Shown here: one piece after another, positions 1 to 30,773 of the stretch
Layout of the letters: the number at the start of each line of letters is the position of its first letter
How positions within the stretch are numbered: the stretch's first letter is position 1
Source: Peptostreptococcaceae bacterium
Lineage (GTDB): Bacteria; Bacillota; Clostridia; Peptostreptococcales; Anaerovoracaceae
Assembly: GCA_016650115.1 (NCBI GenBank)
Contig: JAENWI010000001.1
Coordinates: forward strand, 1 to 30,773
Length of the DNA stretch: 30,773 bases
Direction of reading: 5' to 3'
Notes under the pieces: model-generated
What the model was told of the DNA's origin: nothing
Databases searched by the model: none
What the model saw: the letters and a program-made list of their open reading frames with translations, nothing else
Translations under genes and position numbers: made by a program

Positions 1-75
1 GAACACAGAAGTTAAGCTCTTTAGCGCCGATGATACTTGGCGGGCAGCTGCCTGGGAAAGTAGGACGTCGCCGGT
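1..75 (+). rRNA. rrf: 5S rRNA, 3' portion (5' end outside window)
   Basis: GAACACAGAAGTTAAGCTC (loop C/helix III), GATGATACT...GGGAAAGTAGG (loop E) and 3' helix-I strand GTCGCCGG match the bacterial 5S rRNA pattern; followed by a terminator. Confidence 0.95.
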
Positions 76-79
76 TTTA

Positions 80-113
80 GAAAAAAGACATATCTTATGG
101 TATGTCTTTTTTC
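80..113 (+). terminator. Intrinsic terminator of the rrn operon
   Basis: GAAAAAAGACATA (80-92) pairs perfectly with TATGTCTTTTTTC (101-113); U-tract on both strands. Confidence 0.9.
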
Positions 114-151
114 TATGTCTGAAAATATCAACTATTCAAAGGAGGAGATGA

Positions 152-166
152 CCGCCAAGTATCATC
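152..166 (-). repeat. Inverted 15-nt fragment of the 5S rRNA
   Basis: CCGCCAAGTATCATC is the exact reverse complement of 29-43 (GATGATACTTGGCGG). Confidence 0.85.
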
Positions 167-190
167 CTTTAAAATATATCAGCGGGCAGG

Positions 191-350
191 TGCGTATTTT
201 ACGCAGCTTTAGCTGCAGGGTAAAATACGACAGCACAGGGAACGAAGTGACCGGAGGAGCCGCAGGCGTTGCCTGTTTTACCCAGCTTTAGCTGGAGAGT
301 AAAACAGGACAGCAGGGAGCGAAGCGAGTCGGAGAGAAGCACGGAGTGCT
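191..350. repeat. Two tandem palindromic units (long stem-loop plus three cGNAg mini-hairpins), period about 79 nt
   Basis: CGTATTTTAC-GCAGC-TTTA-GCTGC-AGG-GTAAAATACG (193-229) vs CCTGTTTTAC-CCAGC-TTTA-GCTGG-AGA-GTAAAACAGG (272-308); all stem differences are compensatory. Confidence 0.85.
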
Positions 351-356
351 GAAAGT

Positions 357-387
357 TGCCTGGGAAAGTAGGACGTCGCCGGTTTTA
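357..387 (+). pseudogene. Duplicated 3' end of 5S rRNA (no 5' half)
   Basis: 31-nt exact copy of 49-79 (TGCCTGGGAAAGTAGGACGTCGCCGGTTTTA); GCGGGCAG at 182-189 matches 40-47. Confidence 0.75.
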
Positions 388-498
388 AGTGAAAGCAGTT
401 CTGAAAAGGACTGATTTTTACGTTTCAGAACGTGGCTTGAACTTATGCAACTGCGGGTAAACAATTAATGCGCAGTTGTAAACCTTATGAATAAAAGT

Positions 499-534
499 AG
501 ACATATCTTATGATATGTCTTTTTTCTATGTCTG
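499..534 (+). terminator. Second copy of the rrn terminator
   Basis: 35/36 identical to 86-121; the single change (G100 vs A513) turns a T-G pair into T-A. Confidence 0.8.
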
Positions 535-737
535 GTGAAATCAACTTATCCGAGGCAGAAGGTTTACAAATTTTCTGGAGAGAGTTAACCTTTATTTTAT
601 TAAATTATATCTCCCAAGTTAACCCGGAAGTGGGTTTGCCTCAGTTTTTCACTCTAGAAGTGGGTGCCATCAGTTTGCCAAACTGTAAATGTTTAAATTT
701 GACATTAAACACTATACTGTAAAGGTAAACTTTAATT

Positions 738-766
738 TTGCATTAATAAGTCAGTTGATGCATAAT
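738..766 (+). promoter_or_regulatory. Putative sigma-A promoter of the ROK kinase gene
   Basis: TTGCAT (738-743), 17 nt, CATAAT (761-766); RBS GGAGGT before ATG 820. Confidence 0.55.
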
Positions 767-819
767 ATAAGTGTAATATTGTGGATATTGAAAAATAAAA
801 GGTGAATTGGAGGTGAATA

Positions 820-1794
820 ATGTTTTTAGGAGCAATCGATATTGGTGGAACTAAAACAATAGTGGCAGTATGTGATGAAAAGGGTAACATAATAGAAATG
901 GAAAATTTTCCAACAGAAAATGGAGATTGGATGGTACATTTCAGAATTACCGCAGAAAAATTCATTCAGTGTGTAAATAAACTTCAAATTGATATAAATG
1001 AGGATTTATCAGGTATAGGAATTAATGTTCCAGGTATGGTTGATGAAAATGGCATTTTGATTTATGCGCCTCATCAAAACTGGAGAGATGTGCATGTGAA
1101 AGATTATTTTTCGAATTATTTCAAGACGGATAAAATAATCGTTGAAAATGATGTTAATTCGTGTGCTGTTGGAGAAATGATTTTTGGTGGCGGAGGTCAC
1201 GATTTCCTTTGGATTACAATCAGTACTGGAAATGGAGGGGCAATTATTGCAAACGGCCAATTAATTAGGGGGAATCAAAGCTGCGCCGGAGAATTTGGCC
1301 ATTTAAAAGTTGAATTTGAATCCCCAAGAAAATGTTCGTGTGGTCAATATGGTTGTCTAGAGGCTCATAGCTCCGGCACAGCTATTAAAGAACAGTTTGA
1401 AGAAGCTTTATTATATGATTTGAATTTAAAAGAAACTGTGCTTAACAAGCAAATAAAAGACGAGAAATTCAAAATTGACGCCTATGGCTTAAGCCTCTTG
1501 GCTCGAGAAGGGAATTCTGTAGCAATTGATATATTTACAAGGACGGGGATGTATCTTGGCAGGGCTATTTCGTATGGAGTTAATATTTCGAATCCACAGA
1601 CTGTTTATTTGGGGGGAGGAATTGCTGAATCACTAGATCTAATTTTACCGGCTATTATTATGGAATTGGATAAATGTGCAATAGAAGAATGTGGAAAAGT
1701 TACAATTTGCAAGACCAAATTGGGGTATAACGCTGCAATAATTGGCGCATCGGCATTGGTATATCTTCAGAAAGATATACTTGCTAATTTGTAA
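820..1794 (+). CDS. ROK-family sugar kinase (no HTH)
   Basis: N-terminal DIGGTK phosphate-1 motif, ENDVN, ISTGNGG, GEFGH, CSCGQYGCLE zinc motif, GGGIA; no N-terminal DNA-binding domain. Confidence 0.9.
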   Translation: MFLGAIDIGGTKTIVAVCDEKGNIIEMENFPTENGDWMVHFRITAEKFIQCVNKLQIDINEDLSGIGINVPGMVDENGILIYAPHQNWRDVHVKDYFSNYFKTDKIIVENDVNSCAVGEMIFGGGGHDFLWITISTGNGGAIIANGQLIRGNQSCAGEFGHLKVEFESPRKCSCGQYGCLEAHSSGTAIKEQFEEALLYDLNLKETVLNKQIKDEKFKIDAYGLSLLAREGNSVAIDIFTRTGMYLGRAISYGVNISNPQTVYLGGGIAESLDLILPAIIMELDKCAIEECGKVTICKTKLGYNAAIIGASALVYLQKDILANL

Positions 1795-1809
1795 AACTTT
1801 TATTATAAT
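1781..1809 (+). promoter_or_regulatory. Putative sigma-A promoter of the lacI-led operon
   Basis: TTGCTA (1781-1786), 17 nt, TATAAT (1804-1809). Confidence 0.7.
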
Positions 1810-1814
1810 GAAAT

Positions 1815-1828
1815 TGTAATCGTTTACA
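1815..1828. promoter_or_regulatory. LacI-family operator or cre site
   Basis: TGTAATCGTTTACA, near-palindrome with central CG, just downstream of the -10; near-identical site at 7374. Confidence 0.75.
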
Positions 1829-1862
1829 TTTTGTATAACGTTTTCAGAAGGAGGTTTCGATA

Positions 1863-2870
1863 TTGAATATTAAAGATATTGCCAGTTTGACAGGACTTTC
1901 TGTTGCTACTGTATCCAGAGTTATAAATAATCATTCAAGCGTAACCAAAGAAACCAGAGAAAAAGTTGAAAAAGTAATAAAAGAAACAGGTTATACGCCA
2001 AATTTCCTGGGCAGGAATTTACGCGTCTCTAAAACACATAAGATTCTTGTTATTATCCCAACAATAGGCAATTTGTTTTATTCGGAAATACTTGAAGCTA
2101 TTCAAGAGGCATCTACTAACTCGGGATTCAATATATTAATCGGTATTACAAATAATGACACTGAGTTGGAAAAGAAATATATGGAACTTTTAACCACAAA
2201 ACAAGTCGATGGTGCCATTTTATTTCTTTCTCGATTTGATAAAGAGATTATGACCGCCTGGTCAAAAAAATTCCCGATTGTTCAGTGTTGTGAATATACA
2301 AGAGGATCAGATGTTACGAATGTAAGCATTGACAATAAGCAAGGGGCATACGATGCTGTGTCTTATTTGATCAGTAAGGGACATACAAAAATCGGTGCAA
2401 TAAGAGGTCAGCTGTATTTTGCTTCAGAAGCGGATAGAACAGATGGATACATGCAGGCATTGTCAGATAACGGGATAGAACGTGATTTGAAATATTCCTA
2501 TGTAACAGAATATACCATGGAAGGCGGTAAGAAAGGTGCGGAGGCACTCATGAGATTAGAAAATCCGCCGACTGCCATATTTGCGTATGGTGATACAATA
2601 GCAATCGGTGTAATAAAAACATTGAAAGATATGAAAAAAATTGTAATGAATAGAAAAGATGGCAAGAGAAATGTAGCAGTGCTCGGGTTTGATGATATTC
2701 CTCTTTGCACTTTATTCACACCTACAATATCAACGGTGGAACAGCCAAAATATCAGCTCGGAGTAACTGCCTTTAATTTGTTAATGGAAAAAATGAATGA
2801 TCCGGATATGGAAAATAAATCAGTTGTCTTACCACATAGATTAATAATAAGACAATCAAGTGAATTTTAG
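1863..2870 (+). CDS. LacI/GalR-family transcriptional regulator
   Basis: HTH IKDIA...SVATVSRVIN, hinge GYTPN, periplasmic-type core ending GFDD...STVEQP; TTG start after RBS GGAGGT. Confidence 0.95.
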   Translation: MNIKDIASLTGLSVATVSRVINNHSSVTKETREKVEKVIKETGYTPNFLGRNLRVSKTHKILVIIPTIGNLFYSEILEAIQEASTNSGFNILIGITNNDTELEKKYMELLTTKQVDGAILFLSRFDKEIMTAWSKKFPIVQCCEYTRGSDVTNVSIDNKQGAYDAVSYLISKGHTKIGAIRGQLYFASEADRTDGYMQALSDNGIERDLKYSYVTEYTMEGGKKGAEALMRLENPPTAIFAYGDTIAIGVIKTLKDMKKIVMNRKDGKRNVAVLGFDDIPLCTLFTPTISTVEQPKYQLGVTAFNLLMEKMNDPDMENKSVVLPHRLIIRQSSEF

Positions 2871-2880
2871 GAGGTGTAAA

Positions 2881-4014
2881 ATGAAAAAGTATAGAGTAGG
2901 TATCATAGGTAGTGGTTTTATAGGTAGTGTTCATGTTGAAGCAGTAAGACGCCTGGGACTAGGTGAAATCGTAGCACTTACTGAAAAACAGGATGCAAAA
3001 GGAAAGGCCGAAGCACTTTATATACCTGATTATTTTGATGATTACAAAAAAATGATAGATACGAAGGAATTGGATATGGTCCATATTTGTACACCGAATA
3101 ATACCCATCATGAAATGAGCACTTATGCTTTAAAAAAAGGTGTGAATGTTATTTGTGAAAAACCAATGTGCAGGACCATTGAAGAAGGCGAAGATATGGT
3201 TAAGGTAGCGAAGGAGACAGGACTTGTCAATGCAATCAATTTTCATAACAGATTTTATCCAATGACTTATGAAATGAAAGAAAAAATTAAAATGGGACAG
3301 GTTGGCGATATTTGGTCAGTTCATGGAGTTTATCTGCAGGACTGGTTATTCCATGATACAGATTATAACTGGAGAATTGATCCGGCTTTTTCTGGTTCAA
3401 CTCGGGCTGTAGCCGATATAGGTTCACATTGGATTGATCTTGCTGAAACGGTTACAGGGTTAAAAGTCGTTGAAGTTTTTGCTGATTTTGCTACCTTCCA
3501 TAAAACCAGAAAGAAATCTCTTGATAATATTGCCTTCAGTAAAGAAAAGTCGGATATTTATGAGGAAATAAAGATTGAATCTGAGGATCATGCACATATA
3601 TTACTTAGATTTGAGAATGGTGCAGTGGGTAATGCAGTAATAAGTCAGGTGGTTGCCGGAAGAAAAAACAGAATAACTCTTAATGTAGATGGATCAGAAG
3701 AGGCTCTCTTTTGGACGACGGACGATTTGAATAATCTGTGGATTGGGCATAGAGATTCGTCAAATGAAATACTGACAAAGGACCCTAGTCTTGTCAGTAA
3801 TGCTACAATTAAACAAATAGCTTATCCCGGTGGGCATGCAGAGGGATTTCCAGATGCTTTCAAGAACAACTTCAGAGCCATTTATAAATCAATAGAAGAT
3901 AAAAGTTCGCCAATTGAGTATGCAACCTTTGCCGACGGACTCAGAGAAATGAAAATATGCGATAAGATATTTGAAAGTTATCATACAAATAAATGGGTTA
4001 AAGTTGACGAATAG
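2881..4014 (+). CDS. Gfo/Idh/MocA-family NAD(P)-dependent oxidoreductase
   Basis: GIIGSGFIG Rossmann motif, ICTPN..H, CEKP, DIGSHWID; start moved to ATG 2881 because RBS GGAGGT is at 2870-2875. Confidence 0.92.
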   Translation: MKKYRVGIIGSGFIGSVHVEAVRRLGLGEIVALTEKQDAKGKAEALYIPDYFDDYKKMIDTKELDMVHICTPNNTHHEMSTYALKKGVNVICEKPMCRTIEEGEDMVKVAKETGLVNAINFHNRFYPMTYEMKEKIKMGQVGDIWSVHGVYLQDWLFHDTDYNWRIDPAFSGSTRAVADIGSHWIDLAETVTGLKVVEVFADFATFHKTRKKSLDNIAFSKEKSDIYEEIKIESEDHAHILLRFENGAVGNAVISQVVAGRKNRITLNVDGSEEALFWTTDDLNNLWIGHRDSSNEILTKDPSLVSNATIKQIAYPGGHAEGFPDAFKNNFRAIYKSIEDKSSPIEYATFADGLREMKICDKIFESYHTNKWVKVDE

Positions 4015-4026
4015 AAAAGAAGTGAG

Positions 4027-5397
4027 ATGATGATAAAAAATTCAGTAATGAAATATACAAAAGAACTGGCAGACAATTTGGATAAAACGGATTTCAATGT
4101 TTTGACGCAAATCATTGAAAGACTTGTTGTTACAAAAATTTCTGGCAAGACTGTTTTTACTGCAGGAAATGGCGGCAGCGCATCAACAGCCTCACATATG
4201 GCCAATGATTTCATAAAAGGCTGCAGAGTGCATAATAGAGAAGGATTTAAAATACTTTGTCTTGCCGATTCAAGCGCCATAATTACTTGTTTGGCAAATG
4301 ATTTTTCATATGAGGAAATATTTTCAATCCCATTAAAAACATTGGGTAAAAAAGGAGACACGCTTGTTGTTTTCAGTGGCAGCGGGAACTCTCCCAATAT
4401 AATTAAAGCTGTTATGCAGGCAAAAGAAATGGGGATTTTCACCATTGGATTTTCTGGGAGGGACGGTGGGCAACTAAAGGGAATTTGCGACATTTTACTG
4501 ATAGCGCCGACAAACTCAATGGAACAGCTTGAGGATATGCATATGATATATGAACATGCAATGTCCTGCGCGATACAAGAAGAACTGACAGATCAATGGG
4601 GTATCGAGATTGTTAAATTCCCCCAAAAGGTAATGAAGATAAAATCAGCATTATTTGATTTTGATGGAACGGTGAGTCTTATCAGAGAAGGCTGGCAGGA
4701 TGTGATGATCCCTTATTTTATTGAAGTTCTATCTGGTACTCCTGGCGCCGAAGATTCTACAAAAATAAAAAATTGCGTCAGAGAATTTGTTGATGTTTTA
4801 ACGGGTAAACAAACAATTTTTCAGTGCATGAGGCTTGATGAAGAGGTTGTCAGACGTGGTGGAGAATCAGTAAATCCATTGATTTACAAGCAGGAATATT
4901 TAAAAAGACTTATGGAGAGAATCAGGCACAGACATGAAAAACTTAAGTTAGGTACAAACTCTGAAGAATATATTGTGAAAGGGTGTGTTGATTTACTTAA
5001 GGGACTTAGGAAAGAGGGTATTGCTATATATCTTGCAAGTGGGACAGATGAAGCAGATGTCTTAGATGAAGTGAAATTACTTGGGCTTAGCGAATATTTT
5101 GACGGTGGAATCTATGGCGCTGTGGATGGCGTGACAGATTGCTCAAAGGAACTTGTTATTAAAAAAATTATTGCGGAAAACAAAATAGAGCCTGAACAAC
5201 TTGTTTCGTTTGGAGATGGGTATGTGGAAATAGAACTTGTTAAAAATATTGGAGGCTACACCTTTGGTGTTGCAACGGATGAGGTTCGAAAAAAAGGTAT
5301 TAATGAGTGGAAAAGAAACAGATTGTTAGCAGCCGGTGCAGATGCAATAATTCCAGACTTTGAAGAAAGCCAAAAAATTATTGATTTTATTAAGTAA
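4027..5397 (+). CDS. GmhA-like SIS sugar-phosphate isomerase fused to a C-terminal HAD hydrolase
   Basis: SIS motifs GNGGSA..ASH, TCLANDFSYEEIF, SGSGNS, LEDMH; HAD motifs FDFDGT, LASGT, K, FGDGYVE. Confidence 0.88.
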   Translation: MMIKNSVMKYTKELADNLDKTDFNVLTQIIERLVVTKISGKTVFTAGNGGSASTASHMANDFIKGCRVHNREGFKILCLADSSAIITCLANDFSYEEIFSIPLKTLGKKGDTLVVFSGSGNSPNIIKAVMQAKEMGIFTIGFSGRDGGQLKGICDILLIAPTNSMEQLEDMHMIYEHAMSCAIQEELTDQWGIEIVKFPQKVMKIKSALFDFDGTVSLIREGWQDVMIPYFIEVLSGTPGAEDSTKIKNCVREFVDVLTGKQTIFQCMRLDEEVVRRGGESVNPLIYKQEYLKRLMERIRHRHEKLKLGTNSEEYIVKGCVDLLKGLRKEGIAIYLASGTDEADVLDEVKLLGLSEYFDGGIYGAVDGVTDCSKELVIKKIIAENKIEPEQLVSFGDGYVEIELVKNIGGYTFGVATDEVRKKGINEWKRNRLLAAGADAIIPDFEESQKIIDFIK

Positions 5398-5408
5398 GGA
5401 GCTGGAAA

Positions 5409-6392
5409 ATGCCATATAAAGAATTTGACAGAAGCAGGCTTGTTTTATTACCTCTGATTCAAAGAGTTCATGACGTTAATATTTCGATCATTAAAAATTT
5501 TAATGATAATGTGGAAATGATAGAAAATGAAAAGTTTGACTTGTTGGCAGAGGCAATCATTAAGGCGAAATTGAAAAAAGCAACTACCTTAATGATGTAT
5601 GGTGCGCATGTTATAAGAACCGGTAACGGGTTATATATGATAGAAATGATGAAAAGAGGACTTATTACTCACTTTGCAACAAATGGTGCTGGTGCTATTC
5701 ATGATTTCGAATTGGCTATGATAGGTGCAACCTGTGAGAGTGTAGCAAAATATATTTCTGAAGGACAATTTGGATTGTGGGAAGAAACAGGTATATTTAA
5801 TGAAGCTGTTAACCAAGGTTATGCGTTGGGTTTGGGATTTGGAGAAGCTGTTGGAAAATATATTTGGGAGCATGATTTCCCGTTTAAAGAAAAAAGCGTT
5901 TTAGCAATGGGCTATAAACTGGGTGTGCCTTGCACTGTTCATATTGGAATCGGCAACGATATTACAAATGAACTTCCAAATTGTGATGGGGCTGCGATAG
6001 GAGCCACTTCTTATAAAGATTTCCTGATATACACTGAAAGCATAACTAATTTAGAAAATGGGATTTTTCTGAACTTTGGATCTGCAGTAGCAGGACCCGA
6101 AGTGTATTTAAAGGCACTTGCCATGGCACGAAATGTCGCTAACCAGGAAAACAGAAAAATAACCAACTTTACAACAGCTGTTTTTGATCTAATCCCTATC
6201 GAAAGTGAAGATTTCACAGAAATACCACCTAAAACAGACCCCAGATATTATTTCAGACCCTGGAAAACCATTTTGTCCAGGACCGTTGCAGATGGTGGAA
6301 AAAGCTATTACATTTCCGGAGACCATGGAATTACAGTACCTAATATAGTGAAGAGGGCAATAGGGTTATATGAAAAAAATGAAAATATCTGA
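5409..6392 (+). CDS. Conserved hypothetical protein, probable deoxyhypusine-synthase-like NAD-binding fold
   Basis: MYGAHVIRTG...GLITHFATNGAGAIHD, SVLAMGYKLGVP and FLNFGSAV parallel DHS-family segments; judged by eye. Confidence 0.6.
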   Translation: MPYKEFDRSRLVLLPLIQRVHDVNISIIKNFNDNVEMIENEKFDLLAEAIIKAKLKKATTLMMYGAHVIRTGNGLYMIEMMKRGLITHFATNGAGAIHDFELAMIGATCESVAKYISEGQFGLWEETGIFNEAVNQGYALGLGFGEAVGKYIWEHDFPFKEKSVLAMGYKLGVPCTVHIGIGNDITNELPNCDGAAIGATSYKDFLIYTESITNLENGIFLNFGSAVAGPEVYLKALAMARNVANQENRKITNFTTAVFDLIPIESEDFTEIPPKTDPRYYFRPWKTILSRTVADGGKSYYISGDHGITVPNIVKRAIGLYEKNENI

Positions 6393-7368
6393 TTTCAACG
6401 TAGATAACATCATTGACAGACTAAAAAACATAGAGAAAATAACGATTACTGTAGTGGGGGATTATAGCCTGGATAAATATGTTTACAGTGATCCTGCAAG
6501 AGATGAACTTTCGGTTGAAACTGGTCTGATTGCTTATCAGATACATGATACTGCCAAGTATGCAGGGATTGGAGGAACAGTCACAAACAATCTTAGAAGC
6601 GTAGGGGCAAATGTCATTTGCATTGGACTTGTGGGAAATGATGGAGAAGGATTTGAGATGATCAGAGAACTGAAAAAAACTGGAGCAGACGTGGAAAAAA
6701 TGATAGTTTCTGACGATATCCAAACGAATACTTACCTTAAGCCAATGCGAGGACAGAACAGGCAAAATTCTGTTGAAATAAATAGGCTTGATTTTAGAAA
6801 TTTTAAAGCGACATCAAAGAATGCGGAAGATAAAATAATAAAGAACCTAAGAAAAGCTGTTTCTGTTTCACATGGTGTCATTATTACAGATCAATTTATT
6901 GATAGAAACCATGGAGTAATTACAGACAAAGTACGAACAGAAATCAGCCGAATTGCGTTAGAATATCCTAATGTATTTTTTTGTGCCGATTCCAGAGGTT
7001 TTATTAATGAGTTTAAAAATGTAATCCAGAAGTGTAATGAATTTGAGATAAAAAAAACAGTAAATAACGCAGAAAACAAGGAAACTATAAAAACTAGATT
7101 TGTTACTTTGGGAGGAAAAGGAGTAAAAATATATTCTGAAAACGAGACAGTTCTTGTCCCCAGTTTTAAGGCAAAACCTCCTTTGGACTTTTGTGGTGCA
7201 GGGGATGCTACTAATGCCGGCATCATGATTGGTCTTACTTTGGGGCTTAAAATTGAAGAATCGGTTTTACTTGGAGCCTGTATGGCTTCTATAACAATTG
7301 AGCAAATTGGTATTACGGGAGTTGCCGGTTATGATCAAATTATTAATAAAATTAATGGGAAAAAATAA
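6370..7368 (+). CDS. PfkB/ribokinase-family kinase, RfaE/HldE domain-I-like, stand-alone
   Basis: VVGDYSLDKY (cf. VVGDVMLDRY), GIGGTVTNNL, GLVGND, DFCGAGD anion hole; no cytidylyltransferase-type domain. Confidence 0.85.
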   Translation: MKKMKISDFNVDNIIDRLKNIEKITITVVGDYSLDKYVYSDPARDELSVETGLIAYQIHDTAKYAGIGGTVTNNLRSVGANVICIGLVGNDGEGFEMIRELKKTGADVEKMIVSDDIQTNTYLKPMRGQNRQNSVEINRLDFRNFKATSKNAEDKIIKNLRKAVSVSHGVIITDQFIDRNHGVITDKVRTEISRIALEYPNVFFCADSRGFINEFKNVIQKCNEFEIKKTVNNAENKETIKTRFVTLGGKGVKIYSENETVLVPSFKAKPPLDFCGAGDATNAGIMIGLTLGLKIEESVLLGACMASITIEQIGITGVAGYDQIINKINGKK

Positions 7369-7373
7369 AATGA

Positions 7374-7387
7374 TGTAAACGATTACT
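7374..7387. promoter_or_regulatory. Second LacI-family operator or cre site
   Basis: TGTAAACGATTACT is 13/14 identical to the reverse complement of 1815-1828. Confidence 0.7.
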
Positions 7388-7414
7388 ATATTGAAAAATC
7401 AAGCATTTTTAGTG

Positions 7415-7443
7415 TTGACATTGTGTTAGGAATGTGTTAATTT
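7415..7443 (+). promoter_or_regulatory. Putative promoter of the ABC transporter genes
   Basis: TTGACA (7415-7420), 17 nt, TAATTT (7438-7443) with TG at 7435-7436 (extended -10). Confidence 0.6.
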
Positions 7444-7510
7444 AATGTTGATAGTCTAGCAATAATACTATTGCTAAAATAAAAAACAAACAAAACAGGA
7501 GGAGAAAATT

Positions 7511-8533
7511 ATGAAAAAAGTATTGGCTATAGTAATGGCATTGGTCCTGGTACTAGGAATGGTTGCTTGTGGTGGCGGCGGTGCTGCTGAACCGGAAAAA
7601 GTTGGAACATTAGGTGTAGTAATGCCTAACGCAACTCATGGTTTTTTAGGTGAAAGTATTGCACATGCAAAAGCAGAAGCAGATGCTATTGCAGCTGAAA
7701 CAGGACTTACTGTTAAATTCTTAACTTCAGCTGAATCTTCAGAACAAAACAATCAAATTGATCAGCTAATTGCTGATGGTGTTGATTGTATCGTACTTTG
7801 GCCACATAATGGTGATGAAGTAAGATCTTCAGCACAGGCAGTAATGGAAGCTGGCATCCCTCTAATTATCTATGATAGATTAATAAATGACTTCGTACCG
7901 ACTGCTGAGTTAATGGGAGACAATGAAACAATCGGCAAGATGACAGGGGAATACTTTAATAAATTCTTCGCTACTGAATTGGCGGCAGGAAAAGTAAATG
8001 TACTTGAATTCAAAGGTGACAACTCAACAGTTCCAGAACAGAGATCAAAAGGATTTGCTTCGACTGCAAGTGCAAATATAAATATTGTACAACAGTTCTC
8101 AACCGACTGGCAAAGAGCGAAAGCTATGGAACAGTTAGAAACGTGGTTTGCAAGTTCAAGTGTAGCAGATATTGAAGCTCTTCAGGGAATATTTACTCAT
8201 GATGATGAAGTTGTTCTTGGCGTTCTAGATGCTATTAATAACTATGATGGACCAGCAACACTGAACATTAAACTGGTATCAGGTGTAGGCGGAAGAGTTG
8301 AAAACTTAGACACATTTGCACCTTGGGCAGAAAAAGGCGTTATGCAGGTTACCTATGCATTTTCACCATCAATGGTAAGAGATGCTGTAAAGCTTGGATC
8401 AGAAATTGTACTTGATGGAGCAACTCCAACTGGACTGAAATTAATCCCTACAGTTGAAATTGATAATTCAAATGAACAGGAATTCAGAACAAATGATATC
8501 TTCGTAACAAGATACAGCATTACAGCAGAGTAA
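7511..8533 (+). CDS. Sugar ABC transporter substrate-binding lipoprotein (RbsB-like)
   Basis: Signal peptide with lipobox MVA-C, QIDQLIADGVDCIVLWP, AGIPLIIYDR, R..GF, DWQR..A, HDDE. Confidence 0.93.
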   Translation: MKKVLAIVMALVLVLGMVACGGGGAAEPEKVGTLGVVMPNATHGFLGESIAHAKAEADAIAAETGLTVKFLTSAESSEQNNQIDQLIADGVDCIVLWPHNGDEVRSSAQAVMEAGIPLIIYDRLINDFVPTAELMGDNETIGKMTGEYFNKFFATELAAGKVNVLEFKGDNSTVPEQRSKGFASTASANINIVQQFSTDWQRAKAMEQLETWFASSSVADIEALQGIFTHDDEVVLGVLDAINNYDGPATLNIKLVSGVGGRVENLDTFAPWAEKGVMQVTYAFSPSMVRDAVKLGSEIVLDGATPTGLKLIPTVEIDNSNEQEFRTNDIFVTRYSITAE

Positions 8534-8552
8534 TATTATAATTTAGTTAAGC

Positions 8553-8585
8553 ATGGATGTCGATTGTAATACAATCGACATCCAT
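8553..8585. other. Perfect 15-bp stem-loop after the SBP gene (mRNA stabiliser or partial terminator)
   Basis: ATGGATGTCGATTGT-AAT-ACAATCGACATCCAT; no following U-tract. Confidence 0.8.
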
Positions 8586-8624
8586 ATTACTAATATATTT
8601 CACTTTAGATAGGTGGGTATCAAC

Positions 8625-10130
8625 ATGTTTTTAGAAATGAAAAATATAACTAAAAAATTTGGACCTGTGGTAGCATTAGATGATGTGAGCTTTTCTGTCG
8701 GAGAAGCAGAAATCCATGGTCTTCTTGGAGAAAATGGTGCCGGAAAGTCAACACTAATGAATGTTTTAGCAGGAACCTTTCCACCAACTAGTGGAGAAGT
8801 TTTTTTAAATGGCCAGCATTTAACGGGGCTTAATGCCAAAAAATCCTTTGCGCTTGGCATAGGATTTGTACATCAGGAACTGAATTTAATCAATGATTTA
8901 AAAATATATGAAAACTTATTTCTTGGAGAAGAAATTACAAATAAATGGGGCACTCTAGATAAACCTTTAATGAGATTAAAAGCAAAAGAAGTAATGAAAA
9001 AGATGAATTTGGATATTAGTCCTGATTTACAGGTTGCATATTTAGATACGTCAGTAAAGCAACTTGTGGAAATCGCAAGAGCGCTTCTTTTTGATTGTAA
9101 ACTCATTATAATGGATGAACCAACTACAGCTTTAACAAACAAAGAAATAGAAAACCTGTTTTCTATTATGAGAAAATTGAAAAATGATGGTGTCTCTATT
9201 ATATATATATCACATAAAATGCCAGAATTGTTTTCTATTTGTGATAAGTACACCGTCTTAAGAGATGGGAAATTTATACAAAGCGGATATTTTAAAGATA
9301 TTGACGAGAAAATTGCAACCCAGCTATTGGTTGGACGAAGTTTATTAGAGGCCGAAATTACCAAGGAAGCAGTGACAGGAGAGACCATTCTATCGGTTAA
9401 AGATATTACCTGTAAAGGGTATTTCGAGAATATATCTTTCGACTTAAAAGAAGGTGAAATTTTAGCAATCACTGGACTTCATGGAGATGGAAGAGGTGAA
9501 CTTTCTGAGGCATTGTTTGGTGCAAGAAGACTGGATTGCGGGCAGGTCATCCTGAGGGGAGAAAAACTGAACTTCAGGCATATCAGTAATGTGATAAAAA
9601 AGGGAATCGGTATGGTTCCAAGAAGCAGAAAAGAAAGATCTATTATTAAAGATATGAGTATTTTAAACAATATGGCGACAGCATATTTCGTCGGCAAACA
9701 TAAAAAAGCCTATATAAGCAATAAAGACACTGATAGATTATTTGAAGAAAATCAGAAAAAGGCAGCGATTAGAGTTGGAAGCAGGCATGATCTGATAACA
9801 TCCTTAAGTGGTGGAAACCAGCAAAAGGTTATTATATCCAGGTGGCTGGAGATTAACTCTGATATTTACATTTTAGATAATCCGACACAGGGAATTGATG
9901 TTGGAGCCAAGTTTGAGATGTATAAAATAATAAATGGACTTGCAGAAAATGGGAAAAGTATTATTATGTTTTCTTCTGAATTCCCTGAAATTTACAAAGT
10001 GGCGGACAGATGCCTGGTTATGTATAAGGGGAAAATCAATGCAGAATTGGATAGAAGTCAACTGTCTGAAGTCGATGTAATGTATTATGCGACTGGATCA
10101 AATATGGAGGGCATAAAAAATGAAATTTAA
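8625..10130 (+). CDS. CUT2 sugar ABC transporter ATP-binding protein (RbsA/MglA-like, two NBDs)
   Basis: GENGAGKST, IIMDEPT, YISHKM, LSGGNQQKV; ATG 8625 preferred (RBS AGGTGG at 8611-8616). Confidence 0.95.
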   Translation: MFLEMKNITKKFGPVVALDDVSFSVGEAEIHGLLGENGAGKSTLMNVLAGTFPPTSGEVFLNGQHLTGLNAKKSFALGIGFVHQELNLINDLKIYENLFLGEEITNKWGTLDKPLMRLKAKEVMKKMNLDISPDLQVAYLDTSVKQLVEIARALLFDCKLIIMDEPTTALTNKEIENLFSIMRKLKNDGVSIIYISHKMPELFSICDKYTVLRDGKFIQSGYFKDIDEKIATQLLVGRSLLEAEITKEAVTGETILSVKDITCKGYFENISFDLKEGEILAITGLHGDGRGELSEALFGARRLDCGQVILRGEKLNFRHISNVIKKGIGMVPRSRKERSIIKDMSILNNMATAYFVGKHKKAYISNKDTDRLFEENQKKAAIRVGSRHDLITSLSGGNQQKVIISRWLEINSDIYILDNPTQGIDVGAKFEMYKIINGLAENGKSIIMFSSEFPEIYKVADRCLVMYKGKINAELDRSQLSEVDVMYYATGSNMEGIKNEI

Positions 10131-11151
10131 TTTATTCGAAAAACATGTTGAGGAGGAAGCCCCAACAATACAAGGTACCGGATTCAAGGATAAATTCTTC
10201 AAGTTTTATCATAATTATACTTTTGTTTTTTCATTCGCTGTTTTAATAATAATTGCGACTTATTTCAACCCGTCTTTTTTGAGCTATGGTAATATTACCC
10301 TTCTGTTGCTGCAGTCCACTATTAAAGGAATCATCGCCTGTGGCATGACTCTCGTTATCATTGCTGGAATGATTGACCTTTCTGTCGGTTCAATGGTAGC
10401 TCTAGTAGGAGGATTGGGCGTAGTAGTTTTAAATACAACAGGAAGTGCATGGATAATGTTTTTCTTTTGCGTCGCATTTGGAACCTTCCTTGGCGCAATA
10501 AACGGGTTGCTGGTAACAAAAGCCAAGATCGCACCATTTATAGTAACACTAGCAACAATGGTTGCCTTCAGATCAATCATCGTACAGTTAGGCCAGGGTG
10601 GTCCGTTTAATGTTGACCCTAAGGTTTATGACAGTTTTAGACTTGTGGCGGCAGGCTATTTGTTTAGAAGCGATAATTTCAAAGGGATTCCATATATGGC
10701 TATCTGGTTTGTTGCTATTGTTTTAATTATGGCGTTTATCATGTCAAAAACAAAATTTGGCAGATATGTATATGCAGTCGGATCTAATGAACTGGCAGCC
10801 AAATTAACCGGAATAAATACTATTTATATTAAAACCATGTGTTTTGTTATTACCGGTCTGCTGGTTGGGGTAGCTGCTTTTTTACTTGCCTCAAGACTTA
10901 CGTCGATAACAGCTCCAAATGTCGGAATGTCTTACGAGTTGGATGCAATTGCCGCAGTTGCAATTGGTGGAACGGCCATGGCGGGTGGAAGCGGTCTCAT
11001 TGTTGGCACCTTCATTGGTGCTATTATGTTGCAAATGATAGAAGGAATTTTAATCGCAGCGCAAATACCTGTATTTTTAAATGGTTTAGTAAAAGGTATA
11101 ATTATTATTGTAGCTGTAGTGTTCCAAAGCAGAAGAGAGAGGAAGGCTTAA
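10120..11151 (+). CDS. Sugar ABC transporter permease (RbsC-like)
   Basis: Multi-TM; GMIDLSVGS, APFIVTLAT, FGRYVYAVGSNE, YELDAIAAVAIGGT. Confidence 0.95.
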   Translation: MKFNLFEKHVEEEAPTIQGTGFKDKFFKFYHNYTFVFSFAVLIIIATYFNPSFLSYGNITLLLLQSTIKGIIACGMTLVIIAGMIDLSVGSMVALVGGLGVVVLNTTGSAWIMFFFCVAFGTFLGAINGLLVTKAKIAPFIVTLATMVAFRSIIVQLGQGGPFNVDPKVYDSFRLVAAGYLFRSDNFKGIPYMAIWFVAIVLIMAFIMSKTKFGRYVYAVGSNELAAKLTGINTIYIKTMCFVITGLLVGVAAFLLASRLTSITAPNVGMSYELDAIAAVAIGGTAMAGGSGLIVGTFIGAIMLQMIEGILIAAQIPVFLNGLVKGIIIIVAVVFQSRRERKA

Positions 11152-12144
11152 GTGAGAAATATTGCGCTGATGACTGGACAATTTTCAGATATCCCTTTTG
11201 AAAACCTATGCGAAAAATTGAACGAACTTGGATATAAGGGGGTTGAATTAGCCTGCCTTGGCGATCATTTTAATGTTCGAGAAGCAGCAGAAAATTTGAA
11301 TTATTGCCAGAAAAAACTTGATATATTAAATAAATACAACCTAGAATGTAAGGTTATATCTGGACATCTAATAGGGCAGTGTGTAGGAGATCTATACGAT
11401 AAAAGACTTGATAACTTTGCCCCTGAAAAACTTTCTGGAGATGGGGATGCAATTAAAAAATGGGCAATTGAAGAAATGAAATATTTGGCAAAAGCAGCCC
11501 ATAATATGGGAGTTGAAGTGGTTTCGTTTTTTACGGGTTCTTCAATCTGGAGATACATTTATTCATTTCCGCAAACAACGGAGGCTATTATAGAAGACGG
11601 ATTTGATGAAATTCTAAAAATATGGTCACCAATTATGGATGAATATGACAAATGGGGAGTTAAACTTGCATTGGAAGTTCATCCTACTGAAATCGCCTTT
11701 GATTACTATACAACCGAAAGGCTTTTGAAAAAATTCGATTATAGAGAGACTTTAGGCATTACTTTTGATCCGAGTCATTTATTATGGCAAGGTGTTAATC
11801 CTACCATATTCCTTCAAGATTTTGCCGATAGAATATACAATGTACATATGAAAGACGTGAAGATTAACAGAGATGGGAAAGCTGGTATTTTAGGGTCGCA
11901 CATTGAATTTGGGGATACAAGGCGAGGATGGAATTTTGTTTCTATTGGCCACGGAGATGTAAATTTTGAAGAGATTATTCGTCAGCTTAACAATATGAAT
12001 TATACTGGAAATATTTCAATTGAGTGGGAAGATAGCGGTATGGACAGGATGTATGGGGCGGCAGAAGCACTTGGATATATTGAAAAACTTGATTTCCCAA
12101 TATCCAAAATAGCCTTCGATAAAGCCTTGAGCTCATCAACGTAA
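11152..12144 (+). CDS. IolE/XylA-like TIM-barrel sugar (keto-sugar) isomerase, epimerase or hydratase
   Basis: Metal-site motifs ALEVHP, FDPSH, VHMKD, GHGDV, SIEWED. Confidence 0.88.
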   Translation: MRNIALMTGQFSDIPFENLCEKLNELGYKGVELACLGDHFNVREAAENLNYCQKKLDILNKYNLECKVISGHLIGQCVGDLYDKRLDNFAPEKLSGDGDAIKKWAIEEMKYLAKAAHNMGVEVVSFFTGSSIWRYIYSFPQTTEAIIEDGFDEILKIWSPIMDEYDKWGVKLALEVHPTEIAFDYYTTERLLKKFDYRETLGITFDPSHLLWQGVNPTIFLQDFADRIYNVHMKDVKINRDGKAGILGSHIEFGDTRRGWNFVSIGHGDVNFEEIIRQLNNMNYTGNISIEWEDSGMDRMYGAAEALGYIEKLDFPISKIAFDKALSSST

Positions 12145-12167
12145 ATATGTAATGAGAATATGAATCC

Positions 12168-12206
12168 GGTATTGAGGATATTTTGTATGTCTTCAGTACC
12201 TTTTTT
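12168..12206 (+). terminator. Intrinsic terminator closing the sugar cluster
   Basis: GGTATTGAGGATAT / ATGTCTTCAGTACC stem (with G-U pairs) followed by TTTTTT. Confidence 0.8.
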
Positions 12207-12245
12207 GTTTAACCTGTAAATAATATTTTAATAAACTTTGAAACA

Positions 12246-12254
12246 TGTTATAAT
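12246..12254 (+). promoter_or_regulatory. Extended -10 promoter upstream of the small ORF and tmk
   Basis: TG-T-TATAAT at 12246-12254. Confidence 0.55.
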
Positions 12255-12287
12255 ATTAAAGTATATAAAGTTAAAGAAGGTATAATT

Positions 12288-12398
12288 ATGTTAATAATGA
12301 AAATCGCTTTTGTTGTTTTATTAAGTATTCCAATTGGATATTTATCATTAGTATTACTTTCCAAGCTAATTGATTCAGCACTAAAAAATAACAGGTAG
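12288..12398 (+). CDS. Small 36-aa single-TM protein (not in the ORF track)
   Basis: MLIMKIAFVVLLSIPIGYLSLVLLSKLIDSALKNNR*; RBS AGAAGG 7 nt upstream; stop overlaps the tmk RBS. Confidence 0.6.
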   Translation: MLIMKIAFVVLLSIPIGYLSLVLLSKLIDSALKNNR

Positions 12399-12407
12399 GA
12401 GTAACTT

Positions 12408-13046
12408 ATGAATAGAGGCTTATTTATTACATTTGAAGGCCCTGATGGTTCCGGTAAAAGCACGCAAATTAAAAAACTCAAAATAAAACTGGAAAGCAGA
12501 GGCTTTGAAACAGTTCTTACAAGAGAACCTGGGGGAACTGCTATTAGTGAAAATATAAGGGAAATTATTTTAGATGTGAAAAATTCTGAGATGGACAGTC
12601 TCACCGAAGCGCTCCTTTATGCGGCAGCCAGATCTCAGCATGTTAATCAAGTTATTCTTCCGGCACTCAAAGCAAGCAAAACAGTGATTTGTGACAGATT
12701 TATGGATTCATCAATCGCCTATCAGGGCTATGGCAGAAAACTTGGAGATCAGGTTAGAATCATAAATGAATACGCTGTCAGAGGGATATCCCCTGACATT
12801 ACTTTTTTACTTTTATTGGAGCCAAGTATAGGAAAAGGCAGAATTAAAAGGGAATACGACAGATTAGAGCTGGAACAAAATAAATTCCATGAAGATGTAT
12901 ATCAGGGGTATATGGAATTAGCAAAATGTAATCCAAAAAGAATTATTATAATTGATGCAACAAAGTCAATTATAGAAATAGAAAAAGAAATCGAACTGCA
13001 TCTTGAAAAGCTTTTGTTAAAAAAGAGGGAAATTTATGACCTTTAA
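12408..13046 (+). CDS. tmk: Thymidylate kinase
   Basis: FITFEGPDGSGKSTQ P-loop, TREPGG, LYAAAR, CDRF.DSSIAYQG. Confidence 0.97.
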   Translation: MNRGLFITFEGPDGSGKSTQIKKLKIKLESRGFETVLTREPGGTAISENIREIILDVKNSEMDSLTEALLYAAARSQHVNQVILPALKASKTVICDRFMDSSIAYQGYGRKLGDQVRIINEYAVRGISPDITFLLLLEPSIGKGRIKREYDRLELEQNKFHEDVYQGYMELAKCNPKRIIIIDATKSIIEIEKEIELHLEKLLLKKREIYDL

Positions 13047-13854
13047 AAATATAGTTGGAAATGATCAGCTAATTGAGCGGCTTCGTGAAACAATTTGTGG
13101 AAAAGGCGTTACACATGCTTATGTTTTCGAAGGTGATTATTATACAGACAAACTTGCTTTTGCAAATTCTTTTGCTAAAGCAATATTATGTGAGACAAAT
13201 AAGGGAACAGGTTGTGAAACCTGCATATCCTGTATTAAAATTGAACATGGTAATCATGAAGATGTTTATTATGCCGAGGTGACAGATAAAGGGAATACGA
13301 AAGATGAAGAAATTAATAAACTTCAAATAAGGCTCTCGAACAAACCATATATTGGTGAAAGGAATATTGCTATCATAAAAGATGCTGACAGCATGACCTT
13401 GAAAGCGCAGAACAGGTTGCTAAAAACATTGGAAGAACCTCAACCAGGGACAGTGATCATATTGCTTTCAAACAACGTTCAAAATTTAACACAAACCATA
13501 TTGTCGAGATGTGTTGTTTTCAGAATTAATCCGGAGAAGTTAAATAGTGAAAAGCAAAAGTTTGAATTCGAAGAAGAGATTGCTCAAATGTTGCTTGAAA
13601 ATGAGCCGTTTTATAAAATAAAATTAAGAATGAATGGTATTTTAAAAGATAAAGAAGCCAGTATGAAGTTTCTGGATGGAATGGAAAGAGTATATAGAGA
13701 CTTATTAATATTAAATACAGAAAATAGCAGACTTTACAAAAAAACTGATGTAAATAAAATTGTTAGCCATATAGAAGAAGCGAGAAGAGATCTTCAAATC
13801 GGAGTAAATACAGCTTACTCGTTAAAAAATATGATATTAAAAATTGGAGGATAA
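13036..13854 (+). CDS. holB: DNA polymerase III subunit delta prime
   Basis: HAYVFEG, C..GC..C..C zinc module, AQNRLLKTLEEP, TILSRC; follows tmk. Confidence 0.92.
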   Translation: MTFKNIVGNDQLIERLRETICGKGVTHAYVFEGDYYTDKLAFANSFAKAILCETNKGTGCETCISCIKIEHGNHEDVYYAEVTDKGNTKDEEINKLQIRLSNKPYIGERNIAIIKDADSMTLKAQNRLLKTLEEPQPGTVIILLSNNVQNLTQTILSRCVVFRINPEKLNSEKQKFEFEEEIAQMLLENEPFYKIKLRMNGILKDKEASMKFLDGMERVYRDLLILNTENSRLYKKTDVNKIVSHIEEARRDLQIGVNTAYSLKNMILKIGG

Positions 13855-14793
13855 ATGATGGTAAGAGTAGCAGGAATAAGATTTAAAAAGGCCGGCAAGG
13901 TATATTACTTTGACCCTGATGAATTGGATATTAAACAAGGGACTAATGTAATTGTTGAAACAGCAAGAGGCTTAGAGTTTGGAAATGTGACAGCTGATAT
14001 TAAAGAAGTTCCTGAAACACAGATTATCATGCCACTTAAAAAAGTTATTAGAATAGCTGATCAAAAAGACGAGGCACAGCATGAGGAAAATACAAATAAG
14101 AAAGCCCGGGCTATTGAGCTTTGTCTTGAAAAGGTAGCCAAGCATAAACTTGAAATGAAACTTATTGATGTTGAATATACCTTTGACAAAAGTAAAATAA
14201 TATTTTATTTTACTTCAGATGGAAGAGTGGATTTCAGAGATCTGGTAAAAGACCTGGCTAGTGTGTTTAAGATGAGAATTGAACTTAGACAAATAGGCGT
14301 TAGAGATGAATCTAAAATGATGGGTGGAATAGGAAGCTGCGGGAAAGGTCTTTGTTGCAATACATGGTTGCCTGACTTTGAACCTGTTTCAATTAAAATG
14401 GCAAAGGTTCAAAATCTTTCTCTTAATCCAACAAAAATTTCAGGCGTTTGCGGCAGGTTGATGTGTTGTTTGAAATATGAAAATGATATTTATTTGGATC
14501 TTAAAAGAGGAATGCCTGATATTGGCGAAAAAATAAAAACTGTAAATGGCACGGCAGTTGTAATGGATGTGAAAACTCTTGAAAATGTCATAAAATCAAG
14601 ATTGGTGCTTGAAGAAAAAACAGAAGACAAGCCTGAAAAACTAAGTACTGAATTTTATCTTTATAAAAAAGAGGATATTGAAAGACTTGGTATCAATTCT
14701 AAAAAACAAAAAAAAGAAAAGGATATTATAAAGGAAATTGTAGAAGAAGAAGGAGTTTCAATAGCCGAAGTCGAAAAAATCTTAAAGGAGTAA
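13855..14793 (+). CDS. ricT: RicT/YaaT (PSP1 domain) protein
   Basis: FKKAGKVYYF, RVDFRDLVKDLA, CGKGLCC, SGVCGRLMCCLKYE. Confidence 0.93.
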   Translation: MMVRVAGIRFKKAGKVYYFDPDELDIKQGTNVIVETARGLEFGNVTADIKEVPETQIIMPLKKVIRIADQKDEAQHEENTNKKARAIELCLEKVAKHKLEMKLIDVEYTFDKSKIIFYFTSDGRVDFRDLVKDLASVFKMRIELRQIGVRDESKMMGGIGSCGKGLCCNTWLPDFEPVSIKMAKVQNLSLNPTKISGVCGRLMCCLKYENDIYLDLKRGMPDIGEKIKTVNGTAVVMDVKTLENVIKSRLVLEEKTEDKPEKLSTEFYLYKKEDIERLGINSKKQKKEKDIIKEIVEEEGVSIAEVEKILKE

Positions 14794-14795
14794 CT

Positions 14796-15566
14796 TTGGA
14801 AACAAAATTAGAGAAAGGTGAAAGAATAGATTGTATTAGATTTGGCGACCTCAGGCTTATACAAAAGCCTGAGGATTTTTGCTATGGAGTAGATGCTGTT
14901 TTATTAGCACATTTTGCGGCGACAGATGGTGAACAGAAAAATATAAAAAGAGTAAAATCAAAGAGAGCAATGGATTTAGGCACAGGTACCGGAATAGTAC
15001 CTTTAATACTCAGTCATAAAACAGATATAACGGAAATTTTTGGCCTTGAAATTCAAAAGGAATCTTTTCAGCGAGCTCTTAGAAATATGGAACTAAATGG
15101 ATTAGAGAAAAGAATAGAGATTTTATATGGAGATGTATCAGATATAGAAAACGTAATAAATAAAGATTTTGTCGGAACGTTTGATATGGTAACGGCTAAC
15201 CCGCCATACATTTTAAAAAATGGCGCTGTCAAAAATGAAAAAACGGCGAAAATGATTGCAAGACATGAAACGAGCGGACTAATAGATGATTTTATCAAGA
15301 CAGCTGCATTGCTTCTTAAACCAAAGTGCGACTTTTATATGGTTCACAGACCAAGCAGGCTCATTGATATTTGTGTGTCTTGCAGGGTAAATAAGCTTGA
15401 ACCAAAGGGAATCCGTTTAGTATCTCCAAGAGAAGGAGAAATCCCAAATATAATGCTGATCCATTGTGTGAAGTATGGGAATCCTGAATTGAAATTCATG
15501 AAAAATTTAAATATTTATGAAGGGACATCATATTCCAAAGAAATTAAAGAAATTTACGAAAGATAA
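14796..15566 (+). CDS. yabB: tRNA1(Val) adenine-37 N6-methyltransferase family (YabB-like)
   Basis: DLGTGTG SAM motif, ANPPY, IARHE, MVHRPSRL; TTG start after RBS AAGGAG. Confidence 0.88.
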   Translation: METKLEKGERIDCIRFGDLRLIQKPEDFCYGVDAVLLAHFAATDGEQKNIKRVKSKRAMDLGTGTGIVPLILSHKTDITEIFGLEIQKESFQRALRNMELNGLEKRIEILYGDVSDIENVINKDFVGTFDMVTANPPYILKNGAVKNEKTAKMIARHETSGLIDDFIKTAALLLKPKCDFYMVHRPSRLIDICVSCRVNKLEPKGIRLVSPREGEIPNIMLIHCVKYGNPELKFMKNLNIYEGTSYSKEIKEIYER

Positions 15567-15655
15567 TTCATTAAAAAATACTTGTATTTTTCCATATTAT
15601 GGTAGATAATGAACATACATACATTATTGAATATTAAATTGGAGGGAGTACATAT

Positions 15656-15979
15656 ATGGAAATCACACTTTCCCTAAAAGATATGGGGATACTTTTAATT
15701 GGAATAGGGTTAATTGTACTGCTAATGTATAGTATTGTTTTTGTTAAAAATCTCATCCAGACAATAAAGGTAACTAATAAAATACTGGAAGATTCAAAGG
15801 TTATAACTTCAATAGCAGCAGATAGAGCAAAAGAAATTGATTCAATAGTAGGAGATGTTTCTGTATCTGTTGGAAGCATAACGGAATCAATAAAAGGAAA
15901 TCAAAGCGCTTTAAAGGCACTCTCAACAATTGTTAATACATTTGGAGCCATTAAGAGCTTATTTAATAAGGAAAAGTAA
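15656..15979 (+). CDS. Hypothetical membrane-anchored coiled-coil protein (DUF948-like)
   Basis: One N-terminal TM helix then an amphipathic helix; RBS GGAGGG; candidate promoter TTGTAT-17-GATAAT at 15582-15610. Confidence 0.65.
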   Translation: MEITLSLKDMGILLIGIGLIVLLMYSIVFVKNLIQTIKVTNKILEDSKVITSIAADRAKEIDSIVGDVSVSVGSITESIKGNQSALKALSTIVNTFGAIKSLFNKEK

Positions 15980-16005
15980 TGTTATTTTGAAAGAGAGGTA
16001 AAAAT

Positions 16006-16248
16006 ATGAAAGCTACAGGAATTGTTAGAAAAGTTGATAAGTTAGGACGTATTGTTTTACCTATTGAATTGAGAAATACTTTGGAAATAGGTATAGGAGA
16101 TCCAATAGAAATATATGTTGATGGTGACTTTATTCTGCTGAAAAAATATGCACCTCAATGCATTTTCTGCGGAAATGCGAAGGACGTTGAGAGCGTCAGG
16201 GGTAGGAATGTCTGCACTAATTGTCTGAAGGAAATTAAAGGACTATAG
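16006..16248 (+). CDS. abrB: AbrB/SpoVT-family transcriptional regulator
   Basis: MKATGIVRKVDKLGRIVLPIELR; C-terminal CIFC...CTNC. Confidence 0.9.
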   Translation: MKATGIVRKVDKLGRIVLPIELRNTLEIGIGDPIEIYVDGDFILLKKYAPQCIFCGNAKDVESVRGRNVCTNCLKEIKGL

Positions 16249-16280
16249 AACAAAAACCCCGCCTAGGCGGGGTTTTTGTT
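16249..16280 (+). terminator. Intrinsic terminator
   Basis: Perfect 32-bp palindrome AACAAAAACCCCGCCTAGGCGGGGTTTTTGTT. Confidence 0.92.
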
Positions 16281-16307
16281 GTTTTTGGTAAAGATAGTAT
16301 TAATAAC

Positions 16308-16336
16308 TTGAAAAAAGATGTGATAATAGGTATAAT
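16308..16336 (+). promoter_or_regulatory. Sigma-A promoter of murA
   Basis: TTGAAA, 17 nt, TATAAT. Confidence 0.75.
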
Positions 16337-16389
16337 ATTTAAGGAAGATAAAGTGTTTTATACACGTTAATATATGTTTGGAGGTAACT

Positions 16390-17652
16390 GTGGCAAAATA
16401 TCTGGTACAAAAAAGCAAACCACTAAATGGTGAGGTAATAATAAGCGGTTCAAAAAATGCAATACTGCCAATAATGGCAGCTGCAATTTTAACCAGGGGA
16501 AAGTGTGAATTATTTGAAGTCCCTGCATTAAGAGATGTTGATGTAATGGCTAAATTACTTAGATGCGTAGGTTCAACGGTTGTTGAGGATTATGAAAACA
16601 GCAGACTTGAAATATTAACAGAAGAAATACTTGCAGAGGAAGCACCATATGAACTAGTTAAGAAAATGAGAGCATCAATCTTGATAATGGGAGCCCTTCT
16701 TGCCAGAACAGGAAAAGCCAGGGTAGCACTTCCCGGGGGCTGTGCCATCGGTGCAAGACCTATTGATTTGCATCTAAAAGGATTTCAGGCAATGGGAGCT
16801 ACAATAACAGAAGGACACGGATATGTTGAGGCAAGAGCAGAAAGACTTGTAGGAGCTAATATATATTTGGATTTCCCCAGCGTGGGAGCAACTGAAAATA
16901 TTATTATGGCAGCGTCCTTGGCTCAAGGTATTACAATCCTTGAAAACGTAGCAGAAGAACCGGAAATTGTTGATTTGGCTAATTTCTTGAATAAGATGGG
17001 GGCTAAAATAAAAGGTGCCGGTACTGATACAATTAAAATAGAGGGTGTAAAAGAATTATTCGGAACAAAACACGCGGTTATTCCTGACCGAATTGAAACT
17101 GGAACGTTTATGGTGGCGGCAGCAATTACTAGGGGAACTGTTTTAATAAAAAATGCTATGCCTGATCATGTAAAGCCAATTATCGCAAAACTTAGAGAAT
17201 GTGGTGTCGTGGTGGAATACAACGATGAGAGTATTTTAATAAAAGCAGATATTAATCCTCTTGTTTCCACTGATGTAAAAACTCTTCCATATCCTGGATT
17301 TCCAACAGATATGCAATCACAGTTCATGTCTTTGCTTGCCACGGTCAAAGGGTCAAGTACGGTAAATGAAACAGTCTTTGAAAATCGCTATATGCATATT
17401 GGGGAATTGAACCGAATGGGTGCCAATATAAAAATTGAGGGCAGAAGTGCTGTTATACAGGGTGAAAAGACGCTTCAGGGAGCACAGGTTATTGCTACTG
17501 ATTTAAGGGCTGGAGCTGCATTGGTTCTGGCTGGTTTCATGGCAGAAGGGGTAACAGAAATTTCAGAGATTTACCACATTGAAAGAGGATATGAAAAATT
17601 CCTGGTTAAATTTAGAAAATTAGGTGCAACAATTATTAGAATTGAAGACTAA
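16390..17652 (+). CDS. murA: UDP-N-acetylglucosamine 1-carboxyvinyltransferase
   Basis: SGSKNA, MRAS, LPGGCAIGARPIDLH (catalytic Cys), FPTDMQ, TDLRAGA; GTG 16390 preferred (RBS GGAGGT at 16380-16385). Confidence 0.97.
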   Translation: MAKYLVQKSKPLNGEVIISGSKNAILPIMAAAILTRGKCELFEVPALRDVDVMAKLLRCVGSTVVEDYENSRLEILTEEILAEEAPYELVKKMRASILIMGALLARTGKARVALPGGCAIGARPIDLHLKGFQAMGATITEGHGYVEARAERLVGANIYLDFPSVGATENIIMAASLAQGITILENVAEEPEIVDLANFLNKMGAKIKGAGTDTIKIEGVKELFGTKHAVIPDRIETGTFMVAAAITRGTVLIKNAMPDHVKPIIAKLRECGVVVEYNDESILIKADINPLVSTDVKTLPYPGFPTDMQSQFMSLLATVKGSSTVNETVFENRYMHIGELNRMGANIKIEGRSAVIQGEKTLQGAQVIATDLRAGAALVLAGFMAEGVTEISEIYHIERGYEKFLVKFRKLGATIIRIED

Positions 17653-17656
17653 TACT

Positions 17657-17687
17657 AAACTATCCCACCTGTTCTGGGATAGTTTTT
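17657..17687 (+). terminator. Intrinsic terminator after murA
   Basis: AAACTATCCCA-7nt-TGGGATAGTTTTT. Confidence 0.85.
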
Positions 17688-17721
17688 AAAAATATTCCAA
17701 TATAAAAAGGCGGATGTAATA

Positions 17722-19671
17722 ATGGAAGAAAAATATTTAAAACTCCTTGCAAAGGAATACCCAAATATAAAAAGTGCTGCTGCTGAAATTATTAATCTCA
17801 GTGCAATATTAAGTTTGCCAAAGGGAACGGAGTTCTTTTTCAGTGATTTACATGGAGAACATGAAGCCTTTATACATATGCTTAAAAGTGCATCAGGTGT
17901 AATAAGATCAAGAATTGATGACATATTCGGCAAATCACTTTCTGTAAAGGATAGAGACAGCCTGGCAGCATTAATTTATAGCTCTGAAGAGGAAATTAAA
18001 AATATAAAGGCTGGGAATGAAGATTATGATGAATGGTGTAAAGTTTCAATTTATAGACTTATTGAAGTCTGCAAGTCAGTTTCGACTAAATATACCAGAT
18101 CAAAAGTCCGTAAAAGACTACCTGTAAATTCCGGATATATAATGGATGAGCTGCTTCATGCTGAGGACGAAGCTAATAAAGAACATTATTATTCGGAAAT
18201 AATCAATTCAATTATTGCATGCCAGATGGGAGAGACGTTTATCAATCAGATAGCAAAAACAATTGGAAGACTAACGGTAGACAGACTTCATATAATAGGT
18301 GACATCTTCGATAGAGGGCCTCATCCTGATTATATTATGAATTTCCTGATGGATTTTCATGATGTTGATTTCCAATGGGGAAATCATGATATCCTTTGGA
18401 TGGGGGCTGCAACCGGCAACTGGGCATGTATAACAAATGTCATAAGACAAAACATAAGTTACAACAATTTTGATATGCTTGAGGTCGGCTATGGTATTAA
18501 TTTAAGACCGCTTGCCATGTTTGCCAATGATGTATATAAAGATGACCCCTGCAGTTTATTTGCTCCTCATATGCTGGATGAAAATAAATTTGACACTGTA
18601 GATGAGTCATTGACAGCGAAAATGCATAAGGCAATTTTAATCATACAGCTAAAAGTTGAGGGAGCCCGTATTATGGCTCATCCTGAATATAAAATGGAAG
18701 ATCGCCTGCTACTGGACAAAATAGATTTTGAAAATGGCACAATAAAAATCAATCAAACGGAATATAAAATGAAGGATATGAATTTCCCTACCATTGACTC
18801 TGAAAACCCATATGAACTTTCAAAAGCAGAAGAGAATTTATTGAATACAATTGAAGCCTCCTTTCTTCACAGTGAATCACTTCAACGACAAATAAAATTC
18901 CTTTTCAGCCATGGAGCAATGTATATGTGTATTAATGGGAATCTGCTATACCATGGTTGTATTCCAATGACAAATGACGGTGAATTTGAAAATTGCACGA
19001 TTAACGGAACGACCTGCAAAGGTAAAAAACTGCTTGATTACATAGATCAACAAGTCAGAAATGCTTATTTTAATCCGTCAAAATCTGAGGAAACTGGACG
19101 ATCAGGAGATATTATGTGGTATTTGTGGCTTGGGAATAAATCACCTCTTTTTGGAAAAGATAAGATGGCAACATTCGAGAGATTTTTTATTGAAGAAGAA
19201 AGCACACATAGAGAAAAATCTGATCCATATTATGAATTGAATAATAAGAAAGAAATATGCGAAAAAATATTAAAAGAGTTCAACCTTGATATAACGTCAT
19301 CCCATATATTAAATGGACATGTTCCTGTAAAAATAAAAGATGGAGAAAGCCCAATCAAGGGCGAGGGCTTATTGTATATTATCGATGGTGGAATGTCTAA
19401 GGCATACCAGAAAACAACAGGAATAGCAGGATATACCTTTATCTCAAGTTCAAGATATATGGCATTGACAGAACATTTCCCTTATATGCCTGCATATGAA
19501 AACAGGGAGGAAAAATATACAGCTCCTAAAATTAAAATTGTTGAAACTTTTAAAAAAAGAATAAATGTTAGTGATACAGATATTGGTCATACCATTCAGG
19601 AAGATGTTAAAGAGCTTCAAAATCTCGTCAATGCTTATAAAATAGGGGTTATAAAAGAAATAATTCAGTAG
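17722..19671 (+). CDS. fbp: Fructose-1,6-bisphosphatase class III
   Basis: LPKGTEFFFSDLHGE, GDIFDRGP, QWGNHD, NLLYHGCIP, NGHVPV, IDGGMSKAYQ; 649 aa. Confidence 0.95.
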   Translation: MEEKYLKLLAKEYPNIKSAAAEIINLSAILSLPKGTEFFFSDLHGEHEAFIHMLKSASGVIRSRIDDIFGKSLSVKDRDSLAALIYSSEEEIKNIKAGNEDYDEWCKVSIYRLIEVCKSVSTKYTRSKVRKRLPVNSGYIMDELLHAEDEANKEHYYSEIINSIIACQMGETFINQIAKTIGRLTVDRLHIIGDIFDRGPHPDYIMNFLMDFHDVDFQWGNHDILWMGAATGNWACITNVIRQNISYNNFDMLEVGYGINLRPLAMFANDVYKDDPCSLFAPHMLDENKFDTVDESLTAKMHKAILIIQLKVEGARIMAHPEYKMEDRLLLDKIDFENGTIKINQTEYKMKDMNFPTIDSENPYELSKAEENLLNTIEASFLHSESLQRQIKFLFSHGAMYMCINGNLLYHGCIPMTNDGEFENCTINGTTCKGKKLLDYIDQQVRNAYFNPSKSEETGRSGDIMWYLWLGNKSPLFGKDKMATFERFFIEEESTHREKSDPYYELNNKKEICEKILKEFNLDITSSHILNGHVPVKIKDGESPIKGEGLLYIIDGGMSKAYQKTTGIAGYTFISSSRYMALTEHFPYMPAYENREEKYTAPKIKIVETFKKRINVSDTDIGHTIQEDVKELQNLVNAYKIGVIKEIIQ

Positions 19672-19698
19672 CTTATTGTAGTAATATGAAAGGAAATT

Positions 19699-20976
19699 AT
19701 GATGAAGAAAATATATGAATTTGAAACAGCCTGCGTTCACGGTGCTTATAAAGCAGAAAGCGGAGAGCCGCAGCAATTACCAATTATTCAGAATACAACA
19801 TACAGATATTATAATGCAAAAGATGTAGCAGACCTTTTCGATTTGGAAAGCGCCGGATATTTTTATTCGAGGCTTGGAAATCCTACGGTGAATGCACTTG
19901 AAGAAAAAATGGCTCTTCTAGAAGGAGGCACAGCAGGTTTGGCAGCTTCATCAGGACAAAGTGCCACTTTAATGACGATGCTGAATATCTGTAAGGCAGG
20001 GGATCATGTTATTTCATCTATCAGTGTTTATGGAGGTACCTTTAATTTGTTAGGTGTTACTCTCCAAAAGATGGGAATTGAAGTTACTTTTATTGATCAG
20101 GATATATCATTAGATGAAATACTAAGTTTTAATAAGCCAAATACAAAAGTTTTATTTGCAGAAACACTTTCAAATCCATCCCTGAATGTTCTGGATTTTG
20201 AAAAGTTTTCTAATGCTGCAAAAAAAATGGGAGTACCATTAATTATTGATAACACTCTCGCTACCCCGGCTTTATGCAGACCAATCGAATATGGCGCTGA
20301 TATTGTCATCCAATCTACTACAAAATATGCGGATGGTCATGGAAGCAGCCTAGGAGGTATGGTCGTAGAGGCTGGAACATTTGACTGGTCAATCGACGGG
20401 AAATTCCCAGAGATGACTGAACCAGATCCCAGCTATCACGGATTGAAATTTTATGAAAAATTTGGGAGTATTGCTTTTGCACTCAAGTTAAGAGCTCAAA
20501 TGCTTAGAGACATGGGATGCACAATGGCACCTATGAATGCTTATTTAACGCATCAAGGGCTTCAAACTCTACATTTGAGAATGGAAAGGCATAGTGAGAA
20601 TGCACTTGCTCTTGCTAATTTCCTACAGGGGAATGAAAATGTTGAATGGGTAATATATCCTGGTCTTGAAAAAGACAAGAATTATAAACTGTCAAAAAAA
20701 TATTTACCAAATGGTGCCAGCGGCGTTTTAACATTTGGGGTGAAGGGTGGAAAAACTGCCGGTGAGAAGTTCCTTGAGAAACTTGAACTTGCAAGTATTG
20801 TTGTACATGTTGGCGATATTCGCACCAGCGTTCTTCATCCGGCAAGCACAACACACAGACAACTATCAGAATCGGAACAATTGAAAGCTGGAATAAAACC
20901 AGAATTAATAAGAGTTTCGGTTGGTCTTGAATCAATTAAGGATATAATTGCTGATTTTGAAAATGCATTGAAATAA
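19699..20976 (+). CDS. metY: O-acetylhomoserine aminocarboxypropyltransferase (sulfhydrylase)
   Basis: YSRLGNPTV, ASSGQSA, IDNT, QSTTKY (PLP Lys), VHVGD, HPASTTHRQL, IRVSVGLE. Confidence 0.9.
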   Translation: MMKKIYEFETACVHGAYKAESGEPQQLPIIQNTTYRYYNAKDVADLFDLESAGYFYSRLGNPTVNALEEKMALLEGGTAGLAASSGQSATLMTMLNICKAGDHVISSISVYGGTFNLLGVTLQKMGIEVTFIDQDISLDEILSFNKPNTKVLFAETLSNPSLNVLDFEKFSNAAKKMGVPLIIDNTLATPALCRPIEYGADIVIQSTTKYADGHGSSLGGMVVEAGTFDWSIDGKFPEMTEPDPSYHGLKFYEKFGSIAFALKLRAQMLRDMGCTMAPMNAYLTHQGLQTLHLRMERHSENALALANFLQGNENVEWVIYPGLEKDKNYKLSKKYLPNGASGVLTFGVKGGKTAGEKFLEKLELASIVVHVGDIRTSVLHPASTTHRQLSESEQLKAGIKPELIRVSVGLESIKDIIADFENALK

Positions 20977-20996
20977 AATAGAAATGGAGAAATAGG

Positions 20997-21911
20997 ATGC
21001 CGATTATAATACCTAATGAATTGCCTGCATTTGATACATTGCAGGGAGAAAATATTTTTGCTATGAGTAAAGCAAGAGCAGTTGCTCAGGATATAAGACC
21101 TCTTAAAATCCTGGTGGTTAATTTAATGCCGACTAAGATTTCAACAGAAACACAACTAGCCAGAGTGCTTGCAAATTCTCCGCTTCAGGTAGAATTAACT
21201 TTTTTATGTATGGATACACATGAATCGAAAAACACGGATAAATCTCATCTGGATGAATTCTACAGAACTTTTGATGAAGTGAAAAACCAGCGTTTTGATG
21301 GAATGATTTTAACGGGAGCACCTATCGAAACGTTACCTTTTGAAGAGGTTGACTACTGGAAAGAGCTTTGCAAAATAATGGAATTTTCTAAGACAAATGT
21401 ATACAGCAGTGTTCATATCTGCTGGGGAGCTCAGGCTGCCCTTTATTATCATTATGGAATTAATAAATATCATGTTGATAAGAAAATTTTCGGTGTTTTC
21501 GAGCATAAGGTGGTCAGACCTTATAATCCTCTCGTCAGGGGTTTTGATGAGGTTTTTTATGCACCTCACTCCAGATATACGACAATTAAGAAAAATGAAA
21601 TACTTGCGGAACCGGCTTTAAGAATACTTGCGGAATCAGAAGAGGTAGGTATACATATTATGGCAACCGAAAATGGCAGACAAATATTTATTATGGGTCA
21701 TCAGGAATATGATAAGGAGACTTTGGCCTCGGAGTATTTTAGAGACATTAATAAAGGGACAGATATTAATATTCCATGTAATTATTTTAAAGACGATGAT
21801 CCGGAAAAGGAAATTCTTTTCAGATGGAGAAGCCATGCGAGTTTGCTTTTCTGCAATTGGCTAAATTATTATGTTTATCAGGAAACCCCATTTGATTTGG
21901 ATTCTTTATAA
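20997..21911 (+). CDS. metA: Homoserine O-acetyltransferase, MetA family (MetAA)
   Basis: QDIRPL, NLMP.K..TE, TGAPIE with Glu at codon 111, ICWGAQA with Cys at codon 142, GHQEY. Confidence 0.93.
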
Positions 21912-21960
21912 ATCAAACATGTAAAATACTGTTTTAAAACAAAAACTGAATAGCATTATC

Positions 21961-22005
21961 AAGACGCTGACAATTGTTTAAATTTTAACATTCAGCGCCT
22001 TTTTT
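21961..22005 (+). terminator. Probable terminator after metA
   Basis: CGCTGA/TCAGCG stem with inner TGTT/AACA pairing, followed by a T-run. Confidence 0.55.
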
Positions 22006-22145
22006 AATGCGCTTAAAAGTGTATTGTATACATCTGTTTTTCGTCTTGCTATATATCCTGTAATGTGGTTAAATCAATTTTATTGTATTAACAATAAATA
22101 ATAAAGTAACAGGAAATTATAATTCCGGAAAAGAGTGGGAAGGGT

Positions 22146-23456
22146 ATGTTTTCATTTAAAAAATCGCTAAAGAGTATTCATTTAGAACATAATAAAAGCA
22201 CAATGGATTTGTGTACAGAAATGATGCCAATTCCAGAGAAAGTTTTTATTTCTGTTGTTCAGCACATTGGTGCACCGTGTCAACCATTGGTAGAAATAGG
22301 AGATTTGGTAAAAGTAGGGCAGCTGATTGCTGATTCTAAAGCTTTTATTAGTGCACCTATACATTCAAGTGTTTCTGGTAAAGTCGTTAAAATTGAAGAC
22401 ATTATGTCCTCATTAGGGACTAAAGATAAAACGATAGTCATTGAGACTGATAAAAAACAAGAATTATGGGAGGGCATAGAGCCACCCCTGATTAACAGTA
22501 AAGATGATTTTATTAAAGCAATTCGAGATTCCGGACTTGTTGGACTTGGAGGTGCTGCTTTCCCTACGCACGTGAAATATAATCCGAAAAATCTTGATGA
22601 AGTGGACACCCTTATAGTAAATGGAGCTGAATGTGAACCATATATTACATCTGATTACAGAACGATGATGGAAGATACTGAAAACATTGTGTATGGGATC
22701 AGGATTATTATGAAATATTTAGATTTGAAAAAATGTTATATTGGGATAGAAAAAAACAAACCACTTGCAATTAAGAAACTGAAATATGCAACTAAGAATA
22801 TGACAGGGGTAACTGTCGTAACTCTTCAACCAAGCTATCCTCAGGGAGCAGAAAGAGTTTTGATTTATGAAACAACTGGGAAAAATTTACCACCTGGGAA
22901 ACTACCTGCAGATATAGGAATGATTGTTTCGAATATTTCAACAGTTGGATTTGTATCAGAATACTATAAAACCGGTTTGCCTTTGATTTCAAAAAGAATA
23001 ACAGTGGACGGCAATGCTGTTCTTTTTCCTAAAAATTTAAGGGTCCCAATTGGTTCCAGAATATGCGACATTATAGATTTTTGCGGCGGCTATACAAAAC
23101 CTCCAAAGAAAATTATCATGGGAGGACCTATGATGGGTCGTGCAATATATAATCACAAAAAGGCGTTAATTAAAAACAATAATGCGATTTTGGTTTTTGA
23201 TGAAGAAATGTCAAAGACACCAGAAGAAACAGAATGCATAAACTGTGGGAGATGTTACGCAAATTGTCCTCTGAATCTAATGCCAACAGCGATTGCAAAA
23301 GAATTCAGCAGAAATAACATTGAAGGATTAAAAAAATTAAATGTTTCAATTTGCATGGAATGCGGTTGTTGTACTTATGTCTGTCCTGCAAAAAAACAGT
23401 TAAGTATGATTAACCGGTTATCCAAAAAACTTATTCAGGAGGAGGCAAAAAAATAA
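22146..23456 (+). CDS. rnfC: Rnf complex subunit C
   Basis: QHIGAP, PIHSSVSG, GLGGAAFPT, NGAECEPY, GGPMMG, two CxxCxxCxxxCP motifs. Confidence 0.96.
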   Translation: MFSFKKSLKSIHLEHNKSTMDLCTEMMPIPEKVFISVVQHIGAPCQPLVEIGDLVKVGQLIADSKAFISAPIHSSVSGKVVKIEDIMSSLGTKDKTIVIETDKKQELWEGIEPPLINSKDDFIKAIRDSGLVGLGGAAFPTHVKYNPKNLDEVDTLIVNGAECEPYITSDYRTMMEDTENIVYGIRIIMKYLDLKKCYIGIEKNKPLAIKKLKYATKNMTGVTVVTLQPSYPQGAERVLIYETTGKNLPPGKLPADIGMIVSNISTVGFVSEYYKTGLPLISKRITVDGNAVLFPKNLRVPIGSRICDIIDFCGGYTKPPKKIIMGGPMMGRAIYNHKKALIKNNNAILVFDEEMSKTPEETECINCGRCYANCPLNLMPTAIAKEFSRNNIEGLKKLNVSICMECGCCTYVCPAKKQLSMINRLSKKLIQEEAKK

Positions 23457-24430
23457 TGGGATTATTTAAGGATTTATATATAAATGACAGTTTGATTGTT
23501 GCCTCTTCTCCGCATAGGGTAAGTGACGTGACAACATCTAAAATAATGAGAGACGTGATTATCGGGCTTTCTCCTGCATTAATAATGTCTACTTTTAACT
23601 TTGGGTTTCAGGTACTGGCAATGGCAAGTGTTTGTATTGCTGCATGTATTGCGTTTGAAGCCGGATTTCAATATATTACAAAAAGAACTCATACAACTAA
23701 TGATTTAAGTGCGGTTGTAACCGGATTGATATTGGCCTTTAATTTACCTCCGACATTACCTTACTGGATGGCTATTACAGGATGTTTTGTCGCCATTGTC
23801 ATTGTTAAACAAATTTTTGGTGGAATAGGCCAGAACTTTGCAAATCCGGCAGCAACAGCGAGAATAGTTTTATTACTTTCCTTCACTAATTCTATGACGA
23901 CATGGGCAAAACCATCAATTCCTTTGTTTGGTGTGCCTGCAATAGATGCCGTTACCAGCGCAACTCCTTTAATGCTTTTTTCAAATGGCCAGCTGACGGA
24001 ATTGCCGGCAAAAATAGATTTACTGTTGGGATTTACAGGCGGATCACTTGGAGAGACCAGCGGGATAGCTTTTCTTATTGGTGGAACTTATCTCATCATC
24101 AGAAAAATAATATTACCGGCAATCCCTATGGCATTTCTTGGAACGATGATTGTTTTTTCACTTTTAATTGGTATCGATCCAGCTTTTCAAATATTCGCTG
24201 GGGGAGCAATGCTGGGTGCCTTTTTTATGGCAACAGACTATGCAACAACTCCAATCACAACAAAGGGTAAAATTGTATTCGGCATTGGCTGTGGTTTAAT
24301 CACAATGCTGATTAGGGTATATGGCTCATTACCCGAAGGAGTATCCTTTGCCATACTCTTTATGAATATATTAACGCCTCATATTGACAATTTTTTCCAG
24401 GGAAGATTATATGGAAGGAGTTCAAAATGA
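23456..24430 (+). CDS. rnfD: Rnf complex subunit D
   Basis: SSPH, DLSAVVTG, FGGIGQNFANPA, TSATPL (FMN site), GSLGET, FFMATDY. Confidence 0.96.
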   Translation: MGLFKDLYINDSLIVASSPHRVSDVTTSKIMRDVIIGLSPALIMSTFNFGFQVLAMASVCIAACIAFEAGFQYITKRTHTTNDLSAVVTGLILAFNLPPTLPYWMAITGCFVAIVIVKQIFGGIGQNFANPAATARIVLLLSFTNSMTTWAKPSIPLFGVPAIDAVTSATPLMLFSNGQLTELPAKIDLLLGFTGGSLGETSGIAFLIGGTYLIIRKIILPAIPMAFLGTMIVFSLLIGIDPAFQIFAGGAMLGAFFMATDYATTPITTKGKIVFGIGCGLITMLIRVYGSLPEGVSFAILFMNILTPHIDNFFQGRLYGRSSK

Positions 24431-25035
24431 ATCGTTCAAAAGACAAATATGCATTCATAAAAGAATATGTAATGCCAACAATCGTTTTAGTTTTAATTTG
24501 TTTTGTGGTAACTTTTTCTTTAGTCACGACTTATAAAGTAACCGCTCCAATTATTAAAGCTACAGCTGAAAAGTCGGCGGAGTCAGCAAGAGACCGGGTT
24601 TTATCAGGGAGTGGAGGATTTAAATTAATCGCATCCATTGAACAGGCTTCAGCGGGTCCAAATGAAGACAACCAAACGGGAGACAAGCAGGAAAATATAA
24701 AAATTGGAAGCAACATCATTGATATATACAAATCCAACAATGGAGTAGGGTATGTGATTACCTCTGCAGATCAGGGTTATGGAGGAGAAATAAAAGTGAT
24801 AACCGGTTTTTCCAAGAATGGATTAATTCAAAATGTAATGCTTTTGGAACAAAAGGAAACTCCGGGACTTGGTACGAAAGCCTCAAAAAAAGATTTTACT
24901 GACAAGTTCATAGGACTGGATAATGTTGAAAGTGTTGATACCATTTCCGGGGCAACGATATCTTCAAGTGCAGTTAAAAGAGCCGTTGCAGCAGCGCTTG
25001 ACCAAATGAGGAGTATAAAGGAAGGGGGACTATAA
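24427..25035 (+). CDS. rnfG: Rnf complex subunit G
   Basis: N-terminal TM, GYGGEI, ETPGLG, DTISGATISS (FMN site). Confidence 0.93.
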   Translation: MNRSKDKYAFIKEYVMPTIVLVLICFVVTFSLVTTYKVTAPIIKATAEKSAESARDRVLSGSGGFKLIASIEQASAGPNEDNQTGDKQENIKIGSNIIDIYKSNNGVGYVITSADQGYGGEIKVITGFSKNGLIQNVMLLEQKETPGLGTKASKKDFTDKFIGLDNVESVDTISGATISSSAVKRAVAAALDQMRSIKEGGL

Positions 25036-25770
25036 ATGAACCAGCTGGATACAAAAAGAAAAGATAAAATAGCATTGAAATCCATATTTATGAATGGAAT
25101 AATAAAGGAAAATCCTGTTTTAGTTCTTCTGTTGGGAACTTGCCCAACTTTAGCAGTAACCACTTCGGCTGTAAATGGTTTAGGTATGGGTATATCCACC
25201 ATGATTGTTCTTATTTTCTCAAACGTTTTTATATCAATATTTAAGAATATTATCCCATCGAGAGTAAGAATTCCTGCTTATATTGTAATCATTGCAGGTT
25301 TTGTAACAGTTGTGGGATTTGTTGTTAAGGCATATGCACCAGGAATAGACAAAGCTTTAGGTATTTTCTTACCATTGATCGTAGTAAATTGTATCATTTT
25401 GGGAAGAGCAGAGATGTTTGCCAGCAGGAAGAGTGTATTAGAGTCAACTTTCGACGGGGCAGGCATGGGGATAGGGTTTACTCTTGCTTTACTACTGATT
25501 GGAACGACCAGAGAATTGTTGGGAAGTGGTATGATCTTTGGGATTTCAATAACATCATCTTTAATAGAACCAATGGGTATTTTCCTAATGCCGCCAGGAG
25601 GCTTTTTCGTTTTCGGCTGTATGATCGCATTGGTGAATAAAATAATGAAAACTAAAAAAATCACCCCAAAACAAGAGATGGGATGTGCTGGATGCCCATC
25701 ATCGGCCTCATGCAATTTATCGACCGTTCAGGAAGACTTGGAAAAAAATAAATCAGAAGGAGATAAATAA
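25036..25770 (+). CDS. rnfE: Rnf complex subunit E
   Basis: ENPVLVLLLGTCPTLAVT, RIPAYI, LPLIVVNCIILGRAE, PPGGF. Confidence 0.96.
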   Translation: MNQLDTKRKDKIALKSIFMNGIIKENPVLVLLLGTCPTLAVTTSAVNGLGMGISTMIVLIFSNVFISIFKNIIPSRVRIPAYIVIIAGFVTVVGFVVKAYAPGIDKALGIFLPLIVVNCIILGRAEMFASRKSVLESTFDGAGMGIGFTLALLLIGTTRELLGSGMIFGISITSSLIEPMGIFLMPPGGFFVFGCMIALVNKIMKTKKITPKQEMGCAGCPSSASCNLSTVQEDLEKNKSEGDK

Positions 25771-25775
25771 TCATC

Positions 25776-26366
25776 ATGAAAGAAATATTAATTATTTTAA
25801 TGAGTGTAATTATAGTAGATAACTTTGTACTATCTAAGTTTCTTGGAATCTGCCCTTTTTTGGGAGTATCAAAAAAACTCAATGCGGCAGTTGGTATGAG
25901 CCTGGCAGTTACATTTGTTATGATTATTGCAACGGCGGTAACATATCCAATATATAAATTCCTCTTGGTGCAATATAATTTAGAATATCTGCAGACAATC
26001 GTATTTATTCTGGTAATTGCTTCACTTGTTCAACTTGTAGAAATTATATTGAAAAAATATGTACCTATCCTGCAACGCTCTTTAGGGATCTATTTACCTT
26101 TGATAACAACAAATTGCGCGGTTCTTGGCGTAACACTGCTAAATATAAAAGATGAGTACACCTATATTCAGTCCTTGGTGAATTCATTGGGGGCAGGGCT
26201 TGGATTTCTGCTTGCCATGGTTCTGTTTTCCGGAATCAGGCAAAGGATTGAACATAATAATATCCCTTTAAGTTTTAAGGGGGTTCCTTCTATACTTATT
26301 GCCGCATCAATCGTCGCTCTTTCTTTTATGGGTTTTGGCGGCGTTATTGAAGGTTTGTTTATTTAA
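25776..26366 (+). CDS. rnfA: Rnf complex subunit A
   Basis: NFVLSKFLGICPFLGVS, LGIYLPLITTNCAVLG, SFMGF. Confidence 0.96.
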   Translation: MKEILIILMSVIIVDNFVLSKFLGICPFLGVSKKLNAAVGMSLAVTFVMIIATAVTYPIYKFLLVQYNLEYLQTIVFILVIASLVQLVEIILKKYVPILQRSLGIYLPLITTNCAVLGVTLLNIKDEYTYIQSLVNSLGAGLGFLLAMVLFSGIRQRIEHNNIPLSFKGVPSILIAASIVALSFMGFGGVIEGLFI

Positions 26367-26399
26367 AATATAAAATAATAAATCAAGGAGAATTAAATT

Positions 26400-27191
26400 A
26401 TGATTGATAATATTATCCCTATCGCAATAGTTGTAGGAATTGGATTGCTGGCAGGCATCATTTTAACTATTGCCTCTAAATTAATGGCTGTGGAAGTAAA
26501 TGAAGCGGTTAATAAAGTACATGAAGCGCTTCCAGGTGTAAACTGTGGTGCGTGTGGTTTTAGTGGCTGCGAAGATTACGCAAAAAATATTATTGATGAT
26601 AAAACAGTAAAAACGAATCTATGCACACCAGGCGGCAGCGAGGTAGCCATGAAGATAAGTAATATTCTTGGAATTGATTTTCAGGCGGTCATTGGAATGC
26701 AGGCTATTGTCAAGTGTTCCGGAACACTTGGAAACACCTCTTATGTGATGGAATATGAAGGATTGCAGTCATGTGCTGCAAATAAGCTTTTTTATCGAGG
26801 AAGGGGAGCTTGTCACAATGCCTGTCTGGGGTATGGAGACTGTACAGATGTTTGCGAATTTGATGCAATAAAAGTAGTTGATAATGTAGCGCACGTGGAT
26901 AAATCAAAATGTGTCGGATGTGGAGTGTGTGTTGCCAAATGCCCACAACATATTATTAAAATAATTCCCGCCAGTCAAAAACTTTATGTAAGATGCAGCT
27001 CCACTGATTCAGGTGGAATCACAAAAAAAGCATGCAAAGCAGGATGTATAGCGTGTAAAATATGTGAAAAAGCATGCCCTGTTGGAGCTATAATGGTTAA
27101 AAACAATTATGCGAGATTTGATCTTGAAAAATGCATAGGTTGTCAAAAATGTATGGAAGTATGTCCTGTTGGAGTTATTCATCTTGTTTGA
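26400..27191 (+). CDS. rnfB: Rnf complex subunit B (polyferredoxin)
   Basis: N-terminal TM, LPGVNCGACGFSGC...CTPGG, four further ferredoxin-type Cys motifs. Confidence 0.95.
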   Translation: MIDNIIPIAIVVGIGLLAGIILTIASKLMAVEVNEAVNKVHEALPGVNCGACGFSGCEDYAKNIIDDKTVKTNLCTPGGSEVAMKISNILGIDFQAVIGMQAIVKCSGTLGNTSYVMEYEGLQSCAANKLFYRGRGACHNACLGYGDCTDVCEFDAIKVVDNVAHVDKSKCVGCGVCVAKCPQHIIKIIPASQKLYVRCSSTDSGGITKKACKAGCIACKICEKACPVGAIMVKNNYARFDLEKCIGCQKCMEVCPVGVIHLV

Positions 27192-27618
27192 TTTTTATTG
27201 CACCAACCGTTAATAATCCGACAGAAACTACTTTAACCAATGATTTTATGCCGCCAGTTGTTTTATGGAGATTTCTCTGTTTTACACCCCTTACAACTTC
27301 GCCGCCGCTCTTTGCAACAAGCTTAACGTTACCGACGAAGTTATTAACCACCTTATGGCCGGTGTCTTTAAGATCGGTTACCCCTTCATTCATTAAGTGC
27401 TGATCATGTTGTATTTTACCTGCCACTAAAGCTGTTGTACCGCTTGCAAGATTCCCTGCTATAGTACCTGTTAAAATGGTAGAGTCAACAACACTTTCAC
27501 CAATATCATCAATAATTTTAATTTTAGCAACTTTTCCGATAACAGAAAGAGTACCTCCAACAAGACCTCCAACAACTGCTCCAGTCAATATTCCTGTCTT
27601 TTTTATTAAATCCATCAT
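27175..27618 (-). CDS. Hypothetical Gly/Val-rich amphipathic protein
   Basis: 147 aa, RBS GGAGGT on the minus strand (27621-27626), GxxxG repeats at the N-terminus. Confidence 0.7.
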   Translation of the reverse strand: MMDLIKKTGILTGAVVGGLVGGTLSVIGKVAKIKIIDDIGESVVDSTILTGTIAGNLASGTTALVAGKIQHDQHLMNEGVTDLKDTGHKVVNNFVGNVKLVAKSGGEVVRGVKQRNLHKTTGGIKSLVKVVSVGLLTVGAIKIKQDE

Positions 27619-27665
27619 AAACCTCCAGCTAAAAGTATTTGCTCTATAATATCATACTTTTAGCT

Positions 27666-27695
27666 TTGACAAAAGCAATGAATTTGTTGTATAAT
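27666..27695 (+). promoter_or_regulatory. Sigma-A promoter of tRNA-Arg
   Basis: TTGACA (27666-27671), 18 nt, TATAAT (27690-27695). Confidence 0.8.
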
Positions 27696-27716
27696 AAAAA
27701 CCGTACAGTTCAATAG

Positions 27717-27793
27717 GCGCCCATAGCTCAGCTGGATAGAGTAGCACACTACGAATGTGAAGGTCGGGGGTTCGAGTCCCTCTGGGCGCACCA
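27717..27793 (+). tRNA. tRNA-Arg (anticodon ACG)
   Basis: Acceptor GCGCCCA/TGGGCGC, D-arm with A20, anticodon loop CT-ACG-AA, TTCGAGT T-loop, encoded CCA; 77 nt. Confidence 0.96.
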
Positions 27794-27795
27794 TA

Positions 27796-27831
27796 AAAAC
27801 AAAAGACATCATTGATGATGTCTTTTGTTTT
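27796..27831. terminator. Bidirectional terminator between the tRNA and the GNAT gene
   Basis: AAAACAAAAGACATCA-TTGA-TGATGTCTTTTGTTTT, perfect 16-bp stem. Confidence 0.9.
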
Positions 27832-27879
27832 ATTTGGTTATCAAAAGGGAAAATACTCCAAAAGATAACAGATGAATTA

Positions 27880-28422
27880 TTATTTAGTAAATGTTTCCAG
27901 ATCCAGTTCCATTATATAACGATCGTGCCCTTTGCCGTATTCATCTTTTCGGTGCTCCACAATTTCAAAGCCGAGTTTTTCTTTGTACAATTTTATTGCA
28001 GGAGGGTTATTAACATCAACTGTAAGTGTTACACTTTTGAATCCTTGCTCAACTAGATTTCTGCAGATAGTCACTAAAAAATGATATCCCAAACCTTGGC
28101 CTTGAAATTCCTCTATGATGGCATAATCAAATAAATATGCGGTATTAGGATTTTCCCATTCTCTCATCAATATGGCAAATCCAATCAGACGTTGTCTGTT
28201 TTCCTCTTTAAGAACGAACACGTTTCCATGTCGTATTTGTGGTACGAGACCCCACTCATCCATTCCTAATTCACCAAATATATCCTGGCCAAAGTTAACC
28301 ATTCTATTTAGCAATTTCAAATTATAATCCTGTACCTGGTATACTTTCAGATTTCCCACATCACTATCTAAATTATCAATTACACGTCGTGGAAGTCTTC
28401 CAATTTCTTCTAACATGTTCAA
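27880..28422 (-). CDS. GNAT-family N-acetyltransferase (RimI-like)
   Basis: FQGQGLG acetyl-CoA motif, LTVDVNNPPAIKLYKEKLGF; start TTG 28422 or ATG 28416. Confidence 0.9.
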   Translation of the reverse strand: MNMLEEIGRLPRRVIDNLDSDVGNLKVYQVQDYNLKLLNRMVNFGQDIFGELGMDEWGLVPQIRHGNVFVLKEENRQRLIGFAILMREWENPNTAYLFDYAIIEEFQGQGLGYHFLVTICRNLVEQGFKSVTLTVDVNNPPAIKLYKEKLGFEIVEHRKDEYGKGHDRYIMELDLETFTK

Positions 28423-28640
28423 ATCACCATCCTTTTTCTATAAATTCTGATTTTCAAGTATTACTAGTACATTATACAAAAGATTCGAATATGTCAAGAA
28501 AGTTTTTGTTTTATAGCATATATTGATACCATATATATATTTAAACACAAATGATTATCCTGTATATTGTGATTTGCATAAAATCAGTTTTTGCAAATAA
28601 TTATTTGTTTGGAAAGTTCTAAAAATTATAATAATATTGC

Positions 28641-28669
28641 TTGACTTCATCAAATTTAAATAATAAAAT
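28641..28669 (+). promoter_or_regulatory. Putative promoter of the methyltransferase-GH3 genes
   Basis: TTGACT (28641-28646), 17 nt, TAAAAT (28664-28669). Confidence 0.65.
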
Positions 28670-28709
28670 ATACTTAATAATTCCATTTTTTGTAAGAATG
28701 AGGGGGAAA

Positions 28710-29273
28710 ATGTTAATTTTATTGTTGGGCTGCTTAAGTTTTTTGATTTTTATTATATACGATATTAATCAAATAAAGGGGAACCTTCTTTGGATTAAGC
28801 CGTTTTTCTCCATAGGTTGTCTTGTTCTTTGCGGCGTTACTGGTGTGATGATTCTGAAACCGTTTGAAAGCGATATATCAGTTTATCCGTTTGTTTTAAT
28901 CACGTTTATATTTTTAGCTATTATCAGCTTCTTACTCTTAATTTATACATTATTTTTTGCTATTCCTTTTTATGAAGCATACGTTGCTGATACAAAGCAA
29001 AATTTGTGTACCGTAGGAGTTTATTCTCTTTGCAGACATCCGGGTGTTTTGTTTTTTGGGTTTTTCTATCTGTTTTTAGGCATAGGACTTGGTAAACCCT
29101 TTGTGTTGCTGGCAGGTATAGTGTTTACACTAATGAATATTATATATGTTTTTTTACAGGATAAATATTTTTTCCCAAGAGCATTCAAAAACTATGATCA
29201 TTACCAGCAGGATACAAATTTTCTTTTACCATCAAGACGCAGTATAAAAAGATGTTTTAAACATTATATCTAA
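28710..29273 (+). CDS. Isoprenylcysteine carboxyl / phospholipid methyltransferase (ICMT/PEMT) family membrane protein
   Basis: Multi-TM, GVYSLCRHPG motif, terminal FPRAFKNYDHYQQDTNFLLP; ATG 28710 follows RBS GAGGGGG. Confidence 0.82.
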   Translation: MLILLLGCLSFLIFIIYDINQIKGNLLWIKPFFSIGCLVLCGVTGVMILKPFESDISVYPFVLITFIFLAIISFLLLIYTLFFAIPFYEAYVADTKQNLCTVGVYSLCRHPGVLFFGFFYLFLGIGLGKPFVLLAGIVFTLMNIIYVFLQDKYFFPRAFKNYDHYQQDTNFLLPSRRSIKRCFKHYI

Positions 29274-29314
29274 ATCATATTCTTAACAATCATTGAAGGT
29301 GAGGTGTTCGAAAG

Positions 29315-30773
29315 TTGAATTACAGTCAGAAACTTAACAAAAATCAGCATAGGGAAATTTGGTATGAATACTGTAATTTTTTAGATCTCTCTATTGATGA
29401 ATATATGACAATACAAAACAGGCTTATGGATGAGCAGATGCAGTTATGGCTTCCAAGCGGGATTGGTCAGAAGTTTGTTAAAGGTAAGAGCATTAATTCA
29501 ATAGAAGATTTTCGAAAACAGGTTCCATTAACCACTTATATTGATTATGCTGATATACTAATTGGTAAAAGGAATGATATGCTGCCTGTAGAACCTGTTA
29601 TATGGCTACAGACCACTTGGGAAGGCGGAAAACATCCTTTAAAAGTTGCCCCATACACTGCCGGGATGCTTGATATATTTAAAAACAATTTAATGACAAT
29701 ATCTACTTTAGCATCCAGTAACCAATATAAAAAAACAAAACTGCAAAATGGAGACAAGGTGCTTTTTGGACTTGCTCCGCTTCCTTATGTAACGGGATTG
29801 TTTCCATTAGTTTTCGAAGAAGAAATAGATTTTGAATTTCTTCCGCCGATTAAAGATGCCCTGAATATGTCATTCGGTGAGCGTAATAAAATAGGTTTCT
29901 CTATGGGAATGGAACAGGGAATTGATGTCTTCTTTGGCATGAGTAGTGTAATTCATTACATAACTGAAAATTTTTCAAATATGCTTAAAAACGGTTCTTC
30001 CAGTCATTTATTTTCAAAAATATTAAAAATGTCACCTGTAATGATAGTCCGTTTTATAAAGGCAAAGTATGTTTGCAAAAAAGAAGGCCGGGCGATTAAA
30101 CCTTCTGATTTATTCAAACTAAAAGCGCTTGTATGCGCTGGAACTGACACTGCCTCATACAAAGAATCTTTAAAAGAAGCCTGGGGAGTTGATCCATTGG
30201 AAGCTTTTGCAGGAACAGAGGTTTCACTTTTAGGCACTGAAACCTTATTAAGAAATGGTATGGTTTTCTTTCCTGACAATTGTTTTTATGAATTTATTCC
30301 TGAAGAGGATGTATATAAAAATATGGATAATCCATCCTATGTTCCTCGCACGTTCCTGATGAACGAACTGATGACAGGACATAATTATGAATTGGTGGTA
30401 ACCGTTTTTAAAGGCGGTGCTTTTTCCAGATATAGAGTGGGGGACATGTTCAGATGTGTCAGCACAACAGGTGATCATACTACCAGTCTTCCAAAACTGA
30501 CTTCTCTGGATAGAGTTTCAGAGGTTATAGATATTGCAGGTTTTACGCGTATTACTGAAAATTCAATCAGCGATATAATAAGACTTTCGGGAATATCTAT
30601 AAAGCATTGGATTGCAAAAAAAGAATATGACTGTAAAAGAAGGCCGTTTCTACATCTTTATATAGAGATGGATCCCAATAATCTTCATTTAATAGCAGTC
30701 AATAAGCAGCTCATTAAAGAGCATTTGGAAGCTTACTTTAAATACTTTGATGCAGATTATAATGATTTGAAAA
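29315..30773 (+). CDS. GH3-family acyl-adenylate/amide synthetase (3' truncated by the window; absent from the ORF track)
   Basis: Open frame from TTG 29315 (RBS GAGGTG) to the window end without a stop; FRKQVPLTTYIDY, EAFAGTE, FYEFIP, YELVVT, RYRVGD. Confidence 0.88.
   Translation, partial: MNYSQKLNKNQHREIWYEYCNFLDLSIDEYMTIQNRLMDEQMQLWLPSGIGQKFVKGKSINSIEDFRKQVPLTTYIDYADILIGKRNDMLPVEPVIWLQTTWEGGKHPLKVAPYTAGMLDIFKNNLMTISTLASSNQYKKTKLQNGDKVLFGLAPLPYVTGLFPLVFEEEIDFEFLPPIKDALNMSFGERNKIGFSMGMEQGIDVFFGMSSVIHYITENFSNMLKNGSSSHLFSKILKMSPVMIVRFIKAKYVCKKEGRAIKPSDLFKLKALVCAGTDTASYKESLKEAWGVDPLEAFAGTEVSLLGTETLLRNGMVFFPDNCFYEFIPEEDVYKNMDNPSYVPRTFLMNELMTGHNYELVVTVFKGGAFSRYRVGDMFRCVSTTGDHTTSLPKLTSLDRVSEVIDIAGFTRITENSISDIIRLSGISIKHWIAKKEYDCKRRPFLHLYIEMDPNNLHLIAVNKQLIKEHLEAYFKYFDADYNDLK

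Follow-up and report, generated by a model that had tools for sequence, protein, structure and literature searches.

A family of small structured repeats in Anaerovoracaceae-type genomes, with a tandem pair inside a truncated 5S rRNA duplicate

Introduction

What are the two palindromic units that stand head to tail behind the 5S rRNA gene at the start of contig JAENWI010000001.1, and is their structure kept at the level of DNA or of RNA? The window, by which we mean the whole stretch of DNA analysed here (30,773 nt, assembly GCA_016650115.1), belongs to a Peptostreptococcaceae bacterium whose genome, G000, is a MAG of 545 contigs and 80% completeness. An earlier note, made from the letters alone, had taken the units for a REP/MITE-like element handled as single-stranded DNA (ssDNA). 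Relatives were searched by BLAST, by an exact-motif scan and with a covariance model, R1; the family names of genomes follow their record titles.

Results

The locus behind the 5S rRNA gene

The contig begins within a 5S rRNA gene, and both units lie in a truncated 5S-like duplicate downstream of it. With a unit taken to run from GCC or GCG to GTT, the features of the region are as follows.

1-76, + strand: genuine 5S rRNA gene, 3' two thirds, 5' part cut (Rfam RF00001, 43.3 bits, model positions 42-120)
78-115, + strand: intrinsic terminator hairpin of the 5S gene, a perfect inverted repeat of 15 bp with a T run after it
146-166, + strand: inverted copy of the 5' strand of 5S helix IV/V, 15 nt of it exactly complementary to 29-43
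182-191, + strand: 5S-like helix IV 5' strand (GCGGGCAGGT), left flank of the insertion site (repeat, 182-193 versus 40-51)
192-270, + strand: unit 1, 79 nt (R1 match at 185-273, 69.8 bits)
271-357, + strand: unit 2, 87 nt (R1 match at 264-348, 87.4 bits)
358-387, + strand: 5S-like 3' end (GCCTGGGAAAGTAGGACGTCGCCGG and a T run), right flank of the insertion site (34-nt repeat, 354-387 versus 46-79, 97%)
494-555, + strand: second copy of the 5S terminator and spacer, which closes the duplicated module (direct repeat, with a terminator-like site at 499-520)

The true gene reads GGGCAGCT|GCCTGGG at 41-55. The duplicate reads GGGCAGGT, unit 1, unit 2 and then GCCTGGG, and both units occupy the would-be loop D of its 5S-like helix IV. 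A full 5S fold (helices I-V) is absent from the duplicate: its likeness to 5S is confined to 182-193 and 354-387, Rfam finds 5S at 1-76 only, and an Rfam scan of window positions 77-900 gave no match besides chance miRNA-like ones. The terminator and spacer of the true gene, 81-142, are repeated at 494-555 with 82% identity. Judged by sequence comparison, the start of the truncated module is marked by the inverted piece at 146-166, the reverse complement of 5S 29-49 (15 nt exact). The same piece is present in the congener G001, in the MAG locus L053 and in G061; in the G013 version one base differs in step with the 5S of that genome (A in G000, G in G013).

Truncated "5S 3'-end" modules, one to three in number, stand behind the true 5S in several genera (window 143-387; G013, L032 160-372; L053 1-300; G061, L135 2300-2700), each opening with an inverted helix IV 5' strand that tracks the 5S sequence of its own genome. 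The inverted piece looks like the product of a snap-back or inverted duplication, or else like a selected anti-5S segment. We also note that window positions 388-493 hold a piece of ~100 nt with two hairpins, one at 396-413 followed by a T run and one, CAACTGCG...CGCAGTTG, at 459-489. This piece is tandemly duplicated in G001 (L004 228-404), recurs in part on another contig of the same genome (G000:C195:3129-3158), and may be another small repeat.

Could module 143-387 itself be a functional noncoding RNA derived from 5S, made up of the 5S 3' domain, an expanded loop D and an anti-5S segment, with the units as expansion segments? The whole arrangement (inverted 5S piece, units, 5S 3' end, terminator) is kept behind 5S in at least four genera and occurs threefold in G013, and the way in which the inverted piece follows each genome's own 5S also speaks for such an RNA. 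Against it, the same unit stands in dozens of unrelated contexts without 5S sequence, the 5' half of 5S is missing, the region reaches no Rfam model, one unit of each pair has degenerate junction motifs, and gene conversion can account for the match between the 3' end and the 5S next to it. We consider a 5S-derived RNA improbable.

Anatomy of the units and covariation

A repeat search recovered the two units at the spacing of about 79 nt described in the earlier note. The parts of each follow one order: a long hairpin with a 3-nt bulge (P1), GACAGCA-GGGAGC, a GCGNAGC mini-hairpin (P2), GAGTCGGAG, a variable hairpin (P3) and GTT. In unit 1, P1 spans 193-229 with bulge AGG, P2 is ACGAAGT (242-248), P3 is GCCGCAGGC (259-267) and GTT forms the end; its junction motifs are degenerate (GACAGCACAGGGAAC, GACCGGAG). 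In unit 2, P1 spans 272-308 with bulge AGA and is accompanied by the consensus GACAGCAGGGAGC, P2 is GCGAAGC (319-325), GAGTCGGAG occupies 326-334, P3 is AGCACGGAGTGCT (338-350) and the GTT end lies at 355-357. The six stem substitutions between the two long hairpins form three compensatory pairs, as had been reported (G/C at 194 versus 273, A/G at 196 versus 275 and G/C at 203 versus 282, each with its partner), and the bulge holds one further change. Folding is better than in shuffled sequence for both units, with z -5.3 and -4.1 for DNA and z -3.0 and -4.1 for RNA, and these energies do not discriminate between a DNA and an RNA reading.

Across the family, a unit measures 75-90 nt from GCC to CGTT and has the consensus, 5' to 3', GCC, P1, GACAGCA(N)GGGAGC, P2, GAGTCGGAG, P3, (C)GTT. 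P1 is an A/T-rich hairpin of 15-16 bp capped by a tetraloop; the lower of its two stems has 9-10 bp and the upper 5-6 bp, and between them 3 nt bulge out of the 3' strand. The single-stranded motifs GACAGCA(N)GGGAGC and GAGTCGGAG are near-invariant; that they persist unpaired from family to family could be expected of a functional RNA too. P2 is GCG-N-AGC with all four N, GCG-NN-AGC with three NN variants, or a longer stem, and P3 varies in length, its loops being mostly GAA, GGA or GCA closed by C-G. Of 114 hairpins each, 81 P2 and 50 P3 have a GNA triloop.

The pairing is strongly maintained. Among 114 distinct copies, 93.0% of pair cells are paired, as against 72.7% in shuffles and 36-48% with slid partners; double changes occur in 17 of 20 pairs (414 cells), and none of 500 shuffles reaches such values. 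This covariation bears out the earlier proposal that the structure is under selection. The further claim, that differences between corresponding mini-hairpins preserve pairing, holds for 242-248 versus 319-325 and for 259-267 versus 338-350; the middle one (CCGGAGG, 251-257, versus TCGGAGA, 329-335) is neither supported nor rejected by covariation because it falls in the family-invariant GAGTCGGAG. Wobble pairs make up ~2% of cells, and since G-T/T-G exceeds A-C/C-A by 44 to 11, one particular strand is the one that folds.

Is the pair then a neutral local tandem duplication with chance palindromes, belonging to no family and subject to no selection? The assembly holds no copy outside this locus, as such a duplication would have it, but hundreds of related copies elsewhere, with covariation, refute this reading, and the two unit types are conserved separately in other genera. 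It has next to no chance of being right. The covariance model built from relatives matches unit 2 with E 4e-20 and unit 1 with E 2e-15. Unit 2 is 95% identical to the lone unit of G001, which has the same locus with one unit, and the same architecture is found in other genera. Units of the GCGTATTTTAC type, orthologous to unit 1, and of the GCCTGTTTTAC type both stand behind 5S in L053 and in G061, where the upper-stem differences between the two types are compensatory; the pair in the window is thus no recent duplication. In one permafrost study, four DNA runs contain 56-93% of the words sampled from window positions 100-700. With these reads, and with the locus shared by G001, an artefact is unlikely. 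At most 5% of the window's sampled words occur in RNA runs, and these are probably the 5S-like part.

Two other readings of the local sequence were rejected. The open reading frame at 97-291 and the open frames that run through arrays are by-products of the repeat, unit lengths being 75-96 nt and not all multiples of three. The scaffold of the Cas9 guide RNA contains GUUUUA...UAAAAC with a bulge, as well as GAGUCGG; the stem of the family consensus differs from it, and the element is multi-copy and tandem. In the TTTTAC/GTAAAA form of P1 (window 198-226), a promoter-like TTTACG-17-TAAAAT can be read on either strand; it is present only in this subfamily and missing from the commoner TTTTTGCC form.

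Distribution of the family

An exact-motif scan of 185,579 species genomes returned 66 loci, in Anaerovoracaceae/Peptostreptococcales: in Clostridium aminobutyricum, Sinanaerobacter chloroacetimidivorans and Bacilliculturomica massiliensis, and also in MAGs labelled Aminipila, Anaerovorax and Anaerovoracaceae. With 150 candidates scored per genome, so that the counts are lower bounds, R1 gave at least 47 matches in G061, at least 37 in G063, at least 87 in G064 and at least 49 in G065, four large Anaerovoracaceae-type genomes. Many copies ride within other multi-copy elements, and copy number therefore overstates the number of independent insertions. Head-to-tail arrays reach 18, 9 and 7 units with a period of 75 nt. 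These dispersed and tandem copies in relatives agree with the REP/MITE-like character first suggested for the pair.

The spread is patchy. Units were found in five of the 36 genomes of the window's own family, in five of the six sampled from the neighbouring family f8, and almost nowhere in the order's ten remaining families; viral contigs and plasmids yielded none. Truncated forms comprise lone P1 hairpins and copies that lack the 5' half of P1. No Rfam 15 family reached its gathering threshold for the units and a literature search returned no paper on such a repeat in this clade; the family is apparently undescribed so far.

Filled and empty sites

Further copies and empty sites had been named as a check on the original proposal, and both exist: relatives are multi-copy, and filled sites can be set against empty ones in three host contexts. 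The unit, GCC...CGTT, is an insertion. It is usually preceded by T and followed by G, and in several hosts it sits at the 3' edge of a hairpin loop. The first context is 5S loop D, where the empty form of the true gene and the filled form of the duplicate read as given above. The second is the last hairpin of the Clostridiales-2 sRNA, which is empty in L102 (GGGAACCATGGGTTCCC) and filled in L045 and others, where it reads GGGAACCAT, the unit AGCC...CCGTT, and GGGTTCCC. The third is a 32-copy promoter-like element of G063, whose hairpin ACGGC-GTT-GCCGT is mostly empty and otherwise carries one or two units after GTT. Over 80 non-identical sites, T stands at position -1 in 57, GTT at the left in 23, and G at +1 in 68. 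The filled and empty pairs show no clear target duplication. This evidence comes from filled and empty copies compared within these three hosts.

Some ten further sites have strongly complementary flanks, and some of these are terminator-like. Flank-to-flank pairing over all 66 distinct sites is not significant (p 0.19), and a general rule of mutually pairing flanks was accordingly dropped, as it holds for a subset only.

The G063 element, found in C. aminobutyricum in at least 32 copies (for example L147 1430-1560 and L142 1430-1640), is ~90 nt long and consists of TATGATATAATGAACGC, the hairpin ACGGC-GTT-GCCGT, AAGGAAGCGTTCATTGAATCATACGGCGAC and, further on, GCTTGTATGATATAAT. Its ends resemble extended -10 sites and a 9-bp helix lies inside it; copies are sometimes tandem and often stand just 5' of genes, and there is no Rfam match. 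Separately, a 42-nt unit whose ends are inverted (AAAGTATCGAAAA...TTTTCGATAC) occurs five times in L048 2584-2928, 5' of a divergent regulator-like gene, and these repeats look like an operator array.

Replication strand and transcription

At which level does the structure act? The closed chromosome of G061 allows unit orientation to be compared with replication. With dnaA at 2.694 Mb, the replichores indicated by the 5S genes and by GC skew coincide, and GC skew predicts the replichore at 21 of 21 loci. The sense strand of the unit lies on the lagging-strand template at 17 of these 21 loci (one-sided binomial p ~0.004). At the three loci whose flanking genes run against replication, all three units follow replication, and agreement with co-directional flanking genes is found at only nine of 16 loci. 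With GC skew as a proxy, 47 of 62 loci in other genomes are likewise on the lagging-strand template. The replication-strand bias (~80%) comes from a single complete chromosome, and its size is close to the ordinary gene-strand bias that would be expected of such genomes.

The mini-hairpins belong to a kind that is very stable in DNA, as the earlier note had stated. They fit the d(GCGNAGC)/d(GCGNNAGC) rule, and the predicted pattern (a stem of G-C and C-G, a sheared G.A pair and a free N) is held by 81 of 114 P2 sequences. The DNA mini-hairpin d(GCGAAAGCT) is reported to melt at ~82 C and the RNA tetraloop analogue r(GCGAAAGC) at 39 C, and such stable mini-hairpins occur at ssDNA priming sites and N4 promoters (PMC13037366).

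The alternative is a structured RNA module that acts in transcripts: the unit would be a processed small RNA, or else a domain for cis-regulation or protein binding, it would have spread by duplication and by insertion into RNA loops, and its ssDNA features would be incidental. Many copies are oriented in sense at places that are transcribed, namely downstream of 5S rRNA, within the Clostridiales-2 sRNA ahead of its terminator, and in 5' leaders. Every host hairpin or terminator with a recognisable direction has the unit in sense. Units also lie upstream of dnaE, and the 18-unit array has a promoter-like site on one side and a small TSCPD-type gene on the other. The excess of G-U over A-C would be expected of an RNA as well. 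Contigs from RNA-seq libraries cover both L064 units at a depth like that of neighbouring genes, although such contigs show no strand and DNA carry-over is possible. Seven of the 16 G061 loci between co-directional genes are, however, antisense, and their scores are as good as those of copies in sense. Of the three long arrays, two run antisense to the genes beside them; one of these, the 7-unit array of G064, has infB and rbfA on either side, both on the other strand. GNA triloops together with ~2% wobble pairs are, to our knowledge, unusual for a natural RNA family, and for that reason they count against RNA. We regard the RNA module as possible, if doubtful. Of the original claim, then, the ssDNA level is favoured, though not firmly, by the dominance of GNA triloops, the G-T excess and an orientation that follows the replication strand in the complete chromosome.

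The search for an enzyme

The earlier note had expected a HUH enzyme of the IS200/IS605 or RAYT type. This part of the proposal did not hold up, and a Y1 HUH mover is not supported. The Pfam family Y1_Tnp (PF01797), which covers IS200/IS605 TnpA and RAYT, was not found in G061 (a complete chromosome with at least 47 matches), G065 (at least 49) or G062, nor in G013 or G009, which have eight to nine unit matches each. On this lack in the richest genomes, a Y1 HUH partner was rejected. Many genomes with Y1 genes hold no units, and the window's own genome has Y1 hits, none of them near a unit. No gene, transposases included, recurs beside units, and a search for an autonomous partner with the same ends yielded weak model matches that are lone P1 hairpins and not the ends of a gene-bearing element.

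Other candidates were rejected or showed no consistent link. An IS91-type Y2 partner is present only in G064, where it is placed after the terminators of a composite that merely contains a unit. The IS110 family is present in some unit-rich genomes and absent from G054, and no link to units was seen. Reverse transcriptase was not found in G013 or G009 and has no consistent link with units. As an observation in its own right, the IS91-family (Y2 HUH) element of G064 occurs in 14 copies, directly after the T runs of intrinsic terminators (L181 984-2622, L182 1352-2990 and L183); several of these terminators belong to a 162-nt composite of leader, unit, two hairpins and terminator, which is itself present in at least seven near-identical copies.

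Discussion

Comparison with known systems

By behaviour the family is of REP/MITE type, yet it matches neither REP/RAYT systems, nor IS200/IS605 derivatives, nor attC sites, nor any Rfam family in the defining features that were tested. Like REP/BIME sequences with RAYTs, the units are short, intergenic, palindromic repeats of conserved structure, dispersed and clustered in tens to hundreds of copies, and REPs too are thought to be handled as folded ssDNA. Many palindromic intergenic copies are indeed found in relatives, whereas the window's genome has one locus, and no co-occurring, repeat-flanked Y1 HUH (RAYT) gene was found. Unlike REPs, the units have no GTAG head, are arranged head to tail and not in inverted pairs, carry a large non-palindromic 3' module with invariant motifs, and are most abundant in genomes without a Y1 gene.

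Similarly, the PATEs derived from IS200/IS605, with their "peel and paste" movement, share hairpin-bearing ends, an orientation tied to the lagging-strand template and, possibly, insertion by a short specific sequence with no clear target duplication. In the units, by contrast, no linker separates the hairpin from the left end, the target amounts to little more than T|G, often in a hairpin loop, and no TnpA partner was found. Integron attC sites are likewise imperfect hairpins with extrahelical bases; they function as folded single strands, conserve structure more than sequence and have a GTT at the boundary. They differ in that no cassettes lie between units, the boundary GTTGCC misfits GTTRRRY, and the units carry a conserved extra module. 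Neither RYYYAAC...GTTRRRY cores nor cassette ORFs were found, and units abut or stand singly in intergenic DNA.

The Rickettsia palindromic elements (RPE) are small modular repeats able to sit in functional RNA and protein genes, and the pneumococcal BOX elements are small modular repeats with a tandemly repeated middle module; both are, as far as is known, unrelated to the units in sequence and host clade. The mini-hairpins d(GCGNAGC)/d(GCGNNAGC) of phage G4 and plasmid ssi priming sites and of N4 virion RNA polymerase promoters obey the same rule as P2, with N free (PMC13037366), but these are single sites in phage or plasmid ssDNA, and the units are a chromosomal repeat family.

Finally, there is a sub-threshold likeness to the RNA motif ldcC/SpF59 (RF02440). 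A bulged hairpin is followed by AAGGC.A.ACGGACAGC.GGG at 22.4 bits, below the cut-off of 37.2, and this likeness is a point for the RNA module. Genuine ldcC RNAs are built differently: an outer UGACC/GGUCA helix closes them, and they have no lower stem and no 3' module. We note that consensus-type units at L141 1361-1398 and 1436-1473 share the AAGGC.A.ACGGACAGC.GGG sequence with the orphan ldcC/SpF59. The ldcC-like sequence in the units could be chance or a shared recognition sequence.

A model for the units

We propose, first, that the unit is a small, non-autonomous repeat element of 75-90 nt. As its filled and empty sites show, it enters between T and G, and repeatedly so at the 3' edge of a hairpin loop that was already there; the loops entered include those of RNA genes, for example 5S and Clostridiales-2. 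Second, the CGTT end followed by G would recreate the preferred site, and the head-to-tail arrays can be explained because this end offers a new site at the 3' end of each unit. Third, propagation would take place as folded ssDNA on the lagging-strand template, through a trans-acting enzyme other than a Y1 HUH. At the locus described here, the host site is loop D of the truncated 5S 3'-end duplicate that closely follows the real 5S gene.

That the units form a REP/MITE-like element at the ssDNA level, renewing its target as it inserts into loops, is in our judgement about evenly balanced between right and wrong. A more specific version, in which an ssDNA element of ~80 nt targets structure and is moved by an enzyme outside the Y1 HUH class, or in which SSB-resistant GNA mini-hairpins form a chromosomal lagging-strand signal, we hold to be unlikely.

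The pair in the window is most likely an old, inherited resident of a 5S pseudo-copy, maintained in structure, and not the trace of a recent jump, because the assembly has no second locus and other genera have both of these unit types behind 5S. It is probably inactive.

Significance

For the window alone the result is a modest one, an old pair in a 5S pseudo-copy. In practical terms, the repeats break assemblies, mimic open reading frames (arrays of 75-nt units stay open in several frames) and can pass for novel RNAs. If our proposal is correct, the Anaerovoracaceae-type genomes searched would carry a previously undescribed repeat family with tens of copies per genome and arrays of up to 18 units, whose conserved features, the bulged hairpin and the cGNAg mini-hairpins, would be those of folded ssDNA. 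Insertions into hairpin loops, including those of RNA genes, would make the family a natural system in which to study the recognition of ssDNA structure in vivo, the spread of small elements without an obvious transposase, and the tolerance of RNAs for insertions.

What the first reader, a model, noticed from the sequence alone, without database searches (positions are those of the whole stretch)
820..12144. ADP-heptose-pathway homologues in a LacI-associated uptake and catabolism cluster: candidate heptose salvage system
Seen: nine co-oriented genes that combine a sugar ABC importer, LacI, two sugar kinases, a dehydrogenase and a TIM-barrel enzyme with a GmhA-like isomerase, a HAD phosphatase and an RfaE/HldE-like kinase. 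No nucleotidyltransferase, glycosyltransferase or HldD-type epimerase is in the window. Known: GmhA interconverts sedoheptulose-7-P and D,D-manno-heptose-7-P; HldE and GmhB act downstream in LPS core synthesis. Inference: with an importer and a repressor, the flux probably runs inward (imported heptose, heptulose or heptitol, then phosphorylation and isomerisation to sedoheptulose-7-P for the pentose phosphate pathway). That would be a way for a monoderm anaerobe to scavenge C7 sugars, possibly from LPS of neighbours. I do not know of a described pathway with this gene set. The substrate is not determinable from sequence.
Basis: partly seen in the sequence, partly recalled or inferred. Interest (0 to 1): 0.82.

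Follow-up and report, generated by a model that had tools for sequence, protein, structure and literature searches.

The report
Nucleotide-free heptose-phosphate uptake operon
A gut-type anaerobe carries a repressor-controlled ten-gene operon that joins a sugar importer to look-alikes of the first LPS-heptose enzymes and to an uncharacterised, widespread enzyme (GSU2086 family); it most likely breaks down imported seven-carbon sugars, a pathway nobody has described.

Summary
Ten (not nine) co-oriented, partly overlapping genes at 820-12144 run from a promoter-like site to a terminator hairpin. They share a conserved LacI/cre-type operator.

The core is a GmhA-like SIS::C1-cap HAD fusion, a GSU2086-family protein and an RfaE-domain-I-like PfkB kinase. 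This core recurs in 67-70 of 80 related loci, and again in Planctomycetota. Importer, ROK kinase, Gfo/Idh/MocA dehydrogenase and TIM barrel are accessories that come and go.

The heptose link is real. GSU2086 relatives sit inside ADP-heptose operons (Geobacter: gmhA-GSU2086-hldE-gmhB). In Planctomycetota they occur in 94 of 151 genomes and are nearly exclusive with HldD. They track LarC, a maker of the nickel-pincer cofactor.

Neither this genome nor four other importer-type genomes has an HldE-type nucleotidyltransferase. An inward, catabolic flow is therefore the best reading, at about 0.5. The substrate, the role of GSU2086 (proposed: hydride-transfer heptose-phosphate epimerase) and the regiochemistry of the HAD are inferred, not shown.

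The scan has met this module before on other DNA.

The parts
684..697 (+). Weak copy (2 mismatches) of the LacI/cre-type palindrome, upstream of the ROK gene and near a promoter-like site at 737-766
820..1794 (+). ROK-family sugar kinase with no DNA-binding domain
   Evidence: PF00480 at 184 bits; ROK glucokinase subfamily at 184 bits, below its cut-off of 260. A ROK gene is present in 16 of 36 well-flanked related loci.
1815..1828 (+). Perfect palindromic operator TGTAATCGTTTACA, 35 nt upstream of the LacI start
   Evidence: 4 window hits against 0.64 expected. The same motif lies upstream of LacI genes in 8 other loci.
1863..2870 (+). LacI-family repressor
   Evidence: PF00356 plus Peripla_BP_1/3. 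No equivalog model reaches its cut-off.
2860..4014 (+). Gfo/Idh/MocA oxidoreductase of the sugar C3-oxidising type
   Evidence: Best NCBIfam model is levoglucosan dehydrogenase, 167 bits against a cut-off of 650. PDB matches: 3v5n, 4h3v, levoglucosan dehydrogenase 6a3f (1e-33), DgpA.
4027..5397 (+). Fusion of a GmhA-like SIS isomerase (residues about 1-198) with a C1-cap HAD phosphohydrolase or mutase (about 199-456; DFDGT at 211-215, GDG near 395)
   Evidence: TIGR00441 at 122 bits against a cut-off of 209. PDB GmhA matches down to 3e-32. The Zn ligands H/E/Q/H of B. pseudomallei GmhA read H/D/E/H here.
5409..6392 (+). GSU2086-family protein (subfamily I) with a deoxyhypusine-synthase / archaeal ornithine-cyclodeaminase fold; the signature enzyme of the module
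   Evidence: NF052581 at 378 bits. AF2 model pLDDT 96. Foldseek TM about 0.5 to ArgZ/AgrE C-terminal domain, LOR/SDH and DHS. Profile match to AgrE at 1.5e-7. Tree.
6370..7368 (+). PfkB-family sugar(-phosphate) kinase, closest to the kinase domain of HldE/RfaE
   Evidence: rfaE_dom_I at 118 bits against a cut-off of 345; ribokinase at 60 bits. Lies directly downstream of GSU2086 in 70 of 80 loci.
7374..7387 (+). Second operator copy (1 mismatch), 124 nt upstream of the binding-protein gene
   Evidence: Conserved upstream of SBP genes in L013-L016.
7511..8533 (+). CUT2 (ribose-type) ABC substrate-binding protein
   Evidence: PF13407 at 112 bits. Best PDB match 4joq at 4e-21. No equivalog.
8613..10130 (+). 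ABC ATPase with two ATP-binding domains
10120..11151 (+). ABC permease (BPD_transp_2)
11152..12144 (+). Xylose-isomerase-like TIM-barrel enzyme related to 2-hydroxy-3-keto-glucal hydratase
   Evidence: PDB 2zds at 4e-101 and 8ro4 at 4e-50; PF01261.
12168..12200 (+). Terminator-like hairpin followed by a T run; end of the operon

Best explanation
The block is one repressor-controlled catabolic operon. It takes up a monosaccharide and feeds it into central metabolism through a conserved, nucleotide-free heptose-phosphate module.

Shown:
- The four core activities travel together and are fused in various pairs. They are the GmhA-like isomerase, the C1-cap HAD, GSU2086 and the HldE-kinase-like PfkB.
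- Their relatives work in ADP-heptose synthesis.
- The adenylyltransferase step is missing from this genome.
- Importer and core share an operator.

Inferred pathway (not shown):
1. The ABC system imports a manno-heptose. L-glycero-D-manno-heptose from LPS cores is the most attractive candidate.
2. The ROK kinase phosphorylates it at O7.
3. The PfkB kinase adds the anomeric phosphate, giving heptose 1,7-bisphosphate.
4. GSU2086 epimerises it (L,D to D,D) by transient hydride abstraction. It uses a tightly bound nicotinamide-type cofactor, possibly the nickel-pincer nucleotide.
5. The HAD half of the fusion removes the 1-phosphate.
6. The fused SIS half isomerises D,D-heptose-7-P to sedoheptulose-7-P.

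The Gfo/Idh/MocA dehydrogenase and the TIM barrel are a variable front end of 3-keto-sugar chemistry. They would convert or release a related sugar.
For: Operon structure: overlapping genes and a terminator.

Shared regulation: the operator TGTAATCGTTTACA is found before LacI and SBP here. It is found before LacI, SBP and SIS-HAD genes in 12 other loci.

Core conservation:
- PfkB in 70, SIS in 69 and the cap-HAD in 67 of 80 loci.
- Among 36 well-flanked loci, an importer in 13 and ROK in 16.
- The same core occurs as PfkB::HAD - GSU2086 - AGE-type isomerase - SIS, under sugar-binding GntR regulators, in Planctomycetota.
- Oscillospiraceae use another front end, a FucI/SftI-like isomerase.

Heptose link:
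- GSU2085 hldE - GSU2086 - GSU2087 gmhA in G. sulfurreducens (PMC5585712).
- gmhA-GSU2086-hldE-gmhB in a Geobacter MAG; GmhA-like genes adjacent in 24 of 80 diderm loci.
- HldE adjacent in 12 of 20 Planctomycete loci, and lpxK adjacent in others.
- Domain fusions.
- Lachnospiraceae clusters hold a 65-68% identical GSU2086 beside HldE-, GmhB- and GmhA-like genes.

Epimerase idea:
- Among 138 HldE-positive Planctomycetota, GSU2086 and HldD co-occur in 6, occur alone in 83 and 26, and are both missing in 23.
- None of 5 other GSU2086-bearing diderm genomes has HldD above its cut-off.
- The fold and motif relatives (DHS, AgrE ornithine cyclodeaminase) use NAD as a regenerated cofactor (the mechanism is established knowledge).

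No nucleotide activation: no HldE domain II here or in 4 other importer-type genomes.

Nickel-pincer lead:
- LarC is in 88 of 94 GSU2086-positive against 36 of 57 GSU2086-negative Planctomycetota.
- Among genomes without LarA the figures are 50 of 54 against 15 of 33.
- larBCE lies divergent from the module in L021 and L026.
Against: - No enzyme was assayed and the substrate is unknown.
- A kinase plus a phosphatase acting on one intermediate is unusual for catabolism.
- The SIS domain scores below the GmhA cut-off and has E->D and Q->E changes at the metal site.
- The PfkB is far below the rfaE_dom_I cut-off.
- The window protein belongs to subfamily I, whereas the HldD complementarity concerns subfamily II. 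The two may differ in reaction.
- The co-occurrence counts are not corrected for shared ancestry.
- LarC is common anyway: 59% of the window's phylum. This genome also has a distant LarA-like gene.
- 13 of 36 well-flanked loci show the core with a ROK gene at most and no importer detected by my queries.
- Earlier notes of this scan place the module beside mannoside genes, so a hexose substrate is possible.
Confidence: 0.5

Rival explanations
1. The module acts on a manno-configured hexose or another non-C7 sugar phosphate, for example mannose or fructose phosphates from mannosides. The heptose-pathway likeness would reflect common ancestry only.
For: - All four core enzymes score below the equivalog cut-offs of the heptose enzymes.
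- The GmhA metal and phosphate-site residues are altered.
- A Planctomycete version carries an AGE-family (mannose-isomerase-type) enzyme.
- Earlier notes of this scan report mannoside-utilisation neighbours (not tested here).
Against: - The GSU2086 copy is 65-68% identical in clusters that hold GmhB-like (159 bits against a cut-off of 178) and HldE-like genes.
- GmhA-like proteins in those clusters score the same as the window's SIS domain (117 against 122 bits).
- No mannose-specific enzyme lies in the window.
Confidence: 0.2
2. The flow is anabolic. Sedoheptulose-7-P (or the 1,7-bisphosphate, through the HAD) would be converted to a heptose 1-phosphate or bisphosphate. That product would serve as a metabolite or signal, or as a donor for an unlinked transferase. 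The importer would supply a precursor or an inducer.
For: - The enzyme order mirrors GmhA - HldE kinase - GmhB.
- Lachnospiraceae recruit the same GSU2086 into a glycan-synthesis cluster.
- No transaldolase was found, so a sedoheptulose-bisphosphate route exists in principle.
Against: - No HldE-type nucleotidyltransferase in 5 of 5 importer-type genomes.
- Sugar-responsive repressors, cre-like operators, importers and free-sugar isomerases surround the core.
- The HAD is not GmhB-like.
Confidence: 0.17
3. Two unrelated units merely lie side by side: an ordinary sugar importer with 3-keto-sugar enzymes, and the SIS::HAD/GSU2086/PfkB trio.
For: The core occurs without an importer, dehydrogenase or TIM barrel in many loci. 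The dehydrogenase and TIM barrel resemble the levoglucosan and 3-keto-glucoside enzymes, which need no heptose chemistry.
Against: - The trio lies between the dehydrogenase and the importer, with 11-12 nt gaps and overlapping genes.
- The same operator precedes both units here and in other genera.
- The same ten-gene order occurs in L013, and the same set in another order in L061.
Confidence: 0.08

Closest known systems
[quoted passage not shown]
   Same: A GmhA-type SIS isomerase, a PfkB kinase closest to HldE domain I and a HAD phosphohydrolase. The signature enzyme's relatives lie inside gmhA/hldE/gmhB operons.
   Different: - No adenylyltransferase and no HldD.
- The HAD is a C1-cap type, not the cap-less HAD-IIIA of GmhB.
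- All scores are below the equivalog cut-offs.
- The genes sit with an importer, a repressor and a ROK kinase in a monoderm.
HldD (ADP-L-glycero-D-manno-heptose 6-epimerase, SDR fold)
   Same: It is the proposed functional analogue of GSU2086: epimerisation by transient hydride transfer to a bound nicotinamide cofactor. In Planctomycetota its distribution complements that of GSU2086.
   Different: An unrelated fold (SDR against DHS/ornithine-cyclodeaminase-like). The substrate here cannot be a nucleotide sugar if no nucleotidyltransferase exists. The activity is untested.
LarA-family racemases and epimerases with the nickel-pincer nucleotide made by LarB, LarC and LarE
   Same: GSU2086 tracks LarC across genomes, especially where LarA is missing. 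In two loci it lies next to larBCE. The chemistry would again be reversible hydride transfer.
   Different: No sequence or fold likeness to LarA. No evidence that GSU2086 binds NPN. LarC is common in these phyla anyway.
Levoglucosan (LgdA/B/C) and 3-keto-glucoside pathways (glycoside 3-dehydrogenase, eliminase, 2-hydroxy-3-keto-glucal hydratase; DgpA/B/C)
   Same: The window's dehydrogenase and TIM barrel have these as their nearest characterised relatives.
   Different: Only one TIM-barrel gene and one dehydrogenase are present. Identity is modest. This pair occurs in only 8-12 of 36 related loci.
Archaeal-type ornithine cyclodeaminase (AgrE/ArgZ C-terminal domain) and deoxyhypusine synthase
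   Same: The fold (TM about 0.5) and a shared G-x-H/V-I-x-T-G ... N-A-I-A-V-H-D-I-E motif.
   Different: 13-16% identity. The genomic context has no amine or polyamine genes.

Membership tests
GSU2086 family (NCBIfam NF052581) | Whole-protein score above the curated cut-off of 250 bits | tested here: met
   377.8 bits, covering 300 of 301 profile positions
GmhA (D-sedoheptulose-7-phosphate isomerase, TIGR00441) | Score above the equivalog cut-off of 209 bits | tested here: not met
   122.5 bits. GmhA-like genes of Lachnospiraceae heptose clusters score about the same, 117 bits.
GmhA (D-sedoheptulose-7-phosphate isomerase, TIGR00441) | Zn/catalytic residues His, Glu, Gln, His (B. pseudomallei H64, E68, Q175, H183) | tested here: inconclusive
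   The alignment to 2x3y gives H, D, E, H: all are metal-capable but two are changed.
HldE kinase domain (rfaE_dom_I, TIGR02198) | Score above the cut-off of 345 bits | tested here: not met
   117.6 bits. It is still the best-scoring model, ahead of ribokinase at 60 bits.
GmhB (HAD-IIIA heptose-1,7-bisphosphate 7-phosphatase) | Match to the GmhB / HAD-IIIA models; cap-less architecture | tested here: not met
   No GmhB or HAD-IIIA hit. About 125 residues separate motif I (DFDGT) from motif II, which indicates a C1 cap. True GmhB-like genes in type B loci score 141-159 bits.
Complete ADP-heptose pathway | Heptose-1-phosphate adenylyltransferase (HldE domain II) present | tested here: not met
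   None found in the window or in the 80%-complete genome. None found in 4 other importer-type genomes.
Complete ADP-heptose pathway | HldD 6-epimerase present | tested here: not met
   The best hit is 112 bits against a cut-off of 275.
LacI-regulated catabolic operon | A palindromic operator shared by the regulator gene and its target genes, conserved in orthologous loci | tested here: met
   The motif also fits the cre consensus, so CcpA control cannot be told apart from control by the local LacI.
Levoglucosan dehydrogenase (NF052479) | Score above the cut-off of 650 bits | tested here: not met
   166.7 bits
NPN-dependent enzyme | Binds the nickel-pincer nucleotide; requires LarB, LarC and LarE | not testable with these tools
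   Only co-occurrence and two cases of adjacency.

The most novel reading that the evidence does not exclude
GSU2086 proteins are a second, structurally unrelated family of nickel-pincer-nucleotide (or tightly bound NAD) hydride-transfer epimerases. They would interconvert D,D- and L,D-manno-heptose phosphates.

- Subfamily II would replace HldD in LPS core synthesis of many diderm phyla: Planctomycetota, Geobacter, Nitrospirota, Verrucomicrobiota and others.
- Subfamily I, as in this window, would run the reaction in reverse. That would let anaerobes and planctomycetes eat the heptose of other bacteria's LPS.
Probability: 0.2. Interest if true: 0.9.

Novelty: new variant of a known kind. Interest (0 to 1): 0.72.

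Why it matters
Heptoses are among the commonest bacteria-specific sugars, and their phosphates and ADP-derivatives are innate-immune agonists. Even so, six phrase searches of the held literature ('heptose catabolism', 'heptose salvage' and the like) found no paper on a catabolic or salvage route.

The GSU2086 family is large: more than 2000 clusters at 50% identity. It is in 62% of the Planctomycetota sampled. Every source that names it calls it hypothetical.

If the proposed role holds, three things follow.
- It would explain how diderm bacteria without HldD might make L,D-heptose.
- It would name a missing user of the nickel-pincer cofactor.
- It would add a carbon source to models of gut and rumen Clostridia.

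All three can be tested with ordinary enzymology.

Tried and rejected
- A single-sequence AF2 model of GSU2086 was useless (pLDDT 36). The model built on an alignment replaced it.
- The search for related loci with the 48-sequence alignment failed because no stretch was conserved enough.
- Complex prediction with NAD as partner was not folded and gives no evidence either way.
- GSU2086 as a replacement for GmhA: rejected. GmhA-like genes are in 115 of 151 Planctomycetota, including most GSU2086 carriers, and lie adjacent in many diderm loci.
- The cap-HAD as an obligatory partner of all GSU2086 proteins: rejected. It is in only 9 of 151 Planctomycetota, 8 of which carry GSU2086; where the genes are adjacent (L221-L223) the GSU2086 is subfamily I.
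- The HD-domain protein of the Lachnospiraceae clusters is not a homologue of the window's HAD.
- Polyamine or hypusine chemistry: nothing in the context supports it.
- Literature searches for GSU2086, DHS-like plus heptose, and heptose catabolism or salvage found nothing relevant beyond a Tn-seq table.
- Atlas and AFDB cluster searches added no named relatives.
Full report
**What is there.** The + strand of 820-12144 holds ten genes:
- ROK kinase
- LacI repressor
- Gfo/Idh/MocA dehydrogenase
- SIS_2::HAD fusion
- a GSU2086-family protein
- PfkB kinase
- a CUT2 ABC importer of three genes (binding protein, double ATPase, permease)
- a xylose-isomerase-like TIM barrel

Three junctions overlap and one abuts. 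The other gaps within the two main units are 11-12 nt. A promoter-like site lies at 737-766, and a strong hairpin with a T run at 12168-12200 closes the block. Upstream is the 3' part of a 5S rRNA. Downstream are housekeeping genes: tmk, holB, a PSP1-domain gene and later an Rnf complex. The window holds no nucleotidyltransferase, glycosyltransferase or HldD.

**One regulon.** The palindrome TGTAATCGTTTACA lies 35 nt before the LacI gene. A one-mismatch copy lies before the binding-protein gene, and a weaker copy before the ROK gene. The window has four hits where 0.64 are expected. Across 80 related loci, 16 of 20 hits with at most one mismatch are intergenic. They lie just upstream of LacI, SBP or SIS-HAD genes in several genera. 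The motif also fits the cre consensus, so I cannot tell the local LacI from CcpA. Either way it is catabolic-type control that joins the importer and the heptose-like genes.

**What is conserved.** The GSU2086-family protein has over 8000 word-sharing relatives. All that carry a name are called hypothetical. HMMER finds 2048 clusters at 50% identity.

In 80 genome loci at 60-92% identity, tblastn with the window's proteins found:
- PfkB in 70, SIS in 69 and the cap-HAD in 67
- ROK in 32, the ABC ATPase in 26 and the dehydrogenase in 25
- LacI in 16 and the TIM barrel in 16

Of 36 loci with at least 6 kb on both sides, 13 have the importer and 16 have ROK. Only 3 have a nucleotidyltransferase. 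The core is therefore SIS + cap-HAD + GSU2086 + PfkB, and the rest are exchangeable front ends. In Caproiciproducens and other Oscillospiraceae the front end is an AraC regulator, a FucI/SftI-like free-sugar isomerase, an importer, ROK and a second PfkB.

The closest locus (a Peptostreptococcales MAG, 92% identity) has the same ten genes in the same order. Tepidanaerobacter acetatoxydans has the same set in another order.

**Is it heptose chemistry?** Several independent lines say yes for the family.
1. In G. sulfurreducens, GSU2086 lies between hldE and gmhA. Its Tn-seq phenotype is like theirs (PMC5585712).
2. Natural fusions join the domain to SIS, HAD, PfkB, a cytidylyltransferase-like domain, and an ARMT1 phosphatase plus cytidylyltransferase.
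3. In 80 loci from diderm phyla (Poribacteria, Nitrospirota, Geobacterales, Bacteroidota, Verrucomicrobiota, Acidobacteriota and others), a GmhA-like gene is adjacent in 24 and HldE parts in up to 13 each. A Geobacter MAG reads gmhA-GSU2086-hldE-gmhB.
4. In Planctomycetota the family is nearly a core gene, in 94 of 151 genomes sampled. In the window's own phylum it is in 5 of 301. In 12 of 20 Planctomycete loci it sits directly beside HldE-like kinase and adenylyltransferase genes. In at least one other (L121) it sits beside lpxK.
5. Lachnospiraceae have a biosynthetic version with a radical-SAM enzyme, GT2, an HD hydrolase, GSU2086, an HldE-like fusion, a GmhA-like gene and a GmhB-like gene. 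Its GSU2086 is 65-68% identical to the window's. Its kinase is only about 20% identical.

The window's SIS domain scores 122 bits on the GmhA model. That is the same as the GmhA-like genes of those clusters (117-118 bits). All of these Clostridial proteins fall below the cut-off of 209.

**What GSU2086 may do.** The alignment-based AF2 model is confident (pLDDT 96). Its nearest folds are the ornithine-cyclodeaminase domain of ArgZ/AgrE, a LOR/SDH protein and deoxyhypusine synthase, at TM about 0.5 and 13-16% identity. A profile of the family matches AgrE by sequence at 1.5e-7 over the motif G-A-H-V-I-K-T-G ... N-G-A-x-x-I-H-D-F-E. It is established knowledge that both relatives use NAD+ as a regenerated hydride carrier. 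Sugar epimerases such as HldD do the same.

Distribution points the same way. Among 138 HldE-positive Planctomycetota the counts are:

| | HldD present | HldD absent |
|---|---|---|
| GSU2086 present | 6 | 83 |
| GSU2086 absent | 26 | 23 |

The odds ratio is 0.06, uncorrected for ancestry. Two of the seven genomes that have both genes in the full 151-genome sample (one of them lacks HldE) also carry the cap-HAD and the subfamily I core arrangement. Five further diderm carriers have no HldD above its cut-off. They include the complete genomes of Desulfosarcina widdelii and a Poribacterium. GmhA is not what GSU2086 replaces: GmhA-like genes are present in 115 of 151 genomes.

**Two subfamilies.** A maximum-likelihood tree splits the family with 100/99 support.
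- Subfamily II is the diderm type that lies next to HldE.
- Subfamily I holds the window, all Clostridial loci including the biosynthetic ones, and the Planctomycete operons that read GntR-type sugar regulator, PfkB::cap-HAD fusion, GSU2086, AGE-family isomerase, SIS.

The nucleotide-free core is therefore old and spans phyla. It is a sister of the LPS enzyme, not the same protein. This is the main caveat on carrying the epimerase inference over to the window.

**A cofactor lead.** Earlier notes of this scan mention nickel-pincer-cofactor genes beside the module, so I tested that.
- LarC is present in the window's genome, as larB-larC on contig C366.
- LarC is present in all 14 other GSU2086 carriers checked outside the Planctomycete sample.
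- In Planctomycetota, LarC is in 88 of 94 carriers against 36 of 57 non-carriers.
- Among genomes without LarA the figures are 50 of 54 against 15 of 33.
- larB-larC-larE is transcribed divergently from cap-HAD-GSU2086-PfkB in two Oscillospiraceae loci.

Against this, LarC is common: 59% of the window's phylum. This genome also has a distant LarA-like gene. I treat NPN dependence as a lead worth about 0.35-0.4.

**Direction of flow.** The case for catabolism:
- No HldE domain II in this genome or in four other importer-type genomes, while the biosynthetic Lachnospiraceae genome has one.
- Sugar-responsive repressors of three families, importers and free-sugar isomerases surround the core.
- The operator is cre-like.
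- The HAD is a C1-cap type, not GmhB.

A scheme that uses every conserved enzyme is:
1. Imported L,D-heptose is phosphorylated at O7 by ROK.
2. It is phosphorylated at O1 by PfkB.
3. It is epimerised as the bisphosphate by GSU2086.
4. It is dephosphorylated at O1 by the HAD half.
5. It is isomerised to sedoheptulose-7-P by the fused SIS half.

This explains why the HAD differs from GmhB and why it is fused to the isomerase. Every step is inferred. Two alternatives fit equally well: the HAD as a beta-phosphoglucomutase-like heptose mutase, and the PfkB as a sedoheptulose-7-P 1-kinase. The second fits a genome in which no transaldolase was found.

**The accessory pair.** The dehydrogenase's nearest characterised relatives are levoglucosan dehydrogenase and DgpA. 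The TIM barrel matches SCO6571 (2zds, 4e-101) and 2-hydroxy-3-keto-glucal hydratase (8ro4, 4e-50). Together they look like 3-keto-sugar chemistry. Such chemistry could epimerise or unmask an imported sugar or cleave a glycoside. They occur in only a third or fewer of related loci.

**Verdict.** The finding is real and is not an ordinary sugar operon. The heptose reading is well grounded for the enzyme family and plausible for this operon. 'Salvage from LPS' remains conjecture. The module has been reported by this scan on other DNA.

Noticed in passing
window 1-76 and 350-550: The 3' part of a 5S rRNA (Rfam, 43 bits) lies at the window start. I saw a bidirectional terminator-like hairpin at 499-520.
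   Followed up: partly
L017, L031, L039, L086 (Thermoguttaceae MAGs from goat and other guts): These Planctomycetota carry a subfamily I GSU2086 that is 67-70% identical to Clostridial ones. In the tree it is nested inside the Bacillota clade. This suggests transfer from gut Firmicutes.
   Followed up: partly
L093 and L094 (metagenome contigs): GSU2086 homologues lie on phage-like contigs. Neighbours include a reverse transcriptase, NT5C, sigma factors and RecA with an intein. On L093 the gene sits beside an SDR epimerase and an HldE-like gene. These may be phage-encoded heptose pathways.
   Followed up: no
L085, L090, L092, L095: Biosynthetic clusters join GSU2086 and HldE-like genes to radical-SAM enzymes (one of them B12-binding), an HD hydrolase, a TPP enzyme and GT2. 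These are probably modified-heptose glycan pathways.
   Followed up: partly
G430:C6:16102-16947: An HldD-like frame (265 bits, just under the cut-off) with an in-frame TAG lies in a GSU2086-positive Planctomycete. It may be a decaying hldD.
   Followed up: no
G000 contig C366 (L230 7556-8950): larB-larC (nickel-pincer cofactor synthesis) in the window's own genome, cut by the contig end. A distant LarA-like gene lies on contig C171.
   Followed up: partly
window 16006-16248: A small MazE/AbrB-type antitoxin-like ORF stands alone between a methyltransferase gene and an EPSP-synthase-family gene.
   Followed up: no
window 27880-30772: A GNAT gene lies divergent from an unassigned 210-aa ORF and a GH3-family gene that runs off the window, as another first-stage note describes.
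   Followed up: no

What the first reader, a model, noticed from the sequence alone, without database searches (positions are those of the whole stretch)
5409..6392. Deoxyhypusine-synthase-fold protein in the middle of a sugar-phosphate operon
Seen: TTLMMYGAHVIRTG...GLITHFATNGAGAIHD resembles the DHS segment (G-A-M-V-x-x-G...V-x-x-I-V-S-T-G-A-N-x-x-H-D), SVLAMGYKLGVP resembles SILYxAYKxxVP, FLNFGSAV resembles the IIGGG loop, and PWKTI...ISGDHGITVP sits where DHS has SWGKI...ADAT..P. Known: DHS uses tightly bound NAD for transient oxidation and re-reduction. From memory, a similar uncharacterised family lies beside gmhA/hldE genes in some Deltaproteobacteria (to be verified). Inference: this may be a new NAD-recycling sugar(-phosphate) epimerase or aminating enzyme rather than a polyamine enzyme. 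The gene is translationally coupled to the kinase gene (23-nt overlap).
Basis: partly seen in the sequence, partly recalled or inferred. Interest (0 to 1): 0.75.

Follow-up and report, generated by a model that had tools for sequence, protein, structure and literature searches.

The report
DHS-fold enzyme of heptose-like pathway
The gene at 5409-6392 encodes a member of a large, catalogued but uncharacterised enzyme family (NCBIfam "GSU2086 family") with the deoxyhypusine-synthase / ornithine-cyclodeaminase fold; across bacteria it sits beside diverged copies of the heptose-pathway isomerase, kinase and phosphatase, so it probably supplies an unknown chemical step in making or converting a seven-carbon sugar phosphate.

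Summary
ORF 5409-6392 (327 aa) matches NCBIfam NF052581 "GSU2086 family" (E 4e-113). Its high-confidence model (pLDDT 95.9) superposes on the NAD-dependent ornithine-cyclodeaminase domain of AgrE/ArgZ (Z 19.9) and on deoxyhypusine synthase (Z 18.4-18.8).

It is not a deoxyhypusine synthase. The column of the catalytic Lys329 never holds Lys, and Glu137 is replaced by a near-invariant His.

In 80 genomic loci it lies next to a GmhA-like SIS isomerase and/or HAD phosphatase (74) and an HldE-kinase-like PfkB (71). Elsewhere the domain is fused to each of these and to HldC-type nucleotidyltransferases.

Nitrospina watsonii has a canonical gmhA/hldE/hldD set plus a separate, diverged set with GSU2086. 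The family therefore marks a parallel pathway and does not simply replace HldD.

My best reading (about 0.4) is a homodimeric enzyme with regenerated NAD that epimerises or rearranges a heptose phosphate before nucleotide activation. NAD binding, substrate and product are all untested.

This scan has flagged the same family in several other genomes. I found no paper assigning it a function.

The parts
5409..6392 (+). GSU2086-family protein (327 aa), DHS / ornithine-cyclodeaminase fold; the finding itself
   Evidence: NF052581 at 377.8 bits (cut-off 250), E 4.4e-113. Model pLDDT 95.9. Z 19.9 to AgrE and 18.4-18.8 to DHS. Homodimer ipSAE 0.95 against a best control of 0.00.
5396..5401 (+). Shine-Dalgarno AAGGAG, 7 nt before the ATG at 5409
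   Evidence: Read directly from the sequence.
4027..5397 (+). GmhA-like SIS isomerase fused to a capped HAD phosphatase or mutase
   Evidence: SIS_2 at 2.1e-16 plus HAD. TIGR00441 gmhA at 122.5 bits, below the cut-off of 209. Adjacent to the family in 74 of 80 loci.
6370..7368 (+). PfkB kinase, closest to HldE domain I (heptose-7-P kinase) but diverged; overlaps the finding by 23 nt
   Evidence: PfkB at 4.5e-26. TIGR02198 at 117.6 bits, cut-off 345. Adjacent in 71 of 80 loci. Fused to the family in P0143.
820..1794 (+). ROK-family sugar kinase
   Evidence: PF00480 at 5.8e-54. Found in 31 of 80 related loci.
1863..2870 (+). LacI-family repressor
   Evidence: LacI HTH plus Peripla_BP_1/3.
2860..4014 (+). 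GFO/IDH/MocA oxidoreductase (levoglucosan- or inositol-dehydrogenase-like)
   Evidence: Co-occurs with the TIM-barrel gene in all 15 loci that have the latter.
7511..11151 (+). CUT2-type monosaccharide ABC importer: binding protein 7511-8533, ATPase 8613-10130, permease 10120-11151
   Evidence: Peripla_BP_4, ABC_tran x2, BPD_transp_2.
11152..12144 (+). Xylose-isomerase-like TIM barrel (IolE-like)
   Evidence: PF01261 at 1.9e-32; TIGR04379 at 2.1e-16, below cut-off.
12168..12200 (+). Terminator-like hairpin plus T-run that closes the operon
   Evidence: 14-pair stem followed by TTTTTTGTTT.

Best explanation
The gene encodes a homodimeric enzyme of the GSU2086 family. This family is a third branch of the DHS / ornithine-cyclodeaminase fold and is the signature component of a parallel, diverged heptose-type sugar-phosphate pathway.

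It works with its own GmhA-like isomerase, HldE-like anomeric kinase and a phosphatase (HAD here; HD or DUF89 elsewhere). Most likely it acts on the phosphorylated sugar itself (heptulose-7-P, heptose-7-P or the 1,7-bisphosphate), before any nucleotide activation.

By analogy with every characterised relative, I propose it holds NAD+ as a regenerated cofactor. It would oxidise one hydroxyl transiently and return the hydride, which gives an epimer or another redox-neutral rearrangement product. The diverged kinase and isomerase would then be tuned to that product. In this window the module sits in a LacI-controlled operon with a monosaccharide ABC importer, a GFO dehydrogenase, a TIM-barrel enzyme and a ROK kinase, so here it probably converts an imported sugar.

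Shown: fold, family, gene linkage, domain fusions, predicted dimer.
Inferred: NAD use, substrate, reaction type, direction of flux.

Sub-confidences: belongs to a heptose-like phosphate pathway 0.85; acts before or without nucleotide activation 0.6; NAD transient oxidation 0.5; epimerase specifically 0.3.
For: Family and fold:
- NF052581, E 4e-113.
- Z 19.9 to AgrE, including its NAD+/ornithine complex 6lrg, and Z 18.4-18.8 to DHS.
- hhalign to PF01916 proteins, 97% probability.

Linkage: of 80 genomic loci, 74 have the SIS and/or HAD gene and 71 have the PfkB gene next to it. The full 10-gene set recurs in three different gene orders.

Rosetta-stone fusions of the domain:
- HAD (P0124, P0138, P0160)
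- SIS (P0125, P0139)
- PfkB (P0143)
- HldC-type nucleotidyltransferase (P0126, P0203, P0263 at 203 bits > cut-off 181.5, P0269)
- DUF89 phosphatase plus NT (P0185, P0218)

Geobacter: operon gmhB-hldE-GSU2086-gmhA, with similar Tn-seq defects for the last three genes.

Parallel pathway: N. watsonii has canonical gmhA (200 bits), hldE (502 bits) and hldD (378 bits) at 318-328 kb. It also has a separate cluster at 191-195 kb with GSU2086 and diverged SIS (93 bits), NT and NT-PfkB (78-96 bits). The window's own SIS (122-125 bits) and PfkB (117 bits) are equally diverged.

No HldC-type transferase was found in G000, G041, G043, G044 or G045. Yet the protein is 60-78% identical across them and 68% identical to the Lachnospiraceae copy that does have an NT-PfkB neighbour. 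The common substrate should therefore be a non-nucleotide intermediate.

Active-site hints:
- Near-invariant polar residues H67, H98, D99, E101, E110, H178, D184, D204, E231, K235, N242, D260, R283, R291.
- Predicted symmetric dimer, ipSAE 0.95 against a best control of 0.00; this mark was reached by 20 of 30 solved homodimers and 1 of 23 monomers. H178, D184, D204, E231, K235, N242 and R291 lie at the interface, as with the interface active sites of DHS.
- In tandem-duplicated fusions the C-terminal copy loses H67 (P0122, P0140, P0133), and in P0122 and P0140 also H98, while keeping the interface set.
Against: - NAD binding is not demonstrated. Several DHS NAD contacts are replaced or fall in a gap in the alignment (Asp238 gap; Asn106 to His; Glu137 to His).
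- I could not inspect model coordinates or the ligand pose.
- Known relatives oxidise C-N bonds, not C-OH bonds.
- A kinase plus a phosphatase is hard to fit into a catabolic operon with an importer, so the direction of flux in this window is unclear.
- In diderm 'type B' clusters the gene is always followed by, or fused to, a second HldC-like transferase. That could mean it acts on a nucleotide-linked sugar there.
- No literature or experiment supports any activity.
Confidence: 0.4

Rival explanations
1. Net NAD(P)-dependent dehydrogenase. It makes a keto-heptose (phosphate or nucleotide) that later enzymes branch, methylate or aminate, rather than a redox-neutral epimerase.
For: In Nitrospina, Nitrospiraceae, Spirochaetota and Deltaproteobacteria clusters the gene sits with E1 alpha/beta (TPP) proteins, radical-SAM/SPASM and B12-radical-SAM enzymes and GT2/GtrA/PMT_2. 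No SDR 4,6-dehydratase or other oxidase is present to make the keto-sugar such enzymes usually need.
Against: All characterised fold relatives regenerate NAD+ within the catalytic cycle. The Clostridial operons already have a GFO dehydrogenase and lack any of the tailoring enzymes.
Confidence: 0.15
2. It acts on a nucleotide-linked sugar. The former NAD pocket would bind the ADP/NDP moiety of ADP-heptose or of a 7-phospho-linked NDP-heptose, and the enzyme would modify the heptose part (an HldD-like or other role).
For: Fusions and strict adjacency to HldC-type nucleotidyltransferases, one above the HldC cut-off. ADP-heptose resembles the ADP-ribose part of NAD. The position in the Geobacter operon is like that of hldD in other operons (the hldD comparison is from my own knowledge of H. 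pylori HP0857-0860).
Against: No HldC-type transferase in the window's genome or in four other carriers, yet the proteins are 60-70% identical. N. watsonii has a genuine HldD as well.
Confidence: 0.15
3. NAD-dependent cyclase or ring-opening enzyme (a MIPS/EEVS-like logic in a different fold) that interconverts a C7 sugar phosphate and a cyclitol phosphate.
For: Transient-oxidation enzymes do this chemistry. The window operon carries inositol-type partners: a GFO oxidoreductase matching the IolG model (6.9e-33), a TIM barrel matching IolE (2.1e-16), and a PfkB with a weak IolC match. In type B clusters a small cytidylyltransferase-like protein follows the gene, as in inositol-phosphate activation.
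Against: This rests purely on analogy. The partner SIS and PfkB are closest to GmhA and HldE. No cyclitol-specific gene is conserved across contexts.
Confidence: 0.07
4. Amine chemistry like DHS or ornithine cyclodeaminase: transfer or formation of an amino group on the sugar, or a polyamine or amino-acid reaction unrelated to the neighbouring genes.
For: All characterised relatives act on amines. The motif NGAxxIHDxE...G(T/S)(S/T) is shared with AgrE and archaeal cyclodeaminases.
Against: The Lys329 column is never Lys. No aminotransferase, amino-acid or polyamine gene recurs next to it. Linkage to sugar-phosphate enzymes is near universal.
Confidence: 0.06
5. Non-catalytic partner: a scaffold, regulator or specificity subunit of the kinase or isomerase that has kept only the fold.
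For: Translational coupling and fusions to every pathway enzyme. Tandem forms with one degenerate half exist.
Against: About twenty invariant or near-invariant polar and glycine residues lie in loops at the C-terminal ends of the strands, and identity is 46% between Bacillota and Nitrospinota. That pattern is typical of an enzyme.
Confidence: 0.07

Closest known systems
NCBIfam NF052581 'GSU2086 family protein' (type member Geobacter sulfurreducens GSU2086)
   Same: Full-length match well above the curated cut-off. Same association with gmhA/hldE-type genes.
   Different: Nothing differs in kind; the window's protein is a member. The family has no assigned function. Here it sits in a LacI/ABC-importer operon without a nucleotidyltransferase, whereas in Geobacter it lies in an LPS-type gmhB-hldE-X-gmhA operon.
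Ornithine cyclodeaminase domain of AgrE/ArgZ (PDB 6lrg, 6lrf, 6juy) and archaeal LOR/SDH-type cyclodeaminases (3c2q; Pfam PF21570)
   Same: Best structural match (Z 19-19.9). Shares the motif after strands 1-2 (G..V/HVI..G ... NGA/GGNA..(I/V)HD(F/I)E..G.T/S). The relatives use NAD+ that is regenerated in the cycle.
   Different: Only 13-18% identity. PF21570 scores 21.4 bits, below its cut-off of 27. It lacks the N-terminal domains of these enzymes. It has its own invariant set (H67, H178, D184, D204, K235, N242, D260, R283). The context is sugar phosphates, not arginine or ornithine.
Deoxyhypusine synthase / DHS-like homospermidine synthase (PF01916; PDB 1dhs, 7cmc, 8put)
   Same: Same fold over about 255-270 residues (Z 18.4-18.8). 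Motifs are collinear. Oligomer predicted, with conserved residues at the interface.
   Different: No Lys at the Lys329 column. Glu137 to His; His288 not kept; the Asp238 region is gapped. No PF01916 hit for this protein. No eIF5A or polyamine context.
HldD (ADP-L-glycero-D-manno-heptose 6-epimerase, SDR fold)
   Same: Possible functional analogue: a tightly-bound-nicotinamide, redox-neutral enzyme encoded within heptose operons.
   Different: Unrelated fold. HldD co-exists with this family in N. watsonii, and the window's genome has no ADP-heptose-forming transferase.

Membership tests
NCBIfam NF052581 GSU2086 family | Full-length HMM score above the curated cut-off (250 bits) | tested here: met
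   377.8 bits, residues 5-315 on model positions 1-300 of 301. 377.5 bits in the genome scan.
NCBIfam NF052581 GSU2086 family | Family-wide invariant residues present (G122, H178, G182, D204, F205, G218, D260, plus near-invariant H67, H98, D99, E101, K235, N242, R283, R291) | tested here: met
   All are present in P0001, the reference row of alignment A1.
Deoxyhypusine synthase (PF01916) | Pfam DS model above its gathering score | tested here: not met
   No PF01916 hit for P0001 at E <= 0.01. No hit in the genome at 1e-5. Only some relatives reach 19-26 bits, below the cut-off of 27.
Deoxyhypusine synthase (PF01916) | Catalytic lysine (human Lys329, WGK motif) that forms the enzyme-imine intermediate | tested here: not met
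   hhalign puts T287 under the Lys of WGK. That column is T/S/A/N in the 50-member alignment. The neighbouring K286 is replaced by E/M/V/Q/D in several members.
Deoxyhypusine synthase (PF01916) | NAD and spermidine contacts Glu137, Asp238, His288, Asp342 (human numbering, from my knowledge of 1DHS and UniProt P49366) | tested here: not met
   Glu137 = H98; Asp238 lies in an alignment gap; His288 = V232; Asp342 = D305, which is only semi-conserved (D/E/N/H). Gly283 = G224 is kept.
DHS-like / ornithine-cyclodeaminase structural superfamily | Fold match to solved members over most of the chain | tested here: met
   Foldseek probability 1.00, E 7e-9 to 2.6e-5. VIA-align Z 18-19.9. AFDB Swiss-Prot hits to ArgZ, archaeal cyclodeaminases and DHS.
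DHS-like / ornithine-cyclodeaminase structural superfamily | Tightly bound NAD+ used catalytically | not testable with these tools
The Gly-rich loops are kept, but some contacts are changed.
ArgZ-like_C_2nd (PF21570) | Pfam gathering score 27 bits | tested here: not met
   21.4 bits, E 2.2e-4, residues 46-108 only.
ADP-heptose pathway (GmhA/HldE/GmhB/HldD) as an operon type | Canonical GmhA, HldE kinase, HldC transferase and HldD above their NCBIfam cut-offs | tested here: not met
   The window's SIS scores 122.5 (cut-off 209) and its PfkB 117.6 (cut-off 345). No rfaE_dom_II match in G000, which is 80% complete. HldD was not searched for in G000 itself; in five other carriers of the family (G041-G045) no TIGR02197 match exceeds the cut-off.

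The most novel reading that the evidence does not exclude
The GSU2086 family is the committed enzyme of an unrecognised branch of C7-sugar metabolism that runs parallel to the ADP-heptose pathway. A DHS-fold enzyme with regenerated NAD would convert sedoheptulose-7-P or heptose-7-P into a new stereoisomer (or a cyclitol phosphate). That product would be built into surface glycans in diderm bacteria (clusters with radical-SAM, TPP-E1, GT2, GtrA and PMT_2 genes). It would be taken over by some large phages and used in gut and rumen Clostridia for uptake-linked conversion of an environmental seven-carbon sugar.
Probability: 0.3. Interest if true: 0.8.

Novelty: new variant of a known kind. Interest (0 to 1): 0.62.

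Why it matters
The DHS / ornithine-cyclodeaminase fold is known only for amine chemistry. A branch that works on sugar phosphates would be a new activity for this fold.

The family is large. At 50% identity clustering there are 2048 representative clusters at E <= 1e-3 and 384 at E <= 1e-30. It occurs in Bacillota, Planctomycetota, Nitrospinota, Spirochaetota, Thermotogota, Deltaproteobacteria and phage-like contigs.

Heptose metabolites are core LPS building blocks and innate-immune agonists. A parallel pathway making a different heptose would bear on cell-envelope biology, on host recognition of gut bacteria, and on annotation: many of these genes are auto-named 'deoxyhypusine synthase' or 'rfaE'.

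The Geobacter Tn-seq phenotype already links the gene to envelope function. Several cultured carriers make the question directly testable: Anaerotruncus massiliensis AT3, Pseudoflavonifractor sp. AF19-9AC, Lachnospiraceae bacterium P6B14, Nitrospina watsonii and G. sulfurreducens.

Tried and rejected
- Single-sequence search of the PDB found nothing; the profile search was needed.
- Literature searches for GSU2086, for DHS-like plus heptose/gmhA/sedoheptulose, for heptose catabolism operons and for Geobacter heptose gave no functional study. The AgrE structure paper is not held, so I could not take its NAD-contact list.
- Phage GenBank records: no homologue by tblastn, although two metagenomic phage-like contigs carry it.
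- I could not reach a Geobacter/Desulfobacterota genome handle, so I could not test whether such genomes lack HldD. The Tn-seq supplement shows no hldD, rfaD or gmhD term, but its gene table is truncated; this is weak evidence only.
- Simple 'HldD replacement' is rejected as a general rule because N. watsonii has both. 'GmhB replacement' and 'GmhA replacement' are rejected because a phosphatase and a SIS gene accompany, or are fused to, the family.
- Several context look-ups returned contigs too short to help. Cluster-member look-ups gave few named organisms. The ESM Atlas search added nothing beyond the family itself.
- The complex job included NAD, but ligands are not scored, so it says nothing about cofactor binding.
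Full report
1. WHAT IS THERE

ORF 5409-6392 (+) encodes 327 aa (P0001). AAGGAG lies at 5396-5401, and the upstream gene stops at 5397. The next gene starts at ATG 6370, inside the ORF's last 23 nt. A second in-frame ATG is at 6379.

The gene sits in a run of ten co-oriented genes:
- ROK kinase (820-1794)
- LacI repressor (1863-2870)
- GFO/IDH/MocA oxidoreductase (2860-4014)
- GmhA-like SIS domain fused to a HAD hydrolase (4027-5397)
- the finding (5409-6392)
- PfkB kinase (6370-7368)
- sugar-binding protein, ABC ATPase and permease (7511-11151)
- xylose-isomerase-like TIM barrel (11152-12144)

The run is closed by a terminator-like hairpin at 12168-12200. Downstream genes are housekeeping. The closest public locus is a Peptostreptococcales MAG at 92% protein identity with the same gene order. 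The window's assembly is 80% complete.

Pfam gives only a sub-threshold local hit to ArgZ-like_C_2nd. NCBIfam places the protein in NF052581 'GSU2086 family' at 377.8 bits against a cut-off of 250.

An alignment of 50 diverse members (A1, 33-76% identity to P0001) gave an AlphaFold model with pLDDT 95.9 and pTM 0.93.

- Foldseek against the PDB returns only ArgZ/AgrE C-terminal domains, the archaeal LOR/SDH-type protein 3c2q and deoxyhypusine synthases. E ranges from 7e-9 to 2.6e-5 at probability 1.00.
- The Swiss-Prot AlphaFold library returns the same families, including archaeal ornithine cyclodeaminases and bacterial 'DHS-like proteins'.
- VIA-align gives Z 19.9 (rmsd 3.2 A over 219 residues) to AgrE, including its NAD+/ornithine complex 6lrg. 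It gives Z 18.4-18.8 (rmsd 3.6-4.0 A over 253-269 residues) to DHS.
- By sequence, the family profile hits AgrE/ArgZ at 2.6e-7, 3c2q at 1.8e-4 and P. horikoshii DHS at 5e-3.
- hhalign of A1 against seven bona fide PF01916 proteins taken from Planctomycetota genomes gives 97% probability, E 7.8e-11, over 298 columns.

NF052581 also rings weakly in three archaeal control genomes (M. jannaschii, H. volcanii, M. acetivorans). It does not ring in the other three controls in which PF01916 scores above its cut-off (Caulobacter, Thermus, Sulfolobus). This fits a closer kinship to the cyclodeaminase branch; that last step is inference.

3. IT IS NOT A DEOXYHYPUSINE SYNTHASE

- In the hhalign alignment the Lys of the DHS WGK motif (human Lys329) falls on T287. 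That column is T/S/A/N throughout A1.
- The adjacent K286 is not invariant.
- Glu137 corresponds to the near-invariant H98, and Asn106 to H67.
- The Asp238 segment is a gap.
- His288 is not kept.
- Asp342 corresponds to a semi-conserved D/E/N/H.
- Gly283 (= G224) and the glycine-rich loops after strands 1 and 2 (G65, G72, G93) are retained.
(human residue roles are from my knowledge of 1DHS and UniProt P49366)

None of the five carrier genomes searched has a PF01916 protein. NAD binding is therefore plausible but not established.

4. WHAT IT TRAVELS WITH

The family is large. There were 8000 hits at the candidate cap, and every source name among the listed hits was 'hypothetical protein'. At 50% identity clustering there are 2048 representative clusters at E <= 1e-3 and 384 at E <= 1e-30. 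It is also patchy: 2 of 41 near relatives have it, and 5 of 301 sampled genomes of the phylum have a true member.

In 80 genomic loci, tblastn with the window's own proteins found the following next to it (lower bounds, since many contigs are short):

| Neighbour | Loci out of 80 |
|---|---|
| SIS and/or HAD gene | 74 |
| PfkB gene | 71 |
| ABC ATPase | 33 |
| ROK | 31 |
| GFO | 24 |
| TIM barrel | 15 (all 15 also have GFO) |

The complete set occurs in three gene orders:
- the window's order;
- LacI-SBP-ATPase-permease-GFO-TIM-HAD-X-PfkB-GmhA(-ROK), in Oscillospiraceae and Pseudoflavonifractor;
- GmhA-HAD-X-PfkB-SBP-ATPase-permease-GFO-TIM-ROK.

I read this as real functional coupling. De novo clustering of all neighbouring ORFs found no other strongly recurrent partner.

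Domain fusions in the representative set tie the domain to every enzyme class of the nucleotide-heptose route:
- HAD: P0124, P0138, P0160
- SIS: P0125, P0139
- PfkB: P0143
- cytidylyltransferase-like: P0126, P0203, P0263, P0269
- DUF89 phosphatase plus transferase: P0185, P0218

The fused transferases are HldC-like. P0263 scores 203 bits against a cut-off of 181.5; P0185 scores 172.8 and P0203 scores 168.3.

5. OTHER CONTEXT TYPES

(a) Geobacter sulfurreducens. The order is GSU2083 rmlA, GSU2084 gmhB, GSU2085 hldE, GSU2086, GSU2087 gmhA. The last three have similar Tn-seq defects on electrodes: -3.1, -3.2 and -3.7 (PMC5585712).

(b) A conserved 'type B' cluster. It is found in Nitrospina watsonii, a Nitrospiraceae MAG, a Spirochaetota MAG and a Deltaproteobacteria MAG. 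Its content is X, a small HldC-like transferase (or X fused to it), NT-PfkB, SIS, GT2, radical-SAM/SPASM and B12-radical-SAM enzymes, TPP-dependent E1 alpha/beta, and GtrA / PMT_2 / LPG_synthase membrane proteins. Lachnospiraceae bacterium P6B14 has a reduced form: radical SAM, GT2, HD hydrolase, X, NT-PfkB, SIS.

(c) Thermoguttaceae. X-PfkB stands alone and a GmhA-like gene lies elsewhere.

(d) Two phage-like metagenomic contigs. One also carries an HldE and a dTDP-glucose-4,6-dehydratase-like SDR.

Three unrelated phosphatase families (HAD, HD, DUF89) fill the same slot in different lineages.

6. A PARALLEL PATHWAY, NOT A PATCH ON THE CANONICAL ONE

N. watsonii has canonical gmhA (200 bits), hldE (502 bits) and hldD (378 bits, above its cut-off) at 318-328 kb. 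It has a second, diverged set at 191-195 kb next to X: SIS at 93 bits, and NT and NT-PfkB at 78-96 bits.

The partners of X are diverged everywhere:

| Model (cut-off) | Window | Other scores |
|---|---|---|
| SIS, TIGR00441 (209) | 122-125 | 119, 117, 69 |
| PfkB, TIGR02198 (345) | 117 | 112, 107, 94 |

No HldC-type transferase was found in the window's genome or in four other carriers. None of five carriers has an HldD above its cut-off.

X in the transferase-less Clostridial operons is 60-78% identical across loci. It is 68% identical to the Lachnospiraceae copy that does have a transferase, and 46% identical to the Nitrospina protein. The reaction is therefore probably the same everywhere, and its substrate should be common to all contexts. 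That points to a sugar phosphate upstream of nucleotide activation (inference).

7. ARCHITECTURE

A two-copy prediction scores ipSAE 0.95 in all three runs, against a best control of 0.00. This mark was reached by 20 of 30 solved homodimers and 1 of 23 monomers. The calibration holds only roughly here, because my own alignment was used and a ligand was present.

The symmetric interface contains F121, G122, H178, G182, D184, D204, F205, E231, K235, N242 and R291. It does not contain H67, H98, D99, E101 or E110.

In tandem-duplicated fusion proteins:
- the C-terminal copy loses H67 in P0122, P0140 and P0133;
- P0122 and P0140 also lose H98;
- F121 is changed in P0122 and P0133, and lies in an alignment gap in P0140;
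- E110 is lost in P0140 only;
- the interface set is kept throughout.

This suggests two sub-sites: a catalytic H67/H98 pocket at the strand ends, where DHS holds the nicotinamide-ribose and substrate, and an interface set. The arrangement resembles the composite interface active sites of DHS. It agrees with an earlier follow-up in this scan on a tandem gene pair (e1-5224747), which I checked only on fusion proteins.

8. MECHANISM: BEST GUESS AND LIMITS

All characterised members of this fold use NAD+ that is reduced and re-oxidised within one turnover. This holds for DHS, the DHS-like homospermidine enzymes and the AgrE/archaeal ornithine cyclodeaminases (established knowledge; 6lrg is the NAD+ complex). 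Transferred to a sugar phosphate, the simplest outcome is epimerisation. Dehydration, cyclisation or branching-type rearrangements are also possible.

I therefore propose a redox-neutral, NAD-mediated conversion of a heptulose or heptose phosphate. The product would be handled by the diverged SIS, kinase and phosphatase.

Three things remain unexplained:
- why an importer-linked LacI operon needs both a kinase and a phosphatase;
- what the imported sugar is;
- why type B clusters carry two HldC-like transferases.

I found no paper assigning a function.

9. VERDICT

'Not a polyamine enzyme' is supported by a failed membership test. The context claim is verified and extended. The proposed chemistry remains a reasonable but untested inference.

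The family is already catalogued (NF052581), and this scan has met it in several other genomes. The novelty therefore lies in the unknown function, not in the sequence. Interest 0.62.

Noticed in passing
L103:9001-14654 (Nitrospina watsonii OX336137.1); also L107, L106, L090: A conserved 'type B' cluster spans four phyla. It contains the GSU2086-family gene, a small HldC-like transferase, NT-PfkB, SIS, GT2, two unknown proteins of about 175 aa, radical-SAM/SPASM and B12-radical-SAM enzymes, TPP E1 alpha/beta, and GtrA/PMT_2/LPG_synthase membrane proteins. It looks like a surface-glycan modification system built on a heavily tailored heptose. No HAD, HD or DUF89 phosphatase is visible, and there are two transferase domains.
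   Followed up: partly
G346 (N. watsonii) C1:318849-328190 versus C1:191000-195000: One genome holds two heptose gene sets. The canonical set is gmhA (200 bits), hldE (502 bits) and hldD (378 bits). The diverged paralogous set (78-96 bits) sits next to the GSU2086-family gene.
   Followed up: yes
L092:9001-10017 and L093:8082-9092 (metagenomic contigs of 112 kb and 52 kb): Phage-like contigs carry the family. Their other genes include a fused multisubunit RNA polymerase, an Acb2/Tad1-hairpin protein, 2H-SAK, CsrA, HNH and N6/N4 methylase. L093 also carries a full-length HldE (341 bits) and a dTDP-glucose-4,6-dehydratase-like SDR. GenBank phage records had no homologue.
   Followed up: partly
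P0122, P0140, P0133 (representative proteins, 582-693 aa): Tandem duplications of the domain in one chain. The C-terminal copy has lost H67 in all three, and in P0122 and P0140 also H98, but keeps the interface residues (H178, D184, D204, K235, N242, D260). In P0133 the N-terminal copy lacks the first ~120 residues. These look like built-in pseudo-heterodimers.
   Followed up: partly
29 of 301 sampled genomes of the phylum (e.g. G227:C36:4905-5126): ORFs of about 400-440 aa match NF052581 only over positions 41-114 (E 1e-10 to 1e-6). They are probably bacterial LOR/SDH-type ornithine-cyclodeaminase-like paralogues that share the HD.E motif region.
   Followed up: no
P0148 (723 aa); P0264 (806 aa): The domain also appears joined to a GH38 alpha-mannosidase N-terminal region and to a XylR/AraC-type regulator. 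These may be true fusions or gene-call merges. If real, they point to mannose-configured substrates and sugar sensing.
   Followed up: no
L029:10206-11576 (Thermoguttaceae MAG): Directly after the X-PfkB pair comes a DUF3863/DUF3864 protein and then a LUD-domain protein. The ORF upstream of X (451 aa) has no Pfam or NCBIfam match.
   Followed up: no
window 4027-5397: The HAD half of the SIS-HAD fusion belongs to the capped HAD_2 type, with a faint beta-phosphoglucomutase match (TIGR01990, E 0.0037). A mutase role (1-P <-> 7-P via the bisphosphate made by the PfkB kinase) is conceivable instead of a simple phosphatase.
   Followed up: no
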